A stretch of DNA of 64,000 nucleotides from Epithemia pelagica (GCA_946965045.2 OX337229.1:6271244-6335243); one strand, 5' to 3'; positions 1 through 64,000 are shown, counted from the first letter of the stretch. The notes: a model not told the origin generated them from the sequence alone. Numbers and translations are program-made.

Positions 1-2
1 TG

Positions 3-1922
3 ATCTCTGTCGATCGACCTGAACGGACAACCATATTCCGTATCGGAGACCACAATGGTTCGTATTCGGCTTTTTGGGGGTATGCTACCAATGTAGATGG
101 TACTTGCCAAATAAACCATTTACCATCGTGTACAGAGTGTAAGAAAAGACGACTCCAGCGTCTGCAATGCGGATTCCAAGTTGGTAACACGGCTCGTGAT
201 ATATGCGAGTCATGCTCTGACTGGAGAATCGAAGACCCGAACTTCGTTTTCGTAGCACCAGCCGATTACCCGCAGGTCTATGATCAATCGCCAAATGCTC
301 CTAAGCCCCCAATTCTCCGCGATTTGTGGCACCGTATCGAGGACATACCAGTGAGCGAGACAGATCCTTCTTCCGAGGTGACCGATGATGTTGTTACCGT
401 GGTGGATAGCAACAATGACGTCGTTGGCCAGGTTCGAAAGAAACGTCGGAAGAAGTCAAGAAAGAAACCGACCAAAAGAATCCTTCTTCGATCCGTTAAG
501 CTTACGGTTAGTTGGCTCAAACAAGCTGTTCTGTTCGCATGTCACAACGTGACCCATCAGACAATACAGAGCGATGGTTCGAGGAAAAAATTCTGGACGA
601 AAGGAAATTTCAATGCGTTCTTAAAGACTTGCGCACTTACAAACCGCATGACAGAGTCAATATACCAACAATGCACGACTTCCGAAGGAGATATATGCTT
701 CCCAACAAGTTGGAAGGAGATTGGAGCACTGGCCAAATGCCATTTCGCTCCGATGCACATGCTCTTTTTGGGCCACGCGAAAAGTAATTTGGAGATGGTG
801 TCGAAATGGCTTGGGAAATACAATCGTCTTGCTCCTTTTGGTAAGCAAGTGAACAAAGTGCTGGAGGGCATCAGGTCGCTGCGGGCGACGAAGTTCTTTT
901 GTGCGCAGCCACTATCCACGTCCTCTTGGGGTACTGGAGTTTGGGTGTCCGAGAATTATTTACTCGGTGCAAGAATTTGGAGGTTTCTGATGTCGCTTCC
1001 AAGTATATGTGACAGTCGATGGTTCCGCACTCCAGGGTACAAGGACGAATGGCGCTCACTTAGCCGCTTTATAACCAGCATGGCCATGTGCTTGGGACGG
1101 ATAATGACAAATTGCAAGACCATCGGTCACTTGGAAGATTATATCCACTTGTATATGGATCATATGGCGGAGGTAGATCTCATTCTCTTCGAGTCTGATC
1201 GACAGAAGAAAAATCCCAATTTTACTAAGTCCAATTCTTTGGGTATCCTATCGTGCGCTACAGCTCATTCCGAGATGGGTCCAGCGATACTACACTGGGA
1301 AGGGGGGTGGGAGGGCGAGAGAAAGATTCAACAAGTCAAACCATTGTTATCCATTAAGAGGAGCACAGCTGATTGGACCACCATAACAATGTGAAAACTA
1401 TACCAATACGACACACTACAGTGGATGCTGAACCAAGCAGATGCATCAAAGGAGAAGTCTCGAATGAATAGGGAAAGTGATTCGATGATAAGGATCTTCA
1501 AAAGCCGTTCCGAAATGGAGGACCATTTATCCGAGAATGGTATTCTTTGTGGTGTACTTGGCCGTGATAACAATGCTTACATAGCATATAGACCCATTGG
1601 TGAAGAAACTGGTAATACCAGGCGCCTGGTAAAATTGTGCCGATTACGCTTCCAAGATGAAATAGGAGAATGGACACAAACAATGTGTTGGGTGGCACCG
1701 GTGTTGGGGACAAGCGAAACACGTCTATTCCAGTCTGTTGCTGAGATGAAGAAGGATTTTGTGCAAGAAGTATTGCTCCTTATACCACTGACATCGTCAA
1801 CGACTGGGAATTTTATTAACTCATACTACACCGTTGGGAATCTATGGAGAGAAAGGTGGAATGATGGATCATATCGACTGGTCCCCATCGAAGCTATCAC
1901 GAATAATGTGGACAATAGTTGA
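3..1922 (+). pseudogene. CACTA/EnSpm-Plavaka-like DDE transposase, 5'-partial, interrupted by one in-frame TGA (1392-1394)
   Basis: Frame 3 is open from nt 3 to 1394 (ISVDRPERTTIFRIGDHNGSYSAFWGYA..., CTEC...CESC). Motifs APMHMLFLGHAK and MGPAILHWEGGWEGERKIQQVKP resemble the DxMH...G and GP...W...ER motifs of CACTA-clan transposases. ORF 1425..1922 is in the same frame, with no further stop between 1395 and 1424. Confidence 0.65.
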
Positions 1923-1978
1923 ACTATATTGGCTTATATATTACTATAGATATACTTCGTATGGAGACGTTGCGAGAA

Positions 1979-3424
1979 TCATTCGTTCGGGGAATGTTCA
2001 ATGGGAGTAACTTGCCATGGATAGTTGAGACGGTCAGATATAATGGACCATCCATGTAGTCGACGGTGGGTTTTCATTTGTTTCCTGAGATACCCACATC
2101 TCTCGATAGCACGGAGGATAGAGGTTGTGAATCGTAGACTTTCTTGTTCATGTTCGTCACTTGCCTTTGTCACTTGCTCGTGTAATTCAGACGATGTGAT
2201 CCAACCACCAGGTACATGGTGCTCAACAAGAAAGCAAATCATGTGATAAAGACACAGTATCTTTGAATCCAGAGAGAAGTTACTTGAAATGAACGAGACT
2301 TGATTTGTCCATTTTAGTACACAAGAAAGAGTGCGGCGACTTACACTAGCTCTGCTCCATGTTGGTTCCGGTATCGACTTGATGTTATCTGGCGGCGTGT
2401 TATTCAGTAATGGTAGCAACCTGTTTTTCGTTCCAGCTCTGGTACCGAGGCAACGGCGAGGGATGAAGATGATAAGACCAATGCCCCAGGTTTCATGGGA
2501 GCTCATGGACGTAAACTTAGCGATGCATCTTGTTCGTCGATCTGGAATTGTTGGAAGAAGTTCCTGGACTTTGCGAAAATAAGGCAAGGGATTAGAGCAA
2601 TTGAGACCTGTTGTTACTCCACGTGGGTCCATCCGGTTTTTAGACGATTGTAGATGTGAGTCATAGTGATATCCAGACAAAACCACACCGCATTTACACC
2701 ATTTACCGAGTGTGACGAAAGCCACGCGGTCAATAAATTCCTTTGGTCCATTCATTGTTAAAAGCATTGTGTCCATTCGAGCACCGGTGAGTATTTCATC
2801 AACGATGATATGAAAATCATGATGCTTCGACAACAGACCGACTCTTTTTAGAAATCGATTGCTCAATGTGCAACCATTCGAGGCCAACAGTAGCTCGAGG
2901 AAAAGAACAGTCACGCGCTGGCCGATTGCTTCTTGGTAAATACATCTCTTGTGAAGACCTTGGAGACATAAATCCTCGTAGGAAATTTGTCCTCGTTCTC
3001 CCATGACACCTTCAATGCAGTAGGGTAGGGCGATGGTCCTCGACCGTGCTGGGACAGAGATATCATTGCTTGTGGGTTCATGAATGTAAGATGGGCCTTC
3101 ATTGACGCGGAAGTCGGCTGTAGACCAGGGTTGTAAAGGACCCAAATCTCCAGCGACATAACTTCCACAGCCAATGAGGACACCATGAGTGTCCCCGTTG
3201 CATAAGCTTGTAATAGCGAACAAATTGGCGTCGGATCCATTGGGAGTAAGTTTCTCTAAATTGAAATATCCATTTGTAGTGTTCTTGATAATCGCACGAA
3301 GTTCGATCTCTGATCTCTTGTCGGATGATATATAAGAATCAACTGCTTTACGTTTCGTTGACTGCCGGCGTAAATCGGGTAGAACATACGACGCACCCCA
3401 GTTATTTGCAAAATCGTCCGCCAT
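1979..3424 (-). CDS. Protein with a class-III (fold type I) PLP-dependent aminotransferase-like domain, 481 aa, intronless
   Basis: VLFLELLLASNGCTLSNRFLKRVGLLSKHHDFHIIVDEILTGAR...VAFVTLGKW aligns by eye with the class-III pattern AVIVEP...G....FL..LRELC..HGILLIxDEVQTGFGR...PDIVTLGK, including the PLP-binding Asp and the Schiff-base Lys. The flanking regions are divergent. Confidence 0.7.
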   Translation of the reverse strand: MADDFANNWGASYVLPDLRRQSTKRKAVDSYISSDKRSEIELRAIIKNTTNGYFNLEKLTPNGSDANLFAITSLCNGDTHGVLIGCGSYVAGDLGPLQPWSTADFRVNEGPSYIHEPTSNDISVPARSRTIALPYCIEGVMGERGQISYEDLCLQGLHKRCIYQEAIGQRVTVLFLELLLASNGCTLSNRFLKRVGLLSKHHDFHIIVDEILTGARMDTMLLTMNGPKEFIDRVAFVTLGKWCKCGVVLSGYHYDSHLQSSKNRMDPRGVTTGLNCSNPLPYFRKVQELLPTIPDRRTRCIAKFTSMSSHETWGIGLIIFIPRRCLGTRAGTKNRLLPLLNNTPPDNIKSIPEPTWSRASVSRRTLSCVLKWTNQVSFISSNFSLDSKILCLYHMICFLVEHHVPGGWITSSELHEQVTKASDEHEQESLRFTTSILRAIERCGYLRKQMKTHRRLHGWSIISDRLNYPWQVTPIEHSPNE

Positions 3425-4250
3425 TAGATGGACTGTTGTATGACTGTTGAATGGAATGCTTCAACGACTGTTTAGTAGAAGAAAAGGATATAACTTGAAA
3501 CAAACGATACAGAATGTGATCTTAAAAATAAGCATGTGAAAAAAAGGAAACGAGAGAGAGATGAGAGAGACGAGACGAGAGACACACACACAAAAATATC
3601 TTTTGAAATATACAGGGTCCTTGAAAAAAGTGAGGCGAAATATGCACGAAAGGAAAGAAGGGTCGGCTTACTTTTGATTGTTGTTGCAAGACCAAATGAG
3701 TTCAAAACCGTGAATGACTTCTTTTGTAATATTTGCTATACTGATTTGATTTAACAATATTCGTCTTACTACCTAGAAGTTGTGTTATTTGATTTGAGTG
3801 GGAGCATGAAAACTGCTCTACGTAAAATCGTTTCAAACGAAGGAGTATGAATATGAATATTATACAAATATTGCATAACTGGCCTATCGTATAGGGGAAT
3901 ATGGGTGTATGGTGTAAAATTACATAAGGGTCATTGAAAGAGTTGAATATTGATATATATATAACCCCATGGTTTGAAACGATATATAAGTATTATTGTG
4001 TTTCTTAGGACATGTGTTGTCAGGCGTATGAGTCAACTTAGACCATACGCATGTCTGTTAGTAAAATACATAGACAAAATCAAAACAATCATTGGATGTC
4101 AGTGGTTTGGAATATCATACAATATTGCAGACTAACGATATATGCACGCCGGATGAGCATGAGAACGCGGGTTATAGAGAGAGAGGACCACACACATGGT
4201 ATAAAGGATGTGTAGGTGTAAAACTGTGTGGTGAGCAGAAATCCAAAAAT

Positions 4251-5369
4251 ATGTCTGTGTCGTCCTCGTCGTCTTCGTCTTCGTCTTCGTCTTCGTCGCC
4301 AGGGTATGGAAATACCGTTTATGTGAACGACGTCCCGTATTTCGATTGGACATTAATGGATAATATCCGGATTGGCTCGTTTATGGCCATTCAATTGCGA
4401 GAGGACGACGAGGATTCGAAGGAAATAACTATCGCGCGGTTGGAGGAACGGGTGAAAGATGAAGATGATGATCCAGATTCAGAAAAAACCACTATCAGAA
4501 TTCGGCTGTTTCTTCCATTGTTTCGCAGTAATCGCTTGAAGTGGTATCCAAATCTTCCATCACACACGCGCAACAAGATACAGAACGGGTGTGGATCTAA
4601 GAACGATGAAGTTTACGAATCAAGAGAAGTTCTGTGGATTGATGGGGAAAAACCAGACTACAAAGTAAAGTTGCTATTTCCGGTTTTTGTTTTTACTCTA
4701 CGTGAGTTGGAGAAAAGTGGTAATGCATGGGCAGAAGGAATGTGCAACGTGTATGTCGTCAGATTTTGGCATAACACGATCAATTCTTATGTGAAGCCTA
4801 CAAGACATCGCCTCGAGGAACTCCCACCTACGGTTACTATGGGTTTCCCAAATACCCATCCTGGGTATGACCATCCATCGAATCTTGTGGTTCCAAGACG
4901 ATGTCTACATCGTAGTATTTGGATTGGATTATACAATCTACAAAAAAAAATGGACAAGGAATTGAACAAACTGGGCGGTCTATCAACTACTTCTACTCAA
5001 CGAGAAGTGTCGTTGAAGGTTGGGTATTATTTTCCGAATGAATGCATTCAATATATCCATACAGTGGCTAATTCGGTTGTATCTCGTCAGAGTCTTGTTA
5101 TGTCCTGCCATGGAGGGATTCTGAGTTTTGAGAAACATGAAGACTTGTTGTATCTCAATTCCCTTTTCGGAAAACATGCGAGTTCGTCATCGGGAGTGCG
5201 TTCTATCCCTGTTGGTGGATCGATCAGTGAAAAACCACTCAAGCGACGACTACATCTTAACAATGATGCGGAAAAAGAGAATGCCGAGAAAAATGATAAA
5301 AAGGAAAGTAGTGTTGCTGATGCTTCTGACGATGGTAAACGTCGACGACGATGTGACGAGAGAAAATAA
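4251..5369 (+). CDS. Hypothetical protein (ORF 4092..5369, first ATG 4251), N-terminal poly-Ser, possible BAH-like beta domain
   Basis: Open 425-codon frame with a globular-looking middle (TIARLEE...IRIRLFLP...DEVYESREVLWID...LFPVFVFT) and a basic C-terminus. An intron near 5090 cannot be excluded. Confidence 0.5.
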   Translation: MSVSSSSSSSSSSSSSPGYGNTVYVNDVPYFDWTLMDNIRIGSFMAIQLREDDEDSKEITIARLEERVKDEDDDPDSEKTTIRIRLFLPLFRSNRLKWYPNLPSHTRNKIQNGCGSKNDEVYESREVLWIDGEKPDYKVKLLFPVFVFTLRELEKSGNAWAEGMCNVYVVRFWHNTINSYVKPTRHRLEELPPTVTMGFPNTHPGYDHPSNLVVPRRCLHRSIWIGLYNLQKKMDKELNKLGGLSTTSTQREVSLKVGYYFPNECIQYIHTVANSVVSRQSLVMSCHGGILSFEKHEDLLYLNSLFGKHASSSSGVRSIPVGGSISEKPLKRRLHLNNDAEKENAEKNDKKESSVADASDDGKRRRRCDERK

Positions 5370-5463
5370 AACCACAAAAGGATAAAAATATAACGAAGAC
5401 GATTAAACGGTTAGATGTGAACGGACTTAACTTTCAAGCAGTTAGTATCGACCGATTTATAAA

Positions 5464-5612
5464 TTATTCGGTTTGAAATTTTGTTTATTTGGTATTCGGT
5501 TAGCAATAAATCGAATTGGAAATGTTCGGTCGTTGTAACTGGATAAAAATGGAGGGAAGTGTCGTTCGCCTTATTCGGTTAGGGTTGGATCGATTAATTA
5601 ATATTCGGTTAA
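5464..5612. repeat. AT-rich cluster of five TTCGGT motifs, possible subterminal repeats of the left transposon block
   Basis: ttaTTCGGTtt, gtaTTCGGTta, atgTTCGGTcg, ttaTTCGGTta and ataTTCGGTta occur within ~150 bp just downstream of ORF 4092..5369. Confidence 0.5.
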
Positions 5613-6361
5613 CAGAATAGTTACTCAGTCTAGAAATGACTTGCAGTGTAGAGGAGAAGACTCATCTATCTATTATCCCACCTTTTGCTATGTGTTCTAG
5701 CTCCCGAGATTAGGGGTGCAAAGGGCAATATCAATAGGCAATATTATTCTAGATAACTCAATCTCCTACAATAAGGAAATGGAATGAACTCAGACTGGAT
5801 CTTAGTATTTACTATGGCCCTCGTGAATAATATCCAGTAGGGGCTTATCAGAGAACAATTTTACCGTAAGGACCCAGTCAAATTGTTTCGTGAGCAAGCA
5901 CAATCATAAAAGCTAACTGGGAAGGAAAACATCCAATGATGGTATCTGCACTTAGTGAATGAGTCGGCCATGGTCCCCGTACTGCCATGCCGTATCAATG
6001 ACATCTTACGCCCATACTCTCCAACCCATCTTCAAGGATTGACTTCACCCGTGAGTGACCCGGCGTGAGAGCAACAAACCAATTGCTTCGGAAGATTGTA
6101 ATCGCTTGACCGAGAGATGTCCTCATTTTTTTCGGGAGAGGTCAAGGACCAACCGATACATGCAAATCGGTAGGTGCACTTCTCGCCAATTGACCTCCGT
6201 GCCACTGATTCTTCAAAACCTTTTGGGCGCCCTTGTTTCGATCGACCTGCCCTCATCTTTTCTTTGTCTTTTTTTCTTGAAGGAAATTCAAGTCTTTACG
6301 CTATCTTTTGAATCCTTTTCCATCGTCTTTCACGTGGCATTTTTGCAGATCGGTTTCCACC

Positions 6362-8502
6362 ATGAAAGTTGCATCACTTCCACATTATGGCTCTTTCTCT
6401 CTTGGCCCCAGCACGCTCCTCTGCTTTTTCTTGGTGGCTTTGAACTGTAAGGCATTTGCAATGGACAACACTGCGTCCTCGTTCGACCAAGACGAGCAAA
6501 GTCGACGTGAGCGCAAACTCAATTTCTTGCGAACAGCAGAACGCCTCTCGCTTGAGAAGTTTATCAAGAAAAACAGAATCAAGGACAAAGACCCAGACCA
6601 TCTTCCCCTCGTACTAGTCGAAAAACAAGATACTGGAGTGTGGTTCGATGAATGCTTCGTCTCGTTCGACAAAAGTCTTCTAAAAGAAATCAAGCTGTTT
6701 GGCCATGAGTCACATGTTATTGTTGACAATGTGGAGCAAACCACCAACATTCCCGCTATTTACAAGAGCAAAGACTGCGATGCAGCTGTTACTTTCACAT
6801 CCGAAGGCGCTTTGCATGCAGTGACATCATCAAGGAGCTCCGATGAAATCATCAAGGTGGGCCAGCATACTTATGTTCTTCTGAAGAAAGAAATCGCCGA
6901 AAAGCGCGAATTCTCTGGCCGGGTACTCCATGCGGTACACCCTCCTTCCAATGCCACTACGGGATCCAATCTTCGTCGACGGCAACAGACCGTAGCTCTC
7001 GAAGACATGATGATTCCAGGCCGTGCCCTAACGGAATCAACCTGTGATTCATACTGGGAGGTTGAGGTAATTTTCGTTGTCGATTCCCGAACGTGCCTAG
7101 ACCTGGGGGGTACAGATGAATTGGTCAAACTTGTATTCGTTCAGGTTCTAGAGAAAGTCAATGAGATTTATGATGCACTCTGCATCAAAATCTTGCCGAA
7201 GGATCTTATCATCTTTTGCGACCAAAACACTGATCCCATCCACCAGATGATCCAAGACAACCAGAACAACCTTTGCTCCAAAGGCCAAGGCCTTCTCAGG
7301 GAGTTCAGGAACGAACTTGTGAGTTCTTCGGGTATTGCAGGGCTTCGATTCAACGAATCAGATATCTGGCACCTGTACTATGGCTATGATTATGGAGATA
7401 CTATCGGCTGCGCGTATGTCAACACGCTTTGTCACGGCAATGGCTACAATCTGGCTGGTAGCGAGCTGATGTTCAGCGATATCATTGCTGATTTAGCTGC
7501 TCTCACAGCCCGTAAGTGATTCGCGCTTCGAATGCAATAATTCAAAACATGGTTCTCATAACTAACAATTGTAACTAACATTCGCCTGCAGATGAGATTG
7601 GACACAACTTTAACGGAGCACACGGCCTAGCTGATAGTGAAACCATAATGCAGGCTAGTATTTGCGATGCGTGTTCGACGTTCTCGCATGATAACACGGT
7701 AATTATCACGGACACTATGATAAACCATGAGGGACCGAGTTGCGTTGCCACATCCGAAGAATCGTTCTTTGACGACGACACCACACCTGCCCCCACCGAT
7801 TCCCCCACCTTGGCCCCTACTGATTCTCCGACAACTCAACCCACGGATTCACCTACATCTCGACCAACTCATGATCCAACCATGTCTCCGACAATGTTAC
7901 CTACGGCTGTTCCTACGTTGATGCCTACCGCAAGTCCCTCCTTTGCGCCAACTTCTTCAACTGCCATGCCGATTGCACCGCCGTCGCCCGCCCCGACCAA
8001 TTTACCTACTGGGGTACCCACCGAATGGCCGACTTCGCCGCCTACCGAACAACCGACCCTGACGCCTACGGCAAGGCCCACGTTGAAACCAACATCAACA
8101 CCCACATCAAGCCCAACCCCTGTGCCCACTGTTTCGCCTACTTCGGCACGGCCGACTTCGCCGCCTACCGAACAACCGACATCGACGCCAACAGAAAGGC
8201 CCACGTCGAGCCCAACATCAACACCAACATTGAGCCCAACCCCTGTGCCCACTGTTTCGCCTACTTCTACGCCAACATCGTCTCCGGTGACTCCGGTGCC
8301 CACTGTTTCGCCTACTTCTACGCCAACATCGTCTCCGGTGACTCCGGTGCCCACTGTTTCGCCTACCTCTAGGCCAACATCTTCTCCCGAGGAACACAAT
8401 GAAAAGAAGCCCAAGAGCGAGAAGAGCGAGAAGAGCGAGAAAAGTCGTAGGATCCGTTTGCGTTTTCTGCGACGAAATGGTGTACATCACTCATTACGTT
8501 GA
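6362..8502 (+). CDS. Secreted reprolysin/M12B-like zinc metalloprotease with a Pro/Thr-rich C-terminal stalk; 2 exons (6362-7511, 7592-8502)
   Basis: Signal-like N-terminus (LLCFFLVALNCKAFA). Intron 7512-7591 has GTAAGT, CTAAC branch-like motifs and CAG; splicing restores the zinc motif HEIGHNFNGAH followed by the Met-turn TIMQ. Upstream motifs EVEVIFVVD and TIGCAYVNTLC are reprolysin-like. Confidence 0.85.
7780..8385 (+). repeat. PTxxPT mucin-like coding repeats, including a tandem 51-bp (17-aa, PVTPVPTVSPTSTPTSS) duplication
   Basis: Directly visible in the translation of 7648..8502 and in the DNA at ~8284-8385. Confidence 0.85.
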
Positions 8503-8720
8503 AGAAGCTGTGAAGTCAATGCATGATACATAACCGCTTTCCTTCTCTACTCGCTATTATGCGACGGGTTGTACCATTCCATCTTCCTGGACGTCAATGA
8601 ATGCGAAAAGTTTTCAGAGAAGAGACTGCCAATCACTACACCCTTTTCATTCATATATGAATCAACCCATCTTAGAAATCATCAAGTAGACTCTTCATAA
8701 CCTTCGTGGAACTAAATATC

Positions 8721-11351
8721 TTAGTTGTCTTTCGTAACGACCATTCCACGAAACATGTTGCGGGGATCGTTAATGTACTTTGCTCCATCCGGCATTTCCG
8801 TTGTCACAGACTCTTCACCACCCAGTTCATGCAATCGCTCGTCCATCAGTTTTCCCAACTGCTCACGTTCTACAATGGAAAGGGGCTCGTCATTGCAATC
8901 ATGAGTTGGAACTCCTGAGGAATCAAACCACGTGTACTTTGGATGCTTGTGCTTCTTTCGATACCTCGTTTCTGTCGGATCAAATCCATGCTCCTTTGCA
9001 CCAAATAAGGCCCAGACCGGTGTTGGGGCTGTGTAGTCCCGAACGGTGAAAGCATATTTTGAAGCATCGGAGGGATTCTCTGTCATTGCTTTGGAATGTC
9101 GTTTGGCCAACTCATGGAACTTATCGTAATCGATCCATGTGTTCCATTGAACCACCTTTCCTGTCGCAGGATCCGTGTCTGCAAAGAGATCCACGCGGGC
9201 CAAGAGGACACTGCACGAGTGCTGATGTTCACATGCCAAACCATATTCTGGCAAGACTTGTTCGTTCTTGTCCCCTGATTTCAATTGCTGTTCTCGAATC
9301 TTTTGTAGCTCACGTTGCAGCTGCTGTGTCAAGGCCACGACTTCGTGGTGCCATGGTGTATTGGACATGTTCAAATTGGACGCATCCGACTTTCCGCAGA
9401 ACGTTACACCCTTGACTTCTACCAGAGTCACGTGGCCCAATGCAATTAATTGCGCATACCCCTGTAGTTCATCCAAGTTCCAGCCCTTGACCACTGTTAA
9501 CCTAGCGACGGTTCGTTGTCCCTTGTCCTTGAGATATTTCAAAGATTCCCGCAACCGTTCCCATGCATCTTTAAAAAGGGGACGGTCAATTTCAATCAAA
9601 CTCTGTTTGGTGGGTGCATCGACACTGACGTATAATTGGGTTATGGGGCGCAAGGTTTCAATGGCGGCTGGATGCTGTCCATTGGTTACCAAAAACGTGG
9701 ATATTCTTCGGTCATGCAATTCACCCAGTAATTCATGAATGCGTGGGTACATTATGGGTTCGCCTACCAAACTTAAAGCACAGTGACGAACAGTATGTGC
9801 CTCCTGCCATCGATCCATTCGTACTCCGGGAATACCCCGGGTTTCTTGAATCATTTTAATGTGTGTCTGCACGGCTTGCTCCACGATAAAGTCGGGATCA
9901 TCCGTCTTCCATCTCCACTCCTTGCCCACGGGATTCTTGTGGTGTCTCCAACAAAAGACGCATTTGTTGCCACAGGCCAAACTGGGTGTCGCTTCCATGC
10001 ACTGGTAACTGATAATTCCATAGAAACTGTGCTTGTAACAGCCCCCTCTACCGCGTAATTGATGCTTTGTCCAGCGACAAAGTTTCACCGCACTGTGGGT
10101 ACCAATCAATTTGTACCCCTCTTTTTTCAAGGCGGCTGCCTGACTGGGAGTTACCATCTCACGCGGCTCGTTGGTATTCTCACAAGTTTGTCCATTCTTG
10201 CTTTTACTACTACGAGCCATAGCATCACCCATATCTTCCATATCCATGATTTCGGGTTCCTCCTGCTCCTCGTCCGAAAAGTCGTCCTCGTCGTCGAATA
10301 CATCCTCCTCCTCATCGTCTTCCTCCAGAACGTCCTGCCGCTGGTCCTTGGATTGACAGCATCCTTCTTCCTTGCCATTTGTATTAGTGTCTGTTTTACA
10401 TCCACACGAAGAATCCTTGCCCTCGTCCACCGTTTGGAGTGTCGTCGTCGGAATCTGCCTCTTGGTACGCTGTGCTGGTTCCTTTTTTTGAATTTGTTGC
10501 ACGAGATTTGCCAACCACGATTGGTAGGTGTCCCAGGCATGCGTTCCCACAGCCGAATCTCCCACTTGCAATCGTACAATGCACTTGGCTCCCAAGGTTT
10601 GCAGCTGTCGGACGGCTTCTCGTGCCGGTCGTCCTAGAGTGCCATCGTCGTAGGCCGACGAGCCCACACCCAAAATACCCACCTGAATCTTGCCCTTGAG
10701 GGGATGTTTGGCAATCCGCCAATCCGTATCCAATTCTTGCAAGGCAGATTGCAAGGGAACAGAGGGTGGCGTCCAGGCTCCTTCCGTATACGTGGGCAAC
10801 AAAATTAGCAAAATTGGCAAGGCGTTGGTCGTTGATCGTTTGGAAAGGCCAGTGTCATCGTCTTGACTGTCATCGTTGATGAGTTCATCCCACCAATCAA
10901 TTTCTGGAATGGCCGCCAGTTGCACATGACGATGAGGAAACTTTGTTTGCCTTCCTTGTTGCATAAATTCCAAAAAGGCTTGCCACAAAATATCTCGATC
11001 TTGTTCTTCTTGTACCGGTCCATTGGTCCCATTTGTTCCCAACAAGGCTCGAATATAAATATCTTGCGCCTTGCGTTTGCGTTCTCGATCTTGCGCAAAT
11101 TGGGCAAAGGACAACCACACGGTTCCGACACTACCCGCCACTGGACAATGCGTCGCTTGTTCGTAGGCTTCCATGGCCGACTTGAATTGTTGACAAGAGG
11201 ACAAAAATTCGGCATAGGCGAGCCAGAGTGTCACAATGGCTTGTTGCAGAGTATCATACTCCATGCGGTTGTTATTGTTGTTGTTGTTGGCCAATAGTTC
11301 GCGAGCATCGTCCACCCACGTCAACAAGGCCGATTGAAAATTCAAAGTCAT
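8721..11351 (-). CDS. TYW1: tRNA 4-demethylwyosine synthase TYW1 (partial flavodoxin + radical SAM + wyosine-formation domain) with an N-terminal HAT/TPR-like fragment in the same frame
   Basis: Hallmark motifs GYKLIGTHSAVKLCRWTK, GCYKHSFYGI, radical-SAM CGNKCVFC, HCALSLVGEP, STFLVTNG and EVKGVTFCG. Flavodoxin-like LLPTYTEG and LGVGSSAY. The first ~140 aa resemble HAT repeats (LWLAYAEF...AYEQA, VWLSFAQF...IYIRAL, LWQAFLEF). Confidence 0.92.
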   Translation of the reverse strand: MTLNFQSALLTWVDDARELLANNNNNNNRMEYDTLQQAIVTLWLAYAEFLSSCQQFKSAMEAYEQATHCPVAGSVGTVWLSFAQFAQDRERKRKAQDIYIRALLGTNGTNGPVQEEQDRDILWQAFLEFMQQGRQTKFPHRHVQLAAIPEIDWWDELINDDSQDDDTGLSKRSTTNALPILLILLPTYTEGAWTPPSVPLQSALQELDTDWRIAKHPLKGKIQVGILGVGSSAYDDGTLGRPAREAVRQLQTLGAKCIVRLQVGDSAVGTHAWDTYQSWLANLVQQIQKKEPAQRTKRQIPTTTLQTVDEGKDSSCGCKTDTNTNGKEEGCCQSKDQRQDVLEEDDEEEDVFDDEDDFSDEEQEEPEIMDMEDMGDAMARSSKSKNGQTCENTNEPREMVTPSQAAALKKEGYKLIGTHSAVKLCRWTKHQLRGRGGCYKHSFYGIISYQCMEATPSLACGNKCVFCWRHHKNPVGKEWRWKTDDPDFIVEQAVQTHIKMIQETRGIPGVRMDRWQEAHTVRHCALSLVGEPIMYPRIHELLGELHDRRISTFLVTNGQHPAAIETLRPITQLYVSVDAPTKQSLIEIDRPLFKDAWERLRESLKYLKDKGQRTVARLTVVKGWNLDELQGYAQLIALGHVTLVEVKGVTFCGKSDASNLNMSNTPWHHEVVALTQQLQRELQKIREQQLKSGDKNEQVLPEYGLACEHQHSCSVLLARVDLFADTDPATGKVVQWNTWIDYDKFHELAKRHSKAMTENPSDASKYAFTVRDYTAPTPVWALFGAKEHGFDPTETRYRKKHKHPKYTWFDSSGVPTHDCNDEPLSIVEREQLGKLMDERLHELGGEESVTTEMPDGAKYINDPRNMFRGMVVTKDN

Positions 11352-14163
11352 ACTTTTCCGTTTACTTGTTTTGAGCCGCTTGAATCACCACATTGGGGTC
11401 GTATTTGTTGGTGGATTGTTGCAATTCGTTTGTCGAGGACATGTTGAGTGTCTTTGTGGCTCGCTGCTGGTGAGTCTGTGAGAGGTGAACAGCGGATGCG
11501 TTTCATGGAGCTGTGGATGGAGTCTCTGTGGGGTAAGGTATCGTCTCCGGAGTTTTTGGCTGATGAATCCAGTATAAAATCAAGAATAAATGGAATTTGG
11601 ACGGAAAAAAGCCAAAATCTATTTCAAATTTGAAATCACGTTTCGGAATCAAGTTTTCCAAAGAGATCCATACGCACACAATGGGTTGATCCACACAGAT
11701 CTTTCCACCTTCGTCCTTTCTACTCCATTTCTCAACGTTATGCTCTCTACGGAAATCCTCTCTCAGCGTGTCCACTTAGCAGCAGCAAAAGCAGAATGTC
11801 CAACCGGAATGGAAAATGGTGCTTTCGGTACGACCGACCTTCCTCATCGCCCCATCTGGTACGTGATTGTGTCGAGCGTGTGGTGGTGGTTGTGGTTGTT
11901 TTGCCTCTCACTCTCTTTTTCCTGGACGAACGGCCGTCATGACCATTCATGACATGGGACGAGTCCAAGAAAAGATTCTCTTGCATACGCTCGCCACCAA
12001 ACAAGATATGCATGCCTTGATGCAGCGCAAGGGATTTGTCCAAAAGAAGCCAAGTTTGCAATCCGAACAAACGACACGGGCGACACTCGAACGGTTGAAA
12101 CAATCATCAACAATCGATTTAACGACACGGTCCATTCTTCGAAGTGGTGCCGCCAGTACAACGGCAAATAATCTCGCACAACGCCATACGGACGAGGAAT
12201 TGCTCCGACTGGTGGGGGGAGACGGTCGTGAAATGGTTGTGTATGTCGTCGATGGGGAGTCGCTAAATGGTAAAACAAACTGGGGAATATCCCAACGGTC
12301 CACGGACCTACAAACGGTCTGTTGAGCCAATTGGAAATGAGATGTGTAATCAATGGGATGGAACGCATACACCATTCATAGCGATGCAGAATAACTGTTG
12401 CGTCCAAGAATAAGCGACTTGTTTTGTTTTGCAAAGCAGGCATGATAACGCAGCTCGCTTTTGCAAGCCTCGTTTTCATGACTTGATCTATACTTGGCTT
12501 CATCTTTTGCTTCAACGTCATGGGCTGAAACAAAGGTGCCCTCCAAGTACAAGAGCACGACAGCGGCATTCGTGTTGGAAAGTTCCATCTCTCGTCGGGA
12601 TCCCATTGCTGTTTCACCACAAACAACAACAAAAACGAATGTTTGTTACAGGGTTTGATGAAACAGCCGTGAGTTGTCGCATGCAAGTGAGGCTCCTCCA
12701 TTCCCAAACGCATCACTACTGATCTGAGTCAAGTCTATGAGGATGCGATGGCGCGTTGAAATCGAGCAGACTCAAGTCTCAATATTGCTATACGAAGACC
12801 CCCTTTCCAAAGTTTGGTCCCATGCTGTCGAGCCGTCTGGTATCGATCCTACCCGAGTACCTACCTAGTTTCGCAAGGACACGTCATCATGTGTCATGAG
12901 TCTCTGGGTGGTCACACGACCCCGCACTGCAGGACGATACCAAAAGAGGCAGTGACTCTCTCCGACCCACCACCACCACCACCCTCTGTGTGTGGTAACA
13001 CCACTCGACACACTCCATTCCATTCCGATACTCTTCCACCCACCCACCCACACAACCAACCACAACAACAGGATATCTCGATGGACAACGGTCCACAGCG
13101 TGTCGCGTTGGGTATATCGCCTGACCAGAAACCTAGTTCCGTCGGTACTCTCAAACCACCAGCACCCTCGGTCAGTACCCAATACAACGCATACGAATAC
13201 GAAACCCCATTTTTAGGGACACACATGTAGGAATGGTTCTGGAATGCGTCTAGGGAGGCAAAAAGTCCTACTAGTGGTCCCGAGCATGTGCACCATGGTT
13301 GTGGACGATTCTTCCAGGCGCACACAACTCTTCTAGCTAGTCGCTATCCCTAGGGTTTGTTGTGGTTGTTGTATTCGCAAGGCAGGTAGATGATTGTTTC
13401 TTGGGAGTGTATTCCAAAGTCCATCCTGGTGGCAATGCTTCTCTTCTCTACTAGGAGTAGGCTGGATGATGGGAGTAGAGGCGTGTTCTTTGAAGGAATG
13501 TGTAGCTAGGAGAATGCCAAAAAATGGCGACACAAAAAGGGGAGAGGCCCAGCCTTTTTTCGACACACCATAACAAAAGGCCATTGAGGCGGCCCTTTTG
13601 GTTGTTTTGTGTTCCACGTGTCGATTGTGGGAGTCGCGTGTGGTACTCGCTTCCAACAACCCTGCATCCCCTTTTTCCCGTCTCAATTTCCGAGTCTACC
13701 CAGGAAAATGCCGTTTATGTAGGATAAAATGTGTAGTTTCTCTCCTCGTCGGCCTTGGAACGGGAAAAAGATCCTCGACATATCCAGCAAACGGGACGGA
13801 ATGTGCCGGGAAATTGATGACGCGCTGCTTTTTCGTTCGTCCGTTCCACACTCACGTCAGTGACTTTGCACTACGTTCCAGCAGACAGAACTTTTGAATT
13901 CACACTATGGAGTATAGTATACAATTCTGTGTTGGTTGAGGATTAAGGCTTTTCGGGCTCAAAAGGAGCCGTGTCTGACAAACAGCCGGTCGATGCGACA
14001 TCGTGGCAGAGATTCGTCCCCGTCGCAAGATTCCAAAAGTGCACCACGCACGACGAAGGATAGCATTCGACTGCAACCCTTGACGGCCACACGATACCTT
14101 CCACTTCTCACTCATTCTCATTGCAAGATCCTGGTACGTGCAACGCTCTCTCGTCTTTTTTTT

Positions 14164-14164
<1 letters not shown>

Positions 14165-14196
<32 letters not shown>
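14165..14196. repeat. (GAC)n microsatellite upstream of the aldolase gene
   Basis: About 10 tandem GAC/CGA units. Confidence 0.9.
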
Positions 14197-14197
<1 letters not shown>

Positions 14198-14323
14198 TTT
14201 CACGATCCAGCACGACGACGACGACAACCCGCCCTTACTCATTGGTCATTGCTTGTTCCTTTTTCTATTCTCTTGCTGCTCTCATAATCTCTTGGAATCC
14301 TTTTTTAGTAAATCATCTTCATC

Positions 14324-15214
14324 ATGCCCAACGCGGAACAAACGGAAAAGATTGCTTCCGGTCAAGGTTTCTTGGCCGCCTTGGACCAATCGGGTGGGAG
14401 TACCCCCAAGGCCTTGGGCTTGTACGGTGTGACCGAAGACATGTTTACGCCCGACACCATGTTTGATGTCATTCACGAAATGCGTACCCGCATCATGACA
14501 GCCAAGGGCTTTACCGGCGACCGTGTCTTGGGTGCCATTTTGTTTGAAAATACCATGGACCGGACCGTCGAGGGCAAGCCGAGTGCCGAATACTTGTGGG
14601 ACGTCAAGCAAGTGGTGCCCTTTTTGAAATGCGACAAGGGCTTGCAAGAATTGGCCAATGGCGTGCAACTCATGAAACCCATGCCGCATTTGGACGACTT
14701 GATGGAACGGGCCTCCAAGGCGGGCATTTTTGGCACCAAGATGCGCAGTGTCATTAAGGAAGCCAATGAAGAAGGCATCCAGGCCATTGTTGCGCAACAA
14801 TTTGAAATTGGCAAGCAAATTTTGAGCCATGGATTGGTGCCCATCATTGAACCCGAAGTCGACATTAAAAGTCCCACCAAGCAAGAATGCGAAGACATTC
14901 TCAAGGCGGCCATTCTCAAGGAATTGGATGCCTTGGACGACGGCATTCAAGTCATGTTGAAATTGTCCTTGCCCAGCACGGTCAACTTTTACAAGGAATG
15001 CGTCGATCATCCCAAATGCCTCAAGGTCGTGGCCTTGTCGGGTGGTTATGCCCGGGAGGAGGCCAATGCCATTTTGGCCCAACAAACGGGCATGATTGGA
15101 TCCTTTTCGCGAGCCTTGACGGAAGGTTTGACCAAGCAAATGTCGGATGACGACTTTGAAGCCACCTTGGACAAGACCATTCAAGGCATTTACGAAGCCT
15201 CCATTGCCGGTTAA
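14324..15214 (+). CDS. fda: Fructose-1,6-bisphosphate aldolase class I, bacterial (Fda) type, predicted cytosolic (diatom Fba4-like), 296 aa
   Basis: GFLAALDQSGGSTPKAL, RVLGAILFE, VPFLKCDKGL, FGTKMRSVI, GLVPIIEPEV, VMLKLSLP, VVALSGGY and SFSRAL are characteristic of the bacterial class I family. An in-frame TAA at 14309-14311 rules out an N-terminal targeting extension in this exon. Confidence 0.95.
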   Translation: MPNAEQTEKIASGQGFLAALDQSGGSTPKALGLYGVTEDMFTPDTMFDVIHEMRTRIMTAKGFTGDRVLGAILFENTMDRTVEGKPSAEYLWDVKQVVPFLKCDKGLQELANGVQLMKPMPHLDDLMERASKAGIFGTKMRSVIKEANEEGIQAIVAQQFEIGKQILSHGLVPIIEPEVDIKSPTKQECEDILKAAILKELDALDDGIQVMLKLSLPSTVNFYKECVDHPKCLKVVALSGGYAREEANAILAQQTGMIGSFSRALTEGLTKQMSDDDFEATLDKTIQGIYEASIAG

Positions 15215-15220
15215 GTGCTG

Positions 15221-15275
15221 GCGTGTGTGTGTGTGTGTGTGTGAGCCATGGTTGGAGGAAGTGTGTGTGTGTAAT
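15221..15275. repeat. (GT)n microsatellites just after the aldolase stop codon
   Basis: Two runs of gtgtgt directly after the TAA at 15212-15214. Confidence 0.85.
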
Positions 15276-17032
15276 GTTCCATGACATACACAAGGACGAC
15301 GACCAGGATCCATACCCTACTGCCTAACAGTATCCCCAAACGACGACTATAAAAGAAACGCGCGCTATGGAATTGAACGAACTTGTAGAATCCATACATG
15401 GAATCGTATGTTGATAACACAAACTAATGATACCTTGCCTGTGCGATCCGACTAGAGTGACATACAAGAGAGAAGCAAACTCTTCCTGAATGTCTTGGCC
15501 ACGAGGCGCAGTCACTCATCTTTGATTCGCCGTAGGATTGGTCCAAGCTCACCCATCAATTCGTCTTGTTGGCAACGACCAAAAAAAGGGAACGACCAAG
15601 TGCAAGGACCTCGTCGTTCACAACTTCTCGTTCGCGCGCTAGTCGGCGTTCCACCTTCCAACGTTCAAGGGATTTCTGCCGGACGGTCATTCTGTAGTAG
15701 GTCGTCCAGATAAAAGAAAGAGTCCCTCGAGCGTCTAGAAACAGATGGAATCTATCAAGACGAGACACCCCAAACGCTCGAGTTGGACAAAGGAGCCTCC
15801 TTTGTCCAAATCGAGCGATTCGGGTGTCTCGTTTTGGTAGATTCCATCTCCAGCCAGGGATAGAATTCCAAATCACATCACAGTGGCACTCCACTGCGGA
15901 TGATTGCACTCCCGTTTCCGGTCCGTCTGGTCCGCAAAAAGCCGTCACAGGACTTTGTGGTGGGAGTCGTTTGGTATGTGTTGTGGTTGCCGCGAGGAGT
16001 ATATTCTCTCGTCCTTGACCACCACCACCACCACCACCACGACTCTTATGCTGGGCGAAACCAACCGACTGGAGGAGCAAACCGCATTCGCAACACAAGA
16101 ACAAGAAGGAGGAGGTGCTGGTCGTGTCAAACTACTCATTCGGATGGGTTCCCCCAAAACATCACTGCTGGTCTTGCCACACGAGTAATAGAGGGGTTCC
16201 TTCTTGGAGAGACAAGGGAAACTAGTACGGCGAAAGCAGTGTTGTGTGGTCCCACACACAACGAATGCTCTAGCTAGACGCAGTTTCCCGAATTTCGTTT
16301 TACAACTTGTCGTTGTTGTTGTTGTTGTTGAGAACCAGTAACAACACTTGTCCTCCTCCGCGTTCCACCACAAGCTCCCAATGGGTGGACGTACATTGAC
16401 TGGATCATTCAGTAGGAGGAATCGCAGCACTACTTCTGGCGCGGCAAATCCTAATTTGGTTCCAGAGTTGGGGGACACAACGAGAACAGAAGAAGAAGAA
16501 GAGGAAGGATGGGAGTACTTGGTTGTGTGCGTCTTGGTCCATTCGACAACAACAACAACAACAGAATATGTAATATATACCTAGTCTCTTGTGTTGTGCA
16601 TCCAAGACTTGAGCGATTTTGTGTGTCACACAACACGATATCCTTTGCTCATCTCTTGGGGCCTTTTCGTGGTTTGGGCATATACAACATTTGAAATCAC
16701 AATGACTCCACCTATGGATTTGGAGCCGTTGGGACTGTAGAAAGTATACTTTAGTACGATGTCAAGGGTCATTGGTAATAGAGTTCGTTCCCCCCGTTTC
16801 CCCTAACAACTAATAACGCCGTCACGCGCATCAACAACAGAACAATATAGCACCTTTGTAATACCTTCCTCCCCTCCAATTGCTCGTTTGGAAAGGCTCT
16901 TTTGTGTCCGACAACAACAAGAACAAGAAGAACAACAACAAGAACGATCGGGCTTGTGTGTGTGTCCAGATCTCTGTTTGATTCTTGTTGTGATTGCCAA
17001 AGAGCGAAACGAGAAATCTTGCTAGGTATTAG

Positions 17033-20000
17033 TTGCAGTTTTTTTGTGAAATCGAGAAAATGGTGTCATCACCACTACTCCAACCACCACCACAACCTTT
17101 GAAGCGACGACGGCGGCAACCGCCGAGTACCAACCACAACCACAACAACAACCGGGGACGACAAGAGGACCACCCATTGTGGTTTGAGTGCCAGAATCGA
17201 AACGACAACAACCACAAGAACCTCTGTACGAACCACTGGAATGGGTGGTGGTTCTGTTTCTTCCACAATCCAGACGACAAGTGTCCAGGGGGAATAGGAC
17301 CTTGTCGTCGTCTGGAGGGTGACCGAGTTTGGAACAGCAACAAGAAGGGAATTCGAGCCGAAATGACAGGGAACACAACCAAAACAACGATACGAAGAAG
17401 GCGCAGTCGCAACCGCCATGAGACTCCACTCTACGGGCGGTTCGGTTTCGTTTGGCTCGTGGTATGGTTGTCGGTTCTGGGAACCGCTGCAGTTGCAGCA
17501 GTAACCACACACGACGAACCCCAACAAGCACAAGAAGAAGGACATGCGCAAGAACAAACACGACAACGACGACTGGGTCGAGGAATGATGGGTGCCACAC
17601 CTCCACCATCACCACCATTGTCTCCAACGACCCGACGGAGCAGCAGGAGGATTGGTTCTTCTTCTTCTTCTTCACCACCCGAGCTAGTACACTCGCAGCA
17701 AACTCAAACGCAACCACACAAAAAGCAACCACAACAACAACCACAAGGATACATTCGACGTGCCAATCGAGCCCTCCGCGATTCGCAAAAGCCTCGACAT
17801 GACGACAACGACACTAACGAGTCTACTACGACGACAACAACAACAACCACTCGACACACTCGGCGAAACTTGCGTTCGTCGTCGTCCTCCTCCTCTTTGT
17901 CTATTCCTAGGGCCAATAGCAACCACAAGAGTGACAAGAATCACGACCACAAGGTCCCGGAGCAACGGTCCACCAATATTCGTAGAAAAAGGAGGAAGAG
18001 TGACACCACCAATCATTCTCCTGCTGGTACCAACAACCACAACAATACCAGCAACAGTTCTGTCACGACAACCACCACCACAATACAACAACAACAACGA
18101 GCGTTGCGTCGTCCCTCGAACCGTCATGCGAATGCGGAACGAGTCCTTCTTACCACGAATACGACTCATCGCATTTACTTTGACGCGGTGCAGGTGCAAA
18201 TCAATATGGTCTTGCCCATTGCCTGTACCGATGCGGGGGCGGCCACGGTTCGCAATGCGGCTCAGGTCGTGTTGCACACGGTACTTGTGGACACTGCGGC
18301 CAATGACACGAATACGACGACTTGTGAAACACAATGGAATCAATTGCAACTCGTCTTGTTTCCCAATGCCAGTAGTGCCACGACGACTACGACGACGACG
18401 AGGGATTGGACGCCGGTCGATTTGATTGTGGGAGTTCCTGGTACCTGTCTCAACAACCAGAACGCCACCAGCAACATGTGGATTGAGTTGCCCGGAGGCG
18501 TCTTGGAATACGAAACCACTCGAGTAATACCTCTCGTCGTCAATGATTCTCTGGTGGAGGCACAAGCTTCGGCCTTGGTCCAAGACTGTGTGGAATCCAT
18601 TTTGGGTTCGACCGCCATGGTCTCGGAATTGCAATCCAGTTATGCCTTTGTGTCGGGCGTCCAAGTGGTGCCCGACCCCACCCTGGCTCCTTCGGTACAA
18701 CCATCGGCGGTCCCCACGGCATCCGTGGCGCCTTCCACGACAGCTCCCACAATCACACCCACTACAGTTCCCACAATGACAGCTCCCACAACGGCAGTTC
18801 CCAGTCGTAGTCCCACAACTGCACCTATCACAGCCATACCCACGACCAGTAGGCCCACAACGAGCGCACCCGTGTCGTCGCCATCGTTGGTACCCACAAC
18901 ATCACCAGTGGCCAGCACCAACGTGCCGTCGGAACGTCCGTCGGAACAACAAGCCTTGTTACAACCGTCTCCCACGGCCGCTCCTTCCCAGACTGCAGCA
19001 ACCTCAACAACTGTTCCGACGAGTTCCTCCACAGTACCCCCGACGAATAACCGGCCAACAACGACAATGCCCACGCCACAAGGTTCCAGTAGCAGTACCA
19101 CCCAAATGCCAACTTCTGCACCAAGTAGTAGTACTACGACCACAACACCATCGTCGCCGAACGTACCCACGGCTCCACCCACACCAACACCATCCTTGGT
19201 GGTGGTCCCCAACGTACCCACTGCCTTACCCACCCAGCCATCTACCGGTACAGACTTTCCAAGCTTTTCAGCGACAAGAGGGAGTCCCTCTCCCACGGCG
19301 ACCACTGCTGTACCAACCACAACACCCTCCAGTGTTCCGACCGTGATTCAAAATCTCCCTCCTTCGTCGGGAGGGACTGGTACTACTCCTACTACCCCTA
19401 CAGTACCTCCATCGTCGTTGGGGATGACAAAGGCTCCGACCAACCTTCCATCCACGGTACCATCATCAGTTCCCTCACTGCATCCCGAACAGACACCGGT
19501 CGTGGTGGCACAGCAACAAGGCACGAACGACGACGATGAATTTGACGAACAAGTGGCCGTTTCGGATCGAACCAATGAGATTGCGGCTTCCAACAATGAC
19601 AATGACAAAGATGGACGGTGGAGTCCCCGACGGTTAGCTCTTGTGGTGATTTGTGGAAGTATCCTTGTTTACTTGCTGCCCTTTACCGTGTCGCTCGTGT
19701 ATGCGTCGGCTCGCACGCAGTATCAAAAGGCCAAGACGAAAAAAGAGGAGCAAGAAAAACAACAACAACAAATGCTACTTCTACAGGCTGGCAATGTCCG
19801 GTTGGATGATCAGGACGACTCGTCGTCGTCATCGTCTGGTACATCGTTGGTGGTCGAACACTTGTTGCACAGAGATGATCGCCATGGACCGGATGGGGCG
19901 GCGGGGTCTAGTCTGGATACCAGTTACACTTATGAAAGTTTCCCTTCCATGGTCTCCTTGAGCGGCAATTCCAAAAAGAACGACGACGGCAAGACCAGAC

Positions 20001-23000
20001 GAGGACGACGCCAAACGAAGAACAAGAAGCAATTTCCGCGTCAAGTGCAACGTGAACAACAAGCTCAACAAGAAGGAGAGCGACCCGAGCAACGTCCCAT
20101 GGCGGGTACTACCACCACGACAAGTCGTAGTATTCATTTCCATGCATCACCAACCGACGAAAGGGACGACCGGTTCGAACTAGAGGAGGATGGTCAGACG
20201 GTCGAGTCGGTCACAATCCGACACAGCAACCGTGCTCTCGATCACGATCCTATGCATGACTACTTTGATATTACCACCGACGAAGACGACGAAGATGTCA
20301 TCGAAAGCGAGGAAAGTGAAGAGGAACAGTTTTACGATGAACTGATGGAACCCGCCCGACGGCATACCGTGGTACCCATAGGATTGGGAACCCTTCCCAA
20401 CCGCACTCTGGAACGGAACCAGGATTCGCTACAAAGCAGCAGGAGAGCGCTTCAACCGGAGGAGCGAATGCAAAAAGCTCCTACGCACAATCCGCCGTTT
20501 CATCCCAAGCCCGAAGCAACGAAACCGTTGCGGTATGAGGAAAATAAAGATGCGGTGCTATACCAAAAAGCCAACGATTACCTTGGTAGACCTGCGGCTG
20601 GCTCTAAGGATGAGCTCGTCACCTCTAATACGAGTATGAGAGAAAAACAGCAGCTGCCTCTTCAAGAAGCAGGTCGACATGGCTATGCATTGGCAGCTCA
20701 TGACAAGGATCAAATTGCTCTGGTGGAATCCGCAGAGTTTACAAGTCCCAGTGAGCACGACATTTCAGATCGTACAGCAAATCACTCCATCGAGGCTTCC
20801 GAGTCCCCAATCAAGATGCGGTACCCTCAACGTCACAGCATTGGTGCGAGACCACCCGACGACGATGGGAAGATTCTCTTGGTAGACACAGTCATGATGC
20901 AGCCAAGTTATTTCGATGACAAGGACACGGAAAAGATGGAACCATTGACAACACCAGAAAGCGTCCCGCAACCAAGTTCACCATGGTTGGTGCAGTTGCA
21001 ACGACGCCGACATAGCTGTGCTGGTAATCTGGAACAGCCGAAAACATCATCATCATCATCTTCTTCTTCTTCTTCTCCTGGGGACAAAACTACCGAGGTC
21101 ATGAAACAATCACCATTGGTTCCAGACAAACAAGCATCCATAGAAGAAGATGCAGATGGTGCGGAGAGCATTGCCAGTATTCATCCGTTGGCTGCTGCTC
21201 AGGTAATTCCTGGGACGGAAACGAGTTGGGCGCATTTGTCCTTTGGGCAAATGTCGGCACATCCTTCGCCGCGATCCACTTCTTTGTTGAGATCACCCGA
21301 TGACGATACAACGACAAGCAGCGCCAGCGATTGGATGTCACCGGCTTCCCCACATTTGTCGAGACAACAGTCTCCTCGCTCGAAACCGGATCAAGGTGCG
21401 GAGACAACTGAGGTAATTGTCTCTTCTCCGACTCAGCAAGTTCATGTCGAGAAGCGATCCGTTGGCACTCTTACAAACCTTCTCCATCAAATATCAAAGA
21501 GGCAAATGGAAAATTATCCTCACATGGTTACTGCCCAAGAAGGCTCATCAGAAGGCTCTGCAAGTGACAGCAATAGCAGCGATACATCAAATCTCCACAT
21601 CCACGTGGGCTCTGTTTCACTGAACGAGGATGGTGTGGAACATTCCGAGCCGGCATTGCGAGCATCTTTGCAACAAAACAATGAGATGCTGGTCTTACAG
21701 AGCAGTGAATCACAGAAGATGGACGAATCAGGCTCAGATTCCGATGAATCCCAGTCACGGGGATATTTCATGGGTGTAGATCAAACTACATCAAAAGGAC
21801 AGAAATCAGCGGACAAGGTAGACGACGCTGAAAGTATTGTTAGCATTGAGCCACCTACAGTCACGGGTGCCACTCCCGGCACGGAAACCAGCTGGGCCCA
21901 CCTCTCACTAGGGCAGCTAGGTTCTAAATCTCCACCAACCCCAACATCATCTTTGTTGGGCAATAAGACAGCACCTGGCGATGAAAGCCCACAAAGGAGC
22001 GCGAGCAGTTGGATCTCATCGGATTCCCCACAACAACGGTCTGTTCAAGGATCACTTCGTCCGGAGTTGGATGGAAACAGATCCGAGAGGCAAGCTGTCA
22101 CATCGCTACGCCGAGGCACACAAAGACCGACCGGCAACCTGACGAACCTTCTTCGTGAATTATCGCTCAGAGATATGGAGAACAGCGGTAAAAACAGTCA
22201 TCAAATCGCAATGGCAGCCCTTTCGCAAAATGTCAGCAACAGCAGTGACTCGACTGGTCTTCATATCGACCTTGCTTCTGTCTCTACGACGGATCATTCG
22301 GAACATCATGAATCGTTGTTACAAGCCACCTTGCAACAAAGTAACGACATGTTGATCTTACGAAGCGGTATCGACGAATCAAGCTCATTTGGGGAAAACT
22401 CTGTTGGTGAATCTGACTTTCTCCCTACCGATGAAAAAAGTGAGCTCTTACATCCAGGATCGTCAGCGTTAGATGTGGATCCGACTAGTTCCGTTAGATT
22501 CGAGGAGAGTACCCACTTGTCAAGTGGTATCAGCCCCCGTTCAGAACAGACAAGCAATTATGCAACCGATTTATCGAACGCCCCGAATTCCAGAGATACG
22601 ATGGTCGTTCTTGGTCAACCGTCGCCAAGGGAAATATCATCTCAAACTTACGACAGCTGCAGTGTAGATAGTCCCCTGGTTGATATCCATTCCGTCTCCT
22701 CGATGGATCAGTCTTCAGCGATGTCCCAAAGTTCGATGCCTCAAGACACTCACACACGACGTTTGAACTACGAGCCTGTTGGTGATCCTATCATTTCAAG
22801 TAGCGACATGGATGGCACAGTGGCTGATACCACGGATTCCCCCTTGAAAAACGATGATCTACCTCGCAATGATGAAGCCGACATCGCCATTACAGCATCA
22901 CAGTCAAGTGGCCTCCAACCACGCATCGACGATACTTCGGCGGATGAAAAACTACGACTTGAGGAACAGAAAAGTCTTGTTCTTGGCAAAACGTTGAAAG

Positions 23001-26000
23001 ATGCAAAGTCCTTAGACAACAACCATAAGGACATTTGTGAGACAAATGTGGTCTTGGATGATCCTATATCAGATGGGTCAGAAAGACGACACTCGCACGA
23101 TGGGATGTCCTCACAGCATAGCCCCGAGAAACCAATCCATTATTGGCAGCGGCCCTATGCGCGATCAATGGAACATATGCTTATTACAGATCAAGAGATG
23201 GAGCAGGTTGACGGGTCCTTGAGCCACACCAATAGTGATAGTCCTTACCACATGACGCTGATTCCACAGACGAGCCATGATTTGTCGGAGATAGCCCAAG
23301 ATAATGAACAACTATTGTCAGAGAAGGATCGAGCCAACCCATCGTCTGTTCTACACGAATCCAGCGTTCCAAACGCCTCCTCCGAGCAGGATACCTTCTC
23401 TCTCTCCGTTTGTGGAGATGAAACAGCAGATGGCGACCATCAACAACCACTTGTGGTTTACGAAAGTGCCCCACCACAAACCTCACCTCTAGAGTCAAGA
23501 ACAGACCAGGTAGTTGATAGCGACAACGACAACATCGATGACGAATATAGATGCGGCCAGACTGAACTGAAGTTCTTCGAGGAGGAACCTCCGTTTGCCA
23601 GACAAAAAGAAGGAGCAGTAGCTTTTGACGATGTTTCAACGAATGAAACAGCAGATGGCGACCATCTACCACCACTTGGGGTTTCCGAAAGTGCCCCACC
23701 AACACAAACCTCACCTCTAGAGTCAAGAACAGACCAGCGAGGCGATAGCGACAACTTCAACGACAGCATCGATGTCGAATATAAACGCGGCCAGACTGAA
23801 TTGAAGCTCCACGAGGAGGAACCTGTAGCTCTTTTCGATGATTTCACGAAGCAAGTCGACGAAAGAGTGCACGATATCGACGAGCAACGAGGATTTGAGA
23901 ACAATACAGAAAAGGCAAATTTCTTGTCTGAGATGGTATTGGAATCTAATGCCATGGCTATCTTGGACGAGATGCTCGACAGCGATGCTAAAGGAGGCAC
24001 TTGTGACTCGCCTAGTCTTAGCGAGGATGACCACAATGCTTTCGGGGATGAGTTGTCGAACAGCAAGCCATCAGGCGATACCGAAAGTCCTGTAGAGTTT
24101 GCGGAATCACCAGAAACGATCATTGCCTATTCGGACCATCAACAAGAGGATGAAAACGATGGCAATATTTCTGTTCCGCAGTCGTTATGTGCCGCGTTGC
24201 TGTCTCCTGTCGCAATGGAGAAGACATCGGGCAACCAACATCACCATGAAGATAAAGAGGAAGACTTGGTCGTTAACGAGGAAAACGAAAATCAAATTTT
24301 GAACATATCGCGAGATTCTCTTAATGAGATGTCCGCACAGCATAGTCCCGAGCATCCAATCAAGTACTGGCAACGGCCATACGCTCGATCGATGGAAGAT
24401 GGCGTGGTTCCAGATCATGGAACGGAAGAGGATGACAGGTTTTGGAGCACGAGCAGTAATGAAAGTACAGGGCTACCTGATATGGAACGAGGTCCAGAAA
24501 CTGGCGAACATTTGTTGAACTCATCCTTAAATGATAAAGTCCACCAGCCAGTCGATCAAAACGCGAATTCAAAGCCGAATAAAGCGGTAATCGATTTTAT
24601 GAACTCGGAAAATGAACCAACTGATGACGTCGGTGCATTCCAGCATTCGTCTCCATCTTTAGACTCTGGAAACTCATCTTCTTCTCCCGTGGTAGCGTAC
24701 AAGACGTCACATGACGAAACCGATCCTGAAAATATTGAACATGGCATGTTACATATGAATCAAACTTTGACCTTATCAAACACGCAAGCCTCACTCCATG
24801 ACGGACCCCAACATTTGAGAGAGAAGTCGGAAGGTCAAGATGCCATCAATTCAACTTCTCAATTACAAGATGAGGAGCAGAAGAAGGGCACCATCGTCAA
24901 TGACTCTCGCTCTCCAATGCCGTATCCTGAAGATATCGCTATAAACAGCTCTTTGGATTCACAGCACCACAGACAACACGAAGACAAGCAGATGCAAGGA
25001 GCGCGACAAGAAATTGACAGCTCAACTACAACCTCAGGGGTAGTAAGCATACAAGACTCACAAACCACATCCGTATCGGAGCCATCACAAAACGACTACC
25101 CTGAGAAAGATACATCTCAGGCTTTCTCGCTTCTTTTCCCAAAACCTTCACTCATGCATTCGGACAGTTCATCCATGCATCCCGATACTTGGGACGACAA
25201 CGGCGAGTCCAATGTGATGGTACCTTTGAAACCACTCTCTTCTTCTGCTGAGGATAATGAGACTTCGGCTGAACCGAACGATCGCGAAGAATCAAGCGAG
25301 GCTTCTTTCGTGCCCCTGGACGACATGTCAATCCGTGCGAGTAATAAAAAGGACAACAATCCACCCAATGCGAGGGCACCATTATCCCCGCAAGTGCTTC
25401 CAGCAAGAGATAGCGAGTCTTTCGATACATCGGACGGAGAATCTCAATCCATTGAGACTTCTTTTGTGCCCTTGGACGATTTATCAGTTCGTCCTAGTAG
25501 TATGGATGACAGAAATGAGCCAAATCAGCAGATTGCGCTTTTATCCCCTATCTTTCCGACAGCCCAACACACCGACTCAATGGCTGAGAAGGACGCTGGA
25601 ACTCAATCAAGCGAAACTTCTTTTGTGCCATTGGACGACATGTCAGTTCGTCCCTGTAGTAGCGAGAATACGTTTCACCAAGAGGTAATGGAACCGACGC
25701 TACAACCCTCATCAGCTTCCCAAGACACCATGGCTTCAGTAGAAGTAGAGGAAAAATCTCAATCAAGCGAGCCTTTGAATGAATCAGAGGGAAAAGGCCA
25801 ATCGAGTGACACTTCCTTTGTTCCACTGGACGATTCCTTTATGCTTGCTGAAACTGAAGGCAACAAGTTTGAACCAAATTTGATGACACGGCTATCGCCG
25901 GTGGGCAACGAGGCTTTGGCAGAAACGGAGGCCAAAGGCCAATCGAGTGACACTTCCTTCGTTCCACTGGACGATTCCTCGATGCTTGCTGATACTGAAG

Positions 26001-29000
26001 CCAGCAAGTTTGATCCAAATGCAATTGTACCGACATCTCCGCCGGTGTCCTCCTACGGGGAGATCGAATATATGACTCATACAGACGAACCAGGTGAGTC
26101 AAATGATGTTTATCCTATCCCATGGGGAAATTCTGTTTCGGACGAAAACGACGAACAGGTGTTGGACAAGGATTGGAACGAAGCGGGCCATGTTGCCACA
26201 GACGACGAAGAGGAGGTTGTTAAGGTTATTGAAGTTGACGATGTGAATCCGTCGATTTCGTCGTTTGCGTCGTCGTCGTTATCTACCTGGAATGATGGAG
26301 ATAGCAATGAAGTTTCGAGCCAGAAAAATGACGCGAGTAATCACAACTCAGGCACGTGGCACTCTCCCCGATCGTCCGCACCATCTTCGTTGGGACACAG
26401 CAACAACAGTGACAATTCTTCATATGACACACCTGTGGATTCGGATCCTATTCCGAACACCTCGTCTTCGTTTATGGACTGTTTCAATGTCTTGGGGAAA
26501 TTGGGTGGACATACGCCATCAGAAGGTTCGGGTTCTTCTTCATCTTCCTTTGAGGGTTCCTCTTCAAGTTCATCGAATAGCACGGTCAGTCATCACAAAA
26601 ACGATACAATGACTGACGACGACGTCGAAGATCCGCCATTGGACATGTCCCTAGAGAGTCTTTCCGAACCCAACCTCAATGGATCTTTGACTCCCTCTGT
26701 TTTATCCGAAACAGCCAGGACAATTGATGAAAGAGAACGAGCCGAACACAATAAGACGACGGCGTCCACCGAACAGTTGGAGGATCCATCGTTGCACAGA
26801 AACAGTCTGTGTAGTGGTGGTGCTAGCGTTGCCTCTTCCTCACAAGAATTTAGCGGCTCGTCGCAGCACCCGAGAGCCACGGAAAATGACTCGTACGCGG
26901 ATACTGTGTCGTTTGACGACGGTGTGTCGAGTACCACTACCATGGAACTGCTTCAAGGCGAAGCCATTTTTCTTCCATCGCCTCTGCCGTCCACAAACAA
27001 GCAGGACGGTAAGAATGATGATCGTGGCGTATCCCCGCTGGCGCATTCATTGGTCATGGCACGGAAAGCAGCCAATGCAGCTCGTGGCAATGCTGCTCAT
27101 GGCGGGGAGGGCTCTTCTTCTTTGCCCACCAGTGACGATGAGCAGGACAAAACTGATATCAACCAGAACCTCAAAGGAGCTTCGTCCACTTCGGCGTCAT
27201 CATTATCCTTTTCCATGTCGTCTATCTGGACCGGTGGATACCTGTCCTACTCATCCGGCTCTACTCGCAGGTTCGCCATGGACCTGCCCTTACCGGATTC
27301 TGACCATGACAGTTACAATGCTGGTGACGACGCAGGAGATCAAGATTTGACGTTCCTATCCACTCCCAAACCGAGATATGACCGTGGTGATGTTCGTGAC
27401 GACTGGTCAGACTCAGGTTTGGGTTATGTGAGCCCCTCTGGATTGTCGCTTGCGGCTTCGACTACCAATTCGGAACTGTTTGCGGTTTCAGTCGCAGATG
27501 AAGAAGCTGCAAGCGCGCCTGCCTCTCCCGCAATCGAGCATGTCGTGCCTCAATCACGACTAAAACAGGACGCGCCGGCATCGTCGGTTGGAAATCTCTT
27601 TGCGTTTCCAGTCGCAGATGAAGAAACTGCAAGCACACCTGCCTTTCCCGCAGTCGAGCAAGCCGTGCCTCAACCGCGACCAAAACAGGACGCGCCGGCA
27701 TCGTCGATCAGGAATCTCAAAATGGATCAACGCAACAGCAACAATGACGAAAATGAGCATGGGGAATGGCCTCAAGTATCCGAACGGAACATCATAGGCG
27801 ATGCCTTGTCGCCACAGGCACCAACGTCATTACAGCTGGATTCTTTACATTTGCTGGATCAACAAGAGCGTCCTCAACCAAAGCAAGAACAACCATCGGT
27901 TGAAGACAAAAAGTTCCTTCCTGAAGCACCGCTGAACTCGTCCTCCCATGCCCACCCGCCAGCTGCTTCTACGGACGAGGAGGACGATGACCCGTTGGTC
28001 GTCTCTTCCTTTAGTAGTGACTACTCAGGCAGCGACCAAGAAGAGGATGTGCAAGACGATGCCAATGTGAACATTCCAGACCAGAACGCTTCGACGCCTC
28101 CAGGATCCACCAATCCGGTTGCCACCATTGATCAGACTCCATCGTTCAACGACGATCAGCAGCAAAAGGGCGAAACACAACTTGACCAAGCTTCCACGGC
28201 AGTCGCTGCTCCGTCCTCTCCAACGGCTAATCGACAAGAAGCAAAAGTGTGTCCTCTGGATGTGTTTGATGCCATGGGAGGAGCATCCGAGAAACTCACC
28301 ATGCCGCTCTCTCCCGAGTCGGATCCAGAGTCGGAATCACCAAGACATTGGATGGAAGCCGAGGATATGGACGCCTCGATTCAACAATGGTACCACCATG
28401 AATCCATCTCTGACGTCTCTTCGGCAATACAACAAGCGTTACAGGCACAAGAACGAAAGAACGACGACAACAATTATGAAGCCTTTCAGGCAAATGAATC
28501 GGATAGTTTCATCGAAGAAGAAGTCTTGGACGAAGAAGACGTCACAGAAGAAGAGATTCTGGAAGAAGTCATTGAAGATCATCAAGCAGAGGACGACGTA
28601 CTGGAAGAAGTTATCGTCGAGGAACATGCCGAAGGAGAAGAGATCCTGGAGGAGGAAATAATAGAGGAACTGGTCTCCTCGTCGTTTCTGGATATGGGCA
28701 GCTTTATTGAAGAAGTTATCCTCGAGGAAGACGAAGCCGAGGTCTTGAACGAACTGGCTGACACTGTCATCTCCCCTTTGAAACAGGATGAGAAAACGAA
28801 AGAACCTCTATCTCCAGTCCGTGAGTCACAAGGCTTGGAAAACTTGGCGCCCGTATCGCCACAAATGGGTGCCTCCATTCAGCGTTGGGAAAACCAGTTC
28901 GTCGACAAGGTTCAAGAAGAAATCCATGATCCTGTTGCGGCAGATGTGGGAAGTATGCTCGATAACGAAACGCGAAAGGACATGGTCTCGGACACACCGG

Positions 29001-32000
29001 GTAACAATCTTGTAGAAGACATGAGGCAGGAAAAGGACTTGGATACTGCGTTGGAATCTGCTCCTTCCGTTGAGTCTATGAGCAACACGGAGCTTCCTTT
29101 GTCACCAGTGTCGGAACCCAATGCTATGGTTGACTTGGCACCAATTTCTCCTCAAATGAATTCAGTTCTTCGACAGTGGGAAAATCGGTTTGCCGACAAC
29201 GCGGAAGCTCAAATTCAAGACCATGCTAACGCAGAGGCTAGTCGTGCTCGTACGGAAACGGAAACTGTCATGGACTCGTATACCCTGGAAGAAGACTTGA
29301 TGGAGGACGAGATGGAACATGACGATGAGCTAGATGGTGTGTTGGAATCGATCACGGCCTCGATCGAGTCCTACCAAGCTTTGGAAATACCACTCTCGCC
29401 GGTCTCGGAACCTGAAGAAATGATGGACTTGGCACCCATTTCGCCGCAAATGAATTCAGTAATTCAACAATGGGAAAACCGATTCGCCAAGAACGACGAG
29501 GACGATACCCACCATGCAGACGACGACGATGAAGCAATCGAATCCAGATCCGCTGGTAGCTCTGTTATGGAAGAAGATCTCGAGGATGACGACGAGTTCG
29601 AAGCCATTTCTCGATCCATGGAGCCAACAGATGATCTCGCACAACCAGAGTCGCCCATTGCAGACCCCGAAGGCATGTTGGAGCTGACTCCAATGTCCCG
29701 AGAAACGAGTGCCCTCATTGAGGATTGGGACAATCTTAGGCAGCAACAAACACAACTGGCCACGTCGGATGCACCGGGTGGTTTGGGACAAGAGGAAGAA
29801 CCTTTGACTGACACTGCCGATGCCAGTTCTCGATCGATTGAATCGTATGAATCCGTCACTGCGTCACAAACGTCCTTGGCTGAGTCCGAAGGATTAATGG
29901 ACCTGGCGCCAATATCATCACAAATGAATAATTCTATTCAACTTTGGGAAAGCTTCGTTGCGGACAATTCGCAAGAAATCAATTTTGACCACTCGTCACC
30001 TGCTGTCGAAGTTCCTCCCGACGACGTGGAAAATGACATGGCATCGATCCCAGCGGACATGTCCTCGCAGACGTCCTTGTCGGAGTCGGAAGGACTGATG
30101 GACCTTGCTCCAATATCATCACAAATGAATAATTCTATTCAACATTGGGAAAGCTTCATTGCCGGCAATTCGCAAGAAATCAACTTTGACATCACATCTC
30201 CAACTGTCGAAGTTCCTCACGACGACGTGGAAAATGACATGGCATCGATTCCAGCGGACATGTCCTCACAGACGTCCTTGTCGGAGTCGGAAGGACTGAT
30301 GGACCTTGCTCCAATATCATCACAAATGAATAATTCTATTCAACATTGGGAAAGCTTCGTTGCGGACAATTCGCAAGAAATCAATTTTGACCACTCGTCA
30401 CCTGCTGTCGAAGTTCCTCCCGACGACGTGGAAAATGACATGGCATCGATCCCAGCGGATATGTCCTCACAGACGTCCTTGTCGGAGTCGGAAGGACTGA
30501 TGGACCTTGCTCCAATATCATCACAAATGAATAATTCTATTCAACATTGGGAAAGTTTCATTGCGGGCAATTCGCAAGAAATCAATTTTGACCACACATC
30601 ACCTGCTGTCGAAGTTCCTCACGACGACGTGGAAAATGACACGGTATCGATTCCAGCGGACATGTCGTCGCAGACGTCCTTGTCGGAGTCGGAAGGACTG
30701 ATGGACCTTGCGCCAATATCATCACAAATGAATAATTCTATTCAACATTGGGAAAGCTTCATTGCGGACAATTCGCAAGAAATCAACTTTGACAACACAT
30801 CTCCAACTGTCGATAAGTCGCGTCCAGAAGAAAAGAACCATGCGGAAACAAAGTCGCAGTCTGCTGCAGCAAATGAAGAGGTCGGTAAGAACGAGTTGGA
30901 AGACATCAATTCTTCTATGGAGACAAATGAGTCGTTAGCACAACCAACGTCACCTGCTTCAGAGCCAGAATCGCTCGTTGATCACAATCCAGGGTCCAGT
31001 GAAATTGATGCAGCTATCCGGCGATGGGAAAATCGATTTGCCGAGGACGCCACTTGGGATGATGGAAAGATCGTCGGGGAGAAAACGAAAGTTATGAAGC
31101 AGTCACCAGAATCTGATCAAGATCCTCGTGATGAAACGTTCTTAGATGGTCCAGAACTTTCCAGCGCCGCCAGATCCATCCCTCACGAGTTTGAGTACGA
31201 GTCGGTAAGGTTTGTTGTTAGACGACCATATGGTGCAGAGATGGATCAAGCCTTGTGGTTTGAAAACGGCCAGCTTGGAGCCAAAGTCTATCAACAACAC
31301 GCATCGGCACACAGTGTGGAAACAATTGAGATTCTTGGACTCCGTGATGCTGACGGCTCAAAATTTGTGCTGTATGGCCATGATACCATTCGTCATGGAA
31401 CTCAGGATGGCGTATGGAGTAAGTCTTCCGACAATCATATCAAACTTGAAAATAAGGAAGAAGAACAACATGATGCGAAAAATCCGACACCACCACTTGA
31501 TGAACACTATCAACGCGCCATATCAATCCGTATAAAATACTGTACGACTCTTCTCTCAGCTGCGACAAAAATGTCACCAACTGACGCTTACAGCCCTATT
31601 CAGCCAGATGTTGGAAGTGACAAAGACGACTCTGCGAAGAAAGCTGTTTCTGTTATGAGTGATGTCACTGACCAAAAAAGAAAATCTAGAATGTCCACGC
31701 TAATGGCACCAGCAGACGAAAAGCAAAACGATGGGAATTCAAAGCATCCAACTAGTTTGGTTCCCAAGGTGAAAACGAGGGACATGCCACCGTTTTTGGA
31801 CAAGCTCAAGAAACGTACCGTGCCATCCAATGAAAAATCTGTGGCTACTTCTCCTATCGTTCCTGTACGGGATGACGATACCGATGTTGCTACTCGTGTT
31901 GGTAATGGTGCTCTGTCGCAACGAGATGCTGGTAGTCCATCAAAGCCAACGACACCAGAACAGGAAAAGCAAAACGACGAGGATTCAAAGCATCCAACTA

Positions 32001-35000
32001 GTTTGGTTCCCAAGGTGAAAACGAGGGACATGCCACCGTTTTTGGACAAGCTCAAGAAACGTACCGTGCCATCCAATGAAAAATCTGTGGCAACTTCTCC
32101 TATCGTTCCTGTACGGGATGACGATACCGATGTTGCTACTCGTGTTGGTGATGGTGCTCTGTCGCAACGAGATGCTGGTAGTCCATCAAAGCCAACGACA
32201 CCAGAAGAGGAGAAGCAAAACGACGAGGATTCAAAGCATCCAACTAGTTTGGTTCCCAAGGTCAAAACGAGGGACATGCCACCGTTTTTGGACAAGCTCA
32301 AGAAACGTACCGTGCCATCCAATGAAAAATCTGTGGCAACTTCTCCTATCGTTCCTGTACGGGATGACGATACCGATGTTGCTACTCGTGTTGGTGATGG
32401 TGCTCTGTCGCAACGAGATGCTGGTAGTCCATCAAAGCCAACGACACCAGAACAGGAAAAGCAAAATGACGAGGATTCAAAGCATCCAACTAGTTTGGTT
32501 CCCAAGGTGAAAACGAGGGACATGCCACCGTTTTTGGACAAGCTCAAGAAACGTACCGTGCCATCCAATGAAAAATCTGTGGCTACTTCTCCTATCGTTC
32601 CTGTACGGGATGACGATACCGATGTTGCTACTCGTGTTGGTGATGGTGCTCTGTCGCAACGAGATGCTGGTAGTCCATCAAAGCCAACGACACCAGAACA
32701 GGAAAAGCAAAATGACGAGGATTCAAAGCGTCCAACTAGTTTGGTTCCCAAGGTGAAAACGAGGGACATGCCACCGTTTTTGGACAAGCTCAAGAAACGT
32801 ACCGTGCCATCCAATGAAAAATCTGTGGCAACTTCTCCTATCGTTCCTGTACGGGATGACGATACCGATGTTGCTACTCGTGTTGGTGATGGTGCTCTGT
32901 CGCAACGAGATGCTGGTAGTCCATCAAAGCCAACGACACCAGAACAGGAAAAGCAAAATGACGAGGATTCAAAGCGTCCAACTAGTTTGGTTCCCAAGGT
33001 GAAAACGAGGGACATGCCACCGTTTTTGGACAAGCTCAAGAAACGTACTGGCAATGAAAAATCTGTGGCAACTTCTCCTATCGTTCCTGTACGGGATAAC
33101 GATACCGATGTTGCTATTTGTGTTGGTGATGGTGCTCTGTCGCAACGAGATGCTGGTAGTCCATCAAAGCCAACGACACCAGAACAGGAAAAGCAAAATG
33201 ACGAGGATTCAAAGCATCCAACTAGTTTGGTTCCCAAGGTGAAAACGAGGGACATGCCACCGTTTTTGGACAAGCTCAAGAAACGTACCGTGCCATCCAA
33301 TGAAAAATCTGTGGCTACTTCTCCTATCGTTCCTGTACGGGATGACGATACCGATGTTGCTACTCGTGTTGGTGATGGTGCTCTGTCGCAACGAGATGCT
33401 GGTAGTCCATCAAAGCCAACGACACCAGAACAGGAAAAGCAAAATGACGAGGATTCAAAGCGTCCAACTAGTTTGGTTCCCAAGGTGAAAACGAGGGACA
33501 TGCCACCGTTTTTGGACAAGCTCAAGAAACGTACCGTGCCATCCAATGAAAAATCTGTGGCAACTTCTCCTATCGTTCCTGTACGGGATGACGATACCGA
33601 TGTTGCTACTCGTGTTGGTGATGGTGCTCTGTCGCAACGAGATGCTGGTAGTCCATCAAAGCCAACGACACCAGAACAGGAAAAGCAAAATGACGAGGAT
33701 TCAAAGCGTCCAACTAGTTTGGTTCCCAAGGTGAAAACGAGGGACATGCCACCGTTTTTGGACAAGCTCAAGAAACGTACTGGCAATGAAAAATCTGTGG
33801 CAACTTCTCCTATCGTTCCTGTACGGGATAACGATACCGATGTTGCTACTCGTGTTGGTGATGGTGCTCTGTCGCAACGAGATGCTGGTAGTCCATCAAA
33901 GCCAACGACACCAGAACAGGAAAAGCAAAATGACGAGGATTCAAAGCGTCCAACTAGTTTGGTTCCCAAGGTGAAAACGAGGGACATGCCACCGTTTTTG
34001 GACAAGCTCAAGAAACGTACTGGCAATGAAAAATCTGTGGCAACTTCTCCTATCGTTCCTGTACGGGATGACGATACCGATGTTGCTATTTGTGTTGGTG
34101 ATGGTGCTCTGTCGCAACGAGATGCTGGTAGTCCATCAAAGCCAACGACACCAGAACAGGAAAAGCAAAATGACGAGGATTCAAAGCATCCAACTAGTTT
34201 GGTTCCCAAGGTGAAAACGAGGGACATGCCACCGTTTTTGGACAAGCTCAAGAAACGTACCGTGCCATCCAATGAAAAATCTGTGGCAACTTCTCCTATC
34301 GTTCCTGTACGGGATGACGATACCGATGTTGCTACTCGTGTTGGTGATGGTGCTCTGTCGCAACGAGATGCTGGTAGTCCATCAAAGCCAACGACACCAG
34401 AACAGGAAAAGCAAAATGACGAGGATTCAAAGCGTCCAACTAGTTTGGTTCCCAAGGTGAAAACGAGGGACATGCCACCGTTTTTGGACAAGCTCAAGAA
34501 ACGTACCGTGCCATCCAATGAAAAATCTGTGGCAACTTCTCCTATCGTTCCTGTACGGGATGACGATACCGATGTTGCTATTTGTGTTGGTGATGGTGCT
34601 CTGTCGCAACGAGATGCTGGTAGTCCATCAAAGCCAACGACACCAGAACAGGAAAAGCAAAATGACGAGGATTCAAAGCGTCCAACTAGTTTGGTTCCCA
34701 AGGTGAAAACGAGGGACATGCCACCGTTTTTGGACAAGCTCAAGAAACGTACTGGCAATGAAAAATCTGTGGCAACTTCTCCTATCCTCCCTGTACGGGA
34801 TGACGATACCGATGTTGCTACTCGTGTTGGTTATGGTGCTCTGTCGCAACGAGATGCTGGTAGTCCATCAAAGCCAACGACACCAGAACAGGAAAAGCAA
34901 AATGACGAGGATTCAAAGCGTCCAACTAGTTTGGTTCCCAAGGTGAAAACGAGGGACATGCCACCGTTTTTGGACAAGCTCAAGAAACGTACCGTGCCAT

Positions 35001-38000
35001 CCAATGAAAAATCTGTGGCAACTTCTCCTATCGTTCCTGTACGGGATGACGATACCGCTGTTGCTACTTGTGTTGGTGATGGTGCTCTGTCGCAACGAGA
35101 TGCTGGTAGTCCATCAAAGCCAACGAAACCAGAAGAGGAAAAGCAAAACGACGAGGATTCAAAGCATCCAACTTGTTTGGCTCCCAAGGTGAAAACGAGG
35201 GACATGCCACCGTTTTTGGACAAGCTCAAGAAACGTACCGTGCCATCCAATGAAAAATCTGTGGCAACTTCTCCTATCGTTCCTGTACGGGATGACGATA
35301 CCGCTGTGGCTACTTGTGTTGGTGATGGTGCTCTGTCGCAACGAGATGCTGGTAGTCCATCAAAGCCAACGACACCAGAAGAGGAAAAGCAAAATGACGA
35401 GGATTCAAAGCATCCAACTAGTTTGGTTCCCAAGGTGAAAACGAGGGACATGCCACCGTTTTTGGACAAGCTCAAGAAACGTACCGTGCCATCCAATGAA
35501 AAATCTGTGGCAACTTCTCCTATCGTTCCTGTACGGGATGACGATACCGCTGTTGCTACTTGTGTTGGTGATGGTGCTCTGTCGCAACGAGATGCTGGTA
35601 GTCCATCAAAGCCAACGACACCAGAAGAGGAAAAGCAAAACGACGAGGATTCAAAACATCCAACTAGTTTGGTTCCCAAGGTGAAAACGAGGGACATGCC
35701 ACCGTTTTTGAACAAGCTCAAGAAACGTACTGGCAATGAAAAATCTGTGGCAACTTCTCCTATCGTTCCTGTACGGGATGACGATACCGATGTTGCTACT
35801 TGTGTTGGTGATGGTGCTCTGTCGCAACGAGATGCTGGTAGTCCATCAAAGCCAACGACACCAGAACAGGAAAAGCAAAACGACGAGGATTCAAAGCATC
35901 CAACTAGTTTGGTTCCCAAGGTGAAAACGAGGGACATGCCACCGTTTTTGGACAAGCTCAAGAAACGTACCGTGCCATCCAATGAAAAATCTGTGGCTAC
36001 TTCTCCTATCCTTCCTGTACGGGATGACGATACCGATGTTGCTACTCGTGTTGGTGATGGTGCTCTGTCGCAACGAGATGCTGGTAGTCCATCAAAGCCA
36101 ACGACACCAGAACAGGAAAAGCAAAATGACGAGGATTCAAAGCATCCAACTAGTTTGGTTCCCAAGGTGAAAACGAGGGACATGCCACCGTTTTTGGACA
36201 AGCTCAAGAAACGTACCGTGCCATCCAATGAAAAATCTGTGGCAACTTCTCCTATCGTTCCTGTACGGGATGACGATACCGATGTTGCTACTCGTGTTGG
36301 TGATGGTGCTCTGTCGCAACGAGATGCTGGTAGTCCATCAAAGCCAACGACACCAGAACAGGAAAAGCAAAATGACGAGGATTCAAAGCATCCAACTAGT
36401 TTGGTTCCCAAGGTGAAAACGAGGGACATGCCACCGTTTTTGGACAAGCTCAAGAAACGTACCGTGCCATCCAATGAAAAATCTGTGGCAACTTCTCCTA
36501 TCGTTCCTGTACGGGATGACGATACCGATGTTGCTATTTGTGTTGGTGATGGTGCTCTGTCGCAACGAGATGCTGGTAGTCCATCAAAGCCAACGACACC
36601 AGAAGAGGAAAAGCAAAACGACGAGGATTCAAAGCATCCAACTAGTTTGGTTCCCAAGGTGAAAACGAGGGACATGCCACCGTTTTTGAACAAGCTCAAG
36701 AAACGTACCGTGCCATCCAATGAAAAATCTGTGGCAACTTCTCCTATCGTTCCTGTACGGGATGACGATACCGATGTTGCTACTTGTGTTGGTTATGGTG
36801 CTCTGTCGCAACGAGATGCTGGTAGTCCATCAAAGCCAACGACACCAGAAGAGGAAAAGCAAAACGACGAGGATTCAAAGCATCCAACTAGTTTGGTTCC
36901 CAAGGTGAAAACGAGGGACATGCCACCGTTTTTGGACAAGCTCAAGAAACGTACCGTGCCATCCAATGAAAAATCTGTGGCAACTTCTCCTATCCTTCCT
37001 GTACGGGATGACGATACCGATGTTGCTACTCGTGTTGGTGATGGTGCTCTGTCGCAACGAGATGCTGGTAGTCCATCAAAGCCAACGACACCAGAACAGG
37101 AAAAGCAAAATGACGAGGATTCAAAGCGTCCAACTAGTTTGGTTCCCAAGGTGAAAACGAGGGACATGCCACCGTTTTTGGACAAGCTCAAGAAACGTAC
37201 CGTGCCATCCAATGAAAAATCTGTGGCAACTTCTCCTATCGTTCCTGTACGGGATGACGATACCGATGTTGCTATTTGTGTTGGTGATGGTGCTCTGTCG
37301 CAACGAGATGCTGGTAGTCCATCAAAGCCAACGACACCAGAAGAGGAAAAGCAAAACGACGAGGATTCAAAGCATCCAACTAGTTTGGTTCCCAAGGTGA
37401 AAACGAGGGACATGCCACCGTTTTTGGACAAGCTCAAGAAACGTACTGGCAATGAAAAATCTGTGGCAACTTCTCCTATCCTTCCTGTACGGGATAACGA
37501 TACCGATGTTGCTACTCGTGTTGGTGATGGTGCTCTGTCGCAACGAGATGCTGGTAGTCCATCAAAGCCAACGACACCAGAACAGGAAAAGCAAAATGAC
37601 GAGGATTCAAAGCATCCAACTAGTTTGGTTCCCAAGGTGAAAACGAGGGACATGCCACCGTTTTTGGACAAGCTCAAGAAACGTACCGTGCCATCCAATG
37701 AAAAATCTGTGGCTACTTCTCCTATCGTTCCTGTACGGGATGACGATACCGATGTTGCTACTCGTGTTGGTGATGGTGCTCTGTCGCAACGAGATGCTGG
37801 TAGTCCATCAAAGCCATCGACACCAGAAGAGGAAAAGCAAAACGACGAGGATTCAAAGCATCCAACTACTAGTTTGGTTCCCAAGGTGAAAACGAGGGAC
37901 ATGCCACCGTTTTTGGACAAGCTCAAGAAACGTACCGTGCCATCCAATGAAAAATCTGTGGCAACTTCTCCTATCCTTCCTGTACGGGATAACGATACCG

Positions 38001-41000
38001 ATGTTGCTACTCGTGTTGGTAATGGTGCTCTGTCGCAACGAGATGCTGGTAGTCCATCAAAGCCAACGACACCAGAACAGGAAAAGCAAAATGACGAGGA
38101 TTCAAAGCATCCAACTAGTTTGGTTCCCAAGGTGAAAACGACGGACATGCCACCGTTTTTGGACAAGCTCAAGAAACGTACCGTGCCATCCAATGAAAAA
38201 TCTGTGGCAACTTCTCCTATCGTTCCTGTACGGGATGACGATACCGATGTTGCTATTTGTGTTGGTGATGGTGCTCTGTCGCAACGAGATGCTGGTAGTC
38301 CATCAAAGCCAACGACACCAGAAGAGGAAAAGCAAAACGACGAGGATTCAAAGCGTCCAACTAGTTTGGTTCCCAAGGTGAAAACGAGGGACATGCCACC
38401 GTTCTTGGACAAGCTCAAGAAACGTACCGTGCCATCCAATGAAAAATGTGTGGCTACTTCTCCTATCGTTCCTGTATGGGATGACGATACCGATGTTGCT
38501 ACTCGTGTTAATGATGGTGCTCTGTCGCAACGAGATGCTGGTAGTCCATCAAAGCCAACGACACCAGAACAGGAAAAGCAAAACGACGAGGATTCAAAGC
38601 ATCCGACTAGTTTGGTTCCCAAGGTGAAAACGAGGGACATGCCACCGTTTTTGGACAAGCTCAAGAAACGTACCGTGCCATCCAATGAAAAATCTGTGGC
38701 TACTTCTCCTATCGTTCCTGTACGGGATGACGATACCGATGTTGCTACTCGTGTTGGTGATGGTGCTCTGTCGCAACGAGATGCTGGTAGTCCATCAAAG
38801 CCATCGACACCAGAAGAGGAAAAGCAAAACGACGAGGATTCAAAGCATCCAACTACTAGTTTGGTTCCCAAGGTGAAAACGAGGGACATGCCACCGTTTT
38901 TGGACAAGCTCAAGAAACGTACCGTGCCATCCAATGAAAAATCTGTGGCAACTTCTCCTATCGTTCCTGTACGGGATGACGATACCGCTGTTGCTACTTG
39001 TGTTGGTGATGGTGCTCTGTCGCAACGAGATGCTGGTAGTCCATCAAAGCCAACGACACCAGAACAGGAAAAGCAAAACGACGAGGATTCAAAGCATCCA
39101 ACTAGTTTGGTTCCCAAGGTGAAAACGAGGGACATGCCACCGTTTTTGGACAAGCTCAAGAAACGTACCGTGCCATCCAATGAAAAATCTGTGGCAACTT
39201 CTCCTATCGTTCCTGTACGGGATGACGATACCGCTGTTGCTACTTGTGTTGGTGATGGTGCTCTGTCGCAACGAGATGCTGGTAGTCCATCAAAGCCAAC
39301 GACACCAGAACAGGAAAAGCAAAACGACGAGGATTCAAAGCATCCAACTAGTTTGGTTCCCAAGGTGAAAACGAGGGACATGCCACCGTTTTTGGACAAG
39401 CTCAAGAAACGTACCGTGCCATCCAATGAAAAATCTGTGGCAACTTCTCCTATCGTTCCTGTACGGGATGACGATACCGATGTTGCTACTCGTGTTGGTG
39501 ATGGTGCTCTGTCGCAACGAGATGCTGGTAGTCCATCAAAGCCAACGACACCAGAACAGGAAAAGCAAAACGACGAGGATTCAAAGCATCCAACTAGTTT
39601 GGTTCCCAAGGTGAAAACGAGGGACATGCCACCGTTTTTGGACAAGCTCAAGAAACGTACTGGCAATGAAAAATCTGTGGCAACTTCTCCTATCGTTCCT
39701 GTACGGGATGACGATACCGATGTTGCTACTCGTGTTGGTGATGGTGCTCTGTCGCAACGAGATGCTGGTAGTCCATCAAAGCCAACGACACCAGAACAGG
39801 AAAAGCAAAATGACGAGAATTCAAAGCATCCAACTAGTTTGGTTCCCAAGGTGAAAACGAGGGACATGCCACCGTTTTTGGACAAGCTCAAGAAACGTAC
39901 CGTGCCATCCAATGAAAAATCTGTGGCAACTTCTCCTATCGTCCGTGCAGAGCATGGCGGTACTCCATGGAATGTGTCTGAAACTAAACCTGTGGACGGT
40001 TTCTGTGTTTTGTCCGATGAATTGAAGTCTGAATCAACCGTGATCGATGCAATTGATCGAAATCCAATTTTCGCTTGTTCCCAAAGAAACAGCTTACATG
40101 AAAGTTTTAGTGAGCATACGTTCGAGGTTCGAGAAGATGGCCAGTTGCTCTCATTCATTGATTTATCAATTTCAGATGGCGGCGATGAATCAAAACGAGA
40201 CAATAGAGTCGTGGATATGAGTTCCCGAAGGAACTCGATTACTTCTGTTGCTTCACTCGGTGATCCGACAAGGCTTGATGAGAGATTTGTTAGTGTTGTC
40301 GCTTTAGATGATCTTGAACCCGATAATGGCTCCAAGACCAGTGAAAATGAGTCTGCGACCTTTTTAAAACAGCCGCCTCAATCGGATGACGAGAATTCGT
40401 TCAGCGAGGAAGAGATTATGGAATGTGAAGAAGAAGCGGTGCTGCGAACAGCTGGAGTGGAAGTGTTACCCCTTTGTCATGGCCATGACTCTTTTGTTGA
40501 GGAAGAGATATCGGAGACTGAGGAAGAACGTTTAATTTCAGAATTCAATGGAAATGAGTCTTTTATCGAAGAAGAAATATGTGAACTTGACGATGGTTTC
40601 AAACCACCAGGGTTCAATGGGAATGAATCCTTTATTGAAGAAGAGATTTCTGAGACGGACGATGTTGTGTCGCCAAGAACGCACCTTCCGGTTAGTCCTG
40701 AAACCCCGTTGTCAGAGACTGCTACATCTCTTGACATGTGGGACCAAGTGAAAGAACTTGATCTTGATTGCTCGTCAGAGTCACTGGAAGACCAATCGGT
40801 ATCTATGGATTCTGTTGAAACAGAGACATCTGAGGAGGATATGTTTGAAGAAGTTATTGAAGAAGAGGTGTTGGATGATGAGGGCAGTTTCTTCAAGTCG
40901 CCATCAAAAGCTACAGAAAAGAAGCAACTGATGTTACTTTCGCCCATTTCTGAAGTAACCTCTGATGACAGCGTTGAAGCGACACCCAAAGGAATAATTC

Positions 41001-42565
41001 AAAAAACAAGGGTGCAAGCCGAAGCTTCTGTTGCTCCCATACCAGTATGTGAAATGAGTGAAAGTCTTCAAAAAGACGTTTCATCATTACCATCAGCTTT
41101 TCCTGAAGTCGCGGCCTTGGTACCTCACAGGTTCGATTCTGATATGGCGACTTTCGTTGTGAGAAAACCATATGGCGCTGAGACTGACCAAAGTATTTGG
41201 TTCGAGAACGGGGAACTTGGGGCTAAAGTTTACCAGCAACATGCATCAGTACACAATGTGAACACTATCGAGGTTGTTGCACAAATTCATGTCGATGGGT
41301 CCAAATTTCTACTTCATGGGCATGGTTCAATTCGTCACGGTAGTTCAGACGGAGTGTGGCGTGATTACTCTGGCCAACAGCCATATGGTGACGATCTGAA
41401 CGAACTGGGCTATGTGTCATGCGTCGACAAAGATGGAAACGACAGCACATATTCTCTTGATGAACTGTATGAACGTGCTCTATCGATTCGTGAACGTTAT
41501 TGCAACTCGCTGCTTTTGGCGGCAAGAGAACTTTCGGAAAAGGAAGAAAACTCAATGGACCCAAGTAAGGAAAACCTGCCATCAATGGACTATTCTCAGC
41601 AAGAGCCTTTTTCAGGTAATGAAACTTCCGAACACGACGCGGCACACACCGAACCGTTTTGTGAGTTGGACGATAACGAGGAGAGACGAAATGCCGATGA
41701 CGCCGTCGACCTTGCGATGCCAATCGATCAACCCAAGTTGGTTGAAGATTTGGCTCCCATGTCTACATCCATGAAATCAGCCATCAAACAATTGGAGCAT
41801 CTTCTTTCTATGAGAGACGCCAAAGTGCTGGCTTCAAAGAATCCCTCGGGAGGGTCAGCTCATTTGTTACATGATGTCCCAGCTGGAGACGATGCCGTTG
41901 GTACAGAGGGGCTTGTGGATATTAGCACTGCAGGAGAATCCTCCCTGTCTGACAGCGACACCCATGTGTCAGCCAGTCTTGTACAAAATCAATCGCAAGG
42001 ATCACCTCAAGTTTCGCTTGCAGTTGTAGAACAGTTGCCACCAGTATCGCCATCCATGAAAGCCTCGATGATGCAGTTGTCGCAGCTTCTTCGTGACCGT
42101 CATCTGGATGGTTTTCACGCTATGGCTGCGGCATTTGACCCACCAACTGAACAGGATACACACACTGCTTTGGATTCTCTTGAGGGATCTCATGTCGAAA
42201 ATGAGATAGGAGGATTGGACGAAGAACCTAGCAATGTTCAAAACACGCCACAGATCCAGAATGTACCAATCCCGAGCACTTCACCAATGCCATCTTTGAT
42301 TGACAAATGGCACAAGTTCTCCAAGTCGGGTGACGTACGTGGAGTCGATGGCGCAACCTTAGCTGGAACGAAAGCTGGAGATTTGGCTTCCCCGCAGGAA
42401 GGGACCAAATCTATGGCATCTGACTCTATTGTACAAGGGAGTTCTTCGACCAATGATCCCGTGGATTGTGAAATGGAGGGAAACCCATCCACATGCCTGA
42501 ATGGAGATGCAATATCTGATGTTATGGAACATGTCACTGGCGAAGGAGAATCACCCAGTGTCTAA
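17033..42565 (+). CDS. Giant, apparently intronless repeat protein (up to 8510 aa): N-terminal hydrophobic/signal segment, Thr/Pro mucin-like region, one TM helix and a very long acidic Ser-rich tail with tandem repeats
   Basis: 25.5-kb frame with no stop. Hydrophobic segments FGFVWLVVWLSVLGTAAVAAV (~17440-17500) and LALVVICGSILVYLLPFTVSLVYA (~19634-19705). True start uncertain (ATG 17059 or 17363). Confidence 0.8.
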   Translation: MQFFCEIEKMVSSPLLQPPPQPLKRRRRQPPSTNHNHNNNRGRQEDHPLWFECQNRNDNNHKNLCTNHWNGWWFCFFHNPDDKCPGGIGPCRRLEGDRVWNSNKKGIRAEMTGNTTKTTIRRRRSRNRHETPLYGRFGFVWLVVWLSVLGTAAVAAVTTHDEPQQAQEEGHAQEQTRQRRLGRGMMGATPPPSPPLSPTTRRSSRRIGSSSSSSPPELVHSQQTQTQPHKKQPQQQPQGYIRRANRALRDSQKPRHDDNDTNESTTTTTTTTTRHTRRNLRSSSSSSSLSIPRANSNHKSDKNHDHKVPEQRSTNIRRKRRKSDTTNHSPAGTNNHNNTSNSSVTTTTTTIQQQQRALRRPSNRHANAERVLLTTNTTHRIYFDAVQVQINMVLPIACTDAGAATVRNAAQVVLHTVLVDTAANDTNTTTCETQWNQLQLVLFPNASSATTTTTTTRDWTPVDLIVGVPGTCLNNQNATSNMWIELPGGVLEYETTRVIPLVVNDSLVEAQASALVQDCVESILGSTAMVSELQSSYAFVSGVQVVPDPTLAPSVQPSAVPTASVAPSTTAPTITPTTVPTMTAPTTAVPSRSPTTAPITAIPTTSRPTTSAPVSSPSLVPTTSPVASTNVPSERPSEQQALLQPSPTAAPSQTAATSTTVPTSSSTVPPTNNRPTTTMPTPQGSSSSTTQMPTSAPSSSTTTTTPSSPNVPTAPPTPTPSLVVVPNVPTALPTQPSTGTDFPSFSATRGSPSPTATTAVPTTTPSSVPTVIQNLPPSSGGTGTTPTTPTVPPSSLGMTKAPTNLPSTVPSSVPSLHPEQTPVVVAQQQGTNDDDEFDEQVAVSDRTNEIAASNNDNDKDGRWSPRRLALVVICGSILVYLLPFTVSLVYASARTQYQKAKTKKEEQEKQQQQMLLLQAGNVRLDDQDDSSSSSSGTSLVVEHLLHRDDRHGPDGAAGSSLDTSYTYESFPSMVSLSGNSKKNDDGKTRRGRRQTKNKKQFPRQVQREQQAQQEGERPEQRPMAGTTTTTSRSIHFHASPTDERDDRFELEEDGQTVESVTIRHSNRALDHDPMHDYFDITTDEDDEDVIESEESEEEQFYDELMEPARRHTVVPIGLGTLPNRTLERNQDSLQSSRRALQPEERMQKAPTHNPPFHPKPEATKPLRYEENKDAVLYQKANDYLGRPAAGSKDELVTSNTSMREKQQLPLQEAGRHGYALAAHDKDQIALVESAEFTSPSEHDISDRTANHSIEASESPIKMRYPQRHSIGARPPDDDGKILLVDTVMMQPSYFDDKDTEKMEPLTTPESVPQPSSPWLVQLQRRRHSCAGNLEQPKTSSSSSSSSSSPGDKTTEVMKQSPLVPDKQASIEEDADGAESIASIHPLAAAQVIPGTETSWAHLSFGQMSAHPSPRSTSLLRSPDDDTTTSSASDWMSPASPHLSRQQSPRSKPDQGAETTEVIVSSPTQQVHVEKRSVGTLTNLLHQISKRQMENYPHMVTAQEGSSEGSASDSNSSDTSNLHIHVGSVSLNEDGVEHSEPALRASLQQNNEMLVLQSSESQKMDESGSDSDESQSRGYFMGVDQTTSKGQKSADKVDDAESIVSIEPPTVTGATPGTETSWAHLSLGQLGSKSPPTPTSSLLGNKTAPGDESPQRSASSWISSDSPQQRSVQGSLRPELDGNRSERQAVTSLRRGTQRPTGNLTNLLRELSLRDMENSGKNSHQIAMAALSQNVSNSSDSTGLHIDLASVSTTDHSEHHESLLQATLQQSNDMLILRSGIDESSSFGENSVGESDFLPTDEKSELLHPGSSALDVDPTSSVRFEESTHLSSGISPRSEQTSNYATDLSNAPNSRDTMVVLGQPSPREISSQTYDSCSVDSPLVDIHSVSSMDQSSAMSQSSMPQDTHTRRLNYEPVGDPIISSSDMDGTVADTTDSPLKNDDLPRNDEADIAITASQSSGLQPRIDDTSADEKLRLEEQKSLVLGKTLKDAKSLDNNHKDICETNVVLDDPISDGSERRHSHDGMSSQHSPEKPIHYWQRPYARSMEHMLITDQEMEQVDGSLSHTNSDSPYHMTLIPQTSHDLSEIAQDNEQLLSEKDRANPSSVLHESSVPNASSEQDTFSLSVCGDETADGDHQQPLVVYESAPPQTSPLESRTDQVVDSDNDNIDDEYRCGQTELKFFEEEPPFARQKEGAVAFDDVSTNETADGDHLPPLGVSESAPPTQTSPLESRTDQRGDSDNFNDSIDVEYKRGQTELKLHEEEPVALFDDFTKQVDERVHDIDEQRGFENNTEKANFLSEMVLESNAMAILDEMLDSDAKGGTCDSPSLSEDDHNAFGDELSNSKPSGDTESPVEFAESPETIIAYSDHQQEDENDGNISVPQSLCAALLSPVAMEKTSGNQHHHEDKEEDLVVNEENENQILNISRDSLNEMSAQHSPEHPIKYWQRPYARSMEDGVVPDHGTEEDDRFWSTSSNESTGLPDMERGPETGEHLLNSSLNDKVHQPVDQNANSKPNKAVIDFMNSENEPTDDVGAFQHSSPSLDSGNSSSSPVVAYKTSHDETDPENIEHGMLHMNQTLTLSNTQASLHDGPQHLREKSEGQDAINSTSQLQDEEQKKGTIVNDSRSPMPYPEDIAINSSLDSQHHRQHEDKQMQGARQEIDSSTTTSGVVSIQDSQTTSVSEPSQNDYPEKDTSQAFSLLFPKPSLMHSDSSSMHPDTWDDNGESNVMVPLKPLSSSAEDNETSAEPNDREESSEASFVPLDDMSIRASNKKDNNPPNARAPLSPQVLPARDSESFDTSDGESQSIETSFVPLDDLSVRPSSMDDRNEPNQQIALLSPIFPTAQHTDSMAEKDAGTQSSETSFVPLDDMSVRPCSSENTFHQEVMEPTLQPSSASQDTMASVEVEEKSQSSEPLNESEGKGQSSDTSFVPLDDSFMLAETEGNKFEPNLMTRLSPVGNEALAETEAKGQSSDTSFVPLDDSSMLADTEASKFDPNAIVPTSPPVSSYGEIEYMTHTDEPGESNDVYPIPWGNSVSDENDEQVLDKDWNEAGHVATDDEEEVVKVIEVDDVNPSISSFASSSLSTWNDGDSNEVSSQKNDASNHNSGTWHSPRSSAPSSLGHSNNSDNSSYDTPVDSDPIPNTSSSFMDCFNVLGKLGGHTPSEGSGSSSSSFEGSSSSSSNSTVSHHKNDTMTDDDVEDPPLDMSLESLSEPNLNGSLTPSVLSETARTIDERERAEHNKTTASTEQLEDPSLHRNSLCSGGASVASSSQEFSGSSQHPRATENDSYADTVSFDDGVSSTTTMELLQGEAIFLPSPLPSTNKQDGKNDDRGVSPLAHSLVMARKAANAARGNAAHGGEGSSSLPTSDDEQDKTDINQNLKGASSTSASSLSFSMSSIWTGGYLSYSSGSTRRFAMDLPLPDSDHDSYNAGDDAGDQDLTFLSTPKPRYDRGDVRDDWSDSGLGYVSPSGLSLAASTTNSELFAVSVADEEAASAPASPAIEHVVPQSRLKQDAPASSVGNLFAFPVADEETASTPAFPAVEQAVPQPRPKQDAPASSIRNLKMDQRNSNNDENEHGEWPQVSERNIIGDALSPQAPTSLQLDSLHLLDQQERPQPKQEQPSVEDKKFLPEAPLNSSSHAHPPAASTDEEDDDPLVVSSFSSDYSGSDQEEDVQDDANVNIPDQNASTPPGSTNPVATIDQTPSFNDDQQQKGETQLDQASTAVAAPSSPTANRQEAKVCPLDVFDAMGGASEKLTMPLSPESDPESESPRHWMEAEDMDASIQQWYHHESISDVSSAIQQALQAQERKNDDNNYEAFQANESDSFIEEEVLDEEDVTEEEILEEVIEDHQAEDDVLEEVIVEEHAEGEEILEEEIIEELVSSSFLDMGSFIEEVILEEDEAEVLNELADTVISPLKQDEKTKEPLSPVRESQGLENLAPVSPQMGASIQRWENQFVDKVQEEIHDPVAADVGSMLDNETRKDMVSDTPGNNLVEDMRQEKDLDTALESAPSVESMSNTELPLSPVSEPNAMVDLAPISPQMNSVLRQWENRFADNAEAQIQDHANAEASRARTETETVMDSYTLEEDLMEDEMEHDDELDGVLESITASIESYQALEIPLSPVSEPEEMMDLAPISPQMNSVIQQWENRFAKNDEDDTHHADDDDEAIESRSAGSSVMEEDLEDDDEFEAISRSMEPTDDLAQPESPIADPEGMLELTPMSRETSALIEDWDNLRQQQTQLATSDAPGGLGQEEEPLTDTADASSRSIESYESVTASQTSLAESEGLMDLAPISSQMNNSIQLWESFVADNSQEINFDHSSPAVEVPPDDVENDMASIPADMSSQTSLSESEGLMDLAPISSQMNNSIQHWESFIAGNSQEINFDITSPTVEVPHDDVENDMASIPADMSSQTSLSESEGLMDLAPISSQMNNSIQHWESFVADNSQEINFDHSSPAVEVPPDDVENDMASIPADMSSQTSLSESEGLMDLAPISSQMNNSIQHWESFIAGNSQEINFDHTSPAVEVPHDDVENDTVSIPADMSSQTSLSESEGLMDLAPISSQMNNSIQHWESFIADNSQEINFDNTSPTVDKSRPEEKNHAETKSQSAAANEEVGKNELEDINSSMETNESLAQPTSPASEPESLVDHNPGSSEIDAAIRRWENRFAEDATWDDGKIVGEKTKVMKQSPESDQDPRDETFLDGPELSSAARSIPHEFEYESVRFVVRRPYGAEMDQALWFENGQLGAKVYQQHASAHSVETIEILGLRDADGSKFVLYGHDTIRHGTQDGVWSKSSDNHIKLENKEEEQHDAKNPTPPLDEHYQRAISIRIKYCTTLLSAATKMSPTDAYSPIQPDVGSDKDDSAKKAVSVMSDVTDQKRKSRMSTLMAPADEKQNDGNSKHPTSLVPKVKTRDMPPFLDKLKKRTVPSNEKSVATSPIVPVRDDDTDVATRVGNGALSQRDAGSPSKPTTPEQEKQNDEDSKHPTSLVPKVKTRDMPPFLDKLKKRTVPSNEKSVATSPIVPVRDDDTDVATRVGDGALSQRDAGSPSKPTTPEEEKQNDEDSKHPTSLVPKVKTRDMPPFLDKLKKRTVPSNEKSVATSPIVPVRDDDTDVATRVGDGALSQRDAGSPSKPTTPEQEKQNDEDSKHPTSLVPKVKTRDMPPFLDKLKKRTVPSNEKSVATSPIVPVRDDDTDVATRVGDGALSQRDAGSPSKPTTPEQEKQNDEDSKRPTSLVPKVKTRDMPPFLDKLKKRTVPSNEKSVATSPIVPVRDDDTDVATRVGDGALSQRDAGSPSKPTTPEQEKQNDEDSKRPTSLVPKVKTRDMPPFLDKLKKRTGNEKSVATSPIVPVRDNDTDVAICVGDGALSQRDAGSPSKPTTPEQEKQNDEDSKHPTSLVPKVKTRDMPPFLDKLKKRTVPSNEKSVATSPIVPVRDDDTDVATRVGDGALSQRDAGSPSKPTTPEQEKQNDEDSKRPTSLVPKVKTRDMPPFLDKLKKRTVPSNEKSVATSPIVPVRDDDTDVATRVGDGALSQRDAGSPSKPTTPEQEKQNDEDSKRPTSLVPKVKTRDMPPFLDKLKKRTGNEKSVATSPIVPVRDNDTDVATRVGDGALSQRDAGSPSKPTTPEQEKQNDEDSKRPTSLVPKVKTRDMPPFLDKLKKRTGNEKSVATSPIVPVRDDDTDVAICVGDGALSQRDAGSPSKPTTPEQEKQNDEDSKHPTSLVPKVKTRDMPPFLDKLKKRTVPSNEKSVATSPIVPVRDDDTDVATRVGDGALSQRDAGSPSKPTTPEQEKQNDEDSKRPTSLVPKVKTRDMPPFLDKLKKRTVPSNEKSVATSPIVPVRDDDTDVAICVGDGALSQRDAGSPSKPTTPEQEKQNDEDSKRPTSLVPKVKTRDMPPFLDKLKKRTGNEKSVATSPILPVRDDDTDVATRVGYGALSQRDAGSPSKPTTPEQEKQNDEDSKRPTSLVPKVKTRDMPPFLDKLKKRTVPSNEKSVATSPIVPVRDDDTAVATCVGDGALSQRDAGSPSKPTKPEEEKQNDEDSKHPTCLAPKVKTRDMPPFLDKLKKRTVPSNEKSVATSPIVPVRDDDTAVATCVGDGALSQRDAGSPSKPTTPEEEKQNDEDSKHPTSLVPKVKTRDMPPFLDKLKKRTVPSNEKSVATSPIVPVRDDDTAVATCVGDGALSQRDAGSPSKPTTPEEEKQNDEDSKHPTSLVPKVKTRDMPPFLNKLKKRTGNEKSVATSPIVPVRDDDTDVATCVGDGALSQRDAGSPSKPTTPEQEKQNDEDSKHPTSLVPKVKTRDMPPFLDKLKKRTVPSNEKSVATSPILPVRDDDTDVATRVGDGALSQRDAGSPSKPTTPEQEKQNDEDSKHPTSLVPKVKTRDMPPFLDKLKKRTVPSNEKSVATSPIVPVRDDDTDVATRVGDGALSQRDAGSPSKPTTPEQEKQNDEDSKHPTSLVPKVKTRDMPPFLDKLKKRTVPSNEKSVATSPIVPVRDDDTDVAICVGDGALSQRDAGSPSKPTTPEEEKQNDEDSKHPTSLVPKVKTRDMPPFLNKLKKRTVPSNEKSVATSPIVPVRDDDTDVATCVGYGALSQRDAGSPSKPTTPEEEKQNDEDSKHPTSLVPKVKTRDMPPFLDKLKKRTVPSNEKSVATSPILPVRDDDTDVATRVGDGALSQRDAGSPSKPTTPEQEKQNDEDSKRPTSLVPKVKTRDMPPFLDKLKKRTVPSNEKSVATSPIVPVRDDDTDVAICVGDGALSQRDAGSPSKPTTPEEEKQNDEDSKHPTSLVPKVKTRDMPPFLDKLKKRTGNEKSVATSPILPVRDNDTDVATRVGDGALSQRDAGSPSKPTTPEQEKQNDEDSKHPTSLVPKVKTRDMPPFLDKLKKRTVPSNEKSVATSPIVPVRDDDTDVATRVGDGALSQRDAGSPSKPSTPEEEKQNDEDSKHPTTSLVPKVKTRDMPPFLDKLKKRTVPSNEKSVATSPILPVRDNDTDVATRVGNGALSQRDAGSPSKPTTPEQEKQNDEDSKHPTSLVPKVKTTDMPPFLDKLKKRTVPSNEKSVATSPIVPVRDDDTDVAICVGDGALSQRDAGSPSKPTTPEEEKQNDEDSKRPTSLVPKVKTRDMPPFLDKLKKRTVPSNEKCVATSPIVPVWDDDTDVATRVNDGALSQRDAGSPSKPTTPEQEKQNDEDSKHPTSLVPKVKTRDMPPFLDKLKKRTVPSNEKSVATSPIVPVRDDDTDVATRVGDGALSQRDAGSPSKPSTPEEEKQNDEDSKHPTTSLVPKVKTRDMPPFLDKLKKRTVPSNEKSVATSPIVPVRDDDTAVATCVGDGALSQRDAGSPSKPTTPEQEKQNDEDSKHPTSLVPKVKTRDMPPFLDKLKKRTVPSNEKSVATSPIVPVRDDDTAVATCVGDGALSQRDAGSPSKPTTPEQEKQNDEDSKHPTSLVPKVKTRDMPPFLDKLKKRTVPSNEKSVATSPIVPVRDDDTDVATRVGDGALSQRDAGSPSKPTTPEQEKQNDEDSKHPTSLVPKVKTRDMPPFLDKLKKRTGNEKSVATSPIVPVRDDDTDVATRVGDGALSQRDAGSPSKPTTPEQEKQNDENSKHPTSLVPKVKTRDMPPFLDKLKKRTVPSNEKSVATSPIVRAEHGGTPWNVSETKPVDGFCVLSDELKSESTVIDAIDRNPIFACSQRNSLHESFSEHTFEVREDGQLLSFIDLSISDGGDESKRDNRVVDMSSRRNSITSVASLGDPTRLDERFVSVVALDDLEPDNGSKTSENESATFLKQPPQSDDENSFSEEEIMECEEEAVLRTAGVEVLPLCHGHDSFVEEEISETEEERLISEFNGNESFIEEEICELDDGFKPPGFNGNESFIEEEISETDDVVSPRTHLPVSPETPLSETATSLDMWDQVKELDLDCSSESLEDQSVSMDSVETETSEEDMFEEVIEEEVLDDEGSFFKSPSKATEKKQLMLLSPISEVTSDDSVEATPKGIIQKTRVQAEASVAPIPVCEMSESLQKDVSSLPSAFPEVAALVPHRFDSDMATFVVRKPYGAETDQSIWFENGELGAKVYQQHASVHNVNTIEVVAQIHVDGSKFLLHGHGSIRHGSSDGVWRDYSGQQPYGDDLNELGYVSCVDKDGNDSTYSLDELYERALSIRERYCNSLLLAARELSEKEENSMDPSKENLPSMDYSQQEPFSGNETSEHDAAHTEPFCELDDNEERRNADDAVDLAMPIDQPKLVEDLAPMSTSMKSAIKQLEHLLSMRDAKVLASKNPSGGSAHLLHDVPAGDDAVGTEGLVDISTAGESSLSDSDTHVSASLVQNQSQGSPQVSLAVVEQLPPVSPSMKASMMQLSQLLRDRHLDGFHAMAAAFDPPTEQDTHTALDSLEGSHVENEIGGLDEEPSNVQNTPQIQNVPIPSTSPMPSLIDKWHKFSKSGDVRGVDGATLAGTKAGDLASPQEGTKSMASDSIVQGSSSTNDPVDCEMEGNPSTCLNGDAISDVMEHVTGEGESPSV
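18680..19490 (+). repeat. Pro/Thr/Ser mucin-like (PTxxPT) stalk upstream of the TM helix of the giant ORF
   Basis: Translation shows VPTASVAPSTTAPTITPTTVPTMTAPTT and similar motifs. Confidence 0.8.
29864..30812 (+). repeat. 201-bp / 67-aa coding tandem repeat, ~4.7 copies
   Basis: Unit SSQTSLSESEGLMDLAPISSQMNNSIQHWESF...ASIPADM; equivalent positions 30065 and 30266 differ by 201 nt. Confidence 0.9.
31715..39942 (+). repeat. 246-bp / 82-aa coding minisatellite, ~33.5 copies, with 240-bp and 249-bp length variants
   Basis: 34 AATGAAAAAT (NEK) landmarks from 31830 to 39912. Spacings are 246 nt, or 240 nt (7 times, KRTG instead of KRTVPS), or 249 nt (twice, HPTTS). Confidence 0.97.
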
Positions 42566-43387
42566 CTGGCGACTGACGGGCCATTGAATGTCTTGCCCGC
42601 GTCCGCCATTATACCCATAGAAAAAGGAGAACCAACCTGCATCTAGGGGAGGTGCATTAAACGCACACATTGAAATGAGATTGAATGCTGGGACGCCTGC
42701 TCCAAGCACGTGCTAACAGCAACAACACGGGGATAGAATTCACAATGTGTTGTACGGATAGATAGTACGGGGGGATGTACTACGCATGTTTGTTAAAATA
42801 CTATGTAACATGATGTGAGTCTATACTTGAGCAAATTGCACAATAGAATGCACTCGTCCTCATGTCTCCAAGTTCAAGGATCCAAATCCGGAAAAGTTTC
42901 GTCATTTGGAAGGACTGAAACGAAGACGATTGATTCACAATGACTTTCGTGCGATCATTACAACCTATGGAATCTCGAAATAGAATGGAATCGCATTGAC
43001 TTTCTCAGGGGCTGTGTCCACGTCGAGTGTTTTCGAGTTCTGCATGTGACAGGATTTCGAAAGAGGAGAAAGAGAAGGCTCGCCCCGCGCTTGTGTATCG
43101 AAGAAACAGTACAAAGCATCGGTCGCATCTTTCTTGTGCTCCGCACGTCGGGTGGTGCGAAGTACGAACACTATTTGCATATTGCTCGATGGGACCGAAT
43201 AAATAATGTTGTGGTGGTTAAAAGATCGGCGGGCGGGCCGGGCCGTTGGTCACGCTAGCGTGCCTTCAGTCGCTTGGCGACGCAGTATTATTTCTCTCTG
43301 GAATGCGCCTTCATGGTTCATGGTGCTCACTTTTCTTGAGTAAAGTGAGTTGTGTGTATCTCTCTATATAGAATCTTTTGTGTTTCC

Positions 43388-44800
43388 ATGTCTGCACCAG
43401 CAGAAGAGTTCATCATGACACGTTCCAGTCCAACAACCAAACGTAATAGGTTTTTCACCAATTGCACCAAGCCTAGGCTGATGGCTTTCGTTTTTATTGC
43501 CTGGGTGTTCCTTCTTCAGATTGCAAATCTTTCTTTCTTTTCGGGCGCGATTGTCACTTACAACAATCAATCTTCCTCCTTTGCCGCAAACCCGCCCACA
43601 AGGAAGGGGTCGTCCATTCTGGATGACGACAACAAGACTTTGAGTGCTCCTCCGCGTGCTTCTGCAAACGTGGTAAATGATACACCCATCGGGGAGAAAA
43701 CACAGTCGTTGCCGCTTCCTTCTGCTGGCTTGCGCCTAGATTGGACGCAATTGGACCTGCACTCATCCATGGCCAAACGAATCGCCGCTCATCAAAGTTC
43801 TTGTGACCTACCCGAGGCAATATTTCCATGGCGCAACGTTGCTGGAATGGGCAGTGATTTCACCCTGTGGTCGTATGCCATGTGCAAAGGCTTGCAGCTG
43901 GGTCAGCGCCTCATCTCTCCTCGACCGTGGATTCACTGGAGCCAACTCAGCTGTCCCAGCAACGACAGCTCGGCCATGACGTGCTACTTTCCACAATCTG
44001 AAGATTTCTGTCCCAGACCGGACGAGCAGCCTGTCGCCAAGAAGGACGACAACACAAGCCATCCTCCACGCTCTCAACTAAGAATTCAACCAGATGGAAG
44101 AGTTCGCGATGAATGCCGATCTACTTTACAGCAAGCAAACCTCACCATAAAAGATTTTGTCGGATCGGCCACGGAGTTTTTGTTTTCAAGTCTTTCTCCC
44201 AGAGTAGTCGACTCTGCCGTGGAGAGGCTCCCACTGGTCTTTCCACCTCATGGCATTGTGCCACCCAATTTGATCACCGTACACATTCGATGGGGAGACA
44301 AAGCAAGGGAAATGCATTTAGTGGACATTCATTCCTACATTGATGCCTGTCATCAGATTCTACAACGACGCAGAGACCAAGTCACAGGGTCTCAGGGTAC
44401 GAACAAGACCAACTTGGCGAACAGTGCAGCCATTTACACCAACAACAGCGGTAGCAGCCAGGACGAAGATCCGGTGCACATTTATTTGGCCACGGAAGAT
44501 CCAACTGCAATTCAAGCCATGCGTGAGAACATGCCATCGCATTGGAACTTGTATGTTGATCCCTATGTCAACGAGTTTTCCCAATATCGTCAAACGAGCT
44601 TCAATGGGAATGCCAAAATGACCAAAGCTCACAGAGGAGCACCGGCATTGTCTGGATTGGCATCACTCCTCATTGCCATGGAGGCCAACGACTTTGTTCT
44701 GACTACAAGAAGCAACTGGAGTCGACTCATGAATGACATTCGACGTTTCATTGTGCAACACCACTTTGCAACCACCGTTATTGACTTGCGGCACAACTGA
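43388..44800 (+). CDS. Type II membrane GT23 / alpha-1,6-fucosyltransferase (FUT8/NodZ)-like glycosyltransferase
   Basis: N-terminal TM (LMAFVFIAWVFLLQIANLSFF). Motifs ITVHIRWGDK, IYLATEDP and LLIAMEANDFVLTTRSNWSRL match fucosyltransferase motifs I-III by eye. Confidence 0.72.
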   Translation: MSAPAEEFIMTRSSPTTKRNRFFTNCTKPRLMAFVFIAWVFLLQIANLSFFSGAIVTYNNQSSSFAANPPTRKGSSILDDDNKTLSAPPRASANVVNDTPIGEKTQSLPLPSAGLRLDWTQLDLHSSMAKRIAAHQSSCDLPEAIFPWRNVAGMGSDFTLWSYAMCKGLQLGQRLISPRPWIHWSQLSCPSNDSSAMTCYFPQSEDFCPRPDEQPVAKKDDNTSHPPRSQLRIQPDGRVRDECRSTLQQANLTIKDFVGSATEFLFSSLSPRVVDSAVERLPLVFPPHGIVPPNLITVHIRWGDKAREMHLVDIHSYIDACHQILQRRRDQVTGSQGTNKTNLANSAAIYTNNSGSSQDEDPVHIYLATEDPTAIQAMRENMPSHWNLYVDPYVNEFSQYRQTSFNGNAKMTKAHRGAPALSGLASLLIAMEANDFVLTTRSNWSRLMNDIRRFIVQHHFATTVIDLRHN

Positions 44801-45162
44801 GTCTCCTTCCATGCGTGCCAAATGAGAGAATCAACTCTCTGTAGTTGCACTCTTGCTCCAGGGGATCCGCCCTTTGTTGATTTTCTTCGTATTAGATGAT
44901 GCCATAATCGGAAACAAGTGTAAAGTAGCTTTCCGTAAAGAATTTCCTTTTTTATGAACATCTATTTTACGGTTGCTTCTAGTACAAGTTTCCTCTAGGT
45001 AGCTGCCGTTCGCAATGGTGATCAACAAAATGTCAATGGCAGTTCCATCGAAGGAGGAGTAAGTAGTGGAAACAGCCTCTCAGCCCTCCTCGAGAGCCAG
45101 GGCTTTTTGTTGAGACAACTTTTATCGATACGATTGCTCCATGTCGAGCTTTGGCCAGTCTG

Positions 45163-45400
45163 CAAAGAAGCACTGTACATGAAAGCTTTAGTGAACACAT
45201 GTTGGACTGCCATGATGGTGACCAGGTGCTCTCATTCATCCATGTCGTATTGATTTCTGACGACGGAGAGAAGTATTCAATCGGGACAATAACGTCGTGG
45301 ATATGAGTTCCCGAAGCATCTATTGTTGTCGCCTCAGACCGACAGTGGGTCCAAATGTGGAACCAGTGAGAAAATATTGATTCACAATGACTTTCGTGCG
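45163..45400 (+). pseudogene. Degenerate duplicate of part of the giant ORF (~40082-40347) joined to a copy of its downstream flank (42930-42953)
   Basis: 23-nt identity GTCGTGGATATGAGTTCCCGAAG at 40208 and 45294; catgaaag(t/c)tttagtga shared; 24-nt identity TTGATTCACAATGACTTTCGTGCG at 42930 and 45377. Confidence 0.8.
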
Positions 45401-46104
45401 GTCATTGCCTTGGCCGTGATGGAGTGGATCCACTTGAATGGCGAGAAAAGCACGGGTCGAGAAAAAGACACGTTCATGAAGATTTCCTCTTTGTTGGATG
45501 TCGATTATGAAGTGGCGTCCATGAGATTTGATCGCGCGCTATGAAAAACGCGTCGATCCGCAATTCAAGCCCAGCGTTGACGCACGATGACGTTCCTTCT
45601 CCAGTGCATTTCTGGGGCGTGGACCACAGCCTTTCTTCTGGCGTTCTCCATTGGACACCATATGGCGTCCCTGAGGGAAGACCTTGTTGGGACACCCGAT
45701 TCCCAACAAGAAACAACAGCCACGACAGACAGTATCTAGGATTGGACGAAGTCACCCGACTACTAAGTTCTGAAGGTTATAGTCTCCACGGAATCTCGAA
45801 GCTGACTGGAATCGTATCGGATTCTCTCGTCGTGCTGCTGTGTCGTTGACAACTGACTGTAAAGGAAGACTCGTGCCGCGCTTTTCGGGGTCAAAGTCTG
45901 AGCGGATGGCAGGAGTATAGCTGGGGTAGCAAGCTTATACTCGGCAACAAGACTCATCAATCACGAATGATGAGCGACGTAGATGTGAACGAATGGATGG
46001 AATGACTCATCCAAAAGATATTGAAGAAAAGATCCAAGTGAATTTAGTGAGAATTTAGGACTCTAACATAATAGTGATTATCAGAATAAGTATCCTTTTA
46101 CGGA

Positions 46105-47184
46105 TTGCTCAATGGGAAAGAGACCGCCGTTCTTTTCCACTACTCGCACACGACGACGACCGTTGTGTTCCCAAGAAGGAAGAGTCTGGGAATCTTGTCG
46201 TCGTCCCTTGCACAACAACAACAACCGGATAAAGAATCAGGGGCACTGAAAAAAGAGCTCGATGCTGCGAAAGCGCTCCTCAGTGTCGACGAGTATTCCT
46301 TGCTGGAAAAATTGATTCGAAATCCAGACGCCGACATTGCCAATGTTATCGGCCAATGTTATCGGCGTCTGGATTTTGAATCAATTTTTCCAGCAAGGAA
46401 TACTCGATAGTCGTAGCATCGACAATGAGGGCAGCAGCAGCTGCAGCAGTGCCAGTGACGTAAATGTTCACAGCAGAGCAAACGTCGACCAACCCTTGAG
46501 TTACCAAGATTTTCTAGCCTATGCGTTGAATGCTCTGGTGGACGACAAAAAGTGGATGAATCTGGATTCCGTTATTGTTGACAGGAGACGTTTATTTGTA
46601 GCAAAGGATTATGGCTCAGCAGAGAAACTCTTGGTGGCGGCAACCGATACGACCGTCGAAGGAGAAAGAATAATAGTGGCTTTTGAGAGCAATGAAAACA
46701 AACTAGACTTTTGCTTCTATCGAGACAAAGACGACTACACCAGGTACACCGCCGACAAGGCACTGGGCCGAATCAAGGGAAACAGGGACGAATTCAAGTA
46801 ATTTTGCGAGTCGCAGCTCCTACTTATCCAAGATAGCGATAAGAATGGCGTTCTCCCACAAGAAGGACCTACGTTCAAGTCCATGGCGTCAATGAATTTG
46901 ACAATCTAGACAGCGACATTCAAAAAGACAAATCGTATGCGTTGGTGGTGGCGGGAGAAAGCGGCAGTGGTAAATCAGTATTTTCTTGCCTTGAATCAAT
47001 GGAGCGTGGTTTTATCCCTATATACATGTGGCTACGCTTGCGGAAAAACAAAAGGGAGAACGAGGGAGAGGACAAGAAAGGGGACGAAGAAAGCAAGATG
47101 GAGGAGACAGGAGAAGAAAAGAACCAGATGGGGCACGATGCTTCCGAGGTCTACACCAGGAAACCAGAAAGCGAGACGATGTGA
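46105..47184 (+). pseudogene. Fragmented ORFs ending in a Walker A (P-loop NTPase) remnant
   Basis: VVAGESGSGKSVF in 46942..47184, preceded by short ORFs 46105..46410 and 46337..46801 in different frames. No Walker B follows. Confidence 0.4.
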
Positions 47185-47475
47185 ATCGAAGGAACAGTAA
47201 AAAATGCGTTGGTCGCATTTCGTGTGCACCGCAGCCACGTCGCGCGGTGCTAAGTGCCATGAATGTACCTGCTGCTCACTATTTGCACATATTGTTCGAG
47301 GAGACCGAATAAATGTGGTGGCGGAAAGATTAGCGGGCGGGCCGGTGGGCACGCCAGTGTGCCTAGTGAGCCGCTTGGCGACGCAGTATATTTAGCGATA
47401 ACTTTATGCGCTCACTTTCTTGCTGTATGCTCATCTCGGAACTACACCGTTAGTCGAATCATCTTTTGTGTTCCC

Positions 47476-48879
47476 ATGTCTGTTCCAGCAGAAGAGTTCA
47501 TCATGACACGTTCCAGTCCAACAACCAAACGCAATGGGGTTCCCACCATTTGCACCAAGGCTAGGCTGATGGCTTTCGTTTTTATTGCGGGGGCGTTCTT
47601 TCTTCAGATTGCAAATCTTTCTCTTTTTATGCGGGCCTCCTTCTTTTCCGGCGAGATTGCCACTTTCAATCAATCTTCCTCCTTGGCCACAAATCCCCTA
47701 GATGACGACAATAAGACTTTGAGTGCACCTGCTCGTGCTTCTTCAATCGTCGCGAATGATACAACGCCCATTATTGATGGGGAGGAGGAAACAAATTTGT
47801 TGCCGGTTCCTTCTGCCGGTTTGCGCCTGGATTGGACACACTTGGACCTGCACTCTCCCATGGCGCAACGAATCGCTGCTCATCAACGTTCGTGTGACCT
47901 CCCCGAGGCGATCTTTCCCTGGCGAAACAATGCGGGAATGGGCAGTGATTTAACCCTCTGGTCCTATGGCATGTGACAAGGCCTGCAACTCGGTCAGCGT
48001 CTCTTTTCGCGTCGACCATGGATTCATTGGAGCCAACTCACGTGTTCCCCCAACGATACGTCGTCCATGACGTGCTACTTTCCGCAATCGGAGGATTTGT
48101 GTCCTCCCACATCGGACGAGCCCGCCAACGCCAAGAAGGACAATACAAGCCATCATCCTCCAAGCTCTGAACTTAGGATTGATCAGATGGATAGAGGTGT
48201 TCGCGATGAATGCCAATCTACTCTACAACAGGCCAACCTCAGCTTGTCCGAGTTTGTCGGATCGGCCACCGAGTTTTGTTTTCCAGTCTTTCTCCCAGAA
48301 TAGTCGACTCGGCCGTGGAGAGGCTCCCACTGGTCTTTCCACCTCATGGCATCACTGTTCACATTCGGTGGGGAGACAAGGGACTGGAGATGGAGTTGGT
48401 GGATATTCACTCCTACATTGATGCCTGTCATCAGATTCTACAACAACGAAGAGACCGAGTCTCGGCGTCTCTGGGGGACACAACAAACCAGACCAACTTG
48501 GCGAACAGCGCACCCCTAGTCACAACCAACAGTGGCAGTAGCCAGGACGAAGACCCAGTGCACATTTATTTGGCCACGGAAGATCCAACTGCCGTTCAAG
48601 CCATGCGTGAGAACATGCCATCGCATTGGAACTTGTATGTGGATCCCTACGTCACAGAGGTTTCCCAATATGGTCTCACAGGGTTCAATAGAAATGTCCG
48701 ATTGGTCAAGGCTCACAGGGGATCGCCTGCCGTGTTTGCACTGGCCTCCCTTCTCATTGGAGGCCAACGACTTTGTTCTGACGACCGCCAGCAACTGGAG
48801 TCGACTCATGAATGATCTTCGACGATTCATTGTAGAGCAGCACTACTCAACCACTGTGATTGATTTGCGGAAAGCATGA
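47476..48879 (+). pseudogene. Disrupted paralog of the GT23-like gene at 43388-44800
   Basis: Collinear with the first copy. Nonsense TGA at 47974-47976 (TGC AAA in copy 1, TGA CAA here), 1-nt deletion at ~48275, 5-nt deletion (CCATG) at ~48759 and an in-frame 18-nt deletion before ITVHIRWGDK. Confidence 0.9.
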
Positions 48880-49960
48880 ATCCATTGAACCGTTGTGGGA
48901 CAGTGTGCGTGAAAGGACTTTGTGAAGGTGTGTCAAAACAACACTAGTAACGGCAAACTATCAGTGGAATAACGGCAGCGGGAAGTGTCGTCGTTGGCCT
49001 GGTCGATGAGAAGAGAATGATAAACGAATCACAAGCTTTACCGGCAACGACGGAATGGCAATACCAATATCCTTCCGTCCATGATGATGGTACACGTGTG
49101 TTGTTGTGGAAAATGGACGGACAACACCCACCAGAATACAAAAACGAACAAGAACAAATTCCATCGGACGACCAGTCATTTGGAAATCCAGACGTTGCAA
49201 TGGAAAAGCCGTCTGGTTGAAAGTATGGACACACTCAAGCAAGCCATACTTCGACACGAGGTGGTGGTTGGGGATGTCGCAGCACTGCCATGGTCGTTTT
49301 CGCCTTCCTCCGTGATAGTGCCATGGGAAAGTGGCTACTTTACGCACTGTGATTGTTCTTGTTGATGATCCCCATGGACCGATAACTATGGACTGTCAAC
49401 GAGCCACTACTGAGAGACTGATTGCTGTATCGATGCAAGCAAATTGCCGACCTCATGATAAAGTATAGTTGCTGTATTGGAGAAAATATCGAACACGACG
49501 GTGTCACAAATTCCAAAGGATTTGCAAATGCCCTGTCACCCGAAACCACAAGCGTCGAGAGACGGCGTACTGTCCTCTCACACAGACATGGGCCATAAAG
49601 GGACCGGACCCCACAATTCGTCACATGGTCGGAACGAAGACGACCGTCCAAACGAGTCGCTGCGCTTAGTGTTGCAGGCACGCAACCATATAATCTTCCA
49701 CAGCAAGATAACTTGACTCATTGACCAGCAGCGAGGCATGGTACCATGGGCATCTATACCCAAGGCCTGGCTCCACTCCTGTTTGCGGTGTCATGCCGGA
49801 TAGTGTAACTTTCGTTTTCTACTAGGTAGTACAACGGTGTACATGCTATCTCTATAGGTCGCAATGCCATCAAGAAAACAATCCAACTACTGTTTGAGAG
49901 TAAAATGATACTGCTATAGTTCCACTATTACTAGGACATACATGCAATACGTTGCAAATT

Positions 49961-51175
49961 TCAAGTTCCATCCTTCCCTTCATCACCACGGTGCGCATTG
50001 GACCTTGCGCGTTTACGAGCTGATGTCAAGGTGGAGAAGGGTGAAATATGATCATGTCGGATATCCATTCCTTCCCGAAAAAGACACCATCTGTTGGGCT
50101 GCTGTTCACAGAGTCGTCGAAAACACCACGAATTCTTGTCCAGAAGTGGCAATGTCGCACAGGTAGGATTGATCAATCCTCCAATCGCGGCAATTTGATT
50201 GGCAACAGTAACCATACTGAAGCGTTCAAGGCGAGATCCGAATGGTGGGAGATTCCACATGCGGTTGTGATGCGTATCCAAGACCTCCACGGATAATTCG
50301 TATCCTCCCGTCACCACCAGACAGGATCCCACGGAAACCACTGCACAAGAGGCACGATGGTCGGAAAGTACCAAATCAGAGTGAATGGTCCAAGCGGACG
50401 AGAAGGAAATGGCTGTAGCCAAAGTTTCGACCATTGAATCGTCCAAATACTCCACCGAATCAAGTACATTGTCATCGTTTCGGCCTCCAACAACAAAGAT
50501 GCGGTGACCAACGACCGCACTGGCACACCATGCTCGTGGAACAGTCATGGATGGTCCGGAAATGAGAGTGTGATTGCTGGTATCAACAATATTTACTGAC
50601 GACAAACAGCGATAATTGTAGCCACCTATCACAACAATGAATCGGTTGTGCACCGCAACAGCACCAAATCCACATCGTGGCGTTGATAATCGACATGTCA
50701 ATGTCGTCCAATGACGTTCATGTGTGGTGCTGGTTGTCAAAGATGATTGCAGCAAATCATTGGAATGAATTCTTTCGATGCAATTCAAAATTCTTTCATT
50801 GTTGTATCCTCCCATGACGTAGACGCCGCCATTGCACACAACAGCGGCAAGTTCGTCACGTTTCTTGTTCATGGGCGGTCCTTCTCGCCATTGTTTGTCT
50901 GGGTCTGTCAGATTCAATAACAGAACGGAATTGGTGGCACCTTGGGCATGTTGAAATCCGCCCATCACGACGACGGTTTGTTCCTTGTTGTGATTGTCGT
51001 CTTTATCGGGATGATCCAGTACGACCGAACTATGACGAAGACGCCATCCACCCTCAAGAGGAGGCCAGTCTCTTTCATTCCATTCTACTGCGTCATCTAC
51101 AAGGACAAGGCCCGACTGCCATGCTTGCTTTTGCAGAGTCGTTGTCATGGTCACGGCGCTTTCCAATGTCGACAA
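49961..51175 (-). CDS. Kelch-repeat beta-propeller protein, 404 aa
   Basis: Six double-Gly Kelch motifs (VMGGF, VMGGY, VIGGY, VVGGR, VTGGY, AIGGL) with W...PPM...R spacers; basic C-terminal patch RKRARS. Confidence 0.9.
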   Translation of the reverse strand: MSTLESAVTMTTTLQKQAWQSGLVLVDDAVEWNERDWPPLEGGWRLRHSSVVLDHPDKDDNHNKEQTVVVMGGFQHAQGATNSVLLLNLTDPDKQWREGPPMNKKRDELAAVVCNGGVYVMGGYNNERILNCIERIHSNDLLQSSLTTSTTHERHWTTLTCRLSTPRCGFGAVAVHNRFIVVIGGYNYRCLSSVNIVDTSNHTLISGPSMTVPRAWCASAVVGHRIFVVGGRNDDNVLDSVEYLDDSMVETLATAISFSSAWTIHSDLVLSDHRASCAVVSVGSCLVVTGGYELSVEVLDTHHNRMWNLPPFGSRLERFSMVTVANQIAAIGGLINPTCATLPLLDKNSWCFRRLCEQQPNRWCLFREGMDIRHDHISPFSTLTSARKRARSNAHRGDEGKDGT

Positions 51176-51687
51176 GAAATGGCAGCAAGAGAGGGTTCCG
51201 TATTATTTGTAACAGAGCAACGCGTGGAAGCGTGGAGACAGAAGGGGTGGGCCTGTCCTGCGTACGAAATGGTGAAGGGCAATCAATCGCACATAGATTA
51301 CCCCCTACCCCTCTCGCTCCAAAATTGCGGGGCGATCCTCGCGGTCGCACCCCGAATACCAAGCCCTAAGTATTTTCCCCTTTTTTGGCATGTTTTAGTG
51401 GGTCTCTACTGTAAGTCATAAACTCAAAAAAGCATAAATCCTACATTTACGTTCGGAAAACACATTTTTAGTATAAGACGATGACTGCTACTGTAAGTCA
51501 TAAAACCTAACCAGTGTCATTCTTTGGACAACCCAACGCACGTTATAGGATATACACAACCATATATATGCATTGGCATGTCGCGCCATTTTTCCCCCAC
51601 GAGACTCCCTCCACCTCGACACGCCTTTCGGCCTCATCGTCATCCTCTTTTCGACTAACCTGTAGTAATATTTGTTGTTGTAATACC

Positions 51688-52461
51688 ATGGATGAAGACG
51701 ATGCATTGATCCTTCTCCTCCTGGAGGAGGAGAAGAAGAAGAAGAAGCTTCGTCTTGAGGAAGCACAGCGTGTTCGTAATCGTTCGGGAGGGATTCGTCG
51801 CGCTGCTCTCCAACATCCAAAATACTCTTCCTTCATGAGACTTTACAATAGTGGCGATGACCCCTCGTTGATAGCTTTGTGTGGCTTTGATCATGAGTCA
51901 TTTGAGAGTCTGCTAAAGCTGTTCACGCCACTGTTTAACAGTTGGAGTCCCTATCCACAGAAAGCGAACAAAAAGTTTCACATGAGACGCGTTCGACAAA
52001 CTGGGAGAACAGGACGGAAACGGCAAATAGACGCAACGATATGTCTAGGATTAGTGCTCGCCTGGACGCGTACTCGTGGTTCAACGATCCCCTTGCAGGT
52101 CATCTTTGGGATGACTGCGAACCCAGTTTCTGTTTGGTTGCGCTTTGGGCGTCGTCTTCTGGTCAAAGTCCTCCAGAACCATCCGGACGCCGAGGTGAGA
52201 ATGCCAACGCGAAGCGAAATAGCGAGCTTCAAGGCGGTTATTAGGGAGAAATACCCTGTGCTCAAGAATGTGTGGGGAGCGATGGACGGACTCAAAGTCC
52301 TCATCGAAGCTAACCCTGATCTTGAAAACATCTTCTATAATGGATGGAAATGCGATCACTATATTTCAAACCTTTTTGTTTTTTCACCAGATGGAAGGAT
52401 CCGGGCGTGTTACATCAACGCGCCTGGATCCTGGCACGATTCTACGTTGGCCCACATCTAA
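51688..52461 (+). mobile_element. PIF/Harbinger (DDE_Tnp_4-like) transposase, C-terminally truncated
   Basis: HTH-like region (CLGLVLAWTRTRGS...LQVIFGMTANPVSVWLRFG), first catalytic motif GAMDG, FYNGWK and APGSWHDS. The ORF stops five residues after HDS, so the rest of the catalytic core is missing. Confidence 0.85.
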
Positions 52462-52550
52462 GGAAGGAACGGTACGCCAGTTTATGGCGGTTTAATTATC
52501 GATAAGAAAGCACCCCTAAGCGCATCCTACTAGAATCATCCGCGCGCAGG

Positions 52551-52870
52551 ACACGCGCACACCTACAAGAACACGCGCACACCTACAAGAACATGCGCAT
52601 GGCCCTTCCTCACGTTATTACTAAAAATGTGCTTTCCAGAACCAGCAAGCGCATGACCCACATTTCACCAACTTCAACACCATGCACAGTCAAGAACCAA
52701 TAGTCATCACATCCCTCCACCTTCATGCACAGTCAAGAACCAACAGTCATCACATACCCTCCTATGTATGCACTCATCCTTGATTGTGTCACATCACCAT
52801 CATGCGCATTACTCCAGCATCAAGTGCAAGCAAGTTGAACACAGTGCATTTAACTAACACCATGCACACA
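52551..52870. repeat. Short tandem repeats (20-bp unit x2.5 at 52551-52600; 43-bp unit x2 at 52681-52763) and recurring ATGC(A/G)CA motifs
   Basis: ACACGCGCACACCTACAAGA repeated; CATGCACAGTCAAGAACCAA(T/C)AGTCATCACAT repeated at 52681 and 52724. Confidence 0.85.
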
Positions 52871-52962
52871 CTCCCACTAACAACCAGCGAATGAATGGAA
52901 CACAATACATGTAGCTATATAGGAGTAGTATATGAAATGAAACCAATTGTCACTCTGATCAA

Positions 52963-54948
52963 TCACTGCCACGACCGTTTTCGTGGCCTTTTAGAAGGCC
53001 TTGTCACAGCATCATCATCTGCATACCCCATTCGAGAGCGATATTGCCCATTGAGAAACATCATGAAACAGATACCGCGGTCGCCTGCTCTGTCTTCACG
53101 AGCGATTTTCTCTTCCATATCCTCAAAATAGTCCATACCATCCTCATTCATACATCCACTTGAGTTCCAACTGCCTGAATATTTGAAGCGAGGATACCTT
53201 GCTGAGGATGTATCAATCATTTGATCAACACCATTTTCATTGTACCACCTTGGATTTAATTCAAATAGTTTCGCCTTGAAAGTGGTCTTGCCCATGTGAG
53301 TCCACACATCCCAGCAATCCACAAGGATGGTCAATATGAACGCCTCGTCACTTGAAGTGAATAACTTCAAGGCCTTTTCGCAATGTTCCTTTCCCTGCTG
53401 CTCAGTGTGGTCACCAAAATTGAAATCAATCACGGTTTTATGCATATTCTCACAATAGACACATGGACCAAACAATTGCAAGAGATATGAATAGGCATAG
53501 TTGTCACACTTCTCTCCTCTCAATAACAGAAATTCTTCCAGGGTAGGCATTGGCCCAAAGTCTTCACAGTCGTTCAAAAGGCATGGATACCTCCGCTGGA
53601 AATTACTGTCACGCCATAGATCAAGACCCACGTGTTCTAGATTCAGCAACAAATTATCTCACATCTCTTTATGAGAAGACGACGTGATGAACCAACACAT
53701 TCACTCTTCGATTGACACTTACTTATGAATGCTTTTCGCATGGAAGCCAGAACATTTGATCGTTTGCTTCGGAACTTGTCAAGCATATAAGGTGAATGTT
53801 CAATCCACCACTCCTCTTGTTGTTTTGCATCCGTAATACCTTTGCCTTTGAAATAGTGCTCAGTAAAATATGTTTTGCCATACTTCCCCCAAAGACCATT
53901 CGGATCTGCCTTAGTATCTTCGGACATGGAGAAATACTTGACATAACGCCATGCCACCTTCCGAACAAATGTATCAAAGAACTTCTCCGATACCACCTCA
54001 GGCTTTTTCTTCGGCTTTTGCTTCTTATTCTTGTCCTTTTCAACAGAACCTTTGTGTGTAGTGGATGTTACAATCGTACTTGTCGGGCAAGATGATTGAT
54101 TATGGTGTACTGTTGTTGTCTGTGTTTCCTGTGCCAACTGATTTTGAATATCGTCTTGTAGAAGAGTTTCCATTGCCTGATCAGGCCCTGTTGTTAGCAA
54201 AGTAGATGACGAAGATGACAACATATCCAAAAGGGAAGAAACGTCGTTAGCAAAGGTATCACCTGATGCATTCAACCCACAAACACCCCCGTCATTAGAG
54301 CCGTCTCACCGACAAATTGTCCTCCTCCATTTTGTGCATCTAACAACTTACTGACAAGTCCTCCAGCAGGAAAATGTCTCTCATTAGGATCAAAATCATC
54401 TCCATCATACTCACTGGGTCCATTGCTCATATTCTGCAATGCTCGTTGCATTTCAGAATATTTACACCGACGTCGTCTTCCTCCATGTTATTAACTTCCG
54501 TGTTTGTTGGTTGCGCAAAACCAGATGATGGTTGTGTTCTCAGCCCACCCTGTTCATTATTGCTATCATCTGCTGAAGTCACATCAGCTCCATCTCTTTC
54601 TGAATTTGTTGCCTGCTCCAAAAGATTACCACTCCCTTCCACAGTTGTGCCTTCTTGTGCTTGTGCTTGATCGTTGTTCATCGAGATCTGTTCCTCTTCT
54701 TCCTCGTCATCAGAACTATCTTCTTGGAGTACTAAACCTCCATTGGTTGCCGCAATAAGAGCATCTTTGTTTGTAATTGTCCCGTCCTTGTTAGGAAGAT
54801 TCTCTTTATTTCTTGTTGCCACTGCTGCCAAGATGCTTCTTCGTTGTCGTTCAACCTCTTTCTGATTACTTCCATAGTTTGCATTTCGGACTGCTAAGGG
54901 TCGACGCCTCGTTGGAGCTGCATTTCTGGTGGTGACTCCTGCCATCAT
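52963..54948 (-). CDS. Spliced hypothetical protein, probable transposon accessory gene (ORF pieces 54948-54427, ~54430-54352, 54262-53723, 53636-52963)
   Basis: Phase-compatible introns: 54351-54263 (GTAAGT...CAG, 89 nt) and 53722-53637 (GTAAGT...TAG, 86 nt), the latter giving RKAFI-K-HVGLDLW. The first junction is unresolved. The C-terminal part has SSDEAFILTILVDCWDVW and SGCMNEDGMDYF. Confidence 0.6.
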
Positions 54949-55509
54949 TTATCTTGGATGCTCCGTCTGATTTATGACAAGGATGTGAACAAGAGCAGGG
55001 TAACAACAAGTCCTCTGATGGACAACCATTCAAATTCAAATGCTGGAATGCTCCATGTTTGAATCATAAACTCCGTGTTTGAACGATTGTCCTTTGGAGA
55101 ACGTATGAAGATGAGCATAGGTGGTTTCAAGTACATCATACTTGTCAGATGGAACATTGGTGCATGGGTTTGAATGATTGTCATTTCCTTTCTAATGTCG
55201 ACAGTGTCGGTATCCTCGGCATTGACACAGTGTTTGAATTCCAATCGCTGCTATCACCGTTGGTATCTAACCCGGCAGGCTGGATTGGATTAAGTAAATA
55301 CACACGACCGTTTGAAAATATTATGATCCGTTCATGTACATAAGCGATTTTCAGTCGCTTTTATGCACCAACGTCGGCCGATCCACCCAATGCGGAGAAA
55401 TTCTGATATATGCCACAAGATTGACCACCGATGTCTCAATTTGCAGAAATCGATTACAGAGCATTTTTCATTCCAAACCAAAATCTAAAACCACCAGCAT
55501 CGTACCATT

Positions 55510-58500
55510 ATGGGCCAGCGTCGTAAAGTAAAAAAGAAGTCACGAAAGAGATGCTCAAATAGAAGCCAACAAGAGGAGTCCTTCATATCCTTTCAAGTGT
55601 GTCGTTTCTGTCAATCACGTTTCGATGCAAGAGGAATCAGCCGTCACGAAACAGTTTGTGAATTGAAAATGAACACACAAAGGAAATGGCCAAATGTTGG
55701 CGATGACAACAATGATTGTGCCAGTAATATGAATGCTGATCCAATGAATATTGATATCATGGACGATGAAACCACTATTCCGCATGCTGACCCACCAAAA
55801 GCATACTATGTACCTGGTGATACAGATAATATTATTCTGCGCAACAGCAAGGAGTGCCCGGTTGATTTTCCTGCGTTCCTTGATAGAGATGGGAAGCAAT
55901 TGAAACTTCATAAACACGATGCAGCCTTGGTCTCACTTATGATGTTACTTCGGAAAGCTGGTTGCCCCAAATATTTGTACAATTCGATCCTGGCATGGTC
56001 GAGTGACACATACTCAAGATGCGGTCCTGGGTTCTTCCTGGACAACCATTCAAAGAGGAAAACGTTCATCGAAAAGTTTTCTACCAAAGGTTTCAATTAT
56101 CTCAAGGCAAAATTTTTCCCTGTACCAATGGAATTCACCCAAAAACAGGGTGTGGTTGTACCAGAGAGTGAGAAATCAATAACAACAGCAGTATTTGATT
56201 TGATCAGTCAACTACAGCGTGTATTACAAGATCCCGATGCAACCAAGAAAGAAAATACGATCCTCGATGATGACGATCCGTATCGTCCATATGTTCCAAA
56301 CAAGCACATCCAAAATATACAAGACGGAGAAGTATTTCGGAAAACAGTGGAAAAATATAGAGATGATCCAGATGCCTTCGTGGTTGGTCTTGTCTGTTAT
56401 ATGGACAAAACACCTGCAACAGGGGATGGAAGATATACATCGGAGCCTGTTGTAATGGTGCCATCTTTTCTAACGGAAACACAAATGAGGAAAGCAAGGC
56501 GACAGATCATCCTTGGGACTATTACAGACATGGAAAGAAAATCATCGGCGGCAAAACATATCCTCGATAAAGGGACTCCTTGCCAAAATTATCATGCTCA
56601 ATTGACTAAGATCCTCGAAGGTCTTGTCAGTATCCAAAAACAGGAAGGTTTATGGATGAAACTACGCCTCCATGGGATTATCAAAGTTGTCCGTTTGATA
56701 TTGCCAATGATTGTTGTCAAAGGAGACGGGAAGTCTCAGGATAACCTTGCAGGTCGGTATGCCTCGCATCATCCAAGTGTTGGAAGACTATCATGGTGTT
56801 GCAACATTAAACCAAGGGATAGCAAATACCCATGGCATGAATGTTCTTATATCAACGCTGCAAGTACATACAAAATGTGCTTGAATGCATTGGGTCTTAA
56901 TGAAAATCGAGAAAAACTGACTGAACAGGATGTTGATTACCAAGAGAGAGACAATGATACATTTTTGACTTTGACTGTTCCTACCTGTTTCAGCACATCG
57001 CAAGTAAGTCAAGAAAATAGCAGAGATGGAGGGGTCAATACCCTTGTGTCAGCTGCAAAAACCCAATTGCATGACATGGGACAATATGCAGTCGATCTTT
57101 GTTTTTCCAAGGTTTACCTGGGTGAAGGAACCAATTCTGAACATGGGATTTTCTCGGCCAGTAGCTGTGATGTTCTTCATACATTGAAATCTGGGATAAT
57201 GAGATACATCATGATTGACTTTTTCACGTTGATGACAAAAACTGAACGGGCCATGTTTGATTATGTCTACAATTCAATCTTTCGGGCAAGTAGACAGACT
57301 GTATTCTCGTATTCATCGAAACTTGGATATCCCGGAACATCATTCTCGACCGGGATCAGTAACCTGTCAAAAGTAACTGCCAATGAGTGGGTAGGGATCA
57401 TGTTTGCTTCAGCAGCTCTATGTGCCACTGCCAGAGGTCGCCTTATATTTGCGAAGAATATGGCAAAGAAATGGAACAAGGTGGTTGCGGAATGGAAAAA
57501 ACGACAAGCAAAGCAAATATCCAAAACCACCAACAAGACATGTCAAGCGGACGTGGATCAAGTGCAAGAGACAAGTGAACCTATTGCTGACAATGAGGAT
57601 GATACTCCACCAGATGAAGAGTACAAACGTACACGTCTTGATGATGATGATAGTGTTGACATTGATATCACTGCTGAAACTGTTTTTGATGATGACCCAG
57701 TTGCTTACAGGTCTATCTGGGATGTTGATGAGCGGGAACCATACAAAGACTTCCTGCATCTATTCGAGACTCTTTTGTGTTTCAACAGCTGGATTCGTAT
57801 GGATACATTCTGGGAAACAGACCCAGACTCACAAGAAGGACAAACAACAGCATCCAAGTCTCTCGAATCAGTGCGGATTTTGATGGATGGCATCAGGAGA
57901 TATGCACCCAGGCTCGATAAAAAAGGCAAATTGATGTCCAACGGGTGGATGATACCAAAATTCCACAATCTCATACACATTATACAACAGATTCAGAATT
58001 TTGGACCAGCACAACTGCTTGATGTGGAGTCAGAGGAAAGTAATCATAAGGAAATTGTGAAATTGAATGCAAAAACGGTACAGAAACGTGGAAAAGGAAT
58101 TTTTGAGTCGCAACTTGCAGAAAATATCTGGTGGATGCAAAGCTTGGAAATGCTGCAGGAAGCAACAGGTCTTGAAGAAGATCATGTCACCTTTCTCCAC
58201 GAAGGGAAGTTGCCTTATGAAATAAGGAGAAAAAAGGGATCCCAAAACCAACTCCCTACCACATCAACCTCAAATAGCCGTGGAACGGTCATAGTAGTAT
58301 CCATGACCAGAGAAAAATATTTGATTCCAATACCTCACACGAACGTACATACTTCTGGTGGTAATCAAGACCAGTCATCAAATGAAATAGACAAGGATCT
58401 TCCGTCTCCATTGGGTATGTCAATTCAAGTTCCAGGCACGACCAGAAAAGAACAAGACGGATCAAACCGAAACCAGACGAGTAGTGTACACAGGCGATTG

Positions 58501-59367
58501 ACAGCAGCACCACACAAGGAGGATGTGGTATCAGTGAATATCGAATTCCATTCCAAAACAAATCATGACATGACATTGCCACAGTTTTGTAATCACTTCT
58601 TTCGATTACATTACAAACGCTTTTTTCATCATATAGACGGGATGAGTGATGATCCAACAAATGAGACTTCAACCACACTGGAATTGTTCGGGAGCACAGA
58701 ACTTAAGTTCGAAGACCCCAGGATAGGAAATATACGGGCTCATCCGAATTATCAAAGCGAGGGGCCATGGAGAGATTGGGTGATGGCTAAAGTTCCAAAG
58801 AAAAAAAGGAAACCTCTTGACGAGGTATACAACCAACCTCTCGGAGAATTTGATACCATCCTATGTCAAACGATATGCTTCATTCAAATACCCATTACTC
58901 GAACACACCACATACAAATACAACCATCACCGGTATGTCAACCTTCAACTTCACCCGAGATGACCCATGTCCTTCTCCGAACGACATATGTACGGAGTGC
59001 AGCTGATATCGAGAAATCATCCGTTCTCTTTCAAAAATGGCGGAAGCGTTTTGACCTACATCGAATAGCTGAAATTGTCATGGTTCCACTCCGGAATATT
59101 GTTGAGGTTGTTGGTGTAGTGGATGAGAACCCAGAAATGATTCAAGACCGTGATTCTATCCCAACATATTTCCATTCTTCACTTGAAAAAGATTTGCTCC
59201 AAGAAGACAGTCGTAATTTGAGAAACTTTAGTGACAATGTCTGGGCCGTGCGCAACATCAAAGAATGGGCTTCCGAATTCAATGAAAGTGCCCGTGACAA
59301 TCTCGAGAAACGCTGTAATGAAATGAAAGAAAGATTGAAACAATCCGTCAGCAATTCGACCTCATGA
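55510..59367 (+). CDS. Plavaka-type (CACTA clan) DDE transposase, 1285 aa, N-terminal C2HC zinc finger
   Basis: CRFCQSRFDARGISRHETVC zinc finger. Catalytic-core-like motifs GLVCYMDKT...G...EPV (D1), VVKGDGKSQ (D2), CDVLHTLKSGI, and PKFHNLIH...NFGPAQLLDVESEESNHK (E) follow the Plavaka pattern sDkT / D..EQ / DiLHq..kG / H...I..fG...T...E..H. Single intact ORF. Confidence 0.8.
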   Translation: MGQRRKVKKKSRKRCSNRSQQEESFISFQVCRFCQSRFDARGISRHETVCELKMNTQRKWPNVGDDNNDCASNMNADPMNIDIMDDETTIPHADPPKAYYVPGDTDNIILRNSKECPVDFPAFLDRDGKQLKLHKHDAALVSLMMLLRKAGCPKYLYNSILAWSSDTYSRCGPGFFLDNHSKRKTFIEKFSTKGFNYLKAKFFPVPMEFTQKQGVVVPESEKSITTAVFDLISQLQRVLQDPDATKKENTILDDDDPYRPYVPNKHIQNIQDGEVFRKTVEKYRDDPDAFVVGLVCYMDKTPATGDGRYTSEPVVMVPSFLTETQMRKARRQIILGTITDMERKSSAAKHILDKGTPCQNYHAQLTKILEGLVSIQKQEGLWMKLRLHGIIKVVRLILPMIVVKGDGKSQDNLAGRYASHHPSVGRLSWCCNIKPRDSKYPWHECSYINAASTYKMCLNALGLNENREKLTEQDVDYQERDNDTFLTLTVPTCFSTSQVSQENSRDGGVNTLVSAAKTQLHDMGQYAVDLCFSKVYLGEGTNSEHGIFSASSCDVLHTLKSGIMRYIMIDFFTLMTKTERAMFDYVYNSIFRASRQTVFSYSSKLGYPGTSFSTGISNLSKVTANEWVGIMFASAALCATARGRLIFAKNMAKKWNKVVAEWKKRQAKQISKTTNKTCQADVDQVQETSEPIADNEDDTPPDEEYKRTRLDDDDSVDIDITAETVFDDDPVAYRSIWDVDEREPYKDFLHLFETLLCFNSWIRMDTFWETDPDSQEGQTTASKSLESVRILMDGIRRYAPRLDKKGKLMSNGWMIPKFHNLIHIIQQIQNFGPAQLLDVESEESNHKEIVKLNAKTVQKRGKGIFESQLAENIWWMQSLEMLQEATGLEEDHVTFLHEGKLPYEIRRKKGSQNQLPTTSTSNSRGTVIVVSMTREKYLIPIPHTNVHTSGGNQDQSSNEIDKDLPSPLGMSIQVPGTTRKEQDGSNRNQTSSVHRRLTAAPHKEDVVSVNIEFHSKTNHDMTLPQFCNHFFRLHYKRFFHHIDGMSDDPTNETSTTLELFGSTELKFEDPRIGNIRAHPNYQSEGPWRDWVMAKVPKKKRKPLDEVYNQPLGEFDTILCQTICFIQIPITRTHHIQIQPSPVCQPSTSPEMTHVLLRTTYVRSAADIEKSSVLFQKWRKRFDLHRIAEIVMVPLRNIVEVVGVVDENPEMIQDRDSIPTYFHSSLEKDLLQEDSRNLRNFSDNVWAVRNIKEWASEFNESARDNLEKRCNEMKERLKQSVSNSTS

Positions 59368-59565
59368 TCATAATTTGCCTCTATGGGGGGTTGTCACATA
59401 CCAGCACTTCCCCTCCTAATCTCCCCCCCCCAACCGTACGCGAGCCGACCAATTCAACTCAGAGTGTCACACACAAATTGGATGAAATAGTAGATACTTT
59501 CCATCGTTTTCCAAAAGTCATCCTCAGTCTTCAGTCAGTTAGGCTATTCTACTCCTCTTCAAACA

Positions 59566-60693
59566 ATGATCAACCCATACAAATTGAGGAAGAAAACAGT
59601 TCCACCCTTGGTGGTCAAACCAAACTTTCCAGCCACAAAGATACCTCCATCTAATGAAGAAATGATGATCAACCCATACGAGCTAGAGGAAATAGGGACC
59701 CCAATGGTCAAAACGCACTCTCCAACCCCGAAAACTTGCGACGGTGAACATGACAAGAAGCCACCGCATGCGTCCAAATCAATAATCAAATGTCATCCAC
59801 TTCCTTCTTCTAAGCTTGACACCAAGGAAGAAGAAGAGAAGAAACTTCCACCAATCAAGCGCCCATCGTATCAGTTGATCCCAAACCCATATAAGAAGAA
59901 GCTCAAGGTTGCTGATCCATCTACTATTCCAATCTTGCTATTACATGACTCTCCTCTGATGTGTAAACCAAGAGCAAACCGAGATAAGCTGCATCTCGAA
60001 GTTATTCGGTTCACTGAGCTTGTCAATAAAATCTATGGATCCAATGATGTTCCCCCAGAGCCAGTCTGTCCTTGGTGTTTTGTAACCGACAACCTTTCAA
60101 CAGATTGTAGACTTACAGGAAAATGTTGGCATCGCTTCGGTAAATCTCTCTCATGTGCCGATTGTTGTTATGGTTGTGGAGTGCCCATGAACGGATGTGA
60201 TTCAGGTGGGAATGAACGTTGTTGCACCGAAGCCCTGTATATCCATGATTCGATAAATATCACACGCGAAGAATCAGACATAAACAAGGTTCCATTGGTG
60301 TGTAAGTCTTGCTTAAGGCCATGCAATTCTTATTCAGAATGCGTCTTCTCGCATGGTTGTTGGAACTCTTGCAACAAGTACTTCGTCTGGCGATTCTGTC
60401 ATATTGCTGGACGGGCGTTGGTGTACGCACAATTGAAGCCCAATTGCAAAGGACCAGGCACGATTCCCAAACATGCACAGGATATTATCAAAAACGCCAC
60501 AGAGTTGATGTACAACGAACTGCGAGATCCGATGGAGTCTTCTCAGTACACATCTCCATTTTGTCATGTTCTTGACCAAGACTCCTGGTCTAAATGGCTT
60601 GTCTCCATGTCTTTTGGTCGATTCTACAATTACATGCCGTTCTTCCGTCATTGTTACACAGCCTTGATGTCTTCATCGAAACCATTGTATTAA
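59566..60693 (+). CDS. Cys-rich hypothetical protein A (375 aa), disordered N-terminus with three NPY motifs
   Basis: CPWC, CADCCYGC, CKSC, CWNSC clusters; NKYFVWRFC and SWSKWLVSMSFGRFYNYMPFF. Confidence 0.7.
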   Translation: MINPYKLRKKTVPPLVVKPNFPATKIPPSNEEMMINPYELEEIGTPMVKTHSPTPKTCDGEHDKKPPHASKSIIKCHPLPSSKLDTKEEEEKKLPPIKRPSYQLIPNPYKKKLKVADPSTIPILLLHDSPLMCKPRANRDKLHLEVIRFTELVNKIYGSNDVPPEPVCPWCFVTDNLSTDCRLTGKCWHRFGKSLSCADCCYGCGVPMNGCDSGGNERCCTEALYIHDSINITREESDINKVPLVCKSCLRPCNSYSECVFSHGCWNSCNKYFVWRFCHIAGRALVYAQLKPNCKGPGTIPKHAQDIIKNATELMYNELRDPMESSQYTSPFCHVLDQDSWSKWLVSMSFGRFYNYMPFFRHCYTALMSSSKPLY

Positions 60694-60754
60694 ACAAAGA
60701 CTCGACTTCTTCGAAAGGCAAACTGGGAACAGATAACAAGATTAAGATTATATG

Positions 60755-61807
60755 TCAATGATCATTACCATCCATATTTCCACGTTCCAACTCCGCCGTC
60801 TCAGCCATTCTTTCGAGACAATTACGGAAGCACCTGACAAAGAGTGGCATGTAGTTGCGAAATCCAGCCGTAGAATGAGGCAACGAAAGCAACCATACTG
60901 CCCATGTTTTATCAGATGCTCGGGCATAATCGTATGGGGCACAGTCGTTATCATCAAAATAGAAACGGGATCGCAATTCCTCAAGCCAAACGCTGCGGAC
61001 AATAGTAAACATTGGCCAGGTGATTTGACGGGGAAAGTTCACACCATCGTAAAATGATGTTATTTGAAAAGTACGCGCCACAATATGGCGTATGAGCATA
61101 CAGAACTGCCACACGAAGTGCTTGTTCTCAGATTCCACACAGACACTGCATGAATCCAAATCTGGTTGTGGAATCCCAAAAGGTATTGAGCGTTCGGGAA
61201 TTCGGAAACATTCCCTACACACCTGACAATGAAATGTTGGATGCCTGTGGCGGTGACATAAGTTACAACGCATCAAAAAATTCTGCTGCCAGATAACCGA
61301 ATAATCGAGATATGCCGCACGTGTTACCACTGTAGTATTTCCATGATTGCACTGGTGATGTGGTGTGGGACGACCAAGGATAACACAGTATGGACAGAGT
61401 TTCTCACCTCTAAGCATTTCGTCCACCAACCGTTTGAATTCAGTCTGGATTTCATGACCGACACGCATCTCTTCTCTGAGTTGTTCTATGACTTGTGGTA
61501 CATCTTCTTCTTCATTATCGTAATCAAAAAAGATCCTCCCAGCGTCCCTGTAACAAGGCCGATCGTTCACTTCCAAGTTCCTGTCGTTGATCGCCCGCAT
61601 TTCTCGTCGTCGTCTACGTTCCCGAACATAAAAATCTTCTTCCTCCGATTCATCTCCCGATTCATCCTCCGGTTGGTCCTCCGGATTGTCAGCCATTCTG
61701 TTTGCAGTCTCCTTCTTTTCGTTTTGATGTGAATGCAAATACCTGTACTTGTTGCTTCTTCTTTGGATTTTTATGAAACCTCTGCTGTCATATGAACGAG
61801 AGTTCAA
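60755..61807 (-). CDS. Cys-rich hypothetical protein B (350 aa), convergent paralog of protein A
   Basis: CPYC, CNLC, CQVCREC, CSVC clusters; NKHFVWQFC and TWAVWLLSLPHSTAGFRNYMPLF match protein A motifs. Confidence 0.7.
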   Translation of the reverse strand: MNSRSYDSRGFIKIQRRSNKYRYLHSHQNEKKETANRMADNPEDQPEDESGDESEEEDFYVRERRRRREMRAINDRNLEVNDRPCYRDAGRIFFDYDNEEEDVPQVIEQLREEMRVGHEIQTEFKRLVDEMLRGEKLCPYCVILGRPTPHHQCNHGNTTVVTRAAYLDYSVIWQQNFLMRCNLCHRHRHPTFHCQVCRECFRIPERSIPFGIPQPDLDSCSVCVESENKHFVWQFCMLIRHIVARTFQITSFYDGVNFPRQITWPMFTIVRSVWLEELRSRFYFDDNDCAPYDYARASDKTWAVWLLSLPHSTAGFRNYMPLFVRCFRNCLERMAETAELERGNMDGNDH

Positions 61808-61949
61808 CTGGAAATAGATCCACGGAAAACCGATCGGTCGCGTTTGTGTACAGAAATCGTCACACTATACTATTCACTGTGAGTATTACCACATACTGTG
61901 AGGATAAGTGTAATCATTCCCAACATGGTCGCGTTTCACTCGCTGGGCT

Positions 61950-62227
61950 GACCTATCGGTGTGGCTTTGCAAAATTCCATGGACATGGAACAATGACATG
62001 CTTCTAGAACTCGAATGGCTCCAAATTTTCGTAGAGACCATTTGGGTATCATTTGCATGGACAGTAAAGGCTCTGAACTTGTCTATCATCAACCAAAAGA
62101 CTTGCAACAGACCCTACCGGTGTGGTGTTGCCGTCGTCCCAAAATTCTATGGACATAGAGCAAAGACATGCTTCTAGAACTCGAATGGCTCCAAATTTTC
62201 TAGAGACCCTTGGGGTATCATAGGCAT
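61950..62227. repeat. Imperfect direct repeat, 170-bp period, with a 36-bp identical core
   Basis: GACATGCTTCTAGAACTCGAATGGCTCCAAATTTTC at 61995-62030 and 62165-62200, with similar flanks. Confidence 0.9.
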
Positions 62228-62288
62228 TGATTGATGGTAGGTAGTGGTTTTGCTGATAGGTGGACATGGTCTTGTATATTAGAAATCT

Positions 62289-63302
62289 CTATTCGTCACT
62301 AGATTTCTGGCCCGACGCCAAGCCTCCAATTTCATGAGAATTGTCATCCTCGTTTTGTGTTACGGTAGCACTCAAAGATCTTGCATTTGTGCTAAAAAAC
62401 CAACCAATCGTATGATTTCCCACATTCTTGTCTTTCGGTGGTATGGAGTGTGTATGGACAGATGTTCCATGTCTGATGATTCTCCCGTCCCATGCGATCG
62501 CAATGCCATGGAATAACCGGATACAAAGCCCATGATAAGTCTTGTCCTTATGCTTTATAAGGACATTGGGAAGGACGAAATACCAATCGTTGGTGCTGCC
62601 CGGGTTGGTTTCTGTCCAGATTGTAAACGACACAGATGCATCATGAATATCATAGTGGCTTGCATTCATCAAATCGCAACTCAAAATGATGGATGATGAC
62701 ACACCCCTTTCGTTTCCTCCCAATTCGTTTGGGACATCCAAACCGAAGTTTGTTTCCAGGTGTCTGAAAGCCGATAACACACCAGGGAATTTCCTCTCAC
62801 AGAATCGCCGAACACCTCCACAGATTTTTGGCAATATATTCATCATGTTTGGAGATATTTTGAAAAGTTTGTCAGAAAAGAATGTACTTCTGCCACCCGT
62901 TTTTGTGCACACACCAACAGATGTCATGGTCCCCATATCACCATGGTTACACCTTGCATTGGCTGATCTCTCTAGTGTACCGCTCTGCGCGAAGTGACAT
63001 GACCTCTTGTGTAACAATGAAAGTAGGTTTTTGTCATTTTGCTGAAGTGTTGTCACTTTGACATGGCTGATGGTTTCGTTTTTACCCGCGTACCCACGTG
63101 TCCGAACAATGAATGTTGTATCTTCTCCGGTTTCCCTTACATCAAACAGGAGCGGACGGACCGAAGTATCAGGCGGAGGGGACAGGTTTCTATACAATGC
63201 TCCATGGACGTACTTTCGGCATCCAGTCTTGTTAGCACTGGCTTTATTCAGCAGTGTTTCACGATACCACACTCTAAGAGAATGTTGGTCATTTGGTGTC
63301 AT
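62289..63302 (-). CDS. TET/JBP-family Fe(II) dioxygenase, 337 aa from the first ATG, probably 5'-truncated by the telomere
   Basis: NASHYDIHD (H216-x-D218, D221), hydrophobic strand WYFVLPN, IAWDGRIIRHGT (distal H278) and upstream R...DMGTMTSVG give the double-stranded beta-helix and iron triad typical of TET/JBP enzymes. Confidence 0.8.
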   Translation of the reverse strand: MTPNDQHSLRVWYRETLLNKASANKTGCRKYVHGALYRNLSPPPDTSVRPLLFDVRETGEDTTFIVRTRGYAGKNETISHVKVTTLQQNDKNLLSLLHKRSCHFAQSGTLERSANARCNHGDMGTMTSVGVCTKTGGRSTFFSDKLFKISPNMMNILPKICGGVRRFCERKFPGVLSAFRHLETNFGLDVPNELGGNERGVSSSIILSCDLMNASHYDIHDASVSFTIWTETNPGSTNDWYFVLPNVLIKHKDKTYHGLCIRLFHGIAIAWDGRIIRHGTSVHTHSIPPKDKNVGNHTIGWFFSTNARSLSATVTQNEDDNSHEIGGLASGQKSSDE

Positions 63303-63405
63303 TTTTGGTCTCGACTTTTCACTTGTATAATGATCAGGGGCCCAAAGTGGAGAACCACTTTCGACATCAGACGCTTGGTAGCATTCATGGACAACTCTCT
63401 TTGCA

Positions 63406-64000
63406 TTAGGGTTAGGGTTAGGGTTAGGGTTAGGGTTAGGGTTAGGGTTAGGGTTAGGGTTAGGGTTAGGGTTAGGGTTAGGGTTAGGGTTAGGGTTAGG
63501 GTTAGGGTTAGGGTTAGGGTTAGGGTTAGGGTTAGGGTTAGGGTTAGGGTTAGGGTTAGGGTTAGGGTTAGGGTTAGGGTTAGGGTTAGGGTTAGGGTTA
63601 GGGTTAGGGTTAGGGTTAGGGTTAGGGTTAGGGTTAGGGTTAGGGTTAGGGTTAGGGTTAGGGTTAGGGTTAGGGTTAGGGTTAGGGTTAGGGTTAGGGT
63701 TAGGGTTAGGGTTAGGGTTAGGGTTAGGGTTAGGGTTAGGGTTAGGGTTAGGGTTAGGGTTAGGGTTAGGGTTAGGGTTAGGGTTAGGGTTAGGGTTAGG
63801 GTTAGGGTTAGGGTTAGGGTTAGGGTTAGGGTTAGGGTTAGGGTTAGGGTTAGGGTTAGGGTTAGGGTTAGGGTTAGGGTTAGGGTTAGGGTTAGGGTTA
63901 GGGTTAGGGTTAGGGTTAGGGTTAGGGTTAGGGTTAGGGTTAGGGTTAGGGTTAGGGTTAGGGTTAGGGTTAGGGTTAGGGTTAGGGTTAGGGTTAGGGT
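63406..64000 (+). repeat. Telomere, (TTAGGG)n, ~99 perfect copies, G-rich strand running toward the chromosome end
   Basis: Uninterrupted TTAGGG to the end of the window; abrupt junction ...CTCTTTGCA|TTAGGG. Confidence 0.99.

Follow-up and report, generated by a model that had tools for sequence, protein, structure and literature searches.

The segment from 52455 to 63405 of the 64,000-nucleotide stretch of DNA that was analysed (the window) very probably represents the left-hand 11 kb of a single copy of an autonomous DNA transposon of the cut-and-paste type, 18.4-18.6 kb in length. The family most likely belongs to the Plavaka lineage of the CACTA/EnSpm group and is recently active. The complete element carries six genes, one more than the five-gene layout proposed in an earlier sequence-only reading of the same DNA: a three-exon accessory gene, a 1285-aa transposase, two Cys-rich paralogs, a 1702-aa RING-RING-TET gene and a 388-aa gene, which in complete elements adjoins a tandem array of roughly 200 bp. 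We infer that the family's enzyme oxidises 5-methylcytosine (5mC) so that the element escapes silencing by CG methylation; the probability of about 0.5 that we attach to this function applies to the inferred substrate, to the anti-silencing effect and to what the RING fingers are proposed to do. The features recognised in the window were the following.

51514-52461, plus strand: flanking Harbinger/PIF-type transposase ORF (DDE_Tnp_4), outside the element (Pfam PF13359, E 1.1e-5)
52453-52454, no strand: left target-site duplication CA, in the flank ...GGCCCA followed by CATCTAAGG
52455-52469, plus strand: left terminal inverted repeat CATCTAAGGAAGGAA, at the common alignment border of five copies
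52540-52760, no strand: short direct repeats in subterminal position, comprising a 43-nt pair and GTGCGCGTGTTCTTGTAGGT-type units of roughly 20 nt (repeat family D4 at 52672-52757 and sequence reading)
52963-54948, minus strand: accessory gene, three predicted exons (54948-54352, 54262-53723, 53636-52963), ORFs in different frames, conserved in all copies
55510-59367, plus strand: intact transposase, 1285 aa, 98% identical to P0010 (cluster n=53; pN/pS 0.15)
59566-60693, plus strand: Cys-rich protein A, 375 aa (ORF; cluster n=28)
60755-61807, minus strand: Cys-rich protein B, 350 aa, paralog of A (cluster n=21; pN/pS 0.23)
61965-62230, no strand: intergenic direct repeat with a spacing of 170 nt, between Cys-rich gene B and the dioxygenase gene (repeat families D2, D6, D7)
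62289-63405, minus strand: remnant of the 1702-aa RING-RING-TET/JBP-like gene comprising its 3' end (about 371 codons), collinear with L003 16792-17908 (alignments A1, A4)
63406-64000, plus strand: telomere repeat (TTAGGG)n, directly joined to the broken gene and running to the window end (sequence reading)

The intact RING-TET gene was found at positions 16792-21900 of L003, and its product is made up of two RING fingers, a low-complexity stretch and a C-terminal dioxygenase. One RING finger lies at residues 505-551 (PF13920, E 2e-7; PF00097, E 3.8e-6), and a second, RING-H2-like pattern could be seen at about residues 380-430. The window remnant has neither the promoter, nor the two RING fingers, nor the N-terminal half of the TET domain. 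It contains a 337-aa ORF (62289-63302, minus strand) covering the double-stranded beta-helix core with H216-x-D218 and H278 in ORF numbering. The HxD...H dioxygenase of the sequence-only reading is thus present as a motif-bearing ORF, but since the telomere stands in place of everything to the right of 63405, this ORF is only the tail of the 1702-aa gene.

The AlphaFold model of the intact dioxygenase domain (pLDDT 85.8, pTM 0.88) is of the TET/JBP fold and bears the metal triad. In the Foldseek search of the PDB the best 22 matches were all TET2, CMD1, CcTet and NgTET1, and the VIA-align Z scores were 19.5 for TET2, 15.9 for NgTET1, 15.7 for CMD1 and 15.6 for CcTet, as against 11.8 for ALKBH3 and 11.4 for FTO. 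The top Swiss-Prot structure matches were JBP2, TET1, CMD1 and TET3, and the best-matching AFDB clusters carry the names Tet-like or JBP1/TET, so that the TET/JBP type first read from the sequence agrees with the modelled structure. The iron triad H439, D441 and H501, equivalent to H216, D218 and H278 of the window remnant, is invariant in 89 relatives. PF20515 ('Tet-like'), the sole Pfam family matched by more than one member, was detected in 5 of these 89 relatives (best E 3.3e-4); it gave no match to the window protein or the L003 protein, and profile searches of PDB sequences and with PF12851 (Tet_JBP) gave no match either.

CpG dinucleotides are depleted in the element, the observed/expected ratio being 0.73-0.77 compared with 0.92-0.97 in the flanking DNA. 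Among the singleton C/G-to-T/A changes 73 of 149 fell at CpG, which, as estimated from the counts and the CpG observed/expected ratio, corresponds to about 5.4% of CpG positions changed versus about 1.1% of other C/G positions. In the proposed mechanism the host would methylate the element at CG sites, the TET-like enzyme of the element would oxidise 5mC on or around the element DNA, and this oxidation would keep the transposase and the accessory genes expressed. The RING fingers may add a ubiquitin-ligase or recruiting activity.

In TET/JBP enzymes such as TET2 and JBP1 a conserved Arg located after the distal His binds 2-oxoglutarate. No conserved Arg or Lys was found 8-25 residues after H501 in the family alignment, thus the co-substrate may differ; conserved Arg residues were present elsewhere in the family, R340 at 98%, R497 at 82% and R500 at 94%. 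This pattern, with the family's own R340 and R497-x2-R500-H501, would suit a different outcome for the same element, in which the dioxygenase makes another modified base instead of erasing 5mC, by JBP-like thymine hydroxylation or as a CMD1-like adduct with a co-substrate other than 2-oxoglutarate, and this base serves to mark or shield the DNA or to change its transcription. The occurrence of JBP2 and JBP1 among the best AFDB matches and the Z score of CMD1 point in the same direction, and it has been noted that divergent transposon TETs may differ in action from canonical TETs (Kojima, PMC12730594). However, the best structural match is TET2, over 300 residues including the N-terminal part, the CpG decay shows 5mC to be the relevant host mark, and no recognisable glycosyltransferase or other follow-up enzyme is encoded by the element. 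We regard this outcome as possible but rather unlikely.

Purifying selection was observed on all element genes, pN/pS being 0.13 in the TET domain and 0.15 in the transposase; these values come from four copies only, the pairs of which are not independent. Protein clusters contained 53 members for the transposase, 47 for RING-TET and 21-36 for the other genes, all in one assembly, and each of the 47 RING-TET members sits within an element copy of that assembly. In a second family synteny is kept at 52% (transposase) and 42% (TET) identity, and transposase and TET genes were again found linked in L011, which comes from another sample, and in Fragilaria crotonensis (L012). TET homologs unlinked to the transposase had been named beforehand as an argument against the sequence-only reading; the linkage was found in four independent contexts. 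Host gene fragments do get captured by DNA transposons, and the RING-TET gene could in principle be such a captured passenger with no part in the life cycle of the element, but a TET domain constrained like the transposase, a linkage still present in three further lineages whose identity has fallen to 42% and 27%, and the confinement of the whole cluster to element copies make this very unlikely.

The domain shares only 8-13% sequence identity with any solved TET and, besides the PF12851 result, AlkB and FTO structures also match it at Z 11-12, as would be expected if it belonged to another 2OG-oxygenase family (an AlkB/FTO repair demethylase or a prolyl hydroxylase) acting on RNA, protein or alkylated bases. 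Nevertheless, the best 16 VIA-align rows, like the best 22 Foldseek rows, are all of the TET family, the Z score drops by nearly 3 below the lowest of these VIA-align rows, and TET matches cover residues 31-555 of the model, while AlkB/FTO matches cover 270-558. The AFDB names agree with TET, and PF20515 is the only recurrent Pfam match. The fold fits neither AlkB nor prolyl hydroxylase, the two families named in advance as alternatives, and we consider such an assignment highly improbable.

The transposase could be confirmed as an intact 1285-aa ORF, as first described. It has a C2HC-type zinc finger at its N-terminus, and the candidate catalytic residues D299, D406 and E843 together with C554-x2-H557 are invariant in the four-sequence alignment A5. 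These residues were assigned by pattern only: in DDE transposases of the CMC group a long insertion containing a C/DxxH motif separates the E of the D, D, E triad from the second D. The L011 relative likewise retains the D, D and E motifs. In the atlas feature search the nearest clusters of the transposase carry PF18759 (Plavaka) with scores of 0.97-0.98, and the ten best family-bearing matches all agree. With the homolog P0012, PF18759 gave E 0.0031 and 17.2 bits, below the cut-off of 26.3 bits; the window transposase, the family-2 relative and the L011 relative gave no match to it, and no Pfam transposase model matched the window proteins directly. The direct profile hits foreseen for PF18759 and PF12851 were thus not obtained for the window proteins. 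Since the structure model of the transposase failed (pLDDT 32), the family rests on the language-model search, the one sub-threshold Pfam match in a homolog and the end features, namely the 2-bp duplications and the termini CATCT..AGATG, which match 4 of the 5 terminal bases of CATCA..TGATG in PlavakaB. The Plavaka type claimed earlier is accordingly probable rather than proven.

The three ORFs of the accessory gene can be joined by two predicted frame-compatible GTAAGT...AG introns of 89 and 86 nt, giving a product of about 605 aa in intact copies. In the window copy only, exon 1 is broken by a frameshifting 10-bp deletion near 54456, so the spliced gene recognised before stands for the family but is frameshifted here. 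The pN/pS values of the accessory gene were 0.22-0.72 per exon, and its product had no match in the Pfam search. Runs containing element sequence resembled DNA assemblies (contigs to about 0.5 Mb) and had no splice joints. Cys-rich protein A (pN/pS 0.17) shows 40% identity in family 2 and has no Pfam or atlas relative. Its similarity to protein B extends across the C-terminal 108 aa (BLASTP E 1e-8), which upholds the two as weak but significant paralogs.

The extent of the element was defined by its copies. Full copies are 98.2-99.5% identical across 18.4-18.6 kb, dozens of them are present in the same assembly, and at least four other loci match the 11 kb of the window at 98-99% identity, far above chance. 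The left border at 52455 is the shared alignment start of five copies, the flanks of which are unrelated. The terminal inverted repeats of the family are 15 nt long, CATCTAAGGARGGAA, with one mismatch between the inverted repeats; in other copies the right end, taken as its reverse complement, is CATCTAAGGAGGGAA and mirrors the left end. Direct target duplications of 2 bp (TG, GA, GA, TG, TG) accompany 5 of 5 complete copies, and 3 bp gave no fit. The subterminal repeats reported earlier were also found just inside the left end, L001 having extra units there. On the left the element abuts the Harbinger ORF, which ends 7 nt inside the element terminus and is interrupted by the insertion; the C-terminal end of this flank ORF matches PF13359 over no more than positions 1-58 of the 158-position profile. 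In our reading the window copy inserted into a Harbinger transposase gene. The multi-gene transposon of the sequence-only reading is borne out by the inverted repeats, the 2-bp duplications and the many near-identical copies with different flanks. The window copy adjoins a telomere and L001 lies near a contig end, but a family of subtelomeric genes multiplied through segmental duplication or recombination, with a domesticated 1285-aa protein, was rejected as extremely improbable: the borders are exact, 5 of 5 copies have the inverted repeats and the 2-bp duplications, the flanks are unrelated, and the other copies lie inside contigs of 0.2-2.9 Mb, no other fetched copy adjoining a telomere.

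The window copy retains the left end only. Homology to the intact copies stops exactly at 63405, from where TTAGGG repeats follow: the window reads ...CTCTTTGCA and then TTAGGG, while three intact copies read ...CTCTTTGCA and then CTTTGTGTCC, a junction known from this assembly alone. The intact copies extend 7.5 kb past the equivalent point. Missing from the window are the right inverted repeat and, with it, the right target-site duplication, the 388-aa gene, the tandem array of roughly 200 bp and codons 1-1330 of the dioxygenase gene. Later the chromosome probably broke inside the RING-TET gene, and a new telomere capped the break. Since the right end is absent, the window copy cannot move on its own, and since the break lies inside the RING-TET gene, it cannot make the enzyme. 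The unit had been placed at 52462-63405 and regarded as self-contained; this is indeed transposon sequence, but it starts at 52455, 63405 is a telomere junction and not the end of the element, and the truncation, the frameshifted accessory gene and the fragmentary dioxygenase speak against a self-contained copy.

The novelty of the system is smaller than was thought at first, since the literature already describes TET-carrying Plavaka elements in fungi (PMC12730594) and, in red algae, giant Plavaka that have a 2OG oxygenase among their accessory genes (bioRxiv 10.1101/2025.02.11.637652). We found published descriptions of a TET-like enzyme carried by a transposon for fungi only. PlavakaB, the lineage that holds all fungal TET-carrying Plavaka, has such TET-carrying elements in the Agaricales Agaricus bisporus and Gymnopus confluens, and shows 2-3-bp target duplications and termini 5'-CATCA..TGATG-3' (Kojima 2025, PMC12730594). 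Both it and the present family have short target duplications and CATC...GATG termini, an own, very divergent TET/JBP-type dioxygenase recognisable mainly through structure, and a proposed role in escape from methylation silencing; like PlavakaB, the present family is probably a DDE transposon of the CACTA/EnSpm-related Plavaka lineage. In contrast to PlavakaB, the host here is, judging by its nearest named relatives, a diatom-like stramenopile, the termini begin with CATCT where PlavakaB has CATCA, the dioxygenase forms the C-terminal part of a 1702-aa protein that also bears two RING fingers, four further conserved genes are present (accessory, Cys-rich A, Cys-rich B and 388 aa), and direct homology of the transposase to PF18759 reaches only a sub-threshold level.

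The giant Plavaka of the red algae Bostrychia moritziana and Chondrus crispus carry the accessory genes PAG1-3 (bioRxiv 10.1101/2025.02.11.637652). At 17.4-19.1 kb they are of similar size, and they are likewise multi-gene, with a 2OG-dependent oxygenase-domain protein and tandem repeats adjoining an accessory gene. By its description, however, PAG3 is set apart, combining a ParB-like DNA-binding domain with a 2OG oxygenase whose best matches are of the phytanoyl-CoA type and not TET-like; PAG2 (N6-adenine methylase and SET) has no counterpart here, and neither RING fingers nor Cys-rich paralogs have been reported for the red algal elements.

Kyakuja-Dileera-Zisupton (KDZ) transposons are described as TET/JBP-linked in basidiomycetes (Iyer et al. 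2014, via PMC12730594), and CcTet is given there as a proven oxidase of 5mC and 6mA (PMC12730594). They too are DNA transposons carrying and expanding TET/JBP genes, and CcTet, a relative, matches the structure here, whereas the transposase superfamily is unrelated and the target duplications are of 7-8 bp.

Arabidopsis VANDAL transposons, to which the Bostrychia preprint also refers (bioRxiv 10.1101/2025.02.11.637652), encode the anti-silencing protein VANC. As DNA transposons with an own factor undoing host DNA-methylation silencing they offer the closest functional analogy to the role proposed here, although VANC is no oxygenase and the mechanism and the protein family are unrelated.

A mobile element lies near the right end of the window. 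The sequence-only reading recognised its kind correctly, as a multi-gene transposon, but delimited it wrongly, since intact copies run 7.5 kb past the point equivalent to window position 63405. The G+C content falls from 0.48 to 0.42-0.44 between approx. 52.5 kb and 63.4 kb, and a perfect (TTAGGG)n tract of about 600 nt occupies the DNA from 63406 to the window end. All the ORFs reported earlier could be found in the window:

Element ORFs in the window
52963-54948, minus strand: three consecutive ORFs of the accessory gene
55510-59367, plus strand: 1285-aa ORF, transposase
59566-60693, plus strand: Cys-rich A ORF
60755-61807, minus strand: Cys-rich B ORF
62289-63302, minus strand: 337-aa dioxygenase ORF, carrying H-x-D...H

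The two Cys-rich proteins, previously described as paralogs, are indeed weakly but significantly related (E 1e-8). Direct Pfam scans of all the element ORFs of the window gave no usable match, and for Cys-rich protein A the best atlas score was only 0.68, which offered no lead.

Clustered at 90% identity, the 1285-aa protein falls into a cluster of 53 members, all from a single assembly (ENA ERZ21939226); the clusters of the other element proteins have 21-47 members and fall on the same set of contigs. Window positions 52455-63405 are 98-99% identical to the fetched loci of this cluster. The alignments of the fetched copies all start at one and the same base of the left border, CATCTAAGGAAGGAACGG..., and the DNA leftward of it is unrelated, while the right end of the intact copies is the reverse complement of CATCTAAGGAGGGAA. 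Of the five complete copies obtained, one has an internal deletion and measures 12,762 bp, and the others measure 18,443-18,648 bp. Identity among complete copies is 98.2-99.5%. All five lie between 2-bp direct duplications (TG, GA, GA, TG and TG); a 3-bp target duplication was rejected, since the third base does not fit. The gene content is as follows:

Features of the complete element
Minus strand: accessory gene, three ORFs
Plus strand: transposase
Plus strand: Cys-rich A
Minus strand: Cys-rich B
Minus strand: 1702-aa gene
Minus strand: 388-aa gene
Near the right end: variable array of ~200-bp repeats

The tandem array, located between the 388-aa gene and the right end (element ~16.9-17.8 kb; 8616-9527 in copy L005), consists of ~200-bp units which are 85-94% alike. 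It has one extra unit in copies L007 and L008, is absent from the window, and recalls the repeat arrays adjoining PAG3 in red-algal Plavaka. In copy L001 (ctg1263l) a 5.7-kb internal deletion (~16543-16549) has removed nearly all of the 1702-aa gene and part of the 388-aa gene; both termini and the TG duplication are kept, and this deletion derivative could move if served in trans. The right terminus was not found in the copy L009/L002 (ctg1273l), where a retrotransposon (RVT_1, RNase H, rve; L009 3686-7060) takes the place expected for the terminus and is probably a nested insertion.

The homology of the window copy to the intact ones ends at 63405, where the window reads ...CTCTTTGCA|TTAGGGTTAGGG... 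and three intact copies read ...CTCTTTGCA|CTTTGTGTCC... at the same junction. The break falls inside the 1702-aa gene, of which approximately the last 371 codons are left in the window, and the 337-aa ORF is the portion of this remnant after an internal Met. The simplest reading of the junction, which was read from this one assembly, is that the chromosome would have broken within the element and would then have been healed by the addition of a new telomere. A subtelomeric segmental duplication was rejected, since the left flanks are unrelated and none of the other fetched copies abuts a telomere. To the left of the element a Harbinger/PIF-type DDE_Tnp_4 ORF (51514-52461) is cut by the insertion at 52455, which leaves the first 58 of the 158 profile positions, about a third of the domain; the remainder would have been situated on the far side of the element and been lost with the chromosome end. 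The left 2-bp duplication of the window copy is CA. The window copy is dead and telomere-truncated, and would illustrate, in a small and clear case, how a chromosome break within a transposon can be healed by a new telomere.

In the intact copies the three ORFs of the accessory gene lie in three different frames, and two perfect GTAAGT donors with AG acceptors give introns of 89 and 86 nt and one 605-codon frame. The earlier suggestion of a spliced gene holds as a prediction, with frame-compatible introns, but the window copy is frameshifted by a 10-bp deletion in exon 1 which is private to it. The model has three exons:

Predicted exons of the accessory gene
54948-54352, minus strand: exon
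54262-53723, minus strand: exon
53636-52963, minus strand: exon

The gene has no Pfam match. The only public runs holding element sequence (X1-X3) look like DNA assemblies; their contigs are a collapsed repeat consensus, in which neither intron joints nor the telomere junction are seen.

Homologs exceed the 337-aa remnant in length (444-581 aa or more) and share a conserved N-terminal extension. In public data, an exhaustive profile search recovered 1131 representative clusters with E <=1e-3, of which 284 reached E <=1e-30. Alignment A4 was built from 89 homologs, with the C-terminal 560 residues of an intact copy as its first row, and the AlphaFold model derived from it had a mean pLDDT of 85.8 and a pTM of 0.88. 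In the Foldseek comparison with the PDB the first 22 rows were TET2, CMD1, CcTet and NgTET1 (E 1e-10 to 1e-5), with FTO and others below. VIA-align gave a Z of 19.5 for TET2 (301 residues, model 90-555), 15.9 for NgTET1, 15.7 for CMD1 and 15.6 for CcTet. The AlkB/FTO reading was rejected, since the best non-TET structures reached only 11.8 (ALKBH3) and 11.4 (FTO) and covered only residues 270-558. The top ranks among Swiss-Prot models were JBP2, TET1, CMD1, TET3, NgTet and JBP1, and among AFDB clusters 'Tet-like 2OG-Fe(II) oxygenase' and 'JBP1/TET oxygenase'. The original TET/JBP assignment is therefore borne out by the structural comparisons. The Pfam family proposed for its detection, PF12851, never matches the window protein or the 89 relatives; PF20515 'Tet-like' is the one Pfam family seen repeatedly, with matches to 5 of the 89 (best E 3.3e-4). 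Profile searches of the PDB sequences with the dioxygenase alignments A1 and A4 found nothing.

All 89 sequences share H439, D441 and H501 without exception. Downstream of the distal His, in the region where TET2 and JBP1 have the Arg that binds 2-oxoglutarate, A4 shows no conserved Arg or Lys; conservation is instead seen at R340, R497 and R500. Judged from this residue pattern, the co-substrate of the TET-like enzyme may differ from that of the canonical TET/JBP enzymes. CMD1, a structural neighbour of the domain, uses vitamin C (PMC12730594).

The N-terminal part of the 1702-aa protein, wholly absent from the window, contains two RING motifs: one of C3HC4 type (PF13920, E 2e-7; residues 505-551) and, at ~380-430, one that is RING-H2-like. 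The RINGs are followed by a low-complexity stretch of ~540 residues and then by the TET domain. In P0154, a relative of the TET-like domain, an N-terminal DEAD-box helicase and Helicase_C are fused to it, a pairing which recalls JBP2 in the opposite order.

Four intact copies were compared for pN/pS. The lowest values were those of the TET domain (0.13) and the transposase (0.15), followed by the Cys-rich genes (0.17 and 0.23) and the 388-aa gene (0.19); the low-complexity stretch (0.46) and the RING region (0.65) were higher. Most of the divergence between copies therefore accumulated in lineages that kept all these genes under selection. The linkage of TET gene and transposase recurs in three other settings, so the refuting outcome named in the earlier note, TET homologs unlinked to this transposase, is not what was observed. 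In a second family of the same genome (L010, ctg1299l) the transposase (1376 aa) is 52% and the TET part 42% identical, and the order accessory gene, transposase, Cys-rich A, Cys-rich B, RING-TET gene is kept. This locus has ~4 kb extra between the Cys-rich genes, and its element ends were not found. In L011 (ERZ28668934, another sample) a 1739-aa protein with a TET domain (27% identity, E 2e-41) is convergent with a 1263-aa transposase homolog 65 nt away (22% identity, E 2e-28). In L012, from Fragilaria crotonensis (GCA_022925895.1, JAKSYS010000205.1), a TET-like gene annotated as hypothetical protein adjoins transposase fragments (tblastn E 2e-24). The closest relatives that carry a species name come from F. 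crotonensis, whose members of the TET-like clade are 'hypothetical proteins' in GenBank; one atlas cluster is labelled Bacillariophyta.

The transposase probably belongs to Plavaka, as proposed before, although PF18759 does not match the window protein directly. The support is indirect: in the atlas feature search the transposase adjoins clusters carrying PF18759 (0.97-0.98; the ten best family-bearing matches agree), and the N-terminal 330 residues of P0012, a clear homolog (E 6e-198), match PF18759 when scanned alone with E 0.0031 and 17.2 bits, below the 26.3-bit cut-off. Apart from this sub-threshold match and the RING of the intact gene, Pfam scans of the transposase fragments and the relatives gave no usable match. 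The candidate catalytic residues D299, D406 and E843 and the motif C554-x2-H557 are conserved, in line with a CACTA-type transposase. The 2-bp duplications and the CATC...GATG termini match PlavakaB, the sub-lineage to which all fungal Plavaka elements with a TET gene belong (Kojima 2025, PMC12730594). The AlphaFold model of the transposase core, made from five sequences, was unusable (pLDDT 32). The profile search with the transposase alignment A5 recovered only the query's own cluster, and its scan of metagenome contigs gave 203 pattern matches, none confirmed.

Among five aligned copies 299 singleton substitutions were counted; 149 were C/G-to-T/A changes, 73 of these at CpG. From these counts and the CpG observed/expected ratio we estimate that ~5.4% of CpG positions changed versus ~1.1% of the other C/G positions (about five-fold). 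The ratio itself stands at 0.73-0.77 within the element, against 0.92-0.97 in the neighbouring DNA. Host methylation of the element at CG would be expected to leave this kind of decay; the excess and the depletion are indirect evidence that it occurs in this alga. Diatoms silence transposons by CG methylation, and we know of no enzyme removing or oxidising 5mC in them. Based on the CpG decay, the best-supported mechanism is that the host would methylate the element at CG and the element-encoded enzyme would oxidise 5mC, relieving the silencing; we give this a probability of about 0.5. The same idea was put forward for the fungal elements, also as a hypothesis (PMC12730594). That the enzyme makes a different base modification instead seems somewhat unlikely, and the remaining probability is spread over passenger-gene and other readings.

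A wider proposal, quite unlikely as a whole, is that diatoms hold a large Pfam-invisible TET-like clade, carried and spread by Plavaka-type transposons, in which a RING-TET protein, its co-substrate site non-canonical because the usual Arg is absent, demethylates DNA or writes an unknown DNA base. If true, the element would be both an anti-silencing device and the source of the host's DNA-oxidation chemistry. In any case the family is a concrete candidate for a 5mC-removing or -oxidising enzyme in diatoms, and points to a large TET-like clade which lacks Pfam annotation and which standard annotation calls 'hypothetical protein'.

A literature search for diatoms with TET, JBP or Plavaka turned up no description of such elements in this group. 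In the papers covered, transposons of many superfamilies that carry a TET gene, PlavakaB among them, were described only in fungi (Kojima 2025, PMC12730594), and the literature found offers a looser parallel in red algae, where Plavaka elements of 17.4-19.1 kb have three accessory genes, one of them with a ParB-like and a 2OG-oxygenase domain (Bostrychia preprint, 10.1101/2025.02.11.637652). This young, apparently active diatom family, with relatives in F. crotonensis and many environmental sequences, would extend the counter-silencing strategy to a third eukaryotic supergroup. The two-RING fusion hints that DNA oxidation and ubiquitin signalling are connected, and no such connection has been described. 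Compared with the fungal TET-Plavaka elements, the host group, the RING-finger fusion and four extra conserved genes are new.
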